Part shown: piece by piece, positions 1 to 43,217 of the stretch
Layout: each line of letters begins with the position of its first letter
Numbering within the stretch: position 1 is the first letter of the stretch
Program-made: the position numbers and the translations under genes
NCBI GenBank assembly: GCA_964395165.1
Contig: CAYMZY010000002.1
Location: 15,922 to 59,138, forward strand
Reading direction: 5' to 3'
DNA: 43,217 nt
Source of the DNA: an uncultured Bdellovibrionales bacterium
Lineage (GTDB): Bacteria; Patescibacteriota; Minisyncoccia; Moranbacterales; UBA1568
Notes under the pieces: model-generated
What the model was told of the DNA's origin: nothing
Seen by the model: the letters and a program-made list of their open reading frames with translations, nothing else
The model's database searches: none

Positions 1-345
1 CGTAGTCTACTCACGAACTCGTCACCGAATGGTGGCATCCGTGTAGGACCGTCCCCTCCAAACCCGCGCATGTACACGTATACATGAAACCGCCGGAAAA
101 AATCCATGATTTTTTTCATCGAAAAACTCCCTTCTGATAGTGAGTGAACAGTCACCTCTCCCGGAAATACGACATGCCTCATGTCCGAAAAAGATTCTCT
201 GAAATGACAACGAACACCATGAAAAAGCCACTTGGCACTTTACGTTAATTATAACACACTAAAACGTTTATGTCCATGCCAAAAATCAACGGTTCTATCA
301 AAAGGAAACTAGGACCGTAAAAGCCTCAATCAACCTTCCGGAGAA

Positions 346-810
346 TCAGCGCCCATACTCGTCGATCACTATCTTCTTCTGTCGCATGATGATGGAGAAA
401 GCGTCCGGTTCTTGCATCAGCTCACGCATGTTTCCGGGCACAACCTGCCAACTCAGACCATATCTATCCTTGCACCAGCCGCACTGCTCGGATTCTGGTA
501 CATGAGAAAGCTTTGCCCAGAAATAATCGATCTCTTCCTGATTCTCGCAGGAGATCGAAAAAGATACTGCCTCACTGAAACTGAATTCCGGTCCAGCATT
601 GATGGCTACGAAGCACGCCCCATCCAGTTCGAATTCAATGGTTAGTACCTTGCCGGCCAAATCCTTCTGAAAATCAGCCAAGCCCTCCGCAGCGCTTTCG
701 GGATAATATTCAGTGGAAAGTATCTCGCTGCGAGGAAAGACCGAGACATAGAAATCGACAGCCTCCGCGGCATTCCCGTTGAACCATAGATTCGGTGTGA
801 TTTTTTGCAT
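346..810 (-). CDS. VOC-superfamily protein, PhnB / 3-demethylubiquinone-9 3-methyltransferase-domain type
   Basis: ORF 346..882. I place the start at the internal ATG (808-810), giving MQKITPNLWFNGNAAEAVDFY, the usual N-terminus of this family. CGWCKDRYGLSWQV lies near the C-terminus. Confidence 0.8.
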   Translation of the reverse strand: MQKITPNLWFNGNAAEAVDFYVSVFPRSEILSTEYYPESAAEGLADFQKDLAGKVLTIEFELDGACFVAINAGPEFSFSEAVSFSISCENQEEIDYFWAKLSHVPESEQCGWCKDRYGLSWQVVPGNMRELMQEPDAFSIIMRQKKIVIDEYGR

Positions 811-927
811 ACACAATTTTATCGAATTACGTATTTCCAGTATATCAGTTTCCGATCCGCACCCCGAGCGACAAAAAAACAAGCTCTGTTACGACCCTGC
901 TCTCTTGGCCTATTCGAACTGCGTAGA

Positions 928-952
928 GCGCCTCCCCGAAAGGAGAAGGCGC
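928..952 (-). terminator. GC-rich hairpin just downstream of the 973..1401 CDS (terminator-like, no clear U-tract)
   Basis: The minus strand reads GCGCCUUCUCC-UUUC-GGGGAGGCGC, about a 10-bp stem including G-U pairs. It starts about 20 nt after the stop codon, and the following sequence is not T-rich. Confidence 0.35.
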
Positions 953-972
953 TGTCAGAACTCTTTTCAGGT

Positions 973-1401
973 TTACCTGTTTGGATTACATTCTATGATC
1001 CATTCAATCCCATATTTATCCCGGAACATGCCGAAATATATTCCCAAAGGACTATCCTCCACCGGTGCCTCTACTTGCCCCTCGAGAGAAAGTCCATTGA
1101 ATATTTTTTCAGCCTCTTCTTTACTTTCTACGTTCACATGGATCTTACTCCTATTTTCATTTTCACTTACTCTCCCCATAAATTCAGGCACATCATTTCC
1201 TATCAGCATGCTTCCACTGCCAATCGGCAAAATAATCTGCATAATTTTATCTGCATCTTCTTCTGCGACCGTGAACTCAGGACTTGCAAGATCTTTCAGA
1301 CGAGTCACCTTTGTGAACTCGCCACCAAAAACAGACCTGTAAAAATTGAATGCTTCTTCGGCATTGCCGTTAAAATTGATCCAGGGGTTTATCGTCATCA
1401 T
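973..1401 (-). CDS. VOC-superfamily protein, PhnB-like (paralog of the neighbouring gene)
   Basis: 142-aa ORF. It has INPWINFNGNAEEAFNFYRSVFGG at the N-terminus and FRDKYGIEWII at the C-terminus, the same fold signature as 346..810. Confidence 0.8.
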   Translation of the reverse strand: MMTINPWINFNGNAEEAFNFYRSVFGGEFTKVTRLKDLASPEFTVAEEDADKIMQIILPIGSGSMLIGNDVPEFMGRVSENENRSKIHVNVESKEEAEKIFNGLSLEGQVEAPVEDSPLGIYFGMFRDKYGIEWIIECNPNR

Positions 1402-1477
1402 AATAAGTATTATTCATATAATCTCACGATCTTTCTCATGGTTTGTGTGCCCAAATGACAGGATTCCGAGTCCCTCT

Positions 1478-2863
1478 CTACTTATCGCCTTCCAAAAGTT
1501 TGACGAGAAGGCGGACCGGAGCGCCAGCAGCACCCTTGGCCAAATATTCCCCCTCGACGGCGGTCATGCGCGGCGCGATATCGAGATGCACCCATGGATA
1601 CCCGTCCGCAAATTGTTTGAGAAAGGCGGCAGCCGTAATCGCTCCCCCCCAACGCGTCTTCCCGAGATTGGAAACATCGCCGAAAGTGCCCTTGATCTCC
1701 GCATCATACTCATCCCAAAGCGGCAACGGCCAGACATAATCCCCGCTTGTTTCTCCCAGTTCACGAAAGCGCTGTTCAAGATCCCTGTCTTGTGTAAAGA
1801 GGGCTGAAGCACGCTCGCCGAGAGCCACGACAGCCGCTCCCGTCAGGGTCGCGACATCGACCACGAGCGCAGGATCGTAGCGCTTGGCATATGTCAGGGC
1901 ATCGGCCAAAATGATACGCCCTTCTGCATCCGTATTGTCGACCTGTATCGTCTTTCCCGACATCGAACGGAGAATATCGCCCGGACGATAGCTCGTACCC
2001 GAGGGCATATTCTCGACGGCCGGCACCAGAACGACGATATTCTTCTTGACCTTGAGGCGCGCTGCCGCTGCCAAAGCATGGATGACCGCTGCCCCGCCCG
2101 ACATATCCATGTTCATCCCGAGCATCGAATCACCCGGTTTCAGATTGATACCTCCCGTATCAAAAGTCACCCCCTTGCCCACAAGCACGACCGGCGCTTC
2201 ACCCTTCTTGTCGCCGAAGTATTCCATCACGATGAACTTTGCAGGAAAAGCCGACCCTTTCCCGACGCCGAGCACGCCGCCCATCTTAAGCTTCTGCATT
2301 TCCGGTACTCCAAAGATCTTCACCTTGATCGGAAGCTTGGCTGCGACCCGTCTCGCCTCATTGGCCAGAACAGACGGAGTCATATCGCCTCCAGGGAGAT
2401 TCGCGAGACGGCGACAAGCATTCGTTTCGGTACCGATGATGATTCCTCGTTCCAATCCGCGACGGAAATCCCGATCGGCTCCATCGATCACGACTTCATC
2501 AATCACCGGAAAACCGTCCTTGGGCTTGGTAAGATGCTCGGTGAAAGCATGGTGCGCCATCAGCATATTGACCGCGCAGAGCTCCCCGAGATCCTCGCTC
2601 CCTATCGGAAGCGACTTGAAACGCAGGCTTTCCAAAGACAACACCAGCCGCCTCAGCCGCCTCATCTTGGCCGAGATTACAATCCTTCGCATCAGAAGAA
2701 TAAGCCCACGTCGAGTCATTTTTTTCGAATCTTCGACGTGGATTATCATCTCCTGCCGTCCATCAGCCAAACGAACCACTTCGTCAATCGTGCCTGTCTC
2801 AATCCGCACCCGCACTGTATCCTTCGCCACCTTCATCGACTTCTCTCCTGCGGTCATCTTCAT
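1478..2863 (-). CDS. pepA: Leucyl aminopeptidase, M17 family
   Basis: 461-aa ORF with the M17 signatures VGKGVTFDTGGINLKP and NTDAEGRIILADAL. Confidence 0.9.
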   Translation of the reverse strand: MKMTAGEKSMKVAKDTVRVRIETGTIDEVVRLADGRQEMIIHVEDSKKMTRRGLILLMRRIVISAKMRRLRRLVLSLESLRFKSLPIGSEDLGELCAVNMLMAHHAFTEHLTKPKDGFPVIDEVVIDGADRDFRRGLERGIIIGTETNACRRLANLPGGDMTPSVLANEARRVAAKLPIKVKIFGVPEMQKLKMGGVLGVGKGSAFPAKFIVMEYFGDKKGEAPVVLVGKGVTFDTGGINLKPGDSMLGMNMDMSGGAAVIHALAAAARLKVKKNIVVLVPAVENMPSGTSYRPGDILRSMSGKTIQVDNTDAEGRIILADALTYAKRYDPALVVDVATLTGAAVVALGERASALFTQDRDLEQRFRELGETSGDYVWPLPLWDEYDAEIKGTFGDVSNLGKTRWGGAITAAAFLKQFADGYPWVHLDIAPRMTAVEGEYLAKGAAGAPVRLLVKLLEGDK

Positions 2864-2901
2864 ACTCTTACTTTCAGGTCAGTTATCATCACAAACCCCT
2901 C

Positions 2902-3387
2902 TCATTTCTCCTTCTGCCCAGTCGTCAATCGTAGAATCTCGGCGAGTACTTCCTCCGCGTGCTCCTCGGGTTTCACGTTCCCATAGATTTTCGCGATCTT
3001 TCCTTCCGGATCGATGAGAAAAGTCGTGCGTAGAATACCCATGTATTCACGACCCATGAATTTCTTCTTCGCCCACACGCCATACCGCTCCACGACAGTC
3101 TTGTCCTCATCGGCCAAAAGTAGAAAAGGAAGTGCGTACTTCTCGACGAACTTTGCATGCTTTTTCACCGAGTCCGCTGAAACGCCCAATACGACGATAC
3201 CCGACCGCTTGAAACGCGCGAATCCGTCACGAAAACCACAGGCTTCCTTCGTGCACCCAGGCGTATCATCTTTCGGATAGAAATAGAGGACTACCCACTG
3301 CCCGAGAAAGTCCGCAAGCGCACGCGAGTGCCCACTCTGATCCAGCAGGACAAACTCGGGAGCCCGGTTCTGAATACTGAGAGACAT
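2902..3387 (-). CDS. bcp: Thioredoxin-dependent peroxiredoxin (Bcp type)
   Basis: ORF 2902..3525. I prefer the internal ATG at 3385-3387 (MSLSIQNRAPEF), which removes the overlap with rarA. The peroxidatic-Cys motif FYPKDDTPGCTKEAC is present. Confidence 0.88.
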   Translation of the reverse strand: MSLSIQNRAPEFVLLDQSGHSRALADFLGQWVVLYFYPKDDTPGCTKEACGFRDGFARFKRSGIVVLGVSADSVKKHAKFVEKYALPFLLLADEDKTVVERYGVWAKKKFMGREYMGILRTTFLIDPEGKIAKIYGNVKPEEHAEEVLAEILRLTTGQKEK

Positions 3388-3512
3388 AGCAATCAATTCA
3401 TACCAATTACCCTGCTTTCTATTCACTAAAAATAACGGGTATCGGGCCACAGGGCAAGTCTCAGACCCGATACCACCGCCACTCCGCTCGGAATCGAAGA
3501 CGCACCCTCGCC

Positions 3513-4742
3513 TCACTCGCTCCATTTGGCAACGATATACTTTTTTCCCTTCAACTTTTCCGGCAGATATTCCTGCTCGGATGCTTCAGGGTCCTTAAAC
3601 TTTGGCGTGTATTTGTATCCCTGCCCATATCCGAGGTTCTTCATGAGTTTAGTCGGCGCATTGCGCAGATGGAGCGGCACCGGTTCGTTCGGAAATTTCC
3701 GGATATCGTCCTTCACCCGACCATACGCTTCATACAGAGCATTGGACTTCTTCGACTTGGCGAGATACACGACCGCTTGCGCTAGACTAAGCTCACATTC
3801 CGGCATTCCGAGATGCCGACAGGCCTCAAGCGCCGCGACAGCCTGCGGAAGGGCAAAGGAATTCGCGAGCCCGACATCTTCGGAAGCGAAACGGATCAAT
3901 CGGCGCGCGACATACAGCGGATCTTCCCCGGCTTCAAGCATCCGTCCAAGCCAGTACAATGCGCCATCGGCATCGCTTCCACGCAGAGACTTATGCAACG
4001 CCGAGATCACATCGTAGTGCCATTCCCCCTTCTTGTCGTACAGGAGATGGGAACGCTGCATGACCGCTTCGGCCAGCTCCATCGTAACCTTTTTCGTCCG
4101 GAACGCGCATGCCTCGAGAGCCGAGAGAGCTTGTCGTGCGTCCCCTCCGGAAGCTTCAGCAAGAAACTCCGCCACACCATCTTCAATCTGCACCTTCTTC
4201 GCAAGAAGAATCTCATCTTCCCGTAACGCCCGCTTCAAAAGCACTGCTATGGTTTCCGAAGACAAGGATTGTAACACCAATACCCGGGTACGAGAAAGAA
4301 GCGCTGAGTTCACGGAAAAACTCGGATTCTCCGTCGTGGCACCGACGAGCGTGATCACCCCCGCCTCGACGAACGGCAAAAGCGCGTCCTGCTGCGCCTT
4401 ATTCCAACGATGGATCTCATCAAGAAAAAGAATCGTCCGTTTCCCGTCCAAGCGATCCCTTTCCGCCTGTTCAAGCACAGCCGTTAAATCCTTCTTTCCG
4501 CTCGAGACCGCCGAAAGATTCACGAACACCGAATCAAGCTCCCGGGCGAGTATCCGGGCAAGCGTCGTCTTACCGCTTCCGGGCGGCCCCCAAAAAATCA
4601 GAGAGGGTAGCATTCCGCTTCTTACCGCTTCACGCAGGAAACTCCCCTCGCCGAAAATCTTCTCCTGTCCGAGATAAGTCTCGACCGATTGCGGCCGCAT
4701 ACGTTCTGGAAGAGGAACGATAACATCGTGAGTATCTTTCAT
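3513..4742 (-). CDS. rarA: Replication-associated recombination protein A (AAA+ ATPase, MgsA/RarA)
   Basis: 409-aa ORF with Walker A GPPGSGKTTLA, Walker B LFLDEIHRWNKAQQD, and a MgsA C-terminal region (YDVISALHKSLRGSD, GEDPLYVARRL). Confidence 0.9.
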   Translation of the reverse strand: MKDTHDVIVPLPERMRPQSVETYLGQEKIFGEGSFLREAVRSGMLPSLIFWGPPGSGKTTLARILARELDSVFVNLSAVSSGKKDLTAVLEQAERDRLDGKRTILFLDEIHRWNKAQQDALLPFVEAGVITLVGATTENPSFSVNSALLSRTRVLVLQSLSSETIAVLLKRALREDEILLAKKVQIEDGVAEFLAEASGGDARQALSALEACAFRTKKVTMELAEAVMQRSHLLYDKKGEWHYDVISALHKSLRGSDADGALYWLGRMLEAGEDPLYVARRLIRFASEDVGLANSFALPQAVAALEACRHLGMPECELSLAQAVVYLAKSKKSNALYEAYGRVKDDIRKFPNEPVPLHLRNAPTKLMKNLGYGQGYKYTPKFKDPEASEQEYLPEKLKGKKYIVAKWSE

Positions 4743-5296
4743 AGAGGTACTTTTCCTTGTCGTAAAACTTTCACCTGATTTCTTTCAAATCGAACGAGAG
4801 TTGATGGTTCTCCCGCGAGCATCCCTCCGTCAGCGTAGAAATCGACCCGGGAACCGAAATACCGCCTCGCCTCATCGAGAGTACGCGCCGCCAGCCTTCC
4901 TTGCGGATTTGCGCTTGGAGCAATGAGTGGACCAGTTTCTCGAAGTAAGTTTCGGAGCCAAACAGAATCCGGTACTCGAAACGCAAGCGAGTGAATCCCT
5001 CGATGTAAAAATGAAAATTGACTACTCTCACAAGAGAGCAGTACACTCACGGCACCCGGCCAGTGTTTCCTCAAAAAATCTGATTCCTCATTCGTGGGAA
5101 TCACTCCAAATTCGGTCAACTCACTCCTATCTGAAATGAGGATAATACACTGCTTCTCTCTATCCCGATTTCGGAGAGTATATACCCGCTCTACGGCTTC
5201 TAGCATTCTTGCCGATGCAACAATGCCGTATATCGTATCGGTCGGAATAATCCCTACCATCCCCTGTCTCAGTTTAAGAGCAATGTTCTGCTCCAT
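4739..5296 (-). CDS. tsaC: L-threonylcarbamoyladenylate synthase, YrdC/TsaC-type single domain
   Basis: 185-aa ORF with the YrdC-domain motif IIPTDTIYGIVA. Its stop overlaps the rarA start by 4 nt. Confidence 0.8.
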   Translation of the reverse strand: MEQNIALKLRQGMVGIIPTDTIYGIVASARMLEAVERVYTLRNRDREKQCIILISDRSELTEFGVIPTNEESDFLRKHWPGAVSVLLSCESSQFSFLHRGIHSLAFRVPDSVWLRNLLRETGPLIAPSANPQGRLAARTLDEARRYFGSRVDFYADGGMLAGEPSTLVRFERNQVKVLRQGKVPL

Positions 5297-5345
5297 ACAT
5301 TTTTCTCAAGAATTTCTCTTTTCATGCTGCTCCTGTTTCTCCATC

Positions 5346-5374
5346 TTGCAGTATACTTATTTTTGTGTTATTAT
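5346..5374 (+). promoter_or_regulatory. Candidate sigma70-type promoter for the 5444 gene
   Basis: TTGCAG (5346-5351), 17-nt spacer, TATTAT (5369-5374). A GGAGGAGG Shine-Dalgarno follows, just before the ATG at 5444. Confidence 0.5.
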
Positions 5375-5443
5375 TATTCCCGAGCTTGAAATAAGCTCCT
5401 CAGTTTATTAACAGTAACACATTTTTCGGAGGAGGATACACCG

Positions 5444-6091
5444 ATGTTTCATCCAATCTTCAGGATGTTGGCAGTGACACTGATACTTGCGCTCCTGGTA
5501 AAAGGGAATGCTTCAGCAGCTCCCCTTGCCCTTACTACCTTCGATTTCGAAGACGGATTGATTCCGGCGACCGCGATAATCGATGGCAATGTCGATATCG
5601 TACCAGGAGTCACGAAAGGAGTTATCCGTCTTCCCTGTTACGAAGGAAGTCACTGTCTCCGGATCGCACCCGGGCAAGGTCCACGGAACCACAATGCGGG
5701 TATCGAATTCGGTATCCCTGACATCCGAACCGGCGACAGTATCTCGTTCGCATACGTCGTTATCCCTGAAATCAACAATGATTTCATCGGATTCTCCCTG
5801 ACGGGACCAGGGTTCTTCGAGTGGCTCGAGATACTTCCGATAGGAACATGGGCGCAATTTTCCTACACCGTCCCCGACCTGGATGAAGGAGGGCCGAGCA
5901 TCATGACAACAGCTTCGGCCGATTGGATGGTAGCCGTCTGGGTCGAGAATACCGTCGGAGATCCGGACCGGACATCCCTCTGGATCGATAAAGTCGGCAT
6001 CGAACGACGCGTCCCTGAACCGAAGAGCATCCTGCTTATGGCTCTCGGCCTGACAGGTATCAGGATAACCCGAAAAAAATGCAATAAATAG
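5444..6091 (+). CDS. Secreted protein with N-terminal signal peptide and PEP-CTERM-like C-terminal sorting signal
   Basis: 215-aa ORF with a strong SD. The signal peptide is MLAVTLILALLVKGNASA|AP. The C-terminus VPEPKSILLMALGLTGIRITRKK has the PEP motif, a hydrophobic helix and a basic tail. Confidence 0.7.
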   Translation: MFHPIFRMLAVTLILALLVKGNASAAPLALTTFDFEDGLIPATAIIDGNVDIVPGVTKGVIRLPCYEGSHCLRIAPGQGPRNHNAGIEFGIPDIRTGDSISFAYVVIPEINNDFIGFSLTGPGFFEWLEILPIGTWAQFSYTVPDLDEGGPSIMTTASADWMVAVWVENTVGDPDRTSLWIDKVGIERRVPEPKSILLMALGLTGIRITRKKCNK

Positions 6092-6140
6092 CAGCAGTCA
6101 TGTCCGCCATCCATTGAATCAAGATACGAGACGGACCACC

Positions 6141-6180
6141 GCCGACTCTCCTCCTTACGGAAGACGAGTCGGCTTTTTTT
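6141..6180 (+). terminator. Rho-independent terminator of the 5444..6091 gene
   Basis: GCCGACTC...GAGTCGGC stem followed by TTTTTTT (6174-6180). Confidence 0.7.
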
Positions 6181-6220
6181 ATCCGAAAGAGACCCGGCGT
6201 CCCGCCACCTCACTTGCCAC

Positions 6221-7012
6221 TCAGGCCTGAAACGTCATCTTCACCGGACAATGGTCGGATCCCGGAATATCCGTCAGGTACTCTATATCGCTCACGCGTG
6301 ACACAGACTCCGTATCCGAAAAAAAATAGTCGATGCGCCAACCGATATTCCGCTCCCGGGCACGCGTCTTCATATCCCACCACGAATACCGGACCTGTTC
6401 CGGATGCGCCTCTCGGAACACATCAATGAATCCAGCCCCAAGAAGGCCATCTATCCACGCCCGTTCTTCCGGAAGGAATCCAGAAGTCTTCTGGTTTTCC
6501 TTCGGTCGTGCCAGGTCTATTTCCCGATGTGCCGTATTCACATCGCCACAAAAGATGACGTGTTTCCCCCGCGCTGTCAGGTCCGAAATATATGTCAAAA
6601 ACTCCGCATAGAACTGCATCTTGTACCGGAGTCGCTCCTCGCCCGATCCTCCGTTCGGAAAGTAGATATTCAAAAGTACGAAATCTCTGAAATGCAGTTC
6701 CATCATCCGCCCCTCACGCGACAGCAAGGAATCGGCTCCGAAGAATGTCCTTACCTCGAAAGGTTCTTCCCGCGTATACACCGCCGTCCCACTGTATCCC
6801 TTCTTCTCCGTCGCGCAGTGAAAGTATGCGAAGTATCCATCCGGCTGCGCCAGGGATTTCGAAAGCTGATCTGGATGTGAGATTTTCGTCTCCTGCAGGC
6901 ACACGACGGAGTACTGGTGATGGTACAACCATTCCAGAAAACCCTTCCGTTCCGCTGCGCGGATACCGTTCACATTCCAAGAAACCAACGAGAACGAAGA
7001 TCTTTTCTGCAT
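6221..7012 (-). CDS. xth: Exodeoxyribonuclease III (AP endonuclease, EEP fold)
   Basis: 263-aa ORF with SWNVNGIRA, CLQETK, GDVNTAHREID and SDHCPV motifs. Confidence 0.9.
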   Translation of the reverse strand: MQKRSSFSLVSWNVNGIRAAERKGFLEWLYHHQYSVVCLQETKISHPDQLSKSLAQPDGYFAYFHCATEKKGYSGTAVYTREEPFEVRTFFGADSLLSREGRMMELHFRDFVLLNIYFPNGGSGEERLRYKMQFYAEFLTYISDLTARGKHVIFCGDVNTAHREIDLARPKENQKTSGFLPEERAWIDGLLGAGFIDVFREAHPEQVRYSWWDMKTRARERNIGWRIDYFFSDTESVSRVSDIEYLTDIPGSDHCPVKMTFQA

Positions 7013-7089
7013 AGGGAACTTGAAGTGACTACTGATAAGAATGACGTATCATTGTCAAATGTAGTAGGTGAAATCGAGTCTGGTACCCA

Positions 7090-8259
7090 TTATTTCCTGA
7101 GAGCCCATTCGTTGCCAGACAAAGTCAGGACCAGCTCGTCCAGCTCCCGGTGTCGACGTTTTTTTTCCGGAAACGGAACATCATCTTCCATCTCCTTCAT
7201 ACCCACCGTCCCCGGTCGGGGCGAATACCAAGCGATATACGCCTTCTCGAACCTCACGAGCCGAACCAACTTTTTCGTCTCTTCGAACTCCGCTTCCGTC
7301 TCTCCAGGAAAACCGACGATGATATCCGTAGTGAACTTCGCATCAGGTATCCGGGTTCGGATACGTTCGGTGAGCGAAAGATACTCCTCTTGAGTATACC
7401 AGCGATTCATCCGTTTCAATACCGAATCGCTCCCTGCCTGTACCGGCAGGTGAATGAGGCGGTCGATATTCGGATACCTCGCGATCACGTCAATCAATTC
7501 TTCCGAAAAGTCCCATGGATTCGAGGAAATGAAAGAAATCCTCTTGATCCGTGGAAACATCGCCACCGCCTCAAGCAGGTATGGAAAAAGGGTCGGGATG
7601 CGGTGACGGGAGAGATGCTTGACCATAACCGGCTTCACCGAACGCCCATCCGGCAAAACATATTCTTCTTTCTCGCCAAGTTTCTCCAGAAGTAGATCGG
7701 CTCCATACGAATTCACGTTCTGGCCGAGCAACATAACCTCTTCCGCCCCGTTCCGAACCGCTTCCTCTACTTCATTCAGAATCTCACCGAAGGGCCGAGA
7801 ACGCTCTTTCCCACGCGAAAACGGCACGATGCAATAGGAACAGAAATTATTGCAGCCGTTCGATATCGGAATCGAGACCGATTGCAGAGAGGTCCTCTTC
7901 GGCGCGTATTCGAATCCGACTTCCTCCAAAGGTAAAAACTCTACATCAGGCAATCGTGCCCGAAGACTCTTCATCATCTTGCCGCCTGGTACACGGGAAG
8001 CCGCTCCGATCAGACAACCGGTCACAACGATACGCACCTCCGCATTCCCTCTGAGTCCTTTCCGAATATTCCGCACGAGACCGAAGACCTTCTCGGCAGC
8101 CCGTTCGCGGACGACACAGGTATTCAAGATGATCACCTGGGCTTCCTGCATGTTTTCCGCCTGAACCAAACCGCGCGCCTCATAGAAGCTCGCGATCCGC
8201 TCCGAGTCAGCCTCATTCTGCTGACAACCGAAAGTCGTGATAAAATAATGATCTGTCAT
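7090..8259 (-). CDS. MiaB/RimO-family radical-SAM methylthiotransferase (short, little or no TRAM domain)
   Basis: ORF 7090..8286 opens on GTG. The first ATG is at 8257-8259 (MTDHYFITTFGCQQNEADSE, UPF0004 domain). Radical-SAM cluster motif CNNFCSYCIVP is present. Confidence 0.82.
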   Translation of the reverse strand: MTDHYFITTFGCQQNEADSERIASFYEARGLVQAENMQEAQVIILNTCVVRERAAEKVFGLVRNIRKGLRGNAEVRIVVTGCLIGAASRVPGGKMMKSLRARLPDVEFLPLEEVGFEYAPKRTSLQSVSIPISNGCNNFCSYCIVPFSRGKERSRPFGEILNEVEEAVRNGAEEVMLLGQNVNSYGADLLLEKLGEKEEYVLPDGRSVKPVMVKHLSRHRIPTLFPYLLEAVAMFPRIKRISFISSNPWDFSEELIDVIARYPNIDRLIHLPVQAGSDSVLKRMNRWYTQEEYLSLTERIRTRIPDAKFTTDIIVGFPGETEAEFEETKKLVRLVRFEKAYIAWYSPRPGTVGMKEMEDDVPFPEKKRRHRELDELVLTLSGNEWALRK

Positions 8260-8306
8260 AGGATAGGCAGTGTACCAGGAATACACCGGAGAATCAAACG
8301 AAATCC

Positions 8307-9359
8307 CTATTCTCCTTTTTTCCGTATGGCGAGTTGACCGCAGGCGGCATCGATATCCTCACCCATCGTCCTTCGACGAGTGACATCCACTCCGGCCGAC
8401 TCGAGACGCTCCTGAAACGCATCGATCTCACCCTGCGTACTTTTCCGAAAAGTATCTCCCGTATAGTTGTACGGAATGAGATTGATGCGCACTTTTCCGA
8501 TTCGTCGGACGAATCTGACCAGAGCTTCCGCGTGCTTTTCCGAATCATTCACTCCGGAAAGCATGACATATTCGAATGTCAGATGGCGGCGCTTCGAATC
8601 AAATTTCGCGAAATACCGCTCCGCCCACCGGACGAGAACTTCAGGAAAATCATCGTACGAGGTCGGCATAATTTCCTTTCGAGTTTTCGGATCAGCACTA
8701 TGGAGTGACACCGCAAGCCGGACCGCCGGCCACTCAGCGTCATCGAGGATATGCTCGAGCATCGGAACCAATCCGACCGTCGAAACCGTGATATGTGTCG
8801 GACCGATATCGGTATGAGCCAAGATCGTCCGAAGCGACTGTTTCACCGCCTCATAATTCGCCAGCGGTTCCCCCATCCCCATATAAACGATATTGCTGAT
8901 ACGTGCCGATACCTCTGGATGATCCGCCAAGAAGTACACCCAGTGTCTCACCTGATCGACGATCTCATCATTCGAAAGGTTCCGTGAAAATCCCATCTTA
9001 CCGGTCGCGCAGAAAGTGCAGGCCATAGCACAGCCGACCTGAGTCGAAACACAGACCGTAAAAGCGCCCCGGGCGTTCTTCATGAGTACCGTCTCGATCA
9101 TTTTCCCATCAGCCAGTTTCAACAAGGCCTTGAAGGTGTCTTTCTTCCGACTCCAAAAAACCTGTGCCTCCCTGTAAGATACGAATACCTCCTCCTCGTG
9201 AAGCGGACTTCGCCAAAGAGCTGGAAGCGTCGTGATATCCCCGAAAGAACGGACGGAAGGCGAAAAAAGCGCCCGCTCAATCTGAGACAGTCGCCAAGAA
9301 GGAATCTCTCCAAATAGGTCAGAGAGGGCCGTTTCCCTAGTTTTTTTCTGAGTATACAT
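8307..9359 (-). CDS. rlmN: 23S rRNA/tRNA (adenine-C2)-methyltransferase RlmN (radical SAM)
   Basis: 350-aa ORF with GCAMACTFCATG and MGMGEPLANY motifs. Confidence 0.9.
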   Translation of the reverse strand: MYTQKKTRETALSDLFGEIPSWRLSQIERALFSPSVRSFGDITTLPALWRSPLHEEEVFVSYREAQVFWSRKKDTFKALLKLADGKMIETVLMKNARGAFTVCVSTQVGCAMACTFCATGKMGFSRNLSNDEIVDQVRHWVYFLADHPEVSARISNIVYMGMGEPLANYEAVKQSLRTILAHTDIGPTHITVSTVGLVPMLEHILDDAEWPAVRLAVSLHSADPKTRKEIMPTSYDDFPEVLVRWAERYFAKFDSKRRHLTFEYVMLSGVNDSEKHAEALVRFVRRIGKVRINLIPYNYTGDTFRKSTQGEIDAFQERLESAGVDVTRRRTMGEDIDAACGQLAIRKKGE

Positions 9360-9451
9360 CCGGACACTCTAACACATCAGACGCTATCGTCAAACCCTCC
9401 TTCCTCTCCGGAAATGCCCGTGCTGATTCCAACCCATCCATTGATATGGCT

Positions 9452-9793
9452 TCATTTCTTTTCCGGAATGGTATCGAGCCGAAAAAAATCATGTTCCAAA
9501 GATACGCCAGTCTCATGCCGTTTCCGTTTCTCAAGGGAAGCGGAAACGGCTTTCTTGAAGCTAGCCTCTTTAAAATCGGTTTCCTGGACATAGGAATCCA
9601 GGAATGCCTTCTTTGTTCGTTCGCTCCATGAATACTGATAAAGACTGTAGTACCAGTACCATGCCCCGGCCACGAGGACGGCGGCAAAAAATACCAGAAA
9701 GACGCGACGGTATAACTGATACCAGAGAAGTGTCACCTTCTGGGAGGAGAATCGGGAACGAAAACGGGAAATATCCGAAAATGGATTTTTCAT
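9452..9793 (-). CDS. Small single-pass membrane protein, last gene of the pilus block
   Basis: ORF 9452..9823. The ATG at 9791-9793 lies 4 nt after the stop of the pilO-like gene. One hydrophobic helix is present (VFLVFFAAVLVAGAWYWYY). I recognise no family. Confidence 0.5.
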   Translation of the reverse strand: MKNPFSDISRFRSRFSSQKVTLLWYQLYRRVFLVFFAAVLVAGAWYWYYSLYQYSWSERTKKAFLDSYVQETDFKEASFKKAVSASLEKRKRHETGVSLEHDFFRLDTIPEKK

Positions 9794-9797
9794 ACGA

Positions 9798-10634
9798 TTA
9801 TTCTTTCGGGTGATAAACAACAAGATCCGCGGTCACCTCGACTTCAAAGGCCTTCATTTCAGGCATCTCCGAAACGATCTCCTCGGGAACCGCCGATGAA
9901 TCGTCTTTCGGGTCCTGCGGGATCAACTCATTCGTCGAAACCATGGAAACGCTGTTTTCCGCGACTGGTACCGGCTGTTCCGATTCCCTTTCCTGAGAAA
10001 AATCCGGATTTTCTTTCCGGAGAGCCTCGATTGAAATGATATCCAAAACGATGGGCAAGGTCTCCACCTTATGCAGGTACTTGACGATCTTCTCCGTCTC
10101 CCCGGTCACATGCAGACCGAGATACGTATACGAGGTGCTCGGCAGACCTTCGATGATACTCAATTCTTTTTTTTCTTTCTTATCACTCGACCCCTCGGCC
10201 GCATCACTCCCCTCTTCTTCCTTTCCATCGCTTTTCACCGGTTTTGCGACCGTTGCTTTCGGCTTCTTGGAAGGCTTTGGAGCTTCTCGGGCTTCAAGAA
10301 TGACAGTGACACCGCCTTCTTCGGCAAGAAACTCGAGCCGCCTTATGAATTCGATCATATCGTCACGGTTCGTGAAGGTATCCAACCACTTCTCGTCACT
10401 CACGATGCGCTCATACTGCGAATCATACTCTTCAAGCCGACTTAGCTGATGATTCCTATTCTCACGTATCGCGAGCATTCTCTGGATGTCATCCCGGTCC
10501 GATCGGATGACATCCATCATCCTCCGTATGCCGAACCAGTACGTCAAACCTATGGCAATGAATATGCCGATAAATAGGATGAGTCCGTACTTCTTTTTGA
10601 AAAATCCGTTCATAGGCGAGTATCGTGGAGGCAA
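9798..10634 (-). CDS. PilO-like type IV pilus assembly protein with a charged low-complexity insert
   Basis: It sits directly after pilM and pilN. It has an N-terminal TM helix (LILFIGIFIAIGLTYWF) followed by a coiled coil. An alternative start at 10613 (MNGFFKKK) abuts the pilN stop. The family call rests on position and topology only. Confidence 0.55.
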   Translation of the reverse strand: MPPRYSPMNGFFKKKYGLILFIGIFIAIGLTYWFGIRRMMDVIRSDRDDIQRMLAIRENRNHQLSRLEEYDSQYERIVSDEKWLDTFTNRDDMIEFIRRLEFLAEEGGVTVILEAREAPKPSKKPKATVAKPVKSDGKEEEGSDAAEGSSDKKEKKELSIIEGLPSTSYTYLGLHVTGETEKIVKYLHKVETLPIVLDIISIEALRKENPDFSQERESEQPVPVAENSVSMVSTNELIPQDPKDDSSAVPEEIVSEMPEMKAFEVEVTADLVVYHPKE

Positions 10635-11173
10635 GATTCCTTTATGGTGATATCGAACTGGAAACTAATATCCTTCTGGGACAAGAGATTCGCAAGAGGG
10701 AGATTTACCATTGAAAAACATTCGTCGCTTTTCAAGGCCTCATCAAAAACAATCAAGTCATCCCGGGTCTTGGCTGATCCGGACAGAAAAAGCTTGAGGT
10801 CTTTTGTCGCCACACGCTCCAGAGTAATCGCATCGCTCATATGATGATCGAGAAGTAGAAATATGTTCGTAAAAAAGAAATGGTCCTTGTTAATCATTGC
10901 CGTCGACCGGATACGCTCATTCGCAATACGAAACTTTTCCTCGTACAGCTTCAGTTTCTTCTCCTCATCCTGGAAACGATTGAAATCCTGCCCAAGCATC
11001 TCCTGGTGTTTCCGTTCGAAATCAAGCAAAGTGGATACCATGATCAGGAACCCAAGAAAAAAGACTTCCAGGGAGAACAGAAGGAATATCTGCCACACGA
11101 AAAAACGGAAGCGCATCCGCTGTTCAGCGACTTGCTTTTTTTCATCCGGCAACAAATTAAGCAATATTTTCAT
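10610..11173 (-). CDS. pilN: PilN-like type IV pilus assembly protein
   Basis: 187-aa ORF with N-terminal LNLLPDEKK (the PilN INLLP signature) followed by a TM helix. It overlaps the pilM stop. Confidence 0.72.
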   Translation of the reverse strand: MKILLNLLPDEKKQVAEQRMRFRFFVWQIFLLFSLEVFFLGFLIMVSTLLDFERKHQEMLGQDFNRFQDEEKKLKLYEEKFRIANERIRSTAMINKDHFFFTNIFLLLDHHMSDAITLERVATKDLKLFLSGSAKTRDDLIVFDEALKSDECFSMVNLPLANLLSQKDISFQFDITIKESCLHDTRL

Positions 11174-12251
11174 ATTCGTCTATGCCACGAAGTGAAAGTC
11201 CGATCGCCGTCGAATACTGCACGGAGTGGTTCCGATCGATCGGAGGAAGCCTGCTTCCCAGATGCACATTGACCCAGGGATTCCCGAAAATGACATCCCG
11301 CCCGAGCCGCCGGGACAGGTACGGAAGCAGACCCTTCATATTCGATCCTCCGCCGCACAATACGACCGTATCGATATCCGTGGAATAACGGAGATTCTCT
11401 CGGTAAAAACCGATCGATTTCTCGATTTCGGAAGAGATGTTCTCGAGCACGGGCAATGCCGCCTCGAATACCGGACCATGCAATGCGAGCGAACCGAGAC
11501 CCTGCTTAATCTTAATATCTTCCGCTTCCTGGAAAGAGATACGGAGATACTTCGCGATGGAGTCGGTGATCATCTGTGATGACAAAGGAACGCTCGAGGT
11601 GAAACAAGGGATATTGCCAACCGAAACGAGGAGACTCGTACGCCGATCACCGATATCGACCGTGAGCGTCGTTTTCTTTTCATCGGCTTCAGACAAAAGA
11701 CTCCGCGCCTGTGCGATGGACTCGGTTTCGAGTCCTACAACATCGAGACCGGCCGCCTCGAGCGCCCCAACGAACTGGTCGACAACCACCCTTGCCACCG
11801 CGACGAACAGGATGTTCATCTTTCCTTTCTCGGTCGGCAACGTCTCGCCAAGCACTTGCCAATCGTAGTAGACCTGATCGAGCGTGAGCGGAATATTAGC
11901 CTCGATTTCCCAACGAATGGCCTCGCTCACCTCTTTTTCTTCCATCAGAGGCAAGGAAATCACGCGAAGGAAAGCCTTGGTCTCGGGTAGTGAGCAAACG
12001 ACCCGTCGCGTATGCATCTTCTTCATCGCCGGTTCTTCCATAAGGCGACGTATCACGTCGACCACGACCTCCGGCTTAAGAATCTCACCGTCGATGACGC
12101 TTCCGATGGGCAATGCTGCCGATGCGAAACCGTTCACCTTATGAACCGATCCCTCTCTTTCCATGCGAAGTACCTTAATGGAGAGGTCCGAAAGATCCAA
12201 TCCGAACGAGCTCGGAAAGACATCGAAGATTTTTTTTTGCAAGAATGACAT
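11157..12251 (-). CDS. pilM: PilM, actin-like ATPase-fold type IV pilus assembly protein
   Basis: 364-aa ORF with an FGLDLSDLSIKVL phosphate-1-like motif and a C-terminal VLCGGGSNMKGLLPYLSRRLG. Confidence 0.85.
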   Translation of the reverse strand: MSFLQKKIFDVFPSSFGLDLSDLSIKVLRMEREGSVHKVNGFASAALPIGSVIDGEILKPEVVVDVIRRLMEEPAMKKMHTRRVVCSLPETKAFLRVISLPLMEEKEVSEAIRWEIEANIPLTLDQVYYDWQVLGETLPTEKGKMNILFVAVARVVVDQFVGALEAAGLDVVGLETESIAQARSLLSEADEKKTTLTVDIGDRRTSLLVSVGNIPCFTSSVPLSSQMITDSIAKYLRISFQEAEDIKIKQGLGSLALHGPVFEAALPVLENISSEIEKSIGFYRENLRYSTDIDTVVLCGGGSNMKGLLPYLSRRLGRDVIFGNPWVNVHLGSRLPPIDRNHSVQYSTAIGLSLRGIDEYENIA

Positions 12252-12310
12252 GTCTCGTTTTTTTTTGTTTTTTCACTCACCCCTCATCATACCATACGCA
12301 AAACATCCCC

Positions 12311-13786
12311 CTAAAGCTCTTCCCATAGATCGATCAGGTAGTTCTTTCCGGTCGGAAAATATGGCGGGGGGCAATAGAGAAGATTGTTGTCGTAATAGAG
12401 GTTCCGATTCCGATACCCGGACACATGATTTCCGAACGTATCCGCCCACGCGAAACCGTACCGCCGATTACTAACGATAGCCCCCGTAACCGTGATCGTA
12501 TCGCGAATCGCGGTCGAACCGGTGTAATTCGCCCGTCCAACCCGACCGGACTGCGCCATCAATGCTGCGTCGATGCGGAGAAAGTCATTACTATCTCGGG
12601 TGATCTCGACATCATTCTGCCCGATAACACCGATGATTTCTGAACAATCGGCATGCGCATAACGGATATCATGACTGATATACATCGTCTTCAAGGACGA
12701 AGAAATGAGATTGGCTGCTACGACGGTTATTTTTTTGCTATTAATCGTCCCCTCGAGCCAGACATTGTTCTCAACAAAGAGCACGCCGTTATCAATGATC
12801 GGATAGTTCTTCACGCATTGTCCGGAGCACGTCGTGCAAGTACTGCTTCCAGTATTCCTCTTATAGTTGATGATTTCGTTGGTGGACGCATTGAATGACT
12901 GCACAGTACAGATGTCATAAGTTCCGTCCGACTTGAGGATGATGTTCCTCCCCTGACTGGAGTTATCGAAATACTTTCCTCTCCCCGCCTGCGCCTCCGA
13001 TTTCATCAATGACAGATCCCCGAGGATACCTGTAAAATCGACGGTCGCGACCGGAAATTGCCTCCCGGCCTCAAAAATATCCGGCCGGTTCGGCACTGAG
13101 CTTGGCGGAGCTTCCGCCGGTCGGAAGGCATTATTGCTTCCTGTTGCAGGAGGAACATTCACATGAGTATGCACGCCGAACTCATCACCACCGGTATGAT
13201 CCGGGTCATTGTACTTATTGAGTGAGCTAGATACAAGATTGTGCGCCAATCCGTCGAAACGGATCCCCGAATTCGAGTGGATCTTCCCATATACTTCCGT
13301 TCCTGATCCGAAATTCATAAAGTCATTCGCCACAACGGCGCTTTCGCTCCATGACGGCCGACGGAGACGGACCTTGATACTCCTCGAAAGAGACGGGTTC
13401 GAAGTTGTGTGACCGATCGAGGTCACATATACGATAGTCGACCCCGTCGCCGGCGGTACAACCGTAACTGAATACTGACCGTTGCCATAATCCGCCACAT
13501 AGGCCGATGCCTGTCCAAGTGCTGTTCCGGACGACCAAAACGCTTGTACCTGACTTGCCGTCCGTCCATCCAGCTGATGAGCCAGATACCACTTATAAAA
13601 ATGCACCCCTCCTTCAGCGATCTGCAAGGCCTGTTCCCGATCATGCTGCTTCATGCTGTACTGAAGTTGGGAAACGACGAACAAGATGATCGACATGAGG
13701 AGAATCAGACATGTTGCCATGATGACCAAGACATAGGCCAATACCGATCCTTTTCTGACTTTCGGAAACAGCGATTCAGCTCCCAT
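12311..13786 (-). CDS. Large PilX_N-type pilus-associated protein (minor-pilin-like, no prepilin cleavage motif seen)
   Basis: ORF 12311..13813 opens on TTG. The ATG is at 13784-13786. An N-terminal hydrophobic helix is followed by QALQIAEGGV (PilX N-terminal signature), then a large Gly/Ser/Thr/Asn-rich extracellular region. Confidence 0.55.
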   Translation of the reverse strand: MGAESLFPKVRKGSVLAYVLVIMATCLILLMSIILFVVSQLQYSMKQHDREQALQIAEGGVHFYKWYLAHQLDGRTASQVQAFWSSGTALGQASAYVADYGNGQYSVTVVPPATGSTIVYVTSIGHTTSNPSLSRSIKVRLRRPSWSESAVVANDFMNFGSGTEVYGKIHSNSGIRFDGLAHNLVSSSLNKYNDPDHTGGDEFGVHTHVNVPPATGSNNAFRPAEAPPSSVPNRPDIFEAGRQFPVATVDFTGILGDLSLMKSEAQAGRGKYFDNSSQGRNIILKSDGTYDICTVQSFNASTNEIINYKRNTGSSTCTTCSGQCVKNYPIIDNGVLFVENNVWLEGTINSKKITVVAANLISSSLKTMYISHDIRYAHADCSEIIGVIGQNDVEITRDSNDFLRIDAALMAQSGRVGRANYTGSTAIRDTITVTGAIVSNRRYGFAWADTFGNHVSGYRNRNLYYDNNLLYCPPPYFPTGKNYLIDLWEEL

Positions 13787-14417
13787 AGTTATTGAGGTTA
13801 CGAAGTTCTGCAAAGGATTCTACGTTGATATTGTCCGGCGCGTGTACCGGATCGATATTCACCAACAAATGGACCTTTATCAGGCGGACATTCTCAACTG
13901 CTATCGGAGTGGCAAGCGGATTATTGATGGTATCGCTCGGGTAGTTCTTATTATAGTAGAAGAACACCGGATCCGATGAGGTATTCGAAATATACTGTGC
14001 CAGCAGAAGAGTCGTCTGATCCCCGCTCGGATACGTGATGGGAACTGTCGCATTCGGCTTCGTCACTCCTCGGAAGACAGATCCGTTGGAAAGGTAGTAA
14101 TGAACCCGTTCGGTCACACCGTCCCCGTCAATATCGATGTATACCTTCAGATCGCTGTCCCCGCCCGATTCAATCGGGTAATCACCATTATCTGCCTGCC
14201 GAGCCCGGCGAATGTCCCTGACAATGACCTCGACCGTCCTCGACGCTATAAGAGAGGCATTTCCGGTTTCGAGGACGAATTTGTTCATTTTCCAACTATT
14301 CAGAAAAAGAAGGGTTATGCCTTCCAAACCGATAAGCAGGATAAAAATCGCCATAAGCATCTCGATCAAAGACATGCCGCGTAACGATTTCCGTTTCATT
14401 TTTTTTCGAAACAACAT
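13776..14417 (-). CDS. Prepilin-type N-terminal cleavage/methylation domain protein (pseudopilin/minor pilin)
   Basis: 213-aa ORF whose leader MKRKSLRG|MSLIEMLMAIFILLIG matches the class III signal (G, then a hydrophobic residue, with E at +5). Confidence 0.8.
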   Translation of the reverse strand: MLFRKKMKRKSLRGMSLIEMLMAIFILLIGLEGITLLFLNSWKMNKFVLETGNASLIASRTVEVIVRDIRRARQADNGDYPIESGGDSDLKVYIDIDGDGVTERVHYYLSNGSVFRGVTKPNATVPITYPSGDQTTLLLAQYISNTSSDPVFFYYNKNYPSDTINNPLATPIAVENVRLIKVHLLVNIDPVHAPDNINVESFAELRNLNNYGS

Positions 14418-14443
14418 AGGGGGGATTCTAGACGATCAACCGA

Positions 14444-15823
14444 TTAGGGAGCCAATAAAATATCTTTTTTTTCCAGGACAGACCCCATAACCGGAAACGT
14501 ATCCGTTGCCGATGTGAAACCGGACGCGCTCACGTCGACATCGTAAGTCCCCGCAACAAGAGGCGTCGAATCCACCGGAAAGTACGCCTGCCCATACATA
14601 TCTGTCGCAAGCGTCACATCGAAGCCAAGACTGATACTATGAAGTCTCACGGAAGCACCCGCGATAGGAGTTTCATCGGTAGAACTCTTGACCGTCACCA
14701 GAGCCGAACGAAAATTTTTCTGTGCCAGAACATACTTCACCGTTTTCGAATCGCCGGCGGTGAGATTGATGCTGTTCTGAGTCGTTTCCTCCGGATCCAG
14801 CCGGAGAAACTCATACTGCGCCTCAGCACTTGGACCGAGCGTAAGCGTATAAGCTCCCGAACTCCGGTCCGAAAATTCTTTTTCACCATCCGAATCGGTC
14901 ATCGTCGTTTGAGTGAAATCATAGACCGGAGCGCTCGTTCCAGCATCCACACCAACGACTAATCCGCCGCTGATGGTAAAATCGATATCCGACAAATCCA
15001 CACCAAAAGGATCTTCGGCCTGAATATTAAGAGACGCAGTACGATCAGTGATCAGAGTCGACGCTGTCAGACTTCCCGCCACCACCGAGGCATGCACATT
15101 CGTCGGCTTGAATACCGAGGTTGGATACGGGCTATACGTGATATTCCCATAATAACCGCTCTTGCTCACTGTAATATGGTATCCCTGCACCGAGGCAGGG
15201 GCACCCGGAAACATCAGATTCCCATTCGTATCAGTCGCAGCGGTAACGTTGATGTTCGGAGTCACGCTCGTATTCGTGATGTGCACCGAGGCGTTTGCGA
15301 CTCCTACCCCCGCATTGTTCAGCACGTTCACCGAAAGGATACCCGTTCCGGCCGCTACCGACTCTACTCCATCCAAAGAAAATATTGAGGTCATATCCAC
15401 TTTTTCCGAATCACTCGCGGATCCCCATGAAACGGTGACGGTCGCCCGCTTGTAGTCATTCGGCGCGATATCGGTTCCTGCAACAAGCGTTCCGTCCGTC
15501 GGATCATCAACGAACTGCACTACCGTATGCACATCGTACACCGTATTGTTCGCATTGAGAGTCTGGTCCTGCGCAAGCGTACCGGAAGGTATGCCGGAAA
15601 CCGTTCCGATATCATCAAAAATGAGACTCCGGATAATCTCCATCTGCTGATTAGCGAGAGCGCTCGCTCCGAGACGATACTTCGCGTTCGCGATATGCTT
15701 CGTCCCGAGACTCCAGGTCTCATAAAATGTCAAGGTAATCAAGGAAACGACAAACAGAACAACTATCGCCTCGATCAGGGTGAATCCTGATGTCCGTCTC
15801 CGCTGATTCCGATTCTTTTTCAT
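14444..15823 (-). CDS. Outsized (459 aa) prepilin-type protein with two carboxypeptidase-regulatory-like beta-sandwich repeats
   Basis: Leader MKKNRNQRRRTSG|FTLIEAIVVLFVV, with a GGAGGG SD upstream. Two segments look CarboxypepD_reg-like: VHITN...ATDTNGNLMFPG...GYHITVSKSGYY and VRLHS...ATDMYGQAYFPV...GTYDVDVSASGF. Confidence 0.78.
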   Translation of the reverse strand: MKKNRNQRRRTSGFTLIEAIVVLFVVSLITLTFYETWSLGTKHIANAKYRLGASALANQQMEIIRSLIFDDIGTVSGIPSGTLAQDQTLNANNTVYDVHTVVQFVDDPTDGTLVAGTDIAPNDYKRATVTVSWGSASDSEKVDMTSIFSLDGVESVAAGTGILSVNVLNNAGVGVANASVHITNTSVTPNINVTAATDTNGNLMFPGAPASVQGYHITVSKSGYYGNITYSPYPTSVFKPTNVHASVVAGSLTASTLITDRTASLNIQAEDPFGVDLSDIDFTISGGLVVGVDAGTSAPVYDFTQTTMTDSDGEKEFSDRSSGAYTLTLGPSAEAQYEFLRLDPEETTQNSINLTAGDSKTVKYVLAQKNFRSALVTVKSSTDETPIAGASVRLHSISLGFDVTLATDMYGQAYFPVDSTPLVAGTYDVDVSASGFTSATDTFPVMGSVLEKKDILLAP

Positions 15824-15844
15824 ACGGCTACCCTCCGGAAATGA

Positions 15845-17065
15845 TTATTTGATATTCTCCATGACGCTGTACATCGGGGTCAGCATCGCTACTGCGAAAA
15901 ACCCGACCCCGCCACCAATGAGGAGCATCAGCACCGGCTCGATAATCGACGACATGTTTTTCGTGATCTGTGAGACCTCTTCCTCGTAGAACTCGGCCAG
16001 CTTTCTCAGAACCATTTCCGTTTTCCCGGTCTCCTCGCCGACCTGGATGATTTGAGGCACCAGTATCGGGAAGATACGGGGATACCTCAAAATCACCGTG
16101 CTCAGATCGATACCCTTCTGAATTTCCGCGATGGCCTCATCCAAAGCATCCCGGTAGTACGAGTTGGACAAGGTCTTTTTGACAATCGTCAGAGAATCGA
16201 GCACGGAAACGCCACTTTTCAGGAGCGAACTATAGATACGCGAAAACCGGGCAGAATTCACCTTGATAATGATGTTTCCGACGATGGGGAGCCGGAGAAA
16301 AAACCAATCGAAGAACCGTTTGCCGACCGATGTCGAAGCAAACAGCCGCACTCCGATAATACCCCCGAAAAAAATGGCTGCACTGGCGACCGCATGTCCA
16401 CGCATGAAATCACTCACCGCCATAATAAAACGTGTCGAAGCCGGAAGGGTGACGTTCATATCCTTGAAAACGCCGGTTATCCGCGGCAGGATATATGTCA
16501 GCATAAAAATACCGATGCCGATCATCGCGACGACGATCACCAATGGATAGATCATCGCCCCACGCACCTTCGAAAGAAGATCATTCTCCTTCTCAAGCTG
16601 CAGTGCCAGAATTTCCAGTATTTCCTCGAGATTCCCGGATATCTCTCCGACGTATACCATGCTCGTAAAAAGCTCATTGAACACTTTCGGGTATTTCCCG
16701 AGACCTTCAGATAAAGTCTTTCCGGCCTGCACCTCTTCATAGACATCGAGCAGTATCTTTCGAAAGGCCTCATTTTTCGTCTGAGTAGAGAGGTTCATCA
16801 CCGCCCGGGAAACCGTCAGACCCGATGAAACCATCACCGCGAGATTACGAGTGAATGTCATCTTTTCCTTGAGCGGAACCGAAACGAAACGGTCCAAAAA
16901 ACGCACCTGCACTACCGATGCGGTCTTTGCCTCCTTCATCGAAGTAACCAAGAGGCCGGCGGCATGCAAATCGGACGCGAGCATATGCTCATCCTTGGCT
17001 TCCTGTTCACCGCCAACCGTTTCACCAGTGGAAAGATTTTTCGCTGTGTAGAAAAACTTCGGCAT
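15845..17065 (-). CDS. pilC: Type IV pilus platform protein PilC (GspF family)
   Basis: 406-aa ORF with the typical MPKFFYTAKNLSTGE start and two GspF repeats with TM helices. Confidence 0.9.
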   Translation of the reverse strand: MPKFFYTAKNLSTGETVGGEQEAKDEHMLASDLHAAGLLVTSMKEAKTASVVQVRFLDRFVSVPLKEKMTFTRNLAVMVSSGLTVSRAVMNLSTQTKNEAFRKILLDVYEEVQAGKTLSEGLGKYPKVFNELFTSMVYVGEISGNLEEILEILALQLEKENDLLSKVRGAMIYPLVIVVAMIGIGIFMLTYILPRITGVFKDMNVTLPASTRFIMAVSDFMRGHAVASAAIFFGGIIGVRLFASTSVGKRFFDWFFLRLPIVGNIIIKVNSARFSRIYSSLLKSGVSVLDSLTIVKKTLSNSYYRDALDEAIAEIQKGIDLSTVILRYPRIFPILVPQIIQVGEETGKTEMVLRKLAEFYEEEVSQITKNMSSIIEPVLMLLIGGGVGFFAVAMLTPMYSVMENIK

Positions 17066-17109
17066 ATAGTCTTTTCTCTTGTTGTCTGTTGGTATTTCTT
17101 TTCGCTCTC

Positions 17110-17118
17110 AGTATACCA
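17110..17118 (-). promoter_or_regulatory. Candidate extended -10 element upstream of pilC
   Basis: The minus strand reads TGGTATACT (TGn + TATACT) about 45 nt upstream of the pilC ATG. I found no good -35. Confidence 0.35.
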
Positions 17119-17217
17119 CGAAAATGCAACAGCTCTCCATATCTGCATCCCGATCCTCACATTTAAAACCCCTCAACGACTGGGTTGATTCGTAGAAGAA
17201 AACTCCTAATTACAAAG

Positions 17218-18138
17218 CTAAAGGGAACCTAACCGGTGTTTGAAAGCCTCGTACACGCGGGGACCACGTGGCCTTGGCAAGAAAACAAGAGCTCGATCGC
17301 TCGCCTCGATATAGCTTCCCTCCCAGCGTGTCTTCGGATTCCTTGAGATCTTTCCTCTCTGCCACGCCGCAAGAACGGATTCGATATCACAGAGGTCACA
17401 CCACCGTTCGAAGAAAGAGCGCAGTGAGTACCCATCGTTTTGATCGGAGACAGTCCAGAGCGTCGGGATCTCGGAAAGAGAAAAATTCGGCTTGAAACGA
17501 GCTATCCACCGGTTTCGAAGCTCGAACCTCTGAAAAATGGAATACTGGAACAACGGAATCATGAAACGATACTCATGTGCCGAAAAAAGATCCTGTGTTC
17601 CGATTTCCAAGCTCGTATCGGCGACGTAATAGTTGAGACAGGCCCGGTTCCGGATATGTTTCCCATGCCGCCATTTCCCCGAAAGAAACAGGAGTCCCGT
17701 CAAGATGAATCGACCCGTCCATATCTTACCGGCCCGCAACACGACGAACAGATCCCAATCACTGTCGATATTCCCATACTTCAAAGAAAGGCTCCCGGTA
17801 GCTCCGACGAAACGGACATAGGGTACGTGGCGGATGATACGGGCCAACCGCCTGATCCGTCTCAGCTTGGATACTGAGAGCTTCTCTTTCCGTATCCGTT
17901 CCCGCACAAGGAATTTCCGGCCAGGCAGGAAATAAAAACCGTCCTGCTCCCCTATCGTATTACTCGCGCATTCCCCCCTCAAAGTTGTCATGACTTCGAA
18001 ATACGAAGATGGCCGCGCCTCATTAGTCAACGTGATGAGATGCTTCCAGACTTCGAAAGCCGAAAGCGGAAACTCCAACACATCATAATAGGCGATCGTT
18101 TCAATGACATCTCTCGAAAGACGGTACATAAGAGTCAT
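17218..18138 (-). CDS. Nucleotidyltransferase-fold protein of unknown function
   Basis: 306-aa ORF. GATGSLSLKYGNIDSDWDLFVV fits the pol-beta-like NTase pattern (G[GS], about 10 residues, then D-x-D). Confidence 0.5.
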   Translation of the reverse strand: MTLMYRLSRDVIETIAYYDVLEFPLSAFEVWKHLITLTNEARPSSYFEVMTTLRGECASNTIGEQDGFYFLPGRKFLVRERIRKEKLSVSKLRRIRRLARIIRHVPYVRFVGATGSLSLKYGNIDSDWDLFVVLRAGKIWTGRFILTGLLFLSGKWRHGKHIRNRACLNYYVADTSLEIGTQDLFSAHEYRFMIPLFQYSIFQRFELRNRWIARFKPNFSLSEIPTLWTVSDQNDGYSLRSFFERWCDLCDIESVLAAWQRGKISRNPKTRWEGSYIEASDRALVFLPRPRGPRVYEAFKHRLGSL

Positions 18139-18201
18139 CCATAAGAATCAAGAGTGTCTGCCCCCCCGTACGACAGAGGCACGAATCCGGGAAAAAGTTT
18201 C

Positions 18202-21009
18202 TCAGAGATACTTCCCGGTCATACTCCGCTTGCATGCTTTCAGTTTTTCCGGCTCTCCGGCGAATAAAAGCTCCCCCCCTTTTTCACCACCATCGGGTCC
18301 GAGCTCGATCACCCAGTCGGATGCCCGTATGACATCGATGTTGTGTTCGACGACCAAAACGCTGTTCCCACGGTCGACGAGAATTTCCAATACTTCAAGC
18401 AGACGCCGCACATCTTCGAAGTGAAGTCCGATAGTCGGTTCATCAAGGATGTAGAGCGTTTTCCCGGTCGACTTCCGGGCGAGTTCGGTCGCCAGCTTAA
18501 TACGCTGGGCTTCACCGCCCGAAAGATTCGTCGCGCTCTGCCCTAAGACGAGATATCCGAGACCGACCTCCTCCAGCACCCGAAGTTTCTCTTCGATAGC
18601 CGGTTGATCAAGAAAAAAGCGCCGAGCCTCGGAAACAGTCATCTTGAGCACCTGAGAGATATTTACCCCTCGATACTCGATTGCGAGTGTCTGCGTGTTA
18701 TACCTCGTCCCGCCGCACGCTTCGCAAGGCACGTAAACATCCGGAAGAAGATACATTTCGATCTTCCGCAATCCTCCACCCTGGCAGATTTCGCAACGTC
18801 CACCTCGCATATTAAAACTGAAATGCGTCGCCGAAAAACGCGCCTTACCGGCCTCTGGGGTTTCCGCGAACACATCCCGTATCAGACTGAATACTCCGGT
18901 ATAGGTTGCCGCATTCGAACGAGGAGTCCGTCCAATCGGATCCTGGTTCACCGTAATGACTTTGTCGATATGCGTAAGACCGGTGATCTTCTTGTGCGCT
19001 CCCGGCTCAGTCTTTGCGCGATAGAAATGCTTGGCCAAAGCCCGAGACAGGATGTCGTGGATCAGAGAAGATTTTCCTGATCCGGAAACGCCCGCGACGG
19101 AAACAAGCATCCCGAGAGGGATAACGCAATCGATATTCTTCAGGTTATGTTCTTCCGCTCCCTCGATGACGATACTCTCGCCGCTCCACTTCCTTGATTG
19201 CCTTTTGGTGGAGATCTGACGTCTTCCGGACAAATACTCCCCAGTCAACACCTTCGATTTCATCAGCTTCTCAGGTGTCCCGGCGAAGATGATCTCCCCG
19301 CCTTCCGGTCCAGCTCCCGGTCCGAGATCGATGACATAATCCGCCTGACGCATCATAGCTACGTCATGCTCGACGATCACAAGGGAATTATTCGCTTCCT
19401 TCAGATCAAGCAAAGCCCGTATGAGACGATCAGTATCACGACTGTGCAGCCCGACTGATGGTTCATCAAGGACATAAACAATTCCTGATAAGCCAGACTT
19501 CATCTGTACTGACAATCGGATGCGCTGAGCCTCACCACCCGACAAGGTATCTGCACCCCGACACAGTTCCAAATAGCCGAGGCCCACCTTTTCCACCGCC
19601 TTGAGCCGAGATTCGATCTCCCGAAAAAGAGTCATTATCACATCCCGCTCCTTCCCTGTCCGAATAATCTTCTCTTTCAAATCCCTACAGACGGCAAGTA
19701 GACGTTCGGTACTCAGATCAGCGAGATCGGCAAGAGAATATCCGAGCACGGTCACCGAGAGGGCTGACAATTTCAACCGCCTTCCCTGACACGCCGGACA
19801 GACTTGCGATTGCATGAACCCTTCTATTTCCTGGCGCAGATGATCAGATTTCGTATCCCGATACTTCTCCTCCAAAAAACGGATGACCCCCCGGAACCGA
19901 TGCGCATCCGTCTGCCATCCCTCTTCACCAAACAGAACTGCCTTCATCTGTTTGACCGAAAGCTGCTTCACCGGGACCGTCAAGGAGAAATGCAACCGTT
20001 TGGCAAGCAGAGATATCTCATGCATCGGACCATTCTCCCGTTGTCTTTCACTATGCAGCTTGCTCCATGGGCGGATCGCTCCTTCGGTGATCGAGAGAGA
20101 ATGATTCGGAATGATCAGTTCCGCATCGAATTCGAGCGTACGCCCGAGTCCGGTACATTTCGGACAGGCCCCTTCCGGGTTATTGAACGAGAAGTGGCTC
20201 GGTGTGTATTCCGGCAATCGGATATCGCATAACTCACACCGGTACTCATTATTATATGTTCTCATCTCCCCTCCTCCGTTCTGTAAAACAGTAAGCGTCC
20301 CCTTCCCGACTGCAAAGGCGGTCGAGAGAGAATCAAGCAATCGTTCCTTGTCCGGGCGAGCCTGATCCAAAACCAATCGATCGATAACGATATCGAACGG
20401 GTTCTCGTCCGAATGGGAAGCGGAAGCCAATGCATCAGCAATCGATATCGTTTCCTCACCACGCCGGATACGCACATACCCGAGACGGTCGACTACTTCC
20501 AGTGCCTCTCTTTCCGGCTTTCGATCAGTCTGATCGCTGTGCGCCACAATAACGATCGGCGTCTGATCAGGCAGAAGCAGGAGCTCTTCCATGATCTCCC
20601 TGGCCGTGATACGTTCCAGTACCTTCCGGCATGTCGGACAATGAGGAACACCGGTCTTGGTGAACAGGACACGAAGAAAGTCGTATACTTCCGTCATCGT
20701 GCCAACCGTCGAGCGAGGACTACGGGAAACACTCTTCTGATCGATGGAGATGGCGGGAGAAAGATTATTGATAGCGTCGACATCAGGCTTCTCGAAACCC
20801 TCCATGAAGTGCCGCGCATACGAGGAAAGCGATTCGACGTACCGTCGGTTCGCCTCCGCGAATACCGTATCGAACGCAAGGGAAGATTTTCCTGATCCGG
20901 ACAATCCCGTCACCACTACCAATGCGTTGCGCGGGATATCCACGTCCACGTTCTTCAGATTGTTCACGCGCGCACCCCGCACCTCAATCACCGACTTTTT
21001 ATCTGCCAT
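18202..21009 (-). CDS. uvrA: Excinuclease ABC subunit A, full-length paralog (insertion domain present)
   Basis: 935-aa ORF with two ABC modules ([14 protein letters not shown] and [13 protein letters not shown]; LSGGEAQRI twice). Zn modules: CPTC...CELC, CPKC...CPAC, CEIC...CEAC. Confidence 0.95.
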
Positions 21010-21087
21010 ACGGCTCAGGAATCTTATGAAAAAATATCACGAAAAAAAATCGGCTCCAGCTCTCTTCTCTGGCAATACGCGATGTAG

Positions 21088-21116
21088 AGTATACCGTTTT
21101 TCCGGAAGCGTGTAAA
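21088..21116 (-). promoter_or_regulatory. Candidate promoter for uvrA (paralog 1)
   Basis: The minus strand reads TTTACA (21116-21111), 17-nt spacer, TATACT (21093-21088), about 78 nt upstream of the ATG at 21009. Confidence 0.5.
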
Positions 21117-21151
21117 CCATCGGGAGACACGGAAAGTAAGTTCCGGAAATA

Positions 21152-22399
21152 CTACGCGAGCAGTGCCTTGCCTCGGCGTTTCCGATGGAGCGCAAGAGCA
21201 AAACGGTGTGCCTCTGCATTCGCTAAAAGCGCTTCGCTTTCAAAACGCTTCCGGAGACCTTCGGGACCGATAAGGTGGTCTGGCTGGTGCCGAGCATCTT
21301 TCACCACTCCGAGTATCGGAATCGAAAGCCCAGCAGCCGCGAGGACACGCTCAGCCACCTCTTGCTGCAGAAATGACCCATCCACCACTACGATTTCCGG
21401 CAACGACCACTCAGGATGACCGAATCGGCGAGTCAGCACCTCCTCCAGGGCCGAAAGATCATTTCCGCCATGTTCTCCACGCAACACGAATTGCCGATAC
21501 TCATCCTTATTCGGACGACCACGCTCGATGACAGTCATTACGCCGACCGTTTCGGTTCCGCCGAGATGCGCGACATCGTATGCCTCGATCCGATGCGGTT
21601 TCATCTCCCTGAGATCATCTTTCACAAGCGAAACATCCTGAATATGCGAAAGGGCAAACAACTGTCGTTTCAGACGTGCCGCTTCCTCGAAACGAAGCAT
21701 CTCCGCCTCGCGTCGCATATCCCGCTCGATTCCCTTCACCAACACGCTTTTCTTCCCCTCAAAAAAAAGCTCGATACGACGTATGATCTTCCGATACTCG
21801 ATGTCTCGGATACTCCCTACACAGACACCGGGACATAACCCAATCTGGAAGGAGAAACACGCCTGTCCGGAATCAGGAGTGCAGGTATCCCGGAATGGGA
21901 ATATCCGTCGAACGATCTTCATCACCTCACGCAACGCTGTTCCGGCCGGAAACGGTCCGAATACCTTCCGAACGGGGTCGCGGAATTTTCCCTGTGCGAA
22001 ATCCCTCCCACGTATCACGAGTACCCGAGGGAAAGACTCATCGGTTATGACCACATGGTTGAAGCTCTTGTCATCTTTCTCATCAGTATTGTACGCCGGC
22101 TGATACTCCTTGATGAGCCGAGACTCCAGAAGCAACGCCTCAAGCACGGAATCCGTCTCGCGATACGCGATATACCGCGCCCGTTCCAGCATAAGAACGA
22201 TTTTCGGTCCACGCGTCCCGAACATATCTCCGGAAAAGTAGCTCCGCACCCGATCGCGGAGCGAAGTCGCCTTACCGATGTAAAGAATCTCATCCGCGGC
22301 ATCCAGGAAAAAATACACTCCCGGACACTCGGGAAGCAATCCGGTCTCCTGACGCCAGGATACGAGATCATATCGATTGGTCCACTGGATTTTCGACAT
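21152..22399 (-). CDS. uvrC: Excinuclease ABC subunit C, short form lacking the C-terminal (HhH)2 domain
   Basis: 415-aa ORF with a GIY-YIG domain (GVYFFLDAADEILYIGKATSLRDRVRSYF) and a UVR motif (EMLRFEEAARLKRQLFAL). The RNase-H-like 5'-incision domain is present (IEAYDVAHLGG, GGNDLSAL, VVVDGS, AEAHRFA). The protein ends at HRKRRGKALLA. Confidence 0.85.
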   Translation of the reverse strand: MSKIQWTNRYDLVSWRQETGLLPECPGVYFFLDAADEILYIGKATSLRDRVRSYFSGDMFGTRGPKIVLMLERARYIAYRETDSVLEALLLESRLIKEYQPAYNTDEKDDKSFNHVVITDESFPRVLVIRGRDFAQGKFRDPVRKVFGPFPAGTALREVMKIVRRIFPFRDTCTPDSGQACFSFQIGLCPGVCVGSIRDIEYRKIIRRIELFFEGKKSVLVKGIERDMRREAEMLRFEEAARLKRQLFALSHIQDVSLVKDDLREMKPHRIEAYDVAHLGGTETVGVMTVIERGRPNKDEYRQFVLRGEHGGNDLSALEEVLTRRFGHPEWSLPEIVVVDGSFLQQEVAERVLAAAGLSIPILGVVKDARHQPDHLIGPEGLRKRFESEALLANAEAHRFALALHRKRRGKALLA

Positions 22400-22401
22400 A
22401 G

Positions 22402-22430
22402 TTGACTAAATCATATATTAACGGTATAAT
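22402..22430 (+). promoter_or_regulatory. Consensus sigma70-type promoter for the 22464 small ORF
   Basis: TTGACT (22402-22407), 17-nt spacer, TATAAT (22425-22430). A GAGAGG SD lies before the ATG at 22464. Confidence 0.65.
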
Positions 22431-22438
22431 ATATACAA
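22410..22438 (-). promoter_or_regulatory. Candidate uvrC promoter, interleaved with the divergent promoter; implies a near-leaderless uvrC mRNA
   Basis: The minus strand reads TTGTAT (22438-22433), 17-nt spacer, TATGAT (22415-22410). Only 10 nt separate the -10 from the uvrC ATG (22399), and there is no SD. Confidence 0.4.
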
Positions 22439-22463
22439 GTTCATCCACCCAGAGAGGTTCGAA

Positions 22464-22703
22464 ATGATGGCTCGAGTGAAGCCCAGATTCAAAATCACCG
22501 AACTTCGGGAGGCAGTGCTAGCACTCCTCGACGACAAAAGCGCTCCGGATTTCAGGTCTGCATTCGCACGCGTCATGCACGCACGCGGCATCTTCCACAG
22601 GAAAGATGAGCAGGAAACCTATAATTTCTACTTCAGAAAGCTCAAGCCACTCATCCTAACGGCACTCAATACCCGGAAACGCAAAGCGCAAAAACTCGTT
22701 TGA
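22464..22703 (+). CDS. Small basic protein of unknown function (79 aa)
   Basis: The ORF has its own consensus promoter, SD and intrinsic terminator. The C-terminus is Lys/Arg-rich (NTRKRKAQKLV). I recognise no family. Confidence 0.6.
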   Translation: MMARVKPRFKITELREAVLALLDDKSAPDFRSAFARVMHARGIFHRKDEQETYNFYFRKLKPLILTALNTRKRKAQKLV

Positions 22704-22734
22704 AGCAGCCTATCCTAAGGCTGTTCTTTTTTTT
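22704..22734 (+). terminator. Rho-independent terminator of the small ORF
   Basis: AGCAGCC (22704-10), 8-nt loop, GGCTGTT (22719-25), then C followed by a T-run (22727-22734). Confidence 0.7.
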
Positions 22735-22746
22735 AAACCGTACTCC

Positions 22747-23355
22747 TCATATTCCCATAGACACGATTCTTCCAACATCTCCGTTTCCACTCTCAAGCAG
22801 CGAGTGGTCTCGGAGCTCCTGCCGACGAAGCGAAGCGCCCGGCAAAACCGCCTCAAGCAATGTCCAAAAACGATGGCTGTGATTATGTTCTCGGAGATGG
22901 CAGAGCTCGTGGGCGACGATGTATTCCACCAGATGAGGTGGCAGGAAAACCAGACGATAATTGAAAGACAACGCTCCCTTGGCCGAACAACTCCCCCAAC
23001 GCGTCCGCTGATCCCGGATGGTGAGCGCTGTATAGCACCACTCCTGCCTCGCGCTCAAAACAGCGAGATGCTCTCGCACGAGAGCGAGAGCCGATTCACG
23101 ATAAGCAAGAAACCGCTCGCGTTCCATCGCCACCGGAAGTCGTGGTGAGTGTCCGGCATCCCGGAAACGAATCTGCGCCTCCGTTATCCAGGCCTGCTGA
23201 TTCACGAGGAAACGGCGGATCAGAGCAAGCGGTGCCAGGCGCGGAGCAGTGACCGTCACCTGTCCATCATGCGCCACCACCAAACGAAGATTCCGTAACC
23301 CGCGACGACGTCGGATCCGGATTGGTCTTCCCGAACTATCCTGAATTTCACTCAT
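22747..23355 (-). CDS. YgjP-like / DUF45 zinc metallopeptidase-fold protein
   Basis: 202-aa ORF with RDQRTRWGSCSAKGALSFNYRL followed by EYIVAHELCHLREHNHSHRFW (HExxH plus downstream His). Its start overlaps the uvrA-2 stop as ATGA (23352-23355). Confidence 0.82.
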   Translation of the reverse strand: MSEIQDSSGRPIRIRRRRGLRNLRLVVAHDGQVTVTAPRLAPLALIRRFLVNQQAWITEAQIRFRDAGHSPRLPVAMERERFLAYRESALALVREHLAVLSARQEWCYTALTIRDQRTRWGSCSAKGALSFNYRLVFLPPHLVEYIVAHELCHLREHNHSHRFWTLLEAVLPGASLRRQELRDHSLLESGNGDVGRIVSMGI

Positions 23356-25922
23356 CTCTTCAGTGCTTTCCTCAGGTACTGACCCGTATACGTTCCGGTC
23401 TTCTGCGCTACCTCTTCCGGTGTTCCGGTCGCGACAACTTTGCCGCCTCCCGACCCTCCCTCGGGACCGATATCGATGATATAGTCGGAGGATTTGATGA
23501 AATCCATATTGTGCTCGATCGTCACGACCGTGTTCCCCTTCACAACCAGACGGTCAAGTATCTCCACTAGTTTCCTCACATCAGCGTAATGAAGCCCGAT
23601 CGTCGGCTCATCCAGGAGATAGATGGTTCGTTCGATCTGCTGCCGGTACAGTTCCGAAGAGATCTTGACCCGCTGCGCCTCACCGCCCGAAAGCGTTGTC
23701 GCTGATTGGCCAAGCTTGAGATAGCCGAGGCCGACTTCGTTCAGTGTTTTTAGACGATCGGCAATCGCCGGAATCTCGTAGAAAAACGAGTACGCCTCCT
23801 CGATCGTCATATCGAGTATCTCGGCGATATGCTTATGTTTGTATTTCACTTCGAGCGTCTCCTTCATGAAACGCTTCCCGTCACACACGTCGCAAGGAAC
23901 ATAGACGGTCGGAAGAAAATGCATCTCGACGGCGATGAAACCATTACCTTCGCAGGTCTCACAACGTCCACCTGGACGATTGAAGGAGAAGCGTCCAGCT
24001 CTCCACCCGCGCACCCGCGCCTCTTCCGTTGAGGCGAACAGATCGCGCACATGTGTCCAAGCACCAGTATAGGTTGCTGGATTCGAACGCGGCGTTCGGC
24101 CGATGGGTGACTGGTCAATCAGCACCACTCGTGAAAGGTACTCGCTCCCGGTGAAATTCTTGCAGTGAAAGGTCTCATTGGATTTATAACGCCGATCGAA
24201 ACGAGCCTGGAGATTTTTATGAAGAATATCGTACAGAAAGGTCGATTTCCCGGAGCCGGACACACCGGTCACCGAAATGAAACGCCCGAGAGGCACGTCG
24301 ACATCCATATCCTGGATATTGAAAAGCCGGGCCCCGCGGATCCTCAAAGCACCCTTGTCCTTATGCCGACGGATTTCCGGAACCGGAAACTTCTCCTCTC
24401 CACGAAGGTACGCCAAGGTCAATGATCCGGAATCATTCTTTTTTGCGGTCAGAAGCTCCTCAAGAAAACCAGAAGCCACCACATGCCCCCCATGCACTCC
24501 GGCACCCGGTCCGATATCGACCAGGTAGTCGCTCGCGTAGATCGTATCCTCATCGTGTTCGACAATCAAGATCGTATTCCCCAGCGCTTGAAGATTTTTC
24601 AAGGTTTCAATAAGACGGTCATTATCCCGACTGTGCAGTCCGATCGTCGGTTCATCGAGCACGTAGAGCGCTCCTACCAACTGGCTTCCAAGCTGGGACG
24701 CCAGACGGATACGTTGCGCCTCACCACCAGAAAGCGTATTCGCCCGCCGATCGAGCGTCAAATAGTCAAGTCCGACATTCAGAAGGAAGCGCAGCCGGCT
24801 CCCTATCTCGCGAAGAACGACCGATGCGATCTGCTGTTCCCGCGGCGAAAGTTCAAGCGTCGCCAGAAACCGTTCCGCATCGCCAGTCGGCAGTGCTGTG
24901 ATCTCGACGATATTCTTCCCTCCGACCAGGATATGCAAAGCCTCTTCTCGCAAGCGCGACCCCTGGCAGGTCTCACAGGGATCGTCCCCGAAGAAATGCT
25001 TCGTTCCGAGACCATTACAAGCCTGACAGGCACCATAGGGAGAATTGAATGAGAAAAGCCTCGGTTCAACTTCCGGATAGGAAAATCCATCATACGGACA
25101 GGAGAATCGGGAGGAAAGAAGAGTGGACTCTTCACCGAGAATGACCTTGACCAGACCATCACTCTCCTCGAGCGCCCGCTCGACTGCCTCCGATAAGCGC
25201 TCCTCGGATGTCTCGGGAAACTGCTTGAATTCCCCCAGAGGAATTTCATCGACGATGAGATCGATATCGTGCTTCTTGTTCTTCGAAAGCAGTATCTGCT
25301 CGCGTAGACTATGCCGTTTGCCATCGAGAAGAATTTCCGCAAACCCCTTGTTGAGGGCGGCATACAAAAGCTGATAATATTCACCCTTGCGTCCCCGTAC
25401 GACCGGAGCCGTGATGGTGAGGCTTCCGGACCGTTTCGTTTTCCGCACCCGTTCGCGTACCAGCTCACGCATCTCCTCAGAAGAAAGCTTCTCGATCTTT
25501 CGCCCACAGGTAAGGCAGTGCGGCTCTCCGACGCGCGCGAACATGACACGCAGATAATCGTAAATTTCCGTCACTGTCGCGACGGTTGAACGAGGATTCC
25601 GGCTGGCCGACTTCTGATCGATGGAAATGGCTGGCGACAACCCCCGAATCTCATCGACATCCGGCTTCTGCATCGTATTGAGGAACTGCCTCGCATAAGC
25701 GGAAAGTGATTCGACATACCGCCGCTGACCTTCAGCAAAAATCGTATCAAAAGCCAATGACGACTTTCCAGATCCAGACAGCCCGGTAATGACGACCATG
25801 CGGTTGCGCGGCATATCGACATCGATATTCTTCAGATTGTGAGTTCGCGCACCCCGCACCTCGATCCATTCGGACGGGGTATACGGTGGTGACGGCACTT
25901 GAAATACTCTTTTTTTCGGCAT
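23352..25922 (-). CDS. uvrA: UvrA paralog 2 (856 aa) lacking the insertion domain
   Basis: The N-terminus is very canonical ([54 protein letters not shown]). The UvrB-binding-domain signature [12 protein letters not shown] is present. The segment between the CQACNGLG and CETCQG zinc ligands is only about 10 residues. Confidence 0.9.
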
Positions 25923-26003
25923 ATGATTTTCAAAAATTCCAGCTTACTCGCGAGCAAAAAGCTCCCGCTTAGCCTCTGACGATAGCATGTTCCCCGGAGA
26001 CTG

Positions 26004-26711
26004 TCACCCCCTCTTCTCTGCAGCCTTCCTCAGTGCCCGAAGGAATCTCGCTTCATACGGACGTTCCGGATGAGCGACCACCTCGGTCCGACCTTCAGGA
26101 AGGTGGCGAAGGAAGTGGCACATATCGTCAATCCAATCGACGCTTACGAGATATTCCGAAGTCAGTCGGAGCTCTTCGCGCCACAGAATCCGATTCAAAC
26201 CGTGCAAAAAAGAAAGGATGCCTTTCGCCACATGGAAATGCACATCACCAAGGATCCCCTGTGAACCGAAACGGATATATTCGACACCATATTCTCTGGC
26301 AACTTCAAGAAAAACGGGGAAGAACGGAGGAAAAAAATGTATGTGCTCATGGGAATTCATACCATCCGGCAAGCGGCCGAATTTTTCCCGGAAAAGTTCT
26401 ATCTGGGAGCGCCATTCTTCCTTGACCAGGCGCGGAGCAAGGTTCCCACATACCAGATGCCAGATAAAGTTCATCAGACGTTTCACTGATGAATCACCTT
26501 CATTCTCACCTCGTCCAAGAAAACGGATAAGCTCGAGATGAATATCCAAGGCGACACCCGTCTCTTTCAACGCCAAAGCGTCCTCCATCGAAACAAAATG
26601 CGCCAAAACAGCGACCCGGTCCACGACGCCTTCTCGCACCAAGCGAAGAATCGGCGAAGAAGCCTCGCGTATACCATAGTCATCAGCGATGATGATAAGT
26701 TCCTTTTTCAT
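26004..26711 (-). CDS. YdjC/ChbG-family carbohydrate deacetylase-like protein
   Basis: ORF 26004..26747. The ATG at 26709-26711 gives MKKELIIIADDYGI. The ADDYG, DIHLEL and NSHEHIH motifs fit the YdjC family. Confidence 0.75.
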   Translation of the reverse strand: MKKELIIIADDYGIREASSPILRLVREGVVDRVAVLAHFVSMEDALALKETGVALDIHLELIRFLGRGENEGDSSVKRLMNFIWHLVCGNLAPRLVKEEWRSQIELFREKFGRLPDGMNSHEHIHFFPPFFPVFLEVAREYGVEYIRFGSQGILGDVHFHVAKGILSFLHGLNRILWREELRLTSEYLVSVDWIDDMCHFLRHLPEGRTEVVAHPERPYEARFLRALRKAAEKRG

Positions 26712-26792
26712 AGAATTTCTCCCTGATACCCTGCTTTCGGCAACCACCTCTATCCATGATCATCGTTCGGAAAACTGAAGCGGGGCCCAGAA

Positions 26793-27113
26793 TTACGAAC
26801 GCGATACCGACCATACCGGCTTGCCCGAAAGAATATGCCTTTCTATCGGAACACCTTCTCGGCCGAGACGATCAGCCTTCCCTTTCTCTCCGCCACGGTT
26901 ATAGGACCCGACCCGGCCGCAGCTTCGTATCACCCGATGACAAGGAATCCTGGGATCATGGTTTTTCTTCATAAGACTTCCTACCGCGCGAGCTGCTCCC
27001 GGAAAACCAGATTGCTTCGCTACGTCCGCATACGAAAGGGTCGACCCTTCCGGGATACGCACTACGATCTCACGAACTGATTCAGGAAAATTTCTTTCCG
27101 GATTTTTTGCCAT
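26793..27113 (-). CDS. MGMT-family protein, single DNA-binding/alkyltransferase domain with active-site Cys retained
   Basis: 106-aa ORF with a helix-turn-helix region (TLSYADVAKQSGFPGAARAVGSLM) and the IPCHRVI motif. Confidence 0.8.
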   Translation of the reverse strand: MAKNPERNFPESVREIVVRIPEGSTLSYADVAKQSGFPGAARAVGSLMKKNHDPRIPCHRVIRSCGRVGSYNRGGEKGKADRLGREGVPIERHILSGKPVWSVSRS

Positions 27114-27262
27114 GTCCTGATATTTTTGAATATGAACACCACTACTACCGAAAAGACGTTTCTTATCACCGTCTTTCGTTCATTGTACCAATCCTCCAGG
27201 ATAAAAGCCAAGGAGTTCCGCTCAGACGGAACTCCTCACGTGCCCCTCCCATGCAAGAAATA

Positions 27263-28138
27263 CTATTCGATCTCGCCTGTTCCGAAGGCCTCCTTCAAAT
27301 CAGCCTTCGCTTGCTCAAGAGTCGACTTGAAAGCATCCAGAGCACTCTTCATCGCCGTCTGTCTCGTTTCTGCAAGATCCTTGATAATGAGTCCGAGAGT
27401 ATCCCCTTCCTTCCGTTCCGACTGAAGGGTATTGCGAGCCGATTTCAACGATGTCTGAAATGCACTCCGAACCGCATCCGGACTCTTCCCATCCGCACAG
27501 TCCTCTTTCGCTTGATTCAAGGCGACTTCGATTATAGCTCCGAAAGTTTCGATTCCTCCCGCGCGATTTTCTTTCTGCGTCATCACGGCCGCATCAACCG
27601 ATTTCCGGAAAGCACTGATCGCTGAATCGACGGCCTCACGCCGAGTATCGGCAGCAGCCTCGACGGTCTTCTTGAATTCCGCGACAGCCGCCTTCTTCTC
27701 GTCGGTATCGGCAGCAGCCTCCAGCTTTTCGTACCAGGCATTCCGCCTCGCATCCTGTTCTCCACGCTTCTCCGTCAGCGTATTGTCCCTGGCATCACGT
27801 TTCTCATCAAGATAGTCGATCCGCTTTTTCTTCCGATCAACAAACTTTCCCTTCTGCTCGACAAGGCGGCCTTTCATCTCCTCCATCCGGGAAGTGAAAT
27901 TTTCACAAAACTTCCCCTGACGCTCAGACTGACGTTCTTCCATATTCGCCTCACGTTCGACGCGACGTTCCTCCATCTTTTCCTGACGCGCGTTCTGTCG
28001 CTCTTCCATCCTTGTCTCACGACCGGACAGGCGCTCTTCCTCGTTTCCCATCATGGCCGCCGACACGGCATATGGAACCGCCGCAAAAGCAACGACACCA
28101 ATCAGGACCCGAGTGATATCAAAGGCTGTTTTCGTCAT
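27263..28138 (-). CDS. Secreted/anchored charged coiled-coil protein with internal repeats
   Basis: 291-aa ORF with an N-terminal hydrophobic segment (VLIGVVAFAAVPYAVSAA). It has MEER(Q/R) repeats and a duplicated EAAADT segment. I recognise no family. Confidence 0.6.
   Translation of the reverse strand: MTKTAFDITRVLIGVVAFAAVPYAVSAAMMGNEEERLSGRETRMEERQNARQEKMEERRVEREANMEERQSERQGKFCENFTSRMEEMKGRLVEQKGKFVDRKKKRIDYLDEKRDARDNTLTEKRGEQDARRNAWYEKLEAAADTDEKKAAVAEFKKTVEAAADTRREAVDSAISAFRKSVDAAVMTQKENRAGGIETFGAIIEVALNQAKEDCADGKSPDAVRSAFQTSLKSARNTLQSERKEGDTLGLIIKDLAETRQTAMKSALDAFKSTLEQAKADLKEAFGTGEIE
27645..27721. repeat. Intragenic direct repeat (17-mer GTATCGGCAGCAGCCTC twice, 60-nt period)
   Basis: Exact copies at 27645-27661 and 27705-27721. 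They encode the two EAAADT segments of the coiled-coil protein. Confidence 0.85.
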
Positions 28139-28478
28139 AGAATTGACTTACTTCATTAAGTGATGACCCCTCGTCCTCAAAAATCGATGACTCACCTGAT
28201 ACTTCGCCCGCCATCGCGGACTGATCGACTCCGCTTTCCCCTTCGATGTCGACAACGATCGCGTCCACGGTAGCCGGCTGGCGAGTGTCAGGGAGCGGAG
28301 CGCTCTGCGGTTCCTCAGAAAGACCTGGTTGAACCGGACGCGTATCCTGAGAGACAGCCAACGGGTTCTTTTCGGCTGGTGAAGACGGCGTATTCGACAT
28401 CTGTCGAACGATCGCGTACCCGAGCACAATGATAAGCGCCACGACTATGGCGACACCGGTAATTTTTTTGGCATCCAT
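28119..28478 (-). CDS. Single-pass membrane protein with an acidic, Ser/Pro-rich ectodomain
   Basis: ORF 28119..28598. I prefer the ATG at 28476-28478 (MDAKKITGVAIVVALIIVLGYAIV). Its 3' end overlaps the next gene's start by 20 nt. Confidence 0.5.
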   Translation of the reverse strand: MDAKKITGVAIVVALIIVLGYAIVRQMSNTPSSPAEKNPLAVSQDTRPVQPGLSEEPQSAPLPDTRQPATVDAIVVDIEGESGVDQSAMAGEVSGESSIFEDEGSSLNEVSQFYDENSL

Positions 28479-28660
28479 AAGAATTCTTTTTTTGATCTTT
28501 TTAGCGAATATAAATCGCCCGGAAAAAAGCTTCGACCCTCCTTCTTCAATTCCGGACATACCACTTCCAAGTATACCCGAAAAACATACTTTCCGCACGC
28601 AGAATGAACAAGACGAGACCTCAGTTCCCGTTTCCGAAAAAAGGAAATGAGTATTCGATA

Positions 28661-30694
28661 TTATCCACTCCGTTCACGCTTCGCTTCAAGTGCCCGGATC
28701 TCATCACGTAGAAGCGCAGCTGTCTCGAAATCGAGCGCCTTGACCGCCTGCTTCATCTCTTTTTCCTTGAGACGAATGAGCTTGGCCGGATCCTTGGCAA
28801 AAACCTGCTCATCGAGCGAAAGATTCACGCGCACCGCTTTCTCGTGTTCGCTTTCCAGATGTTCGGTGATGTCATGAATAGTCTTTTTGATAGTCTCCGG
28901 CGTGATGCCATGCGAGACATTGTATTCCGTCTGAATCTTCCGTCGCCGGTCCGTCTCATCCAGGGCGTACTTCATAGAGTTCGTAGTCCGGTCAGCATAC
29001 AGCACGACATGTCCATTCACATTACGCGCCGCCCGTCCGATAATCTGGATCAAAGAAGTTTCCGAACGCAAAAACCCTTCCTTGTCCGCGTCCAAAATCC
29101 CGATGAATGATACCTCCGGTAAATCAAGCCCTTCACGGAGAAGATTCACTCCGACCAGACAATCGAATTCCCCCTTACGGAAGGATGTCAGGATCTTGAT
29201 CCGGTCGATAGTCTTGATATCGCTGTGCAGATACTCCGATCTTATCCCTCTTTCTTTCAGATATACCGAGAGATCTTCTGCCATCTTCTTGGTGAGTGTC
29301 GTCGCAATCACCCGCCCGCCCTTGGAGACCTCCATCTCCGTCTCAGCGATGAAATCCCCGATCTGTCCAGGATATTCCGTCTCCGACACCGCCCGGACAC
29401 CACGTACTTCGACTACTGGATCGAGCAAGCCAGTCGGTCGGATCACCTGTTCCACGATCTGTGTGCTCTCTTCGCGCTCATAATCTGAAGGAGTGGCCGA
29501 AGTGAAGACAATCGGTCCAACCCGCTCCAGAAACTCCTCGATCCGAAGCGGGCGATTATCGAGAGCCGAGGGCAGACGAAATCCGAATTCGACCAGCGTC
29601 TGCTTGCGGGACCGATCGCCAGCATACATTCCGCGAAGCTGCGGCAGAGTCACATGCGACTCATCGATCACGGTCAGGAAGTCGGGCGTCCCATCCGGCA
29701 GGTGTGGAAAATACGACAAAAGCGTTTCAGCTGGTTCACCCGGTTGTTTCCCGGAAAGGTGCCGTGAATAATTCTCGATACCGCTACAGTATCCGATCTC
29801 TTCGATCATCGCGAGATCATACGTGGTCCGTCGTTTCAGGCGTTCGACTTCGAGAAGCTTTCCTTCCTTCTCAAGTTCCGCGAGACGGATCATCAGTTCC
29901 TCCCGGATATTGGACAATGCCTGTGATTTCTCACTCTCGTTGGTGATGAAATGCTTGGCCGGAAACAAAAAAATATCACGAGGCTCATCGAGAATCTTCT
30001 GCGTCACCGGGTCGATCTTAACGATGCGCCCGATCTTCCCCGCCAGGATATCGATGCTATACATATACTTCTCCGAAACCGGCATCACCTCGATGCGGTT
30101 CCCAAGACTTCGGAACGACCCGGATGTCAGGTCGGCGTTCGTCCGCTCGAAAAAGATCGACACCAGGGTATGGAGCAGCTCCGTCCGCGTCATGAGTGTC
30201 CCGATCGAAAGCCGCAGGTTTTTCTTCTCATACTCCGCCGGACTCCCTAAACCGTAGATACAGGACACGGATGCCACGATGATCGTATCGCGCCGAGTCA
30301 GAAGCGCCTGAGTAGACGCATGCCGCAACCGATCTATCTCCTCATTGATCTGCGCATCCTTCTCGATATACGTATCTGTCACCGGCAAATAGGCCTCCGG
30401 TTGATAGAAATCATAGTACGACACGAAATAATGCACCGCGTGATCGGGGAAAAATGTCTGATACTCCTGAGCCAGCTGAGCTGCCAAAGTCTTATTGTGA
30501 GCGATAACCAAAGTCGGTTTGCCGATATTCGCAATGACATTAGCCATCGTAAACGTCTTCCCGGATCCGGTCACTCCGAGCAGAGTTTGAAATGGGGCAT
30601 CTGACTCGACGCCTCGGGTAAGCGCCGCAATCGCCTTCGGCTGATCCCCCGCTGGTGCCCAATCTGATTCAATATTGAATATTGACTTTTGCAT
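28661..30694 (-). CDS. uvrB: Excinuclease ABC subunit B
   Basis: ORF 28661..30724. The ATG at 30692-30694 gives MQKSIFNIESDWAPAGDQPKAI, matching the canonical UvrB N-terminal spacing. GVTGSGKTFTMAN, helicase motifs and a C-terminal UVR motif (FETAALLRDEIRAL) are present. Confidence 0.95.
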   Translation of the reverse strand: MQKSIFNIESDWAPAGDQPKAIAALTRGVESDAPFQTLLGVTGSGKTFTMANVIANIGKPTLVIAHNKTLAAQLAQEYQTFFPDHAVHYFVSYYDFYQPEAYLPVTDTYIEKDAQINEEIDRLRHASTQALLTRRDTIIVASVSCIYGLGSPAEYEKKNLRLSIGTLMTRTELLHTLVSIFFERTNADLTSGSFRSLGNRIEVMPVSEKYMYSIDILAGKIGRIVKIDPVTQKILDEPRDIFLFPAKHFITNESEKSQALSNIREELMIRLAELEKEGKLLEVERLKRRTTYDLAMIEEIGYCSGIENYSRHLSGKQPGEPAETLLSYFPHLPDGTPDFLTVIDESHVTLPQLRGMYAGDRSRKQTLVEFGFRLPSALDNRPLRIEEFLERVGPIVFTSATPSDYEREESTQIVEQVIRPTGLLDPVVEVRGVRAVSETEYPGQIGDFIAETEMEVSKGGRVIATTLTKKMAEDLSVYLKERGIRSEYLHSDIKTIDRIKILTSFRKGEFDCLVGVNLLREGLDLPEVSFIGILDADKEGFLRSETSLIQIIGRAARNVNGHVVLYADRTTNSMKYALDETDRRRKIQTEYNVSHGITPETIKKTIHDITEHLESEHEKAVRVNLSLDEQVFAKDPAKLIRLKEKEMKQAVKALDFETAALLRDEIRALEAKRERSG

Positions 30695-30710
30695 AGATTT
30701 AGAGTATAAT
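30682..30710 (+). promoter_or_regulatory. Consensus sigma70-type promoter firing away from uvrB
   Basis: TTGACT (30682-30687), 17-nt spacer, TATAAT (30705-30710). The uvrB start codon (30692-30694) lies inside the spacer. Confidence 0.55.
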
Positions 30711-30731
30711 AGAAGAACAAGCATTTAGCAA
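30703..30731 (-). promoter_or_regulatory. Candidate uvrB promoter with its -10 overlapping the divergent -10; implies leaderless uvrB
   Basis: The minus strand reads TTGCTA (30731-30726), 17-nt spacer, TATACT (30708-30703). Only 8 nt separate the -10 from the ATG, and there is no SD. Confidence 0.4.
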
Positions 30732-30783
30732 CCTTCGCTCAGTTCACCCCGATCAACGGACTCCTTACCGGGGTCCTTTTTTT
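30717..30783 (+). ncRNA. Candidate ~67-nt small RNA or terminator-type leader (promoter-to-terminator unit)
   Basis: The predicted TSS is about 7 nt after the TATAAT. The unit ends at the hairpin GGACTCC (30758-64) / GGGGTCC (30770-76) followed by seven T. No ORF is present. An alternative ACCCCG/CGGGGT pairing competes with the terminator stem. Confidence 0.35.
30758..30783 (+). terminator. Rho-independent terminator with no upstream plus-strand CDS
   Basis: 7-bp stem (one G-U), 5-nt loop, T7 tract. Confidence 0.65.
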
Positions 30784-30900
30784 ATACCGCACTCGGATTA
30801 CGACTATTTTTTCCCCATGAATGAACAGGCTTCCTTCCGAAGCGATTTCCTTTATACTGGAAACACGTCTCGCTGAAAATAGAATCGACACTCAAAAAAT

Positions 30901-31365
30901 ATGCCTCACCAGAACACTTCTCGTTTCGGAATCGTGATCGTCATGACACAGTTCTCCATACTCGGGTACTTCGCCCTTTTTCATCCGATTCAGCAGCCAT
31001 TTGGTCCACAAGACATGGTTGCCTGGACGCTTGTGACCGCAGGAATAGCTATTGGGACCTGGGCGTTACTCTCGATGCGGCGCAGCAGTAAACTCCGCAT
31101 CCTCCCTGAGCCGGATGCCAATGCCACTCTCATCATAGATGGCCCGTATGCTTTTATCCGTCATCCTATGTACACCGCCCTCATTCTTCTTACCTTTGGT
31201 CTCTTTCTGAACTATCCTGTCATGAGTCATTTTGTTGCCTGGTCACTCCTCTTTGTCACACTTAATATCAAACTCATCCACGAAGAAAAACTCCTCCTGC
31301 AAATTTTTCCCAACTATACAAAATACCAAGCCGTAACTCACAAGCTTTTTCCTTTCGTCTACTAA
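30901..31365 (+). CDS. Isoprenylcysteine carboxyl methyltransferase (ICMT/PEMT)-family membrane methyltransferase
   Basis: 154-aa ORF, polytopic, with the motif GPYAFIRHPMYTALILLTFG. Confidence 0.78.
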   Translation: MPHQNTSRFGIVIVMTQFSILGYFALFHPIQQPFGPQDMVAWTLVTAGIAIGTWALLSMRRSSKLRILPEPDANATLIIDGPYAFIRHPMYTALILLTFGLFLNYPVMSHFVAWSLLFVTLNIKLIHEEKLLLQIFPNYTKYQAVTHKLFPFVY

Positions 31366-31413
31366 ACGAGAAAAGAAAAAAGCTCTGGTGAAGATTCCAA
31401 AAGAGCTTTGGGA

Positions 31414-32097
31414 TTACACTTTCTGAAAAAATCGACACAAAAAACGCCAGACACTTCGGCCCTGATGGCGATGTCGATACAAGAGATACAAAGAAGCTCC
31501 AATAAAAAAAGCTGTCGCCAAATCAAAGATTATTTTGACATGCTCGATATCACGCCAGAGGGTTGAGAGTTTTGCGAGTCCGAGATACCCCACAAGCAAA
31601 TACCCCATATCCTTAATGAAATATCCCACGATTGTCGCGGATACATAGACACGAATATCCATCTTAAAAATCCCAGCCGCCAGCGAGAAAGGTGTCGTCG
31701 GCATAAATGGCAGGACTCGAGTCAGAAAAAGTGCTCCGCCATCCTTCCAGTGGTGCCCCGTAAAACGTTTCCCGACTTTTTCGATATCCGTGTGCGTCAC
31801 CCCGAACCACTTTCCAACTCTTCCGACCAACAAGTCTTCCCCTTTGTCACCGAAGAGATAATACAGGTACGCACCCGATGTCTTCCCTACGCTTGCGAGT
31901 ATCGCCAAAAATCCGAGGTACCACCATGCCTCATGCCGAACCAGTGCAATCGACCCGGCAAGTCCGGTGATGAACATCGCCGGAATCGGACTGACGAATT
32001 CCTCCAAAAACGATCCGATCAACACGAACCAACCCAAGGGAACGTGGGCGGCATACCAGACAAACCAAACACTCAGGTGATGTGCGGAAAAAAGCAT
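31414..32097 (-). CDS. DedA/VTT-domain membrane protein
   Basis: 227-aa ORF, polytopic, with a YLYYLFGDKGEDLL-type DedA core. Confidence 0.8.
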   Translation of the reverse strand: MLFSAHHLSVWFVWYAAHVPLGWFVLIGSFLEEFVSPIPAMFITGLAGSIALVRHEAWWYLGFLAILASVGKTSGAYLYYLFGDKGEDLLVGRVGKWFGVTHTDIEKVGKRFTGHHWKDGGALFLTRVLPFMPTTPFSLAAGIFKMDIRVYVSATIVGYFIKDMGYLLVGYLGLAKLSTLWRDIEHVKIIFDLATAFFIGASLYLLYRHRHQGRSVWRFLCRFFQKV

Positions 32098-32201
32098 AGA
32101 GGAAAAACTCTTCGCGAGAATATCTTATCGGATCAAGAAAAACGCGCCCACACACTGAAGAAGATCGGAGTCTCGAAAGGATACCTCTTCCTCATGTGTC
32201 A

Positions 32202-32399
32202 TCATCTGTTTATTTCCGCGTTCAAAGACTCGGCTCGCAACCCGAGAGAAGGAGAATACTTCGCATGATCGACAATGTTCTTGCCAGCCGTCACAGAAAA
32301 CCAGGCAACCACGAAAGCAATCAGGAAAATAAGAGTAAGCGAAAGCGCTCCTGAGACTTCCTGACTCGAATCAAAGAATAAGCGGGTGAATTTTGTCAT
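32202..32399 (-). CDS. Small membrane protein (65 aa), unknown function
   Basis: ORF 32202..32405 opens on TTG. The ATG is at 32397-32399 (MTKFTRLFFDSS), and there is one hydrophobic helix. The coding call is tentative. Confidence 0.4.
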   Translation of the reverse strand: MTKFTRLFFDSSQEVSGALSLTLIFLIAFVVAWFSVTAGKNIVDHAKYSPSLGLRAESLNAEINR

Positions 32400-32462
32400 G
32401 TGCAAATAAAAGGATTCTCATCCCAGTATACCCGAAGTCAGGCAAAAGAAACACCACGCCTT

Positions 32463-33749
32463 CTATCGTCCGATGGCGATCACCCGTTTCTCGAACGAAA
32501 GTATCGGTAGATGATTCCCGGTCGAATAATCACGTATCGATTTTTCAAGACGATCGCTCGCATACCGGTACGAGGCACCAAAGCGTGTGCCGGGATCGTG
32601 CGTGAGGTATTCGTCCGTTCCTGGATCATACCCGAAAATGACCAACATATGTGTTTCCGGTCCCGGAGCGGTAAAGTGCGGATTTCCAAGCGACTGACCA
32701 TCCACAGGAACGATAAGAATATAACCTGATGCCAAAGCTGACTGCATCCCGTCATCCGTCGCCGGATCAAGCAGTTTCCCATCCGTCCGACCGGTGTATT
32801 TCCGAAACAAAGTCAGCGTATCCTCAGCCGACGTATCCACTGTCGTCCCGAAAAGTTCCTTCGAGAGCATTGAGAGCATACGTATTTCCTCTTTCATTTC
32901 TTCGACTGAAAAAGGAGTCATCCTTCCCAAACGAGATGCCATCAATATCGACGCCTCTTCGCATCCGTCCTGGAATACCGGATCATGCCAAGCACCAGCC
33001 GGTGCCTGCACCACAAACGGCACGACATGAGCAACGCTTGATGATATCGTCGGCTCATGGACTCGTTGCATCCCCGGACAGAAAAAGGAGCAGGGATCGA
33101 TCCATTGAGACAGATCAGCTTGCCGATTCACATAGCCGCGGATATCCACCACCTCACCCCTATGGATGCCGAGGTGCAGATGCTTTCGCTCACCATCGGT
33201 ATCTGTGCTTCCGGCCATGCCAAGTCGATCGAGCACCTCCCCTTTTTCTACATGGCTACCCACATTCATATTCACGCTCTCAAGCGCCAGATGTCCATAA
33301 ATCACCGTCACGGTCTCACCTCCGAGTTCACAACGCTCAACGATAACACCACCATATCCGGAAGCGTCACGCTTCAACACGATCGTCCCATCACAGACCG
33401 CTCGGATATAGACTTCCGCCTCTGCCTCTTCGGGAAAAACTTCGAAGTCTGTCCCGGTATGATAGCCACGGAAACGCTCTGGTTGCACCAATGATGTCTC
33501 AGGATCAATCAGGATACCGAACGGCTTCCGAGTCACACGCTCATCCACCCGACTGATCGGTACCAGCGTCGCATCCGTCTTGTCGGATATTGGCAGAACC
33601 TCATCTGTCGCGCTCGGCGACATTGTCTCATTCATCGATAAGAAAACAGCACTTTGATCTGAATCAGTCTGATCAGTGTAAGCGAGCAATACCCAAAGTA
33701 GAACCCCGATACCCGCTGCCAGCGTAATTTTGAAGAGAATATTATACAT
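32463..33749 (-). CDS. Membrane-anchored M23 (LytM) metallopeptidase fused to a C39-like cysteine peptidase domain
   Basis: It has an N-terminal TM helix. M23 motifs are GYHTGTDFEV and HLHLGIH. The C-terminal domain has QAPAGAWHD...GCEEASILMA, HMLVIFGYD and THDPG (Peptidase_C39_2-like Cys/His/Asp). Confidence 0.82.
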   Translation of the reverse strand: MYNILFKITLAAGIGVLLWVLLAYTDQTDSDQSAVFLSMNETMSPSATDEVLPISDKTDATLVPISRVDERVTRKPFGILIDPETSLVQPERFRGYHTGTDFEVFPEEAEAEVYIRAVCDGTIVLKRDASGYGGVIVERCELGGETVTVIYGHLALESVNMNVGSHVEKGEVLDRLGMAGSTDTDGERKHLHLGIHRGEVVDIRGYVNRQADLSQWIDPCSFFCPGMQRVHEPTISSSVAHVVPFVVQAPAGAWHDPVFQDGCEEASILMASRLGRMTPFSVEEMKEEIRMLSMLSKELFGTTVDTSAEDTLTLFRKYTGRTDGKLLDPATDDGMQSALASGYILIVPVDGQSLGNPHFTAPGPETHMLVIFGYDPGTDEYLTHDPGTRFGASYRYASDRLEKSIRDYSTGNHLPILSFEKRVIAIGR

Positions 33750-33816
33750 AGGACTTTCATTATATCGCTGTCAAGAAAAAGTACCTACTCGTTCATCCGG
33801 GCCTTCGGTCTTCAGG

Positions 33817-33899
33817 GATTGATCTACCCTCTATGCGGATACCCGGTCTATCTGGTCTACCACATACGATTAAGATGCTACCCTGCCTTGCCGTATCCC
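33817..33899. repeat. Imperfect direct repeat in the M23/csp intergenic spacer
   Basis: GATTGATCTACCCTCTATGCGGATACCC (33817-44) and GATTAAGATGCTACCCTGCCTTGCCGTATCCC (33868-99). CTAYC pentamers recur four times within about 60 nt. Confidence 0.6.
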
Positions 33900-34010
33900 A
33901 ATCACGCACCAGTTACTCGTCTATCGTCACATCCTCACTCACGGACAGCCTGGCTCATAACTCAGTTTGATATCGATTTTTTTCCCTTATTTAAGCTTTA
34001 TTTATCGGTA

Positions 34011-34039
34011 TTGACTGATACAAATTTCTATGCTACAAT
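34011..34039 (+). promoter_or_regulatory. Promoter of the cold-shock gene
   Basis: TTGACT (34011-16), 17-nt spacer, TACAAT (34034-39). It predicts a 5' UTR of about 65 nt. Confidence 0.7.
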
Positions 34040-34109
34040 ACCCTTTGCAATTAATGCAAGAGGAAATGTAGTCGGATTTCTCTCGAAAAGTAGCCAAGAA
34101 GCAAACACT

Positions 34110-34307
34110 ATGACCGGAACTATCAAAACGCTCACGGAACGTGGATTTGGATTCATCTCCCGCGATGGCGTGGAGAAGGATCTTTTCTTCCACTCCAAGG
34201 AGCTCGTAGGTGTGACCTACGATGAGCTCAAGGTCGGCGATACCGTCACCTTCGAGGTCACGGAGGGCCAGAAGGGTCCTGCGGCCACCAATGTCTCCCT
34301 CGCCTAA
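34110..34307 (+). CDS. cspA: Cold-shock protein (CSD, OB fold)
   Basis: The internal ATG of ORF 33819..34307 gives a 65-aa protein, MTGTIKTLTERGFGFISRDG...FHSKEL, with RNP1/RNP2-type motifs. Confidence 0.93.
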   Translation: MTGTIKTLTERGFGFISRDGVEKDLFFHSKELVGVTYDELKVGDTVTFEVTEGQKGPAATNVSLA

Positions 34308-34322
34308 TCGCGATCGATACAC

Positions 34323-34357
34323 AAAAAAACCACTACCGAAAGGTAGTGGTTTTTTTG
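34323..34357. terminator. Bidirectional rho-independent terminator between csp and the CYTH gene
   Basis: An A7 tract, CCACTACC, GAAA loop, GGTAGTGG, then a T7 tract. It lies between convergent genes. Confidence 0.8.
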
Positions 34358-34365
34358 TGTATCGA

Positions 34366-34950
34366 TCATGAATCCAAAAAAGGATTTTCCCCTTCAAAAA
34401 GAATCAGCGGGGTCTGATTATTGATCCGATCCGCCGTCAGATGCGGATATTGCCGCATATACATAACATCAACCGCTCCAAACACCGCCTGGTCATACTC
34501 GAATCCGAGCTTTTCCGCAACACGATGAACCATAGCCTCGGATACTCCTTCAATCTCGACGAAAGGCTTGAGAAATGGCCACTCATCGAGTGTCACCTCA
34601 ACACCATCAATCCTCCAAAGCTCACGTTTCGTTTCCTGATAGGATTTCCTGATACATCCGAGCGTGAGCAGCAAATTGACCGCCGATTCGAAGTCAGATA
34701 CGCCGAGAAGCAACTCTTTTTGATTCGTTATCCTGTTTCCGTCCACTATTTTAAGACTCAGTGTAATCCTGTCGCTCTCATCCCGAACACGTAACCAACC
34801 ACCAGGCACCTCGTGTCCTTTCGGCAAATGAAAAACGACTCTTTTTTGCAAGAATTCAGGCTTCACTAATTCCGCTCCGACTCTGACAAGTCGTTCTCGG
34901 ACAGTCGTCTTGTCAATTTCCGGAAATGTCGCTTCGTATTCGATGTCCAT
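34366..34950 (-). CDS. CYTH-domain (triphosphate tunnel metalloenzyme / class IV cyclase-like) protein
   Basis: 194-aa ORF with N-terminal IEYEATF (ExEx-T in place of ExExK), LRVRDE, and VTLDEWPFLKPFVEIEG matching the CYTH C-terminal strands. Confidence 0.68.
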   Translation of the reverse strand: MDIEYEATFPEIDKTTVRERLVRVGAELVKPEFLQKRVVFHLPKGHEVPGGWLRVRDESDRITLSLKIVDGNRITNQKELLLGVSDFESAVNLLLTLGCIRKSYQETKRELWRIDGVEVTLDEWPFLKPFVEIEGVSEAMVHRVAEKLGFEYDQAVFGAVDVMYMRQYPHLTADRINNQTPLILFEGENPFLDS

Positions 34951-34953
34951 AGC

Positions 34954-35685
34954 CTATATGTTCACATATGTATCAAGCGTATAGATCCAGTTCTCATCAT
35001 TGTCTTCTCCGCGCTCACGGGCCATGATCTTCTGGTTCAGGAGCCAAGCGAGATAGCCCGGGTCGTCATGAGCCACCTGTTTCACCTCTTGTCCGACGTA
35101 CTTACCGAAATTGAATCTCCTGAGCAAGATCGGCTTACCTGAGACATGGACCATCTCCCGGACGACCGCAGATTCGTCTCCGACCGATGCGAACATCTGC
35201 GCGAAGTAGCGTTCGAACAGAACCATCAGCACCCGCACATCACCGAGGGCACTGTGGGCTGTCGCATCATCCACCTCGAGATCATGGTAGTACCGGAGGT
35301 ACTGGAGATTATACTTCGGAATATTTCCTTCGGGATCGAGATGATGCGCCAATTTGTAGGTATCGATACAGACGCCGACAGAGAGACCTTCGCGCCGTAG
35401 CATATCTGCATCGAAGGGTGCATTGTGCGCCACGAGTATTCCACCATCGGCGAATATCTGTTCCAAATCGCCAAACATTTCCGAACCGGCGAAACCTGGG
35501 CAATGTTCCACCATTCGGTTTGTGATACGGGTCACCACCATCGCATCCAGACTGATCGGCACTGGCGGCCTGAAAAGTCCTTCATGCTCCGAACCGGCGA
35601 AGGAATAAGCCACCTGACACAACCGGTCTCCTGGTCCGGTTCCTGTCGTTTCCGTATCGAGAAAGATGATATCCTGTTTAGTCAT
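34954..35685 (-). CDS. DEDDh 3'-5' exonuclease, ExoX-like with C-terminal extension
   Basis: 243-aa ORF with Exo I IIFLDTETTG, Exo II VAHNAPFDADML and Exo III HSALGDV. The C-terminus FGKYVGQEVKQVAHDDPGYLAWLL resembles the ExoX-like C-terminal domain. Confidence 0.82.
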   Translation of the reverse strand: MTKQDIIFLDTETTGTGPGDRLCQVAYSFAGSEHEGLFRPPVPISLDAMVVTRITNRMVEHCPGFAGSEMFGDLEQIFADGGILVAHNAPFDADMLRREGLSVGVCIDTYKLAHHLDPEGNIPKYNLQYLRYYHDLEVDDATAHSALGDVRVLMVLFERYFAQMFASVGDESAVVREMVHVSGKPILLRRFNFGKYVGQEVKQVAHDDPGYLAWLLNQKIMARERGEDNDENWIYTLDTYVNI

Positions 35686-35733
35686 AAAAAATATCCGTTC
35701 CTTATCAAAAAAGATACGATACGAAAACCAGAC

Positions 35734-36996
35734 TCAAAGCAATGTTTTTTGTTCATCTCCATCTCCAAGCTCGAGAGCCTTGATCTGCGGCAGCGCGACG
35801 TAACCACTCAGATCGCCGTACATGCCGACCGTATTCACGATAACCTTGTTGATCTGCTTTTCCCGCTCCGCCCACAGTTTCTCGTATGCGAGACGTTCCT
35901 TCCGGAGTCCGTCGCTCATACCCGTAAAAGCCTCGACGATCGCCTCGACCCGCTGCCTGAATTCGACTCCGGTCAAGTAGGCATAGAGCACTTCCATCTT
36001 CTCATTCTTCCCGACTGACAAAGTCTTTTCACGGGTGACGGATTCGAGTGTGATACGAAGCGCACCGGCCAACGCGAGTGCCAACCGCATCTCGCAGACC
36101 CAGACACCGTCCCGAAGCGCAAAACCGGTCATTCCCTGGGGCAATACCGATGAGACGATGACCGCGATATCCGCCTTCACGAGCCGCTGGTCTTCCTTGA
36201 GTTTCTGTACCCATCCTTCGCTCCAGACTTTGGTATTCTTCGACTCCCAGACGATCTGCCCCGCAAGACGACCGCCCCGATCGAATACCCGCTGTATGAT
36301 ATCAGCACCTTTGACCCCTTTCGGGACCGGAACGATCTCATCGTGAAGGAATTCTGACCGAAGAGAAGTCTCGAGTTCGAGTTCAAGCACTTCGCCCTGT
36401 GTCTGCTGCGAGCCCTGTTCCAGCTTACGAGCTAGATCGTCTTTCGCTTTAGTCGCATCCGAAAGCTGCTTCTGCAATTGCGCGATAACGAAACGGGTTT
36501 CCTCGGTCGCCTTCCTGCCTGCCTCTTCAGAAATCTTCGCCCGTTCCTCATCAAGCTCGCGTTGTTTCTCGAGTTCGAAACTCTGTCGTTCCTCTTCAAG
36601 CCGATTACGCTCCTTCCGCAGCATAAGCTCTTTCTCATTCGCCTCCTGCAGTTTCGCGTTCTTTTCCTCGAGTGCTTCTTCGAGCATTTTTCTTTCTTTC
36701 TCATTCTCCTGTAAGGCCGCTTCCTTCGCTTGTCCCATAATGACTTTTCTTTCGGCCGCTATCTTCTCCGCAACCGCCTTTTCGATCAACGAAGCGGATT
36801 CGCGGGTCGCACGGTCCAACCGTTCCTGCTCGGCATCCAAAAACCGCTGTCTCTCGAGCAACGCTTCCTCCCGCGCTCTCTGCTCAGCTTGGAATTCTCC
36901 CCGGATTTGTTCGGAAATCTGATGCGTCAAAACATCATCGATCGAAATCGACGTGCCGCACTCAGGACATTTGATCTGCTGCTTGGAAAGAGTCAT
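35734..36996 (-). CDS. DUF2130-like protein: N-terminal zinc ribbon, long coiled coil, C-terminal PD-(D/E)xK-like module
   Basis: ORF 35734..37005 opens on TTG. The ATG at 36994-36996 gives MTLSKQQIKCPECGTSI. An E/K/R-rich heptad region of about 170 aa follows. The C-terminus has VPKGVKGADIIQ...IVWESKNTK (D...ExK). Confidence 0.72.
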   Translation of the reverse strand: MTLSKQQIKCPECGTSISIDDVLTHQISEQIRGEFQAEQRAREEALLERQRFLDAEQERLDRATRESASLIEKAVAEKIAAERKVIMGQAKEAALQENEKERKMLEEALEEKNAKLQEANEKELMLRKERNRLEEERQSFELEKQRELDEERAKISEEAGRKATEETRFVIAQLQKQLSDATKAKDDLARKLEQGSQQTQGEVLELELETSLRSEFLHDEIVPVPKGVKGADIIQRVFDRGGRLAGQIVWESKNTKVWSEGWVQKLKEDQRLVKADIAVIVSSVLPQGMTGFALRDGVWVCEMRLALALAGALRITLESVTREKTLSVGKNEKMEVLYAYLTGVEFRQRVEAIVEAFTGMSDGLRKERLAYEKLWAEREKQINKVIVNTVGMYGDLSGYVALPQIKALELGDGDEQKTLL

Positions 36997-37046
36997 AACT
37001 TTCAAGACGGGTATAACTCGAAAAAATTGAAATTTCGATTTCCTCT

Positions 37047-38198
37047 CTATTTTCTCATCGGTACGACCGGAGCAAGTGTTCCGAGCTGCGCTGTCACCAT
37101 ATCACAGGCCCGACCGGCGTTGTGCTCGCTCCAGGGGAATGGAGCAGAATACGCCGTTTCACTAGCACCAGAAGATGCCAGCGAAAAATCCGCACACAGC
37201 TCAAATTCCCCGACCCGGCTTTCCCCCTCCACACGGGAAGACGCTACGACACGATACCTATACGTTTCACCCGTCTCCGGATCCCGCATAAAATCCGCGC
37301 AGTAAGCATAAGCGCTCGAACGCTTCAGGATATCGATCGAATCCGGAAGCGCACCGAAATCGCCGGCATACCCTTGGATACACCCGGCCAGCGTCGAAAG
37401 ATCATTCGCGCGCCTGACATCGAAGCCCTGCTTCCGTGCCGTGTTCGGCGATCCGCCGACGAAGAATCCAAGAAGAATCCCGACCGACACGATGCCGGCC
37501 ACCGACCACCCGAAAATCTGGAAGGTCTTCCGAGGAATATCACGGTGATACTGTATTTTCCTGCGTTCGAGAAAATAGAAACCGAAAATAAGCCCAGCGA
37601 TACCGAAGACGGTGAGTGCCTTGAAAAAGAAACGCCAAGTGATCTCGCCCTGCAGGAAAGTGAAGACGACTGCGATAAGGTCGCCCACGAGAGTAACTGA
37701 AGCGGCCAAGAGTACGATATAGGTCAGCCACTGCGAAAGGCGCGATTCCGTTCTCCCTTCATCCTCGCGAAACGTGCGGAACCAAATAAAAAGCGCACCC
37801 GTATATAATGGGAATCCGATCAGCAATGCTGCAATAGCATAGTGGATGCCGCTCACCGCGGCCGATACGTCAGCATATGGATTAACTGAAAGCCTATCAG
37901 GAAAAGATTGTTCGATGATACTGAAAAACAGCGTTCCAAGAGCGGTCGCGATGATACCGAGCAGGATGAAAGAGAAGAAATTGATGACGATATCGACCGT
38001 CGAGGACTTCCGGACCAAGGTCGGACGGGTCCCTTCGATCGGCAATGGAACACCCAGTATAATGACACCGTCCCGATAAGCCGCATCCGTCTCTTCCTCG
38101 GACCAGCCGACGGCAAGCAGCTCCTCTCGGATATCCGTCTTGGACGAACCGCCCCTCATGCGCTCCGCCACGTATCCGCCAAGTGATGATGTTTCCAT
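37047..38198 (-). CDS. Polytopic membrane protein, DUF5671-like, with a Cys-containing C-terminal ectodomain
   Basis: 383-aa ORF with a small N-terminal soluble domain (IREELLAVGWSEEETDAAY), several TM helices and a C-terminal region of about 130 aa with 4 Cys. The family name comes from memory of its topology only. Confidence 0.5.
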   Translation of the reverse strand: METSSLGGYVAERMRGGSSKTDIREELLAVGWSEEETDAAYRDGVIILGVPLPIEGTRPTLVRKSSTVDIVINFFSFILLGIIATALGTLFFSIIEQSFPDRLSVNPYADVSAAVSGIHYAIAALLIGFPLYTGALFIWFRTFREDEGRTESRLSQWLTYIVLLAASVTLVGDLIAVVFTFLQGEITWRFFFKALTVFGIAGLIFGFYFLERRKIQYHRDIPRKTFQIFGWSVAGIVSVGILLGFFVGGSPNTARKQGFDVRRANDLSTLAGCIQGYAGDFGALPDSIDILKRSSAYAYCADFMRDPETGETYRYRVVASSRVEGESRVGEFELCADFSLASSGASETAYSAPFPWSEHNAGRACDMVTAQLGTLAPVVPMRK

Positions 38199-38216
38199 AT
38201 GATACGACCTTACTGA

Positions 38217-38711
38217 TTATCTACCCCCCAGCTCCTGTCGCTCTTTTCGTAGAGTATACCATGACCACAGGCATGCCGAGAGTACCGTGGCCTGACCAAG
38301 ACTGACAACGAAACGTCCGAGGGAAGAACATCGGTCCAGTATCCCCCACTGGGAACACAGGAGAGCCCAATCATGTTCTCCGCCGATCAGAGACAGTGTC
38401 TGCGTTTGCGCATCCGCGATATAGATGCCTGCGTTGACCAGGGAGAAACCGACCCAATACAGGGCAAGGGCGGACGAGAACGTCTGACCGCTCCGGAAAA
38501 AATACACGACGAACGCTGCCGGCACGAGAAGCTGCATCAGCATACCGCCGAGCACTGAGAACGTCTGACCGAAAATAAGAAAGAGAGGATGTCCCGCCTC
38601 ATGCATGATGAAGGTAACGAAGTCGATGAAATGCCATTCCTGCCACGTGGCCAAATAGTACATCCCGTAGGATGCGGCCAGGACTGCGCCGAAACTTTTG
38701 CCTGAAAACAT
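38217..38711 (-). CDS. Small polytopic membrane protein with an HExxH motif (putative intramembrane metalloprotease-like)
   Basis: ORF 38217..38801. The ATG at 38709-38711 avoids overlap with the upstream gene. FIMHEAGHPLF lies at a helix boundary. Confidence 0.5.
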   Translation of the reverse strand: MFSGKSFGAVLAASYGMYYLATWQEWHFIDFVTFIMHEAGHPLFLIFGQTFSVLGGMLMQLLVPAAFVVYFFRSGQTFSSALALYWVGFSLVNAGIYIADAQTQTLSLIGGEHDWALLCSQWGILDRCSSLGRFVVSLGQATVLSACLWSWYTLRKERQELGGR

Positions 38712-38746
38712 AGCATTCGTATCACGATTCCAAAAAGGTGCGCTTC

Positions 38747-39184
38747 TCAAAGAGAGAGCGGCCTGGTCGGACGGAGAACCGCTTTCGAATCCTGCCTCCA
38801 CTCATCCGAAACATCGACGTACAACTCAAGCTCGTTCCCATCTGGATCGAGGATGTAGAGACTGTGTGTCACCGAATGATCGGCTGTCCCGATGATCGTC
38901 ACCTGTTTCACGAGCAATTCCTCATACGCCGCTTTGAGTTCTGCCGTGCCCTCTCCGATCTTGAACCCGATATGATACAGTCCCGGCTCCGGCGCATGCT
39001 GTCCTCGAGGCGTCCCACCTATCTCGATTAGAAGCAACTCATGATGGGTCCGCCCCGAAGAGAACAGCGCCATCCCGGACCCACGCTCGATTTCCCGAAA
39101 GCCAAGCGTTTCACGGTAGAAATCCGCCATACGTGTGACATCCGTCACATACAGCACGACATGTCCGAGCTCCTTGATTTCCAT
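38747..39184 (-). CDS. VOC/glyoxalase/extradiol-dioxygenase-family protein
   Basis: 145-aa ORF with ELGHVVLYVTDVTRMADFYRETLGF and HIGFKI...SLYILDPDGNELELY. Confidence 0.82.
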   Translation of the reverse strand: MEIKELGHVVLYVTDVTRMADFYRETLGFREIERGSGMALFSSGRTHHELLLIEIGGTPRGQHAPEPGLYHIGFKIGEGTAELKAAYEELLVKQVTIIGTADHSVTHSLYILDPDGNELELYVDVSDEWRQDSKAVLRPTRPLSL

Positions 39185-39222
39185 AACGTGATAGGTGAAT
39201 TATTAGGACAAGACGCATCCAC

Positions 39223-39726
39223 TCAGAACTTCCGACTATCGTACGCCCAATGAAGAAGCGCTTGTCGCTGCCGCCTCCGACACAGAAGGTCACCCGGTCG
39301 ACAATTCCGCCCGACCTGCGCGACATGCCGTCGCATCATCCTCCATCTCCGTATCTGACGCTGATCTTCCTCCGGAAGCCGTCGGCCCATGAAGTACCGG
39401 CAGTACCACTGGAACCAGCCACGCGGATCATCTGGAAATATCCATCCCTTCTCTTGCCATACGGAAAGCGGTTGACTCGCATCGACACCGAAATAATTCA
39501 ACGAGATATCCTTTTTCTTCAAAGAAAGCTTCGCTCTGACGAACCAGTCTTCCGGAAACTCACCCCGGCAATCCGTCAGATATTTCCCGCCGAAGATGCC
39601 CATCGACAGCATTTCCTTCGGGGTTAGATCTGGCCGAAATTCCGCATCAAAACCACTCCCACTCGGCGCCGAAAGCCGATAACGGTAACCATCCTGCATG
39701 CGGTCATGAACGATGACTTCCTTCAT
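39223..39726 (-). CDS. Conserved-looking protein of unknown function (Trp/Arg-rich C-terminal half)
   Basis: 167-aa ORF with a coding-like composition and the distinctive DPRGWFQWYCRYFMGRR...RQIRRW segment. I cannot name the family. Confidence 0.55.
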   Translation of the reverse strand: MKEVIVHDRMQDGYRYRLSAPSGSGFDAEFRPDLTPKEMLSMGIFGGKYLTDCRGEFPEDWFVRAKLSLKKKDISLNYFGVDASQPLSVWQEKGWIFPDDPRGWFQWYCRYFMGRRLPEEDQRQIRRWRMMRRHVAQVGRNCRPGDLLCRRRQRQALLHWAYDSRKF

Positions 39727-39951
39727 ACTCCCACTCTAGCGCGTTCAGGAAAAAAATCCTATACTGGAAACGAAAAGCCTTCAGAACGAGGGGCGATGGG
39801 TCGAGAGGCCCTCAATTGAAACCCACCTGATTATTCAGGGAAAAATGCAATATTTTTTCCGTTACTCATTTTTACGGGATTCAGCCACCCCTCCGCATTG
39901 AGGGCTTTTTGTTTCCCGAAAAACCGGGTCGGTATCCCGAGGCACCGCTTC

Positions 39952-40494
39952 TCATTCATGCTCGCGGATCGAATACCGGCAACCACAATAATTCTGCCGA
40001 TAGATACTTCGCTCCCTCACCATCCGTCTCGCTACGATCTCTCGACCTTTCTTCTTCCAATCTTCCGCGAAAAAAGTGAGGTCGTACCGTCTGGCTACCA
40101 CCTCCCCGATCGGAAAGATGACCCGGGCACTCTTGCGACTGCCCATGGTGAGTGTCGTTCCGAAGACTCCAAATCCACGATACTTCGCTTCGCGGGCCGA
40201 ACGATCGAGTCGCATACCGATGCAGGTGAAACAGCGCTTCCCCTGTTCAGGTTCCCGCTCCAAGCCCCTGACGCGTGTTTCCCACTCTTCGGGCGCGTAG
40301 TCCATATCGATCATCGGTACCGACCACTCAGTACACACGCGCACCACTTCAGATTTGCGTTTCATATATTCCTCCTCCGGATAGATATTCGGATTGAAGA
40401 ACAACACGCTCAAATCGAACTCCGTTCGAAGTTCGTCGATGACCGCGATACCGCAGGGCGCGCAACACGTATGCAACAAAAATTTTTCCGACAT
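39952..40494 (-). CDS. queH: Epoxyqueuosine reductase QueH (DUF208)
   Basis: ORF 39952..40569. The ATG at 40492-40494 gives MSEKFLLHTCCAPCG. FNPNIYPEEEY, GKRCFTC and NYCGC motifs are present. Confidence 0.8.
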   Translation of the reverse strand: MSEKFLLHTCCAPCGIAVIDELRTEFDLSVLFFNPNIYPEEEYMKRKSEVVRVCTEWSVPMIDMDYAPEEWETRVRGLEREPEQGKRCFTCIGMRLDRSAREAKYRGFGVFGTTLTMGSRKSARVIFPIGEVVARRYDLTFFAEDWKKKGREIVARRMVRERSIYRQNYCGCRYSIREHE

Positions 40495-40576
40495 AGATAT
40501 CCCGTAAAAACAAAGTGCGGCCGGGTCGTAAAACATCCCGCCGCACCAACCGAGCGCCGCTGCGCTCACTGTACAC

Positions 40577-41095
40577 TCACTGCATCGTCGGTACCGGCCG
40601 TATCGGTTCGAAACGCTTCGCGAGTCGATAGTACCATGCCATCAAACCCGGATTGACGTATTCCTCACACGAAGGCACGTGTCCGATCAACTGAGCCATA
40701 TACGCGATATGGACCCCGGTCGTCAGTATCTGAAAATACTCCCACGCCGCCTGAAGAATGTCCGGATCATACATGTCCGGATAGTGTTCCCGAAACGTCG
40801 GCTCGACCCGAGCGAAAAACTGCGCCGGTCCGCCACACATGATCCAATTCCACTCCCGATCCCCAAAAGAAATCGAAAGCGAAGGATCCGATATTCGGGC
40901 TAACTTATGGATTTCCCGGTCCTGGAAACGATAGAGCATACACAGCACGCCGACGACCCGAAACACCCTCTCTTGCTCGCTGATGAATGATGCGATCATC
41001 GGGCCTTCCTGTGGACAAACCCGACACAGTGTGGCTATCAGTTTATGCTCCGTGAGACAAGGAAAATGTCTACGGGTACCACAACCGCCTTCCAT
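40577..41095 (-). CDS. Hypothetical protein
   Basis: 172-aa ORF filling the gap between the MFS gene and queH. An alternative start lies at 40999. I recognise no motif. Confidence 0.4.
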   Translation of the reverse strand: MEGGCGTRRHFPCLTEHKLIATLCRVCPQEGPMIASFISEQERVFRVVGVLCMLYRFQDREIHKLARISDPSLSISFGDREWNWIMCGGPAQFFARVEPTFREHYPDMYDPDILQAAWEYFQILTTGVHIAYMAQLIGHVPSCEEYVNPGLMAWYYRLAKRFEPIRPVPTMQ

Positions 41096-41241
41096 GATTC
41101 TCTCCTCTTTTTCTTATTGATCAAAGGAACTACGTCTATACAGCACATGCTTGCCCCCTATTCTTCTCCTCTTTTCAAAACCTGTCAAGCCCGATTCCGA
41201 TCCGTTTGTCAATGATATTTTTTGACATTCCGGCAATCGTT

Positions 41242-42459
41242 TCAGACATACCTTCGGTACTGCCACACGATGAGACCCCAGGAACCCGCAACCAGGATTC
41301 CCCCAAGAAAAAACGGGGCCGAAAGACCGAAAAGCCCCGAACCGAAACCGGCAAGAAGCGGAACGCATCCCTGAGACAAGGCCCCGAGCGACCCATTGAT
41401 GCCAAGTGCCGCTCCCTGTCTCTCCGCCGAGACGCTCTTGCTTACCAGCGCCGTCATATTAGCCATCGAAAGTCCGTTCGGAATCGAAAGGAACGGGACG
41501 AGCGCAAAAAGCCAGAACACATCCGGAACAAGAGGAGAAAAAGCGATCGTACATGCCAAAACAGCAAGCGTCACCCGAAGGATGGCTCGTTCGGTATATC
41601 GTTTCGAAAGCACGCGCAGGATGAAGCCCTGTGTGATGACGATCCAGATACCGACGAACCCGAAAAACGTCCCGATCTGAGCCTCGGATTGCCCGAAACG
41701 GTTCACCAGTAGAATACCGATGAAAGACGTGAAAAAAGCGAACCCCGAAATGAAAAGAAAGTTGGCGAAGTAGACCGGCCGGGCATCATGATCCTGGAAA
41801 GCCGCGCGGATATTGGAAATCCCCTTAAACAGATGGAAATGCTGTCGGACCGTCAAGCCCGCCTTCCGCGTCTCCGGCAGGAAGAAGGTCACGAGCAGAA
41901 CATTGATTACGCCAAGCATTCCCGAAAACCAGAACGGGGCAGAGGCGGAATGCGCCGCAGTCACGATAAGCCCTCCGAAGACCGGACCGAGTATGAACCC
42001 GATACCAAAAGCCGCGCCGATCAGACCGAAATTCTTCGCCCGCTCGTGAGGTTCGGAAATATCCGCGATACTCGCCTGAGCGATGCTGAAATTAGCACCA
42101 GCCAGACCAGCGACGGCCCGGCTCACGAAAAGTAGGGCGAGCGACCCGATCTCGATACCGAAACCGAAAAGGAATTGGGAGAAAGCGAGGATACCGACAC
42201 CGAGCGTCAATAATCGCTTACGGCCATAGATATCAGACAATTCGCCCAGGATCGGTGCTGCCAAGAAAAGCATGATACCGAAAACAGCCGTGATAGCTCC
42301 CGAAAACAGATACTGGGCGGAAACCGAGTATCCATGCAGAAGAAATTCCGGACTGGACGGATCGGTAAACAAGACCGGGATGATCGGAATGATCATCCCG
42401 ATTCCGATCATATCGAGCATCAGGGTGAAAAAGAGAACCTTGAGCGTCTTTGTGTGCAT
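41242..42459 (-). CDS. MFS transporter (drug:H+ antiporter/Tet-like, 12 TM)
   Basis: 405-aa ORF with MFS motif A GELSDIYGRKRLL and a repeated 6+6 TM pattern. Confidence 0.88.
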   Translation of the reverse strand: MHTKTLKVLFFTLMLDMIGIGMIIPIIPVLFTDPSSPEFLLHGYSVSAQYLFSGAITAVFGIMLFLAAPILGELSDIYGRKRLLTLGVGILAFSQFLFGFGIEIGSLALLFVSRAVAGLAGANFSIAQASIADISEPHERAKNFGLIGAAFGIGFILGPVFGGLIVTAAHSASAPFWFSGMLGVINVLLVTFFLPETRKAGLTVRQHFHLFKGISNIRAAFQDHDARPVYFANFLFISGFAFFTSFIGILLVNRFGQSEAQIGTFFGFVGIWIVITQGFILRVLSKRYTERAILRVTLAVLACTIAFSPLVPDVFWLFALVPFLSIPNGLSMANMTALVSKSVSAERQGAALGINGSLGALSQGCVPLLAGFGSGLFGLSAPFFLGGILVAGSWGLIVWQYRRYV

Positions 42460-42538
42460 ACTTTTTCTCTTCAGATTCTGGTCAGTGCTTCCGAGACGCG
42501 CACCGAAAAAACAAAGACAACGACCTTGTAGGGAGAAC

Positions 42539-43036
42539 CTACTGCTTCATAAACACGCCCACAAACAGACCTTTCAGCTGTTCTTCTTCCTTCGAAAATC
42601 CCCCATATTGCCCCTCGAACAACTGAGTGGAATCCACACCGCAGGTATTTTCGAAATTCATCTTTCCGTCCGGATGCTGCCTGATGAATGGAGCGATATC
42701 GTACACGCCGCCTCGGATGATGGTCTGACAATCATCCGGGCTCTTGTGCTGTGTGACTTCGTCAAGCATGACGGACTTCGCGACCGGCGCACCTGCCGCA
42801 GCAGAATCATTTGGGCCGGCAGCAACCATACCCCGTCTCTCCATACGGGATGCCGCTTGTTCCGTCGTTGATATGCTGGTCTGCTTATCCCGTGTATCAT
42901 TCCAAGTCAACCACCCGATAACACTGGCCCCAAACACGACGGAAGCTATCAAGACGGCGATGAGGATTTTCACATCCCTCGTCACCTCCATACTCCTTAT
43001 CATCTGCATAGGATTTTTCTTTATGTATTTACACAT
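42539..43036 (-). CDS. Membrane-anchored cytochrome b5-like heme/steroid-binding domain protein
   Basis: It has an N-terminal TM helix (ILIAVLIASVVFGASVIGW). The C-terminal domain is HKSPDDCQTIIRGGVYDIAPFIRQHPDG...GVDSTQLF. The start is uncertain, with several in-frame Met codons. Confidence 0.6.
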   Translation of the reverse strand: MCKYIKKNPMQMIRSMEVTRDVKILIAVLIASVVFGASVIGWLTWNDTRDKQTSISTTEQAASRMERRGMVAAGPNDSAAAGAPVAKSVMLDEVTQHKSPDDCQTIIRGGVYDIAPFIRQHPDGKMNFENTCGVDSTQLFEGQYGGFSKEEEQLKGLFVGVFMKQ

Positions 43037-43163
43037 ACCCCCCTCATGTACATACAGTATATCCCCACTCCACCGATATTTCCAACATGTATCGCGTTTC
43101 CAACCTCAATTGGAACAAAAAAGGTCAGAAATATCTCAGATGATTCGTTTCCTTCATCTCCCG

Positions 43164-43205
43164 AAAAAAACCAAAAATCCCAACCGGATAAACCGATTGG
43201 GATTT
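43164..43205 (-). terminator. Rho-independent terminator of a minus-strand gene lying beyond the right edge
   Basis: AAATCCCAA (43175-83) pairs with TTGGGATTT (43197-205). On the minus strand the stem is followed by a T-rich run (the plus-strand A-run 43164-43177). Confidence 0.55.
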
Positions 43206-43217
43206 TGATCTTGCGGG

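What the first reader, a model, noticed from the sequence alone, without database searches (positions are those of the whole stretch)
18202..25922. Two UvrA paralogs with complementary domain changes
Paralog 2 (23352-25922, 856 aa) has a very canonical ABC core and the canonical UvrB-binding-domain signature [12 protein letters not shown]. In it, however, the zinc ligands CQACNGLG and CETCQG are separated by only about 10 residues. The roughly 100-aa insertion domain found at this position in E. coli UvrA is therefore cleanly absent.

Paralog 1 (18202-21009, 935 aa) keeps that insertion (CPKCTGLG, about 115 aa, then CPACQG). At the equivalent of the RKGE signature it reads [15 protein letters not shown], with Gly replaced by Pro and divergent flanks.

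Described atypical UvrA classes mostly lack the UvrB-binding domain, so an insertion-domain-less copy is the less familiar pattern. UvrA acts as a dimer. One copy may therefore be the better UvrB loader and the other the better DNA clamp, which raises the possibility of heterodimers or division of labour.
Basis: partly seen in the sequence, partly recalled or inferred. Interest (0 to 1): 0.75.

Follow-up and report, generated by a model that had tools for sequence, protein, structure and literature searches.

The report
Natural UvrA lacking its insertion domain
This Moranbacteria (Patescibacteria) genome encodes two UvrA DNA-damage sensors: one is the conserved repair-cluster copy found across many Patescibacteria, which has cleanly lost the ~110-residue DNA-clamping insertion domain, and the other is a fast-evolving full-length extra copy seen only in Moranbacteria, so nature has already run a deletion experiment on a domain that one recent structural model places at the centre of damage recognition.

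Summary
Both ORFs are intact UvrAs above NCBIfam's equivalog cut-offs. P2 (23352-25922, 856 aa) lacks E. coli residues ~291-404, the insertion domain (ID). The four Zn-module-2 cysteines are kept, joined by 13 residues. P1 (18202-21009, 935 aa) has all domains.

The interpretation needs re-centring. P2 is not an odd accessory copy. The same junction (C-x2[12 protein letters not shown][DE]-x-C-x2-C) occurs in 79 of the 80 best GTDB species loci across Patescibacteria and in all 120 best protein clusters. It usually sits in a uvrB – uvrA(ΔID) – uvrC cluster with no P1 within 10 kb. It branches with canonical class I UvrAs and keeps every checked ATPase, zinc, wedge, Zn-hairpin, DNA-binding and UvrB-interface residue.

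P1 is the derived copy. Named relatives are almost all Moranbacteria. It sits on a long branch and evolves faster. It is changed at E. coli G502, R722/R724/R730, E222, the RKGE motif, wedge Q65 and hairpin F755. Its UvrB-binding domain still folds confidently.

A P1:P2 heterodimer is neither shown nor excluded. Fused double UvrAs with one ID-bearing and one ID-less half are common in other phyla and offer a precedent. No description of a natural ID-less UvrA was found.

The parts
23352..25922 (-). P2: class I UvrA lacking the insertion domain (856 aa). It is the conserved uvrA of the Patescibacteria NER cluster.
   Evidence: Clade conservation. AF2 model pLDDT 82, best structural match 3uwx_A with TM 0.86.
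24954..25028 (-). Deletion junction in P2, residues 299-323: [25 protein letters not shown]. The Zn-module-2 cysteine pairs are joined by 13 residues instead of ~115.
   Evidence: alignment. (same spacing in 79/80 loci and 120/120 clusters). (pLDDT 80-88 over this stretch).
25098..25526 (-). UvrB-binding domain of P2 (about residues 133-275), with a canonical R-K-G-E-Y motif and the equivalents of E. coli R216 and E222.
   Evidence: PF17760, 76 bits. (RKGEY in 81/81; R216 in 81/81; E222 position is E/Q/D).
18202..21009 (-). P1: full-length but strongly derived UvrA paralog (935 aa) whose named relatives are almost all Moranbacteria.
   Evidence: Long branch in the tree. Clade-specific replacements. 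AF2 pLDDT 84.
19804..20142 (-). Insertion domain of P1 (about residues 290-402).
   Evidence: PF17755, 78.6 bits, residues 295-396. (114-121 residues between the Zn2 pairs across the clade).
20230..20652 (-). UvrB-binding domain of P1 (about residues 120-260). It folds confidently, but the RKGE motif is degenerate and E. coli E222 is replaced.
   Evidence: PF17760, 50.5 bits.. (pLDDT 86-93).
21152..22399 (-). Short UvrC (415 aa): GIY-YIG, UVR motif and RNase H endonuclease domain. There is no (HhH)2 domain, and only 15 residues separate the UVR motif from the RNase H domain.
   Evidence: aligns to 2nrt_A residues 21-164 of 220. Homologs sit next to the ΔID uvrA in most loci.
22747..23355 (-). 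YgjP-like zinc metallopeptidase (202 aa, HELCH motif). Its start overlaps the P2 stop by 4 nt.
   Evidence: PF01863, 147 bits. Homologs lie within 10 kb of uvrA in 10 of the 80 loci, all in the Moranbacteria-range group L002-L018.
28661..30724 (-). UvrB (687 aa), the only one in the window. Domain 2 keeps B. caldotenax R183, R194 and R223; E215 is D.
   Evidence: Pfam. (alignment to 2fdc_A).

Best explanation
P2 is the lineage's principal nucleotide-excision-repair damage sensor. It is an ortholog of class I UvrA that lost the insertion domain once, early in a large part of Patescibacteria. It probably works as a homodimer. It would bind DNA through signature domain II and the Zn3 hairpin, test the duplex with the ATP-driven wedge (C. 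thermocellum Y62/Q65/F66) and hairpin Phe, and load the single UvrB through its canonical UvrB-binding domain. The short UvrC would then cut.

This looks like a streamlined NER machine in which two accessory DNA-binding modules have been dropped: the UvrA insertion domain and the UvrC (HhH)2 domain.

P1 is an extra paralog seen only in Moranbacteria. It keeps all domains and ATPase motifs, but its DNA-sensing and UvrB-contact surfaces have been remodelled. It most likely acts as its own dimer on a different or narrower set of DNA structures, and may still hand over to UvrB.

Shown: domain content, conservation, gene neighbourhoods, residue patterns and phylogenetic placement. Inferred: homodimer function, sufficiency of the wedge mechanism, and the role of P1.
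For: Distribution and conservation of P2:
- The ΔID junction with identical 13-residue spacing occurs in 120/120 clusters and 79/80 GTDB species loci, including Moran-, Taylor-, Lloyd- and Zambryskibacteria, Paceibacteria and Minisyncoccia.
- Most loci read uvrB – ΔID uvrA – uvrC. An ID-bearing uvrA lies within 10 kb in only 3 of 80.
- In the NJ tree the P2 clade has bootstrap 100 and sits with E. coli, Bst, C. thermocellum and two other single UvrAs (bootstrap 95). P1 is on a separate long stem of 0.245.
- Core identity to Bst UvrA is 59% for P2 and 52% for P1. P1 and P2 share 46%.

Functional residues:
- The P2 clade keeps both Walker A lysines, 11 of 12 zinc cysteines (the twelfth is Asp in all 81), E. 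coli R216, G502, R712 and R730. E222, R722 and R724 are conserved or conservatively replaced. Wedge Y62/Q65/F66 and hairpin F755 are kept in 81/81.

Evidence that P1 is the derived copy:
- P1 has 42 class-changing replacements at positions fixed in canonical plus P2 sequences. P2 has 17 in the reverse test.
- On shared contigs P1 diverges faster than P2: 72.5 vs 80.5%, 72.9 vs 80.3% and 61.7 vs 73.8% identity.
- P1 is syntenic with an unknown 306-aa gene and the type IV pilus cluster, not with P2.

Literature:
- Bst ΔID UvrA showed no defect on a short substrate. E. coli Δ290-400 incises but discriminates damaged DNA poorly (PMC3025350).
- In C. thermocellum UvrA the ID contacts only straight DNA and becomes mobile in the ATP-bound states with bent DNA (PMC12796330).
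Against: - Whether Patescibacteria outside Moranbacteria carry a second UvrA elsewhere in the genome could not be checked.
- In Mycobacterium UvrA the IDs clamp and melt DNA, and one of them is proposed to hold the flipped base (PMC11985968). Ecm16 without its ID does not bind DNA at all (PMC10192343). An ID-less homodimer sensor is therefore not an obvious expectation.
- No biochemical data exist for either protein.
- The tree is a neighbour-joining tree with few canonical outgroups.
- P1 and P2 sit about 2.3 kb apart on the same strand in this window, L002 and L004 (about 4.2 kb in L019), which is compatible with joint action.
Confidence: 0.6

Rival explanations
1. In Moranbacteria P1 and P2 form an asymmetric heterodimer. 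P1 supplies the single insertion domain (the 'recognition' ID), and P2 supplies the better UvrB-loading domain, free of ID gating. This would be the unfused equivalent of double UvrAs that have one ID.
For: - Of 104 complete fused double UvrAs among the 150 best 50%-identity representatives, 37 are [UBD+ID]-[UBD+ΔID] and 4 are the reverse order, from Fibrobacterales, Planctomycetota and others.
- The two paralogs share contigs. They are on the same locus in the window, L002, L004 and L019, and at least 14 contig lengths are common to the lists.
- 11 of 14 published dimer-interface and wedge positions are identical in both clades.
- The Mycobacterium cryo-EM work proposes a division of labour between a recognition-ID and a support-ID. 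It also finds UvrB binding and ID–DNA contact mutually exclusive within one protomer (PMC11985968).
Against: - A P2-type uvrA has no P1 within 10 kb in 77 of 80 loci, so it must work in those genomes without a nearby partner.
- P1 is not syntenic with P2 in L082, L085 and L086, the last two being 1.09- and 1.05-Mb CP-accession (probably complete) genome records.
- P1's paired interface change, C. thermocellum G80 to N and its contact M508 to S, both in 121/122 sequences, looks like a self-matched homodimer interface.
- P1 does not group with the ID-bearing halves of fused proteins (bootstrap 29).
Confidence: 0.17
2. Division of labour by pathway. P1 is the global-genome damage sensor, because it has the ID. 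P2 is specialised for recruited loading of UvrB, for example transcription-coupled repair through Mfd, where damage discrimination by UvrA is not needed.
For: - E. coli UvrA Δ290-400 is more impaired in global NER than in Mfd-dependent repair, and the UvrB-binding domain is also the likely Mfd-binding domain (PMC3025350).
- P2 has the more canonical UvrB-binding domain.
Against: - P1, the supposed global sensor, has lost conserved DNA-binding and discrimination-linked residues: G502K, R724E, R730H and F755L.
- P2 is the copy found throughout the Patescibacteria loci examined, usually beside uvrB and uvrC.
- No mfd gene is present in the window, and its presence in these genomes was not testable.
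Confidence: 0.1
3. P1 works outside canonical NER. It would recognise particular DNA-bound ligands or structures, as class II UvrA2, DrrC or Ecm16 do, and would not hand over to UvrB.
For: - P1 has a remodelled DNA-binding surface and UvrB-contact residues, and it evolves fast.
- In Ecm16 the ID sequence sets substrate specificity (PMC10192343).
Against: - P1 keeps a confidently folded UvrB-binding domain with Zn module 1 and R216 in 122/122 sequences. Class II proteins lack both the domain and the module.
- It scores above the UvrA equivalog cut-off.
- It lies directly downstream of uvrC here and in L084.
Confidence: 0.1

Closest known systems
Class I UvrA (E. coli UvrA; B. stearothermophilus 2R6F/3UWX; C. 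thermocellum 9GXK; M. tuberculosis 3ZQJ)
   Same: - Two ABC ATPase modules, three zinc modules and a UvrB-binding domain.
- Conserved signature-II DNA-binding residues, wedge and Zn3 hairpin in P2.
- 54-59% core identity for P2, and a structural match of TM 0.86 to 3uwx_A.
- Encoded beside uvrB and uvrC.
   Different: - P2 lacks the whole insertion domain (E. coli 291-404), and its fourth Zn1 ligand is Asp.
- P1 has the ID but differs at G502, E222, R722/R724/R730, Q65 and F755.
Engineered ID deletions: E. coli UvrA Δ290-400 and B. stearothermophilus UvrA ΔID
   Same: The boundaries are almost the same as the natural deletion in P2. These mutants remain ATPases that bind UvrB and support incision of short damaged duplexes (PMC3025350).
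   Different: - The laboratory constructs discriminate damaged DNA poorly on plasmid substrates.
- P2 is a naturally selected form, 66-81% identical across the 80 best GTDB species loci, with a conserved [10 protein letters not shown] connector.
Class II UvrA (D. radiodurans UvrA2 2VF7, DrrC, Ecm16 7SH1)
   Same: They are UvrA paralogs that coexist with a canonical copy and have a modified domain set.
   Different: Class II proteins lack the UvrB-binding domain and Zn module 1 and keep the ID. P2 is the opposite, and P1 keeps everything. Sequence and structure matches are weaker: 618 vs 1037 bits for P2, and 37% or 32% identity.
Fused double-length UvrAs (about 1,750-1,960 aa; NCBIfam NF001885-type)
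   Same: Many combine one ID-bearing unit and one ID-less unit, each with a UvrB-binding domain (37 of 104). This is the same pair of architectures as P1 plus P2.
   Different: - They are one polypeptide.
- Their ID-less linkers are heterogeneous (10-48 residues) and unrelated to the Patescibacteria junction.
- No specific phylogenetic link to P1 or P2 was found.

Membership tests
Class I UvrA | Two ABC ATPase modules with intact Walker A lysines, signature motifs and Walker B/H-loop | tested here: met
   K37 and K646 equivalents are present in 122/122 P1-type and 81/81 P2-type sequences. [11 protein letters not shown] and EH motifs are visible in the alignment.
Class I UvrA | Score above the curated UvrA equivalog cut-offs | tested here: met
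   NF001503: P1 1182.7 and P2 1240.4 bits against a cut-off of 1147. TIGR00630: 1128 and 1182 bits against 729.8.
Class I UvrA | UvrB-binding domain with Zn module 1 | tested here: met
   PF17760 scores 50.5 bits (P1) and 76 bits (P2) against a cut-off of 23.3. Zn1 ligands are conserved, with the fourth being Asp in the P2 clade, and R216 is invariant. Actual binding to UvrB was not tested.
Class I UvrA | Insertion (DNA-binding) domain between the two cysteine pairs of Zn module 2 | tested here: not met
   This applies to P2: no PF17755 hit, and 13 residues between the pairs. P1 meets the feature (78.6 bits). P2 is therefore filed as a variant of class I, not a standard member.
Class I UvrA | Damage-specific DNA binding and UvrB loading | not testable with these tools
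   This needs EMSA, incision assays or complementation.
Class II UvrA (UvrA2/DrrC/Ecm16) | Absence of the UvrB-binding domain and Zn module 1, with the insertion domain retained | tested here: not met
   Both paralogs have PF17760, and P2 lacks the ID. Matches to 2vf7 and 7sh1 are much weaker than to class I structures.
Fused double UvrA | Two complete UvrA units (four Walker A motifs) in one polypeptide | tested here: not met
   P1 and P2 are separate ORFs 2.3 kb apart, with ygjP and uvrC between them.

The most novel reading that the evidence does not exclude
Across a large part of Patescibacteria, damage recognition in nucleotide excision repair runs without the UvrA insertion domain. In Moranbacteria the ID-less subunit additionally pairs with the derived ID-bearing paralog into an asymmetric one-ID sensor. 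That sensor would be the unfused counterpart of the [UBD+ID]-[UBD+ΔID] double UvrAs that recur in other phyla. One ID, or none, would then be a natural working state of UvrA.
Probability: 0.17. Interest if true: 0.8.

Novelty: new variant of a known kind. Interest (0 to 1): 0.62.

Why it matters
The role of the UvrA insertion domain is disputed.
- An ID-deleted B. stearothermophilus UvrA looked normal in vitro, while the E. coli deletion lost damage discrimination (PMC3025350).
- A 2025 Mycobacterium cryo-EM study places the IDs at the centre of DNA clamping, melting and base flipping (PMC11985968).
- A second 2025 study of C. thermocellum UvrA puts the weight on ATP-driven conformations, a Y/Q/F wedge and the Zn-hairpin Phe. 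In that work the IDs become mobile once the DNA bends (PMC12796330).

The Patescibacteria protein is a natural, long-conserved ID deletion. It keeps the wedge, the hairpin and the UvrB-binding domain, and it sits in a uvrB–uvrA–uvrC cluster. This gives a ready-made system for asking whether the ID is needed for damage recognition in vivo.

The same genomes also carry a UvrC without its (HhH)2 domain. Together the two proteins suggest a minimal NER machine.

The Moranbacteria pair, and the one-ID fused UvrAs in other phyla, make the question of asymmetric UvrA dimers directly testable. All of these proteins are currently annotated simply as 'excinuclease ABC subunit UvrA'.

Tried and rejected
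- **Representative search.** It was meant to map how widely single ID-less UvrAs occur. The top 150 were swamped by double-length UvrAs, whose two units add up in score. It was useful for the fused architectures but not for breadth.
- **Third homolog search.** I used the most divergent P1 ortholog (L019) to look for P1 outside Moranbacteria. Every named hit but two was again Moranbacteria; the exceptions were one 'Minisyncoccota' and one 'Undibacterium sp.' label. Only the best 120 are listed, so absence elsewhere is not proven.
- **Genome-level co-occurrence.** Co-occurrence of P1, P2 and mfd could not be tested.
- **Interface paper.** The paper defining the UvrA–UvrB interface (Pakotiprapha 2009, JBC) is not held. 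I used the residues quoted in PMC3025350 and PMC3458569 instead.
- **First tree script.** The Biopython bootstrap script timed out. I replaced it with a numpy NJ tree with 100 bootstraps.
- **Rejected readings.**
  - P2 as a pseudogene or assembly artefact: rejected on conservation in 200 independent sequences with intact motifs.
  - P2 as class II or a drug-resistance UvrA: rejected because it has the UvrB-binding domain.
  - P1 and P2 as recent duplicates: rejected because they share 46% core identity, less than either shares with Bst UvrA.
- **Promoter and terminator scan.** It gave only weak consensus hits and was not used.

Full report
**1. What is in the window**

The region lies in a run of genes that are all on the minus strand. 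In order of transcription they are:

| Gene | Coordinates | Size | Notes |
|---|---|---|---|
| uvrB | 28661-30724 | 687 aa | |
| two ORFs without family matches | 28119-28598, 27263-28138 | 159, 291 aa | |
| O6-alkylguanine transferase domain | 26793-27113 | 106 aa | |
| ydjC-like gene | 26004-26747 | 247 aa | |
| P2 | 23352-25922 | 856 aa | |
| YgjP-like metallopeptidase | 22747-23355 | 202 aa | start overlaps the P2 stop by 4 nt |
| short uvrC | 21152-22399 | 415 aa | |
| P1 | 18202-21009 | 935 aa | |
| unknown gene | 17218-18138 | 306 aa | |
| type IV pilus cluster | from pilC, 15845-17065 | | |

Close relatives of both UvrAs are named Candidatus Moranbacteria or Moraniibacteriota, which belong to the Patescibacteria.

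**2. Check of the observation**

Both proteins exceed the curated UvrA equivalog cut-offs (NF001503: 1182.7 and 1240.4 bits against 1147).

P2 has the UvrB-binding domain (PF17760, 76 bits) but no insertion domain (PF17755). P1 has both, at 50.5 and 78.6 bits.

Against B. stearothermophilus UvrA, P2 aligns to chain residues 22-304 and then 417-958, whereas P1 aligns colinearly. Against E. coli UvrA, fetched as L001, P2 lacks residues ~291-404. It keeps C277/C280 and C406/C409, which are joined by [13 protein letters not shown].

An AlphaFold2 model of P2 has a mean pLDDT of 82, and 80-88 across the junction. Its best structural match is UvrA from the UvrA–UvrB crystal structure (3uwx_A, TM 0.86). 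Class II UvrA2 and Ecm16 rank far lower.

**3. The ID-less form is the rule in a large clade, not an oddity**

- The 120 best clusters for P2 are 77-100% identical and about 850-870 aa long. None has PF17755.
- A scan of one genome per GTDB species found 593 relatives. The best 80 loci are 66-81% identical. Their names include Moran-, Taylor-, Lloyd- and Zambryskibacteria, Paceibacteria, Minisyncoccia and 'Parcubacteria group'.
- The spacing between the Zn2 cysteine pairs is exactly 13 residues in 79 of 80 loci and in 120 of 120 clusters.
- The connector is conserved: C-x2[12 protein letters not shown][DE]-x-C-x2-C-x-G-x-R. P1-type proteins have spacings of 114-121. One ancient, clean deletion is the simplest reading.
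- In most loci the gene order is uvrB – ΔID uvrA – uvrC. An ID-bearing uvrA lies within 10 kb only in L002, L004 and L019, all labelled Moranbacteria.

**4. Which paralog is the derived one**

I built a neighbour-joining tree on 813 shared columns with 100 bootstraps.

- The P2 clade has bootstrap 100. Its sister is another ID-less single protein, P0355.
- This group sits with E. coli, B. stearothermophilus, C. thermocellum and two other single UvrAs (bootstrap 95).
- P1 forms its own clade (bootstrap 100) on a long stem of 0.245. It is not sister to P2.

Core identities from the same alignment:

| Pair | Identity |
|---|---|
| P1–P2 | 45.6% |
| P1–Bst | 52.3% |
| P2–Bst | 59.2% |
| E. coli–Bst | 64.9% |

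On contigs that carry both genes, P1 is always the more diverged:

| Comparison with the window | P1 identity | P2 identity |
|---|---|---|
| L002 | 72.5% | 80.5% |
| L004 | 72.9% | 80.3% |
| L019 | 61.7% | 73.8% |

P1 relatives down to 62% identity that carry a name are almost all Moranbacteria. They include two CP-accession genome records of 1.05 and 1.09 Mb, probably complete chromosomes. P1 is consistently followed by the 306-aa gene and the pilus cluster, while its upstream neighbour varies.

**5. Functional residues**

I used an alignment of 122 P1-type, 81 P2-type and 5 canonical UvrAs. Both clades keep both Walker A lysines. P1 keeps all 12 zinc cysteines. The P2 clade keeps 11, with the fourth Zn1 ligand being Asp in 81/81.

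| Position | Role | P2 clade | P1 clade |
|---|---|---|---|
| E. coli R216 | UvrB interface | R, 81/81 | R, 122/122 |
| E. coli E222 | UvrB interface | E/Q/D | Q/H/A/S |
| E. coli 158-162 | R-K-G-E motif in the UBD | R-K-G-E-Y | degenerate, with two one-residue deletions |
| E. coli G502 | G502D cannot tell damaged from undamaged DNA (PMC3025350) | G, 81/81 | K, 120/122 |
| E. coli R722/R724/R730 | signature-II DNA-binding arginines | R (K) | E/E/H(Y), with basic residues moved to 723 and 725 |
| C. thermocellum Y62/Q65/F66 | wedge | unchanged, 81/81 | Q65 becomes N/T/H |
| C. thermocellum F755 | Zn-hairpin Phe | F, 81/81 | L, 122/122 |
| E. coli E548-D549 | follows the H-loop | conserved | V-A |

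In total, 42 positions fixed in canonical plus P2 sequences carry a residue of another chemical class in P1. The reverse test gives 17 for P2.

P1's UvrB-binding domain is nevertheless modelled with pLDDT 86-93. The domain is present and folded, with a changed surface.

The window's UvrB keeps B. caldotenax R183, R194 and R223, and E215 is Asp.

**6. Bearing on the heterodimer idea**

Eleven of the 14 published C. thermocellum dimer-interface and wedge positions are identical in P1, P2 and canonical UvrAs. Heterodimers are therefore not excluded.

P1 has a paired change at two residues that contact each other across the interface: G80 to N and M508 to S, each in 121/122 sequences. This looks more like a self-matched P1 interface, but it is only suggestive.

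A precedent for one-ID dimers exists. Among 104 complete double-length UvrAs in the representative search, the architectures were:

| Architecture (N-terminal unit – C-terminal unit) | Count |
|---|---|
| [UBD+ID] – [UBD+ΔID] | 37 |
| [UBD+ID] – [UBD+ID] | 30 |
| [ΔUBD+ID] – [ΔUBD+ID] (double class II) | 17 |
| [UBD+ΔID] – [UBD+ID] | 4 |
| [UBD+ΔID] – [UBD+ΔID] | 1 |

The remaining 15 had other or unresolved patterns. The short linkers in the ID-less units range from 10 to 48 residues and are heterogeneous.

This sample is biased by the ID-less query, and no specific kinship to P1 or P2 was found.

**7. Mechanism proposed**

The best reading (about 0.6) has two parts.
- P2 is the working NER sensor of these bacteria and acts as a homodimer. 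Recognition relies on signature domain II, the Zn3 hairpin and the ATP-driven wedge. In the C. thermocellum structures these are the elements that engage bent DNA after the IDs have become mobile (PMC12796330).
- Without an ID, the steric competition between ID–DNA contact and UvrB binding described for Mycobacterium UvrA (PMC11985968) would not exist. The UvrB-binding domain could then be constantly available. This step is inference.

The expected cost is poorer discrimination against undamaged DNA, as seen for E. coli Δ290-400. That cost may be more tolerable in ~1-Mb genomes, but this is speculation.

P1 is read as an accessory sensor with altered specificity.

Rival readings are a P1:P2 heterodimer (0.17), a split between global and transcription-coupled repair (0.1), and a non-NER role for P1 (0.1).

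**8. Comparison with known classes and novelty**

- P2 meets every tested class I criterion except possession of the ID.
- It fails the class II definition, which requires absence of the UvrB-binding domain.
- It is a single-length protein, so it is not a fused double UvrA.

Literature searches for natural UvrAs without the ID, and for UvrA in Patescibacteria or the Candidate Phyla Radiation, found only engineered deletions. The library does not hold most subscription journals, so an earlier mention cannot be ruled out.

I rate P2 as a new variant of a known kind. It is of real interest to NER specialists because it bears on a current disagreement about what the ID does.

Noticed in passing
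window 21152-22399 (-); also next to uvrA in most of L018-L080: The UvrC is only 415 aa: GIY-YIG, UVR motif and RNase H endonuclease domain. It has no (HhH)2 domain, and only 15 residues separate the UVR motif from the RNase H domain, where canonical UvrCs have a central domain of ~130 aa. tblastn hits of ~1.2 kb beside the ΔID uvrA suggest this short form is common in Patescibacteria. Together with the ID-less UvrA it looks like a streamlined NER set.
   Followed up: partly
proteins P0241-P0390 (representative search): Among 104 complete double-length UvrAs, the commonest architecture (37) is a full unit followed by a unit that keeps the UvrB-binding domain but lacks the insertion domain. Seventeen are double class II-like, and one lacks the ID in both units. 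Named examples come from Fibrobacterales and Planctomycetota. Loss of the ID has evidently happened many times, since the linkers are unrelated.
   Followed up: partly
window 22747-23355 (-): A YgjP-like zinc metallopeptidase (PF01863, HELCH motif; a very weak, sub-threshold WLM match, E 0.009, 16.6 bits vs cut-off 26) starts 4 nt before the P2 stop, so the two may be translationally coupled. Homologs lie within 10 kb of uvrA in 10 of the 80 loci, all in the Moranbacteria-range group L002-L018. A repair-linked protease role is conceivable but untested.
   Followed up: no
window 17218-18138 (-); L082 12815-13741, L084 12918-13838, L085 12869-13804: A gene of 306-311 aa with no Pfam match follows P1 directly in the window, L002, L004, L082, L083, L084 and L085 (not L086), ahead of the type IV pilus genes. 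It contains a G-S ... D-x-D pattern (GATGSLSL...DSDWDLF) that recalls nucleotidyltransferase folds, read by eye only.
   Followed up: no
window 26793-27113 (-): A 106-aa protein consists only of the DNA-binding/active-site domain of O6-alkylguanine-DNA alkyltransferase and has an intact PCHRV motif. It lies between uvrB and P2. Homologs occupy the same position in several Moranbacteria loci.
   Followed up: no
P2 residue 278 (window ~25089-25091) and all 81 P2-type sequences: The fourth ligand of Zn module 1 (E. coli C256) is Asp in every ID-less Patescibacteria UvrA, and also in one of the five canonical comparators. It is Cys in all 122 P1-type sequences.
   Followed up: partly
window 28661-30724 (-), UvrB residues ~199-200: The positions aligned with B. 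caldotenax UvrB R189-R190 read T-S. R190 is described as strictly conserved and needed for DNA binding by domain 2 (PMC3458569). R213 is Ser. This rests on one pairwise alignment only.
   Followed up: no
L085 5427-6926 (CP064989.1, Moranbacteria): A CD-NTase plus Cap15-like pair (a CBASS-type defence module), a LexA-like gene and phage terminase and ParB-methylase genes lie just upstream of the P1 ortholog in a 1.09-Mb Moranbacteria genome record (CP064989.1).
   Followed up: no
window 1-43217: Nearly all long ORFs are on the minus strand, GC skew is negative throughout, and no tRNA genes were found. Other repair-related genes in the window are MgsA/RarA (3513-4742), an Xth-like endonuclease/exonuclease/phosphatase (6221-7012) and an ExoX-like exonuclease (34954-35685).
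   Followed up: no
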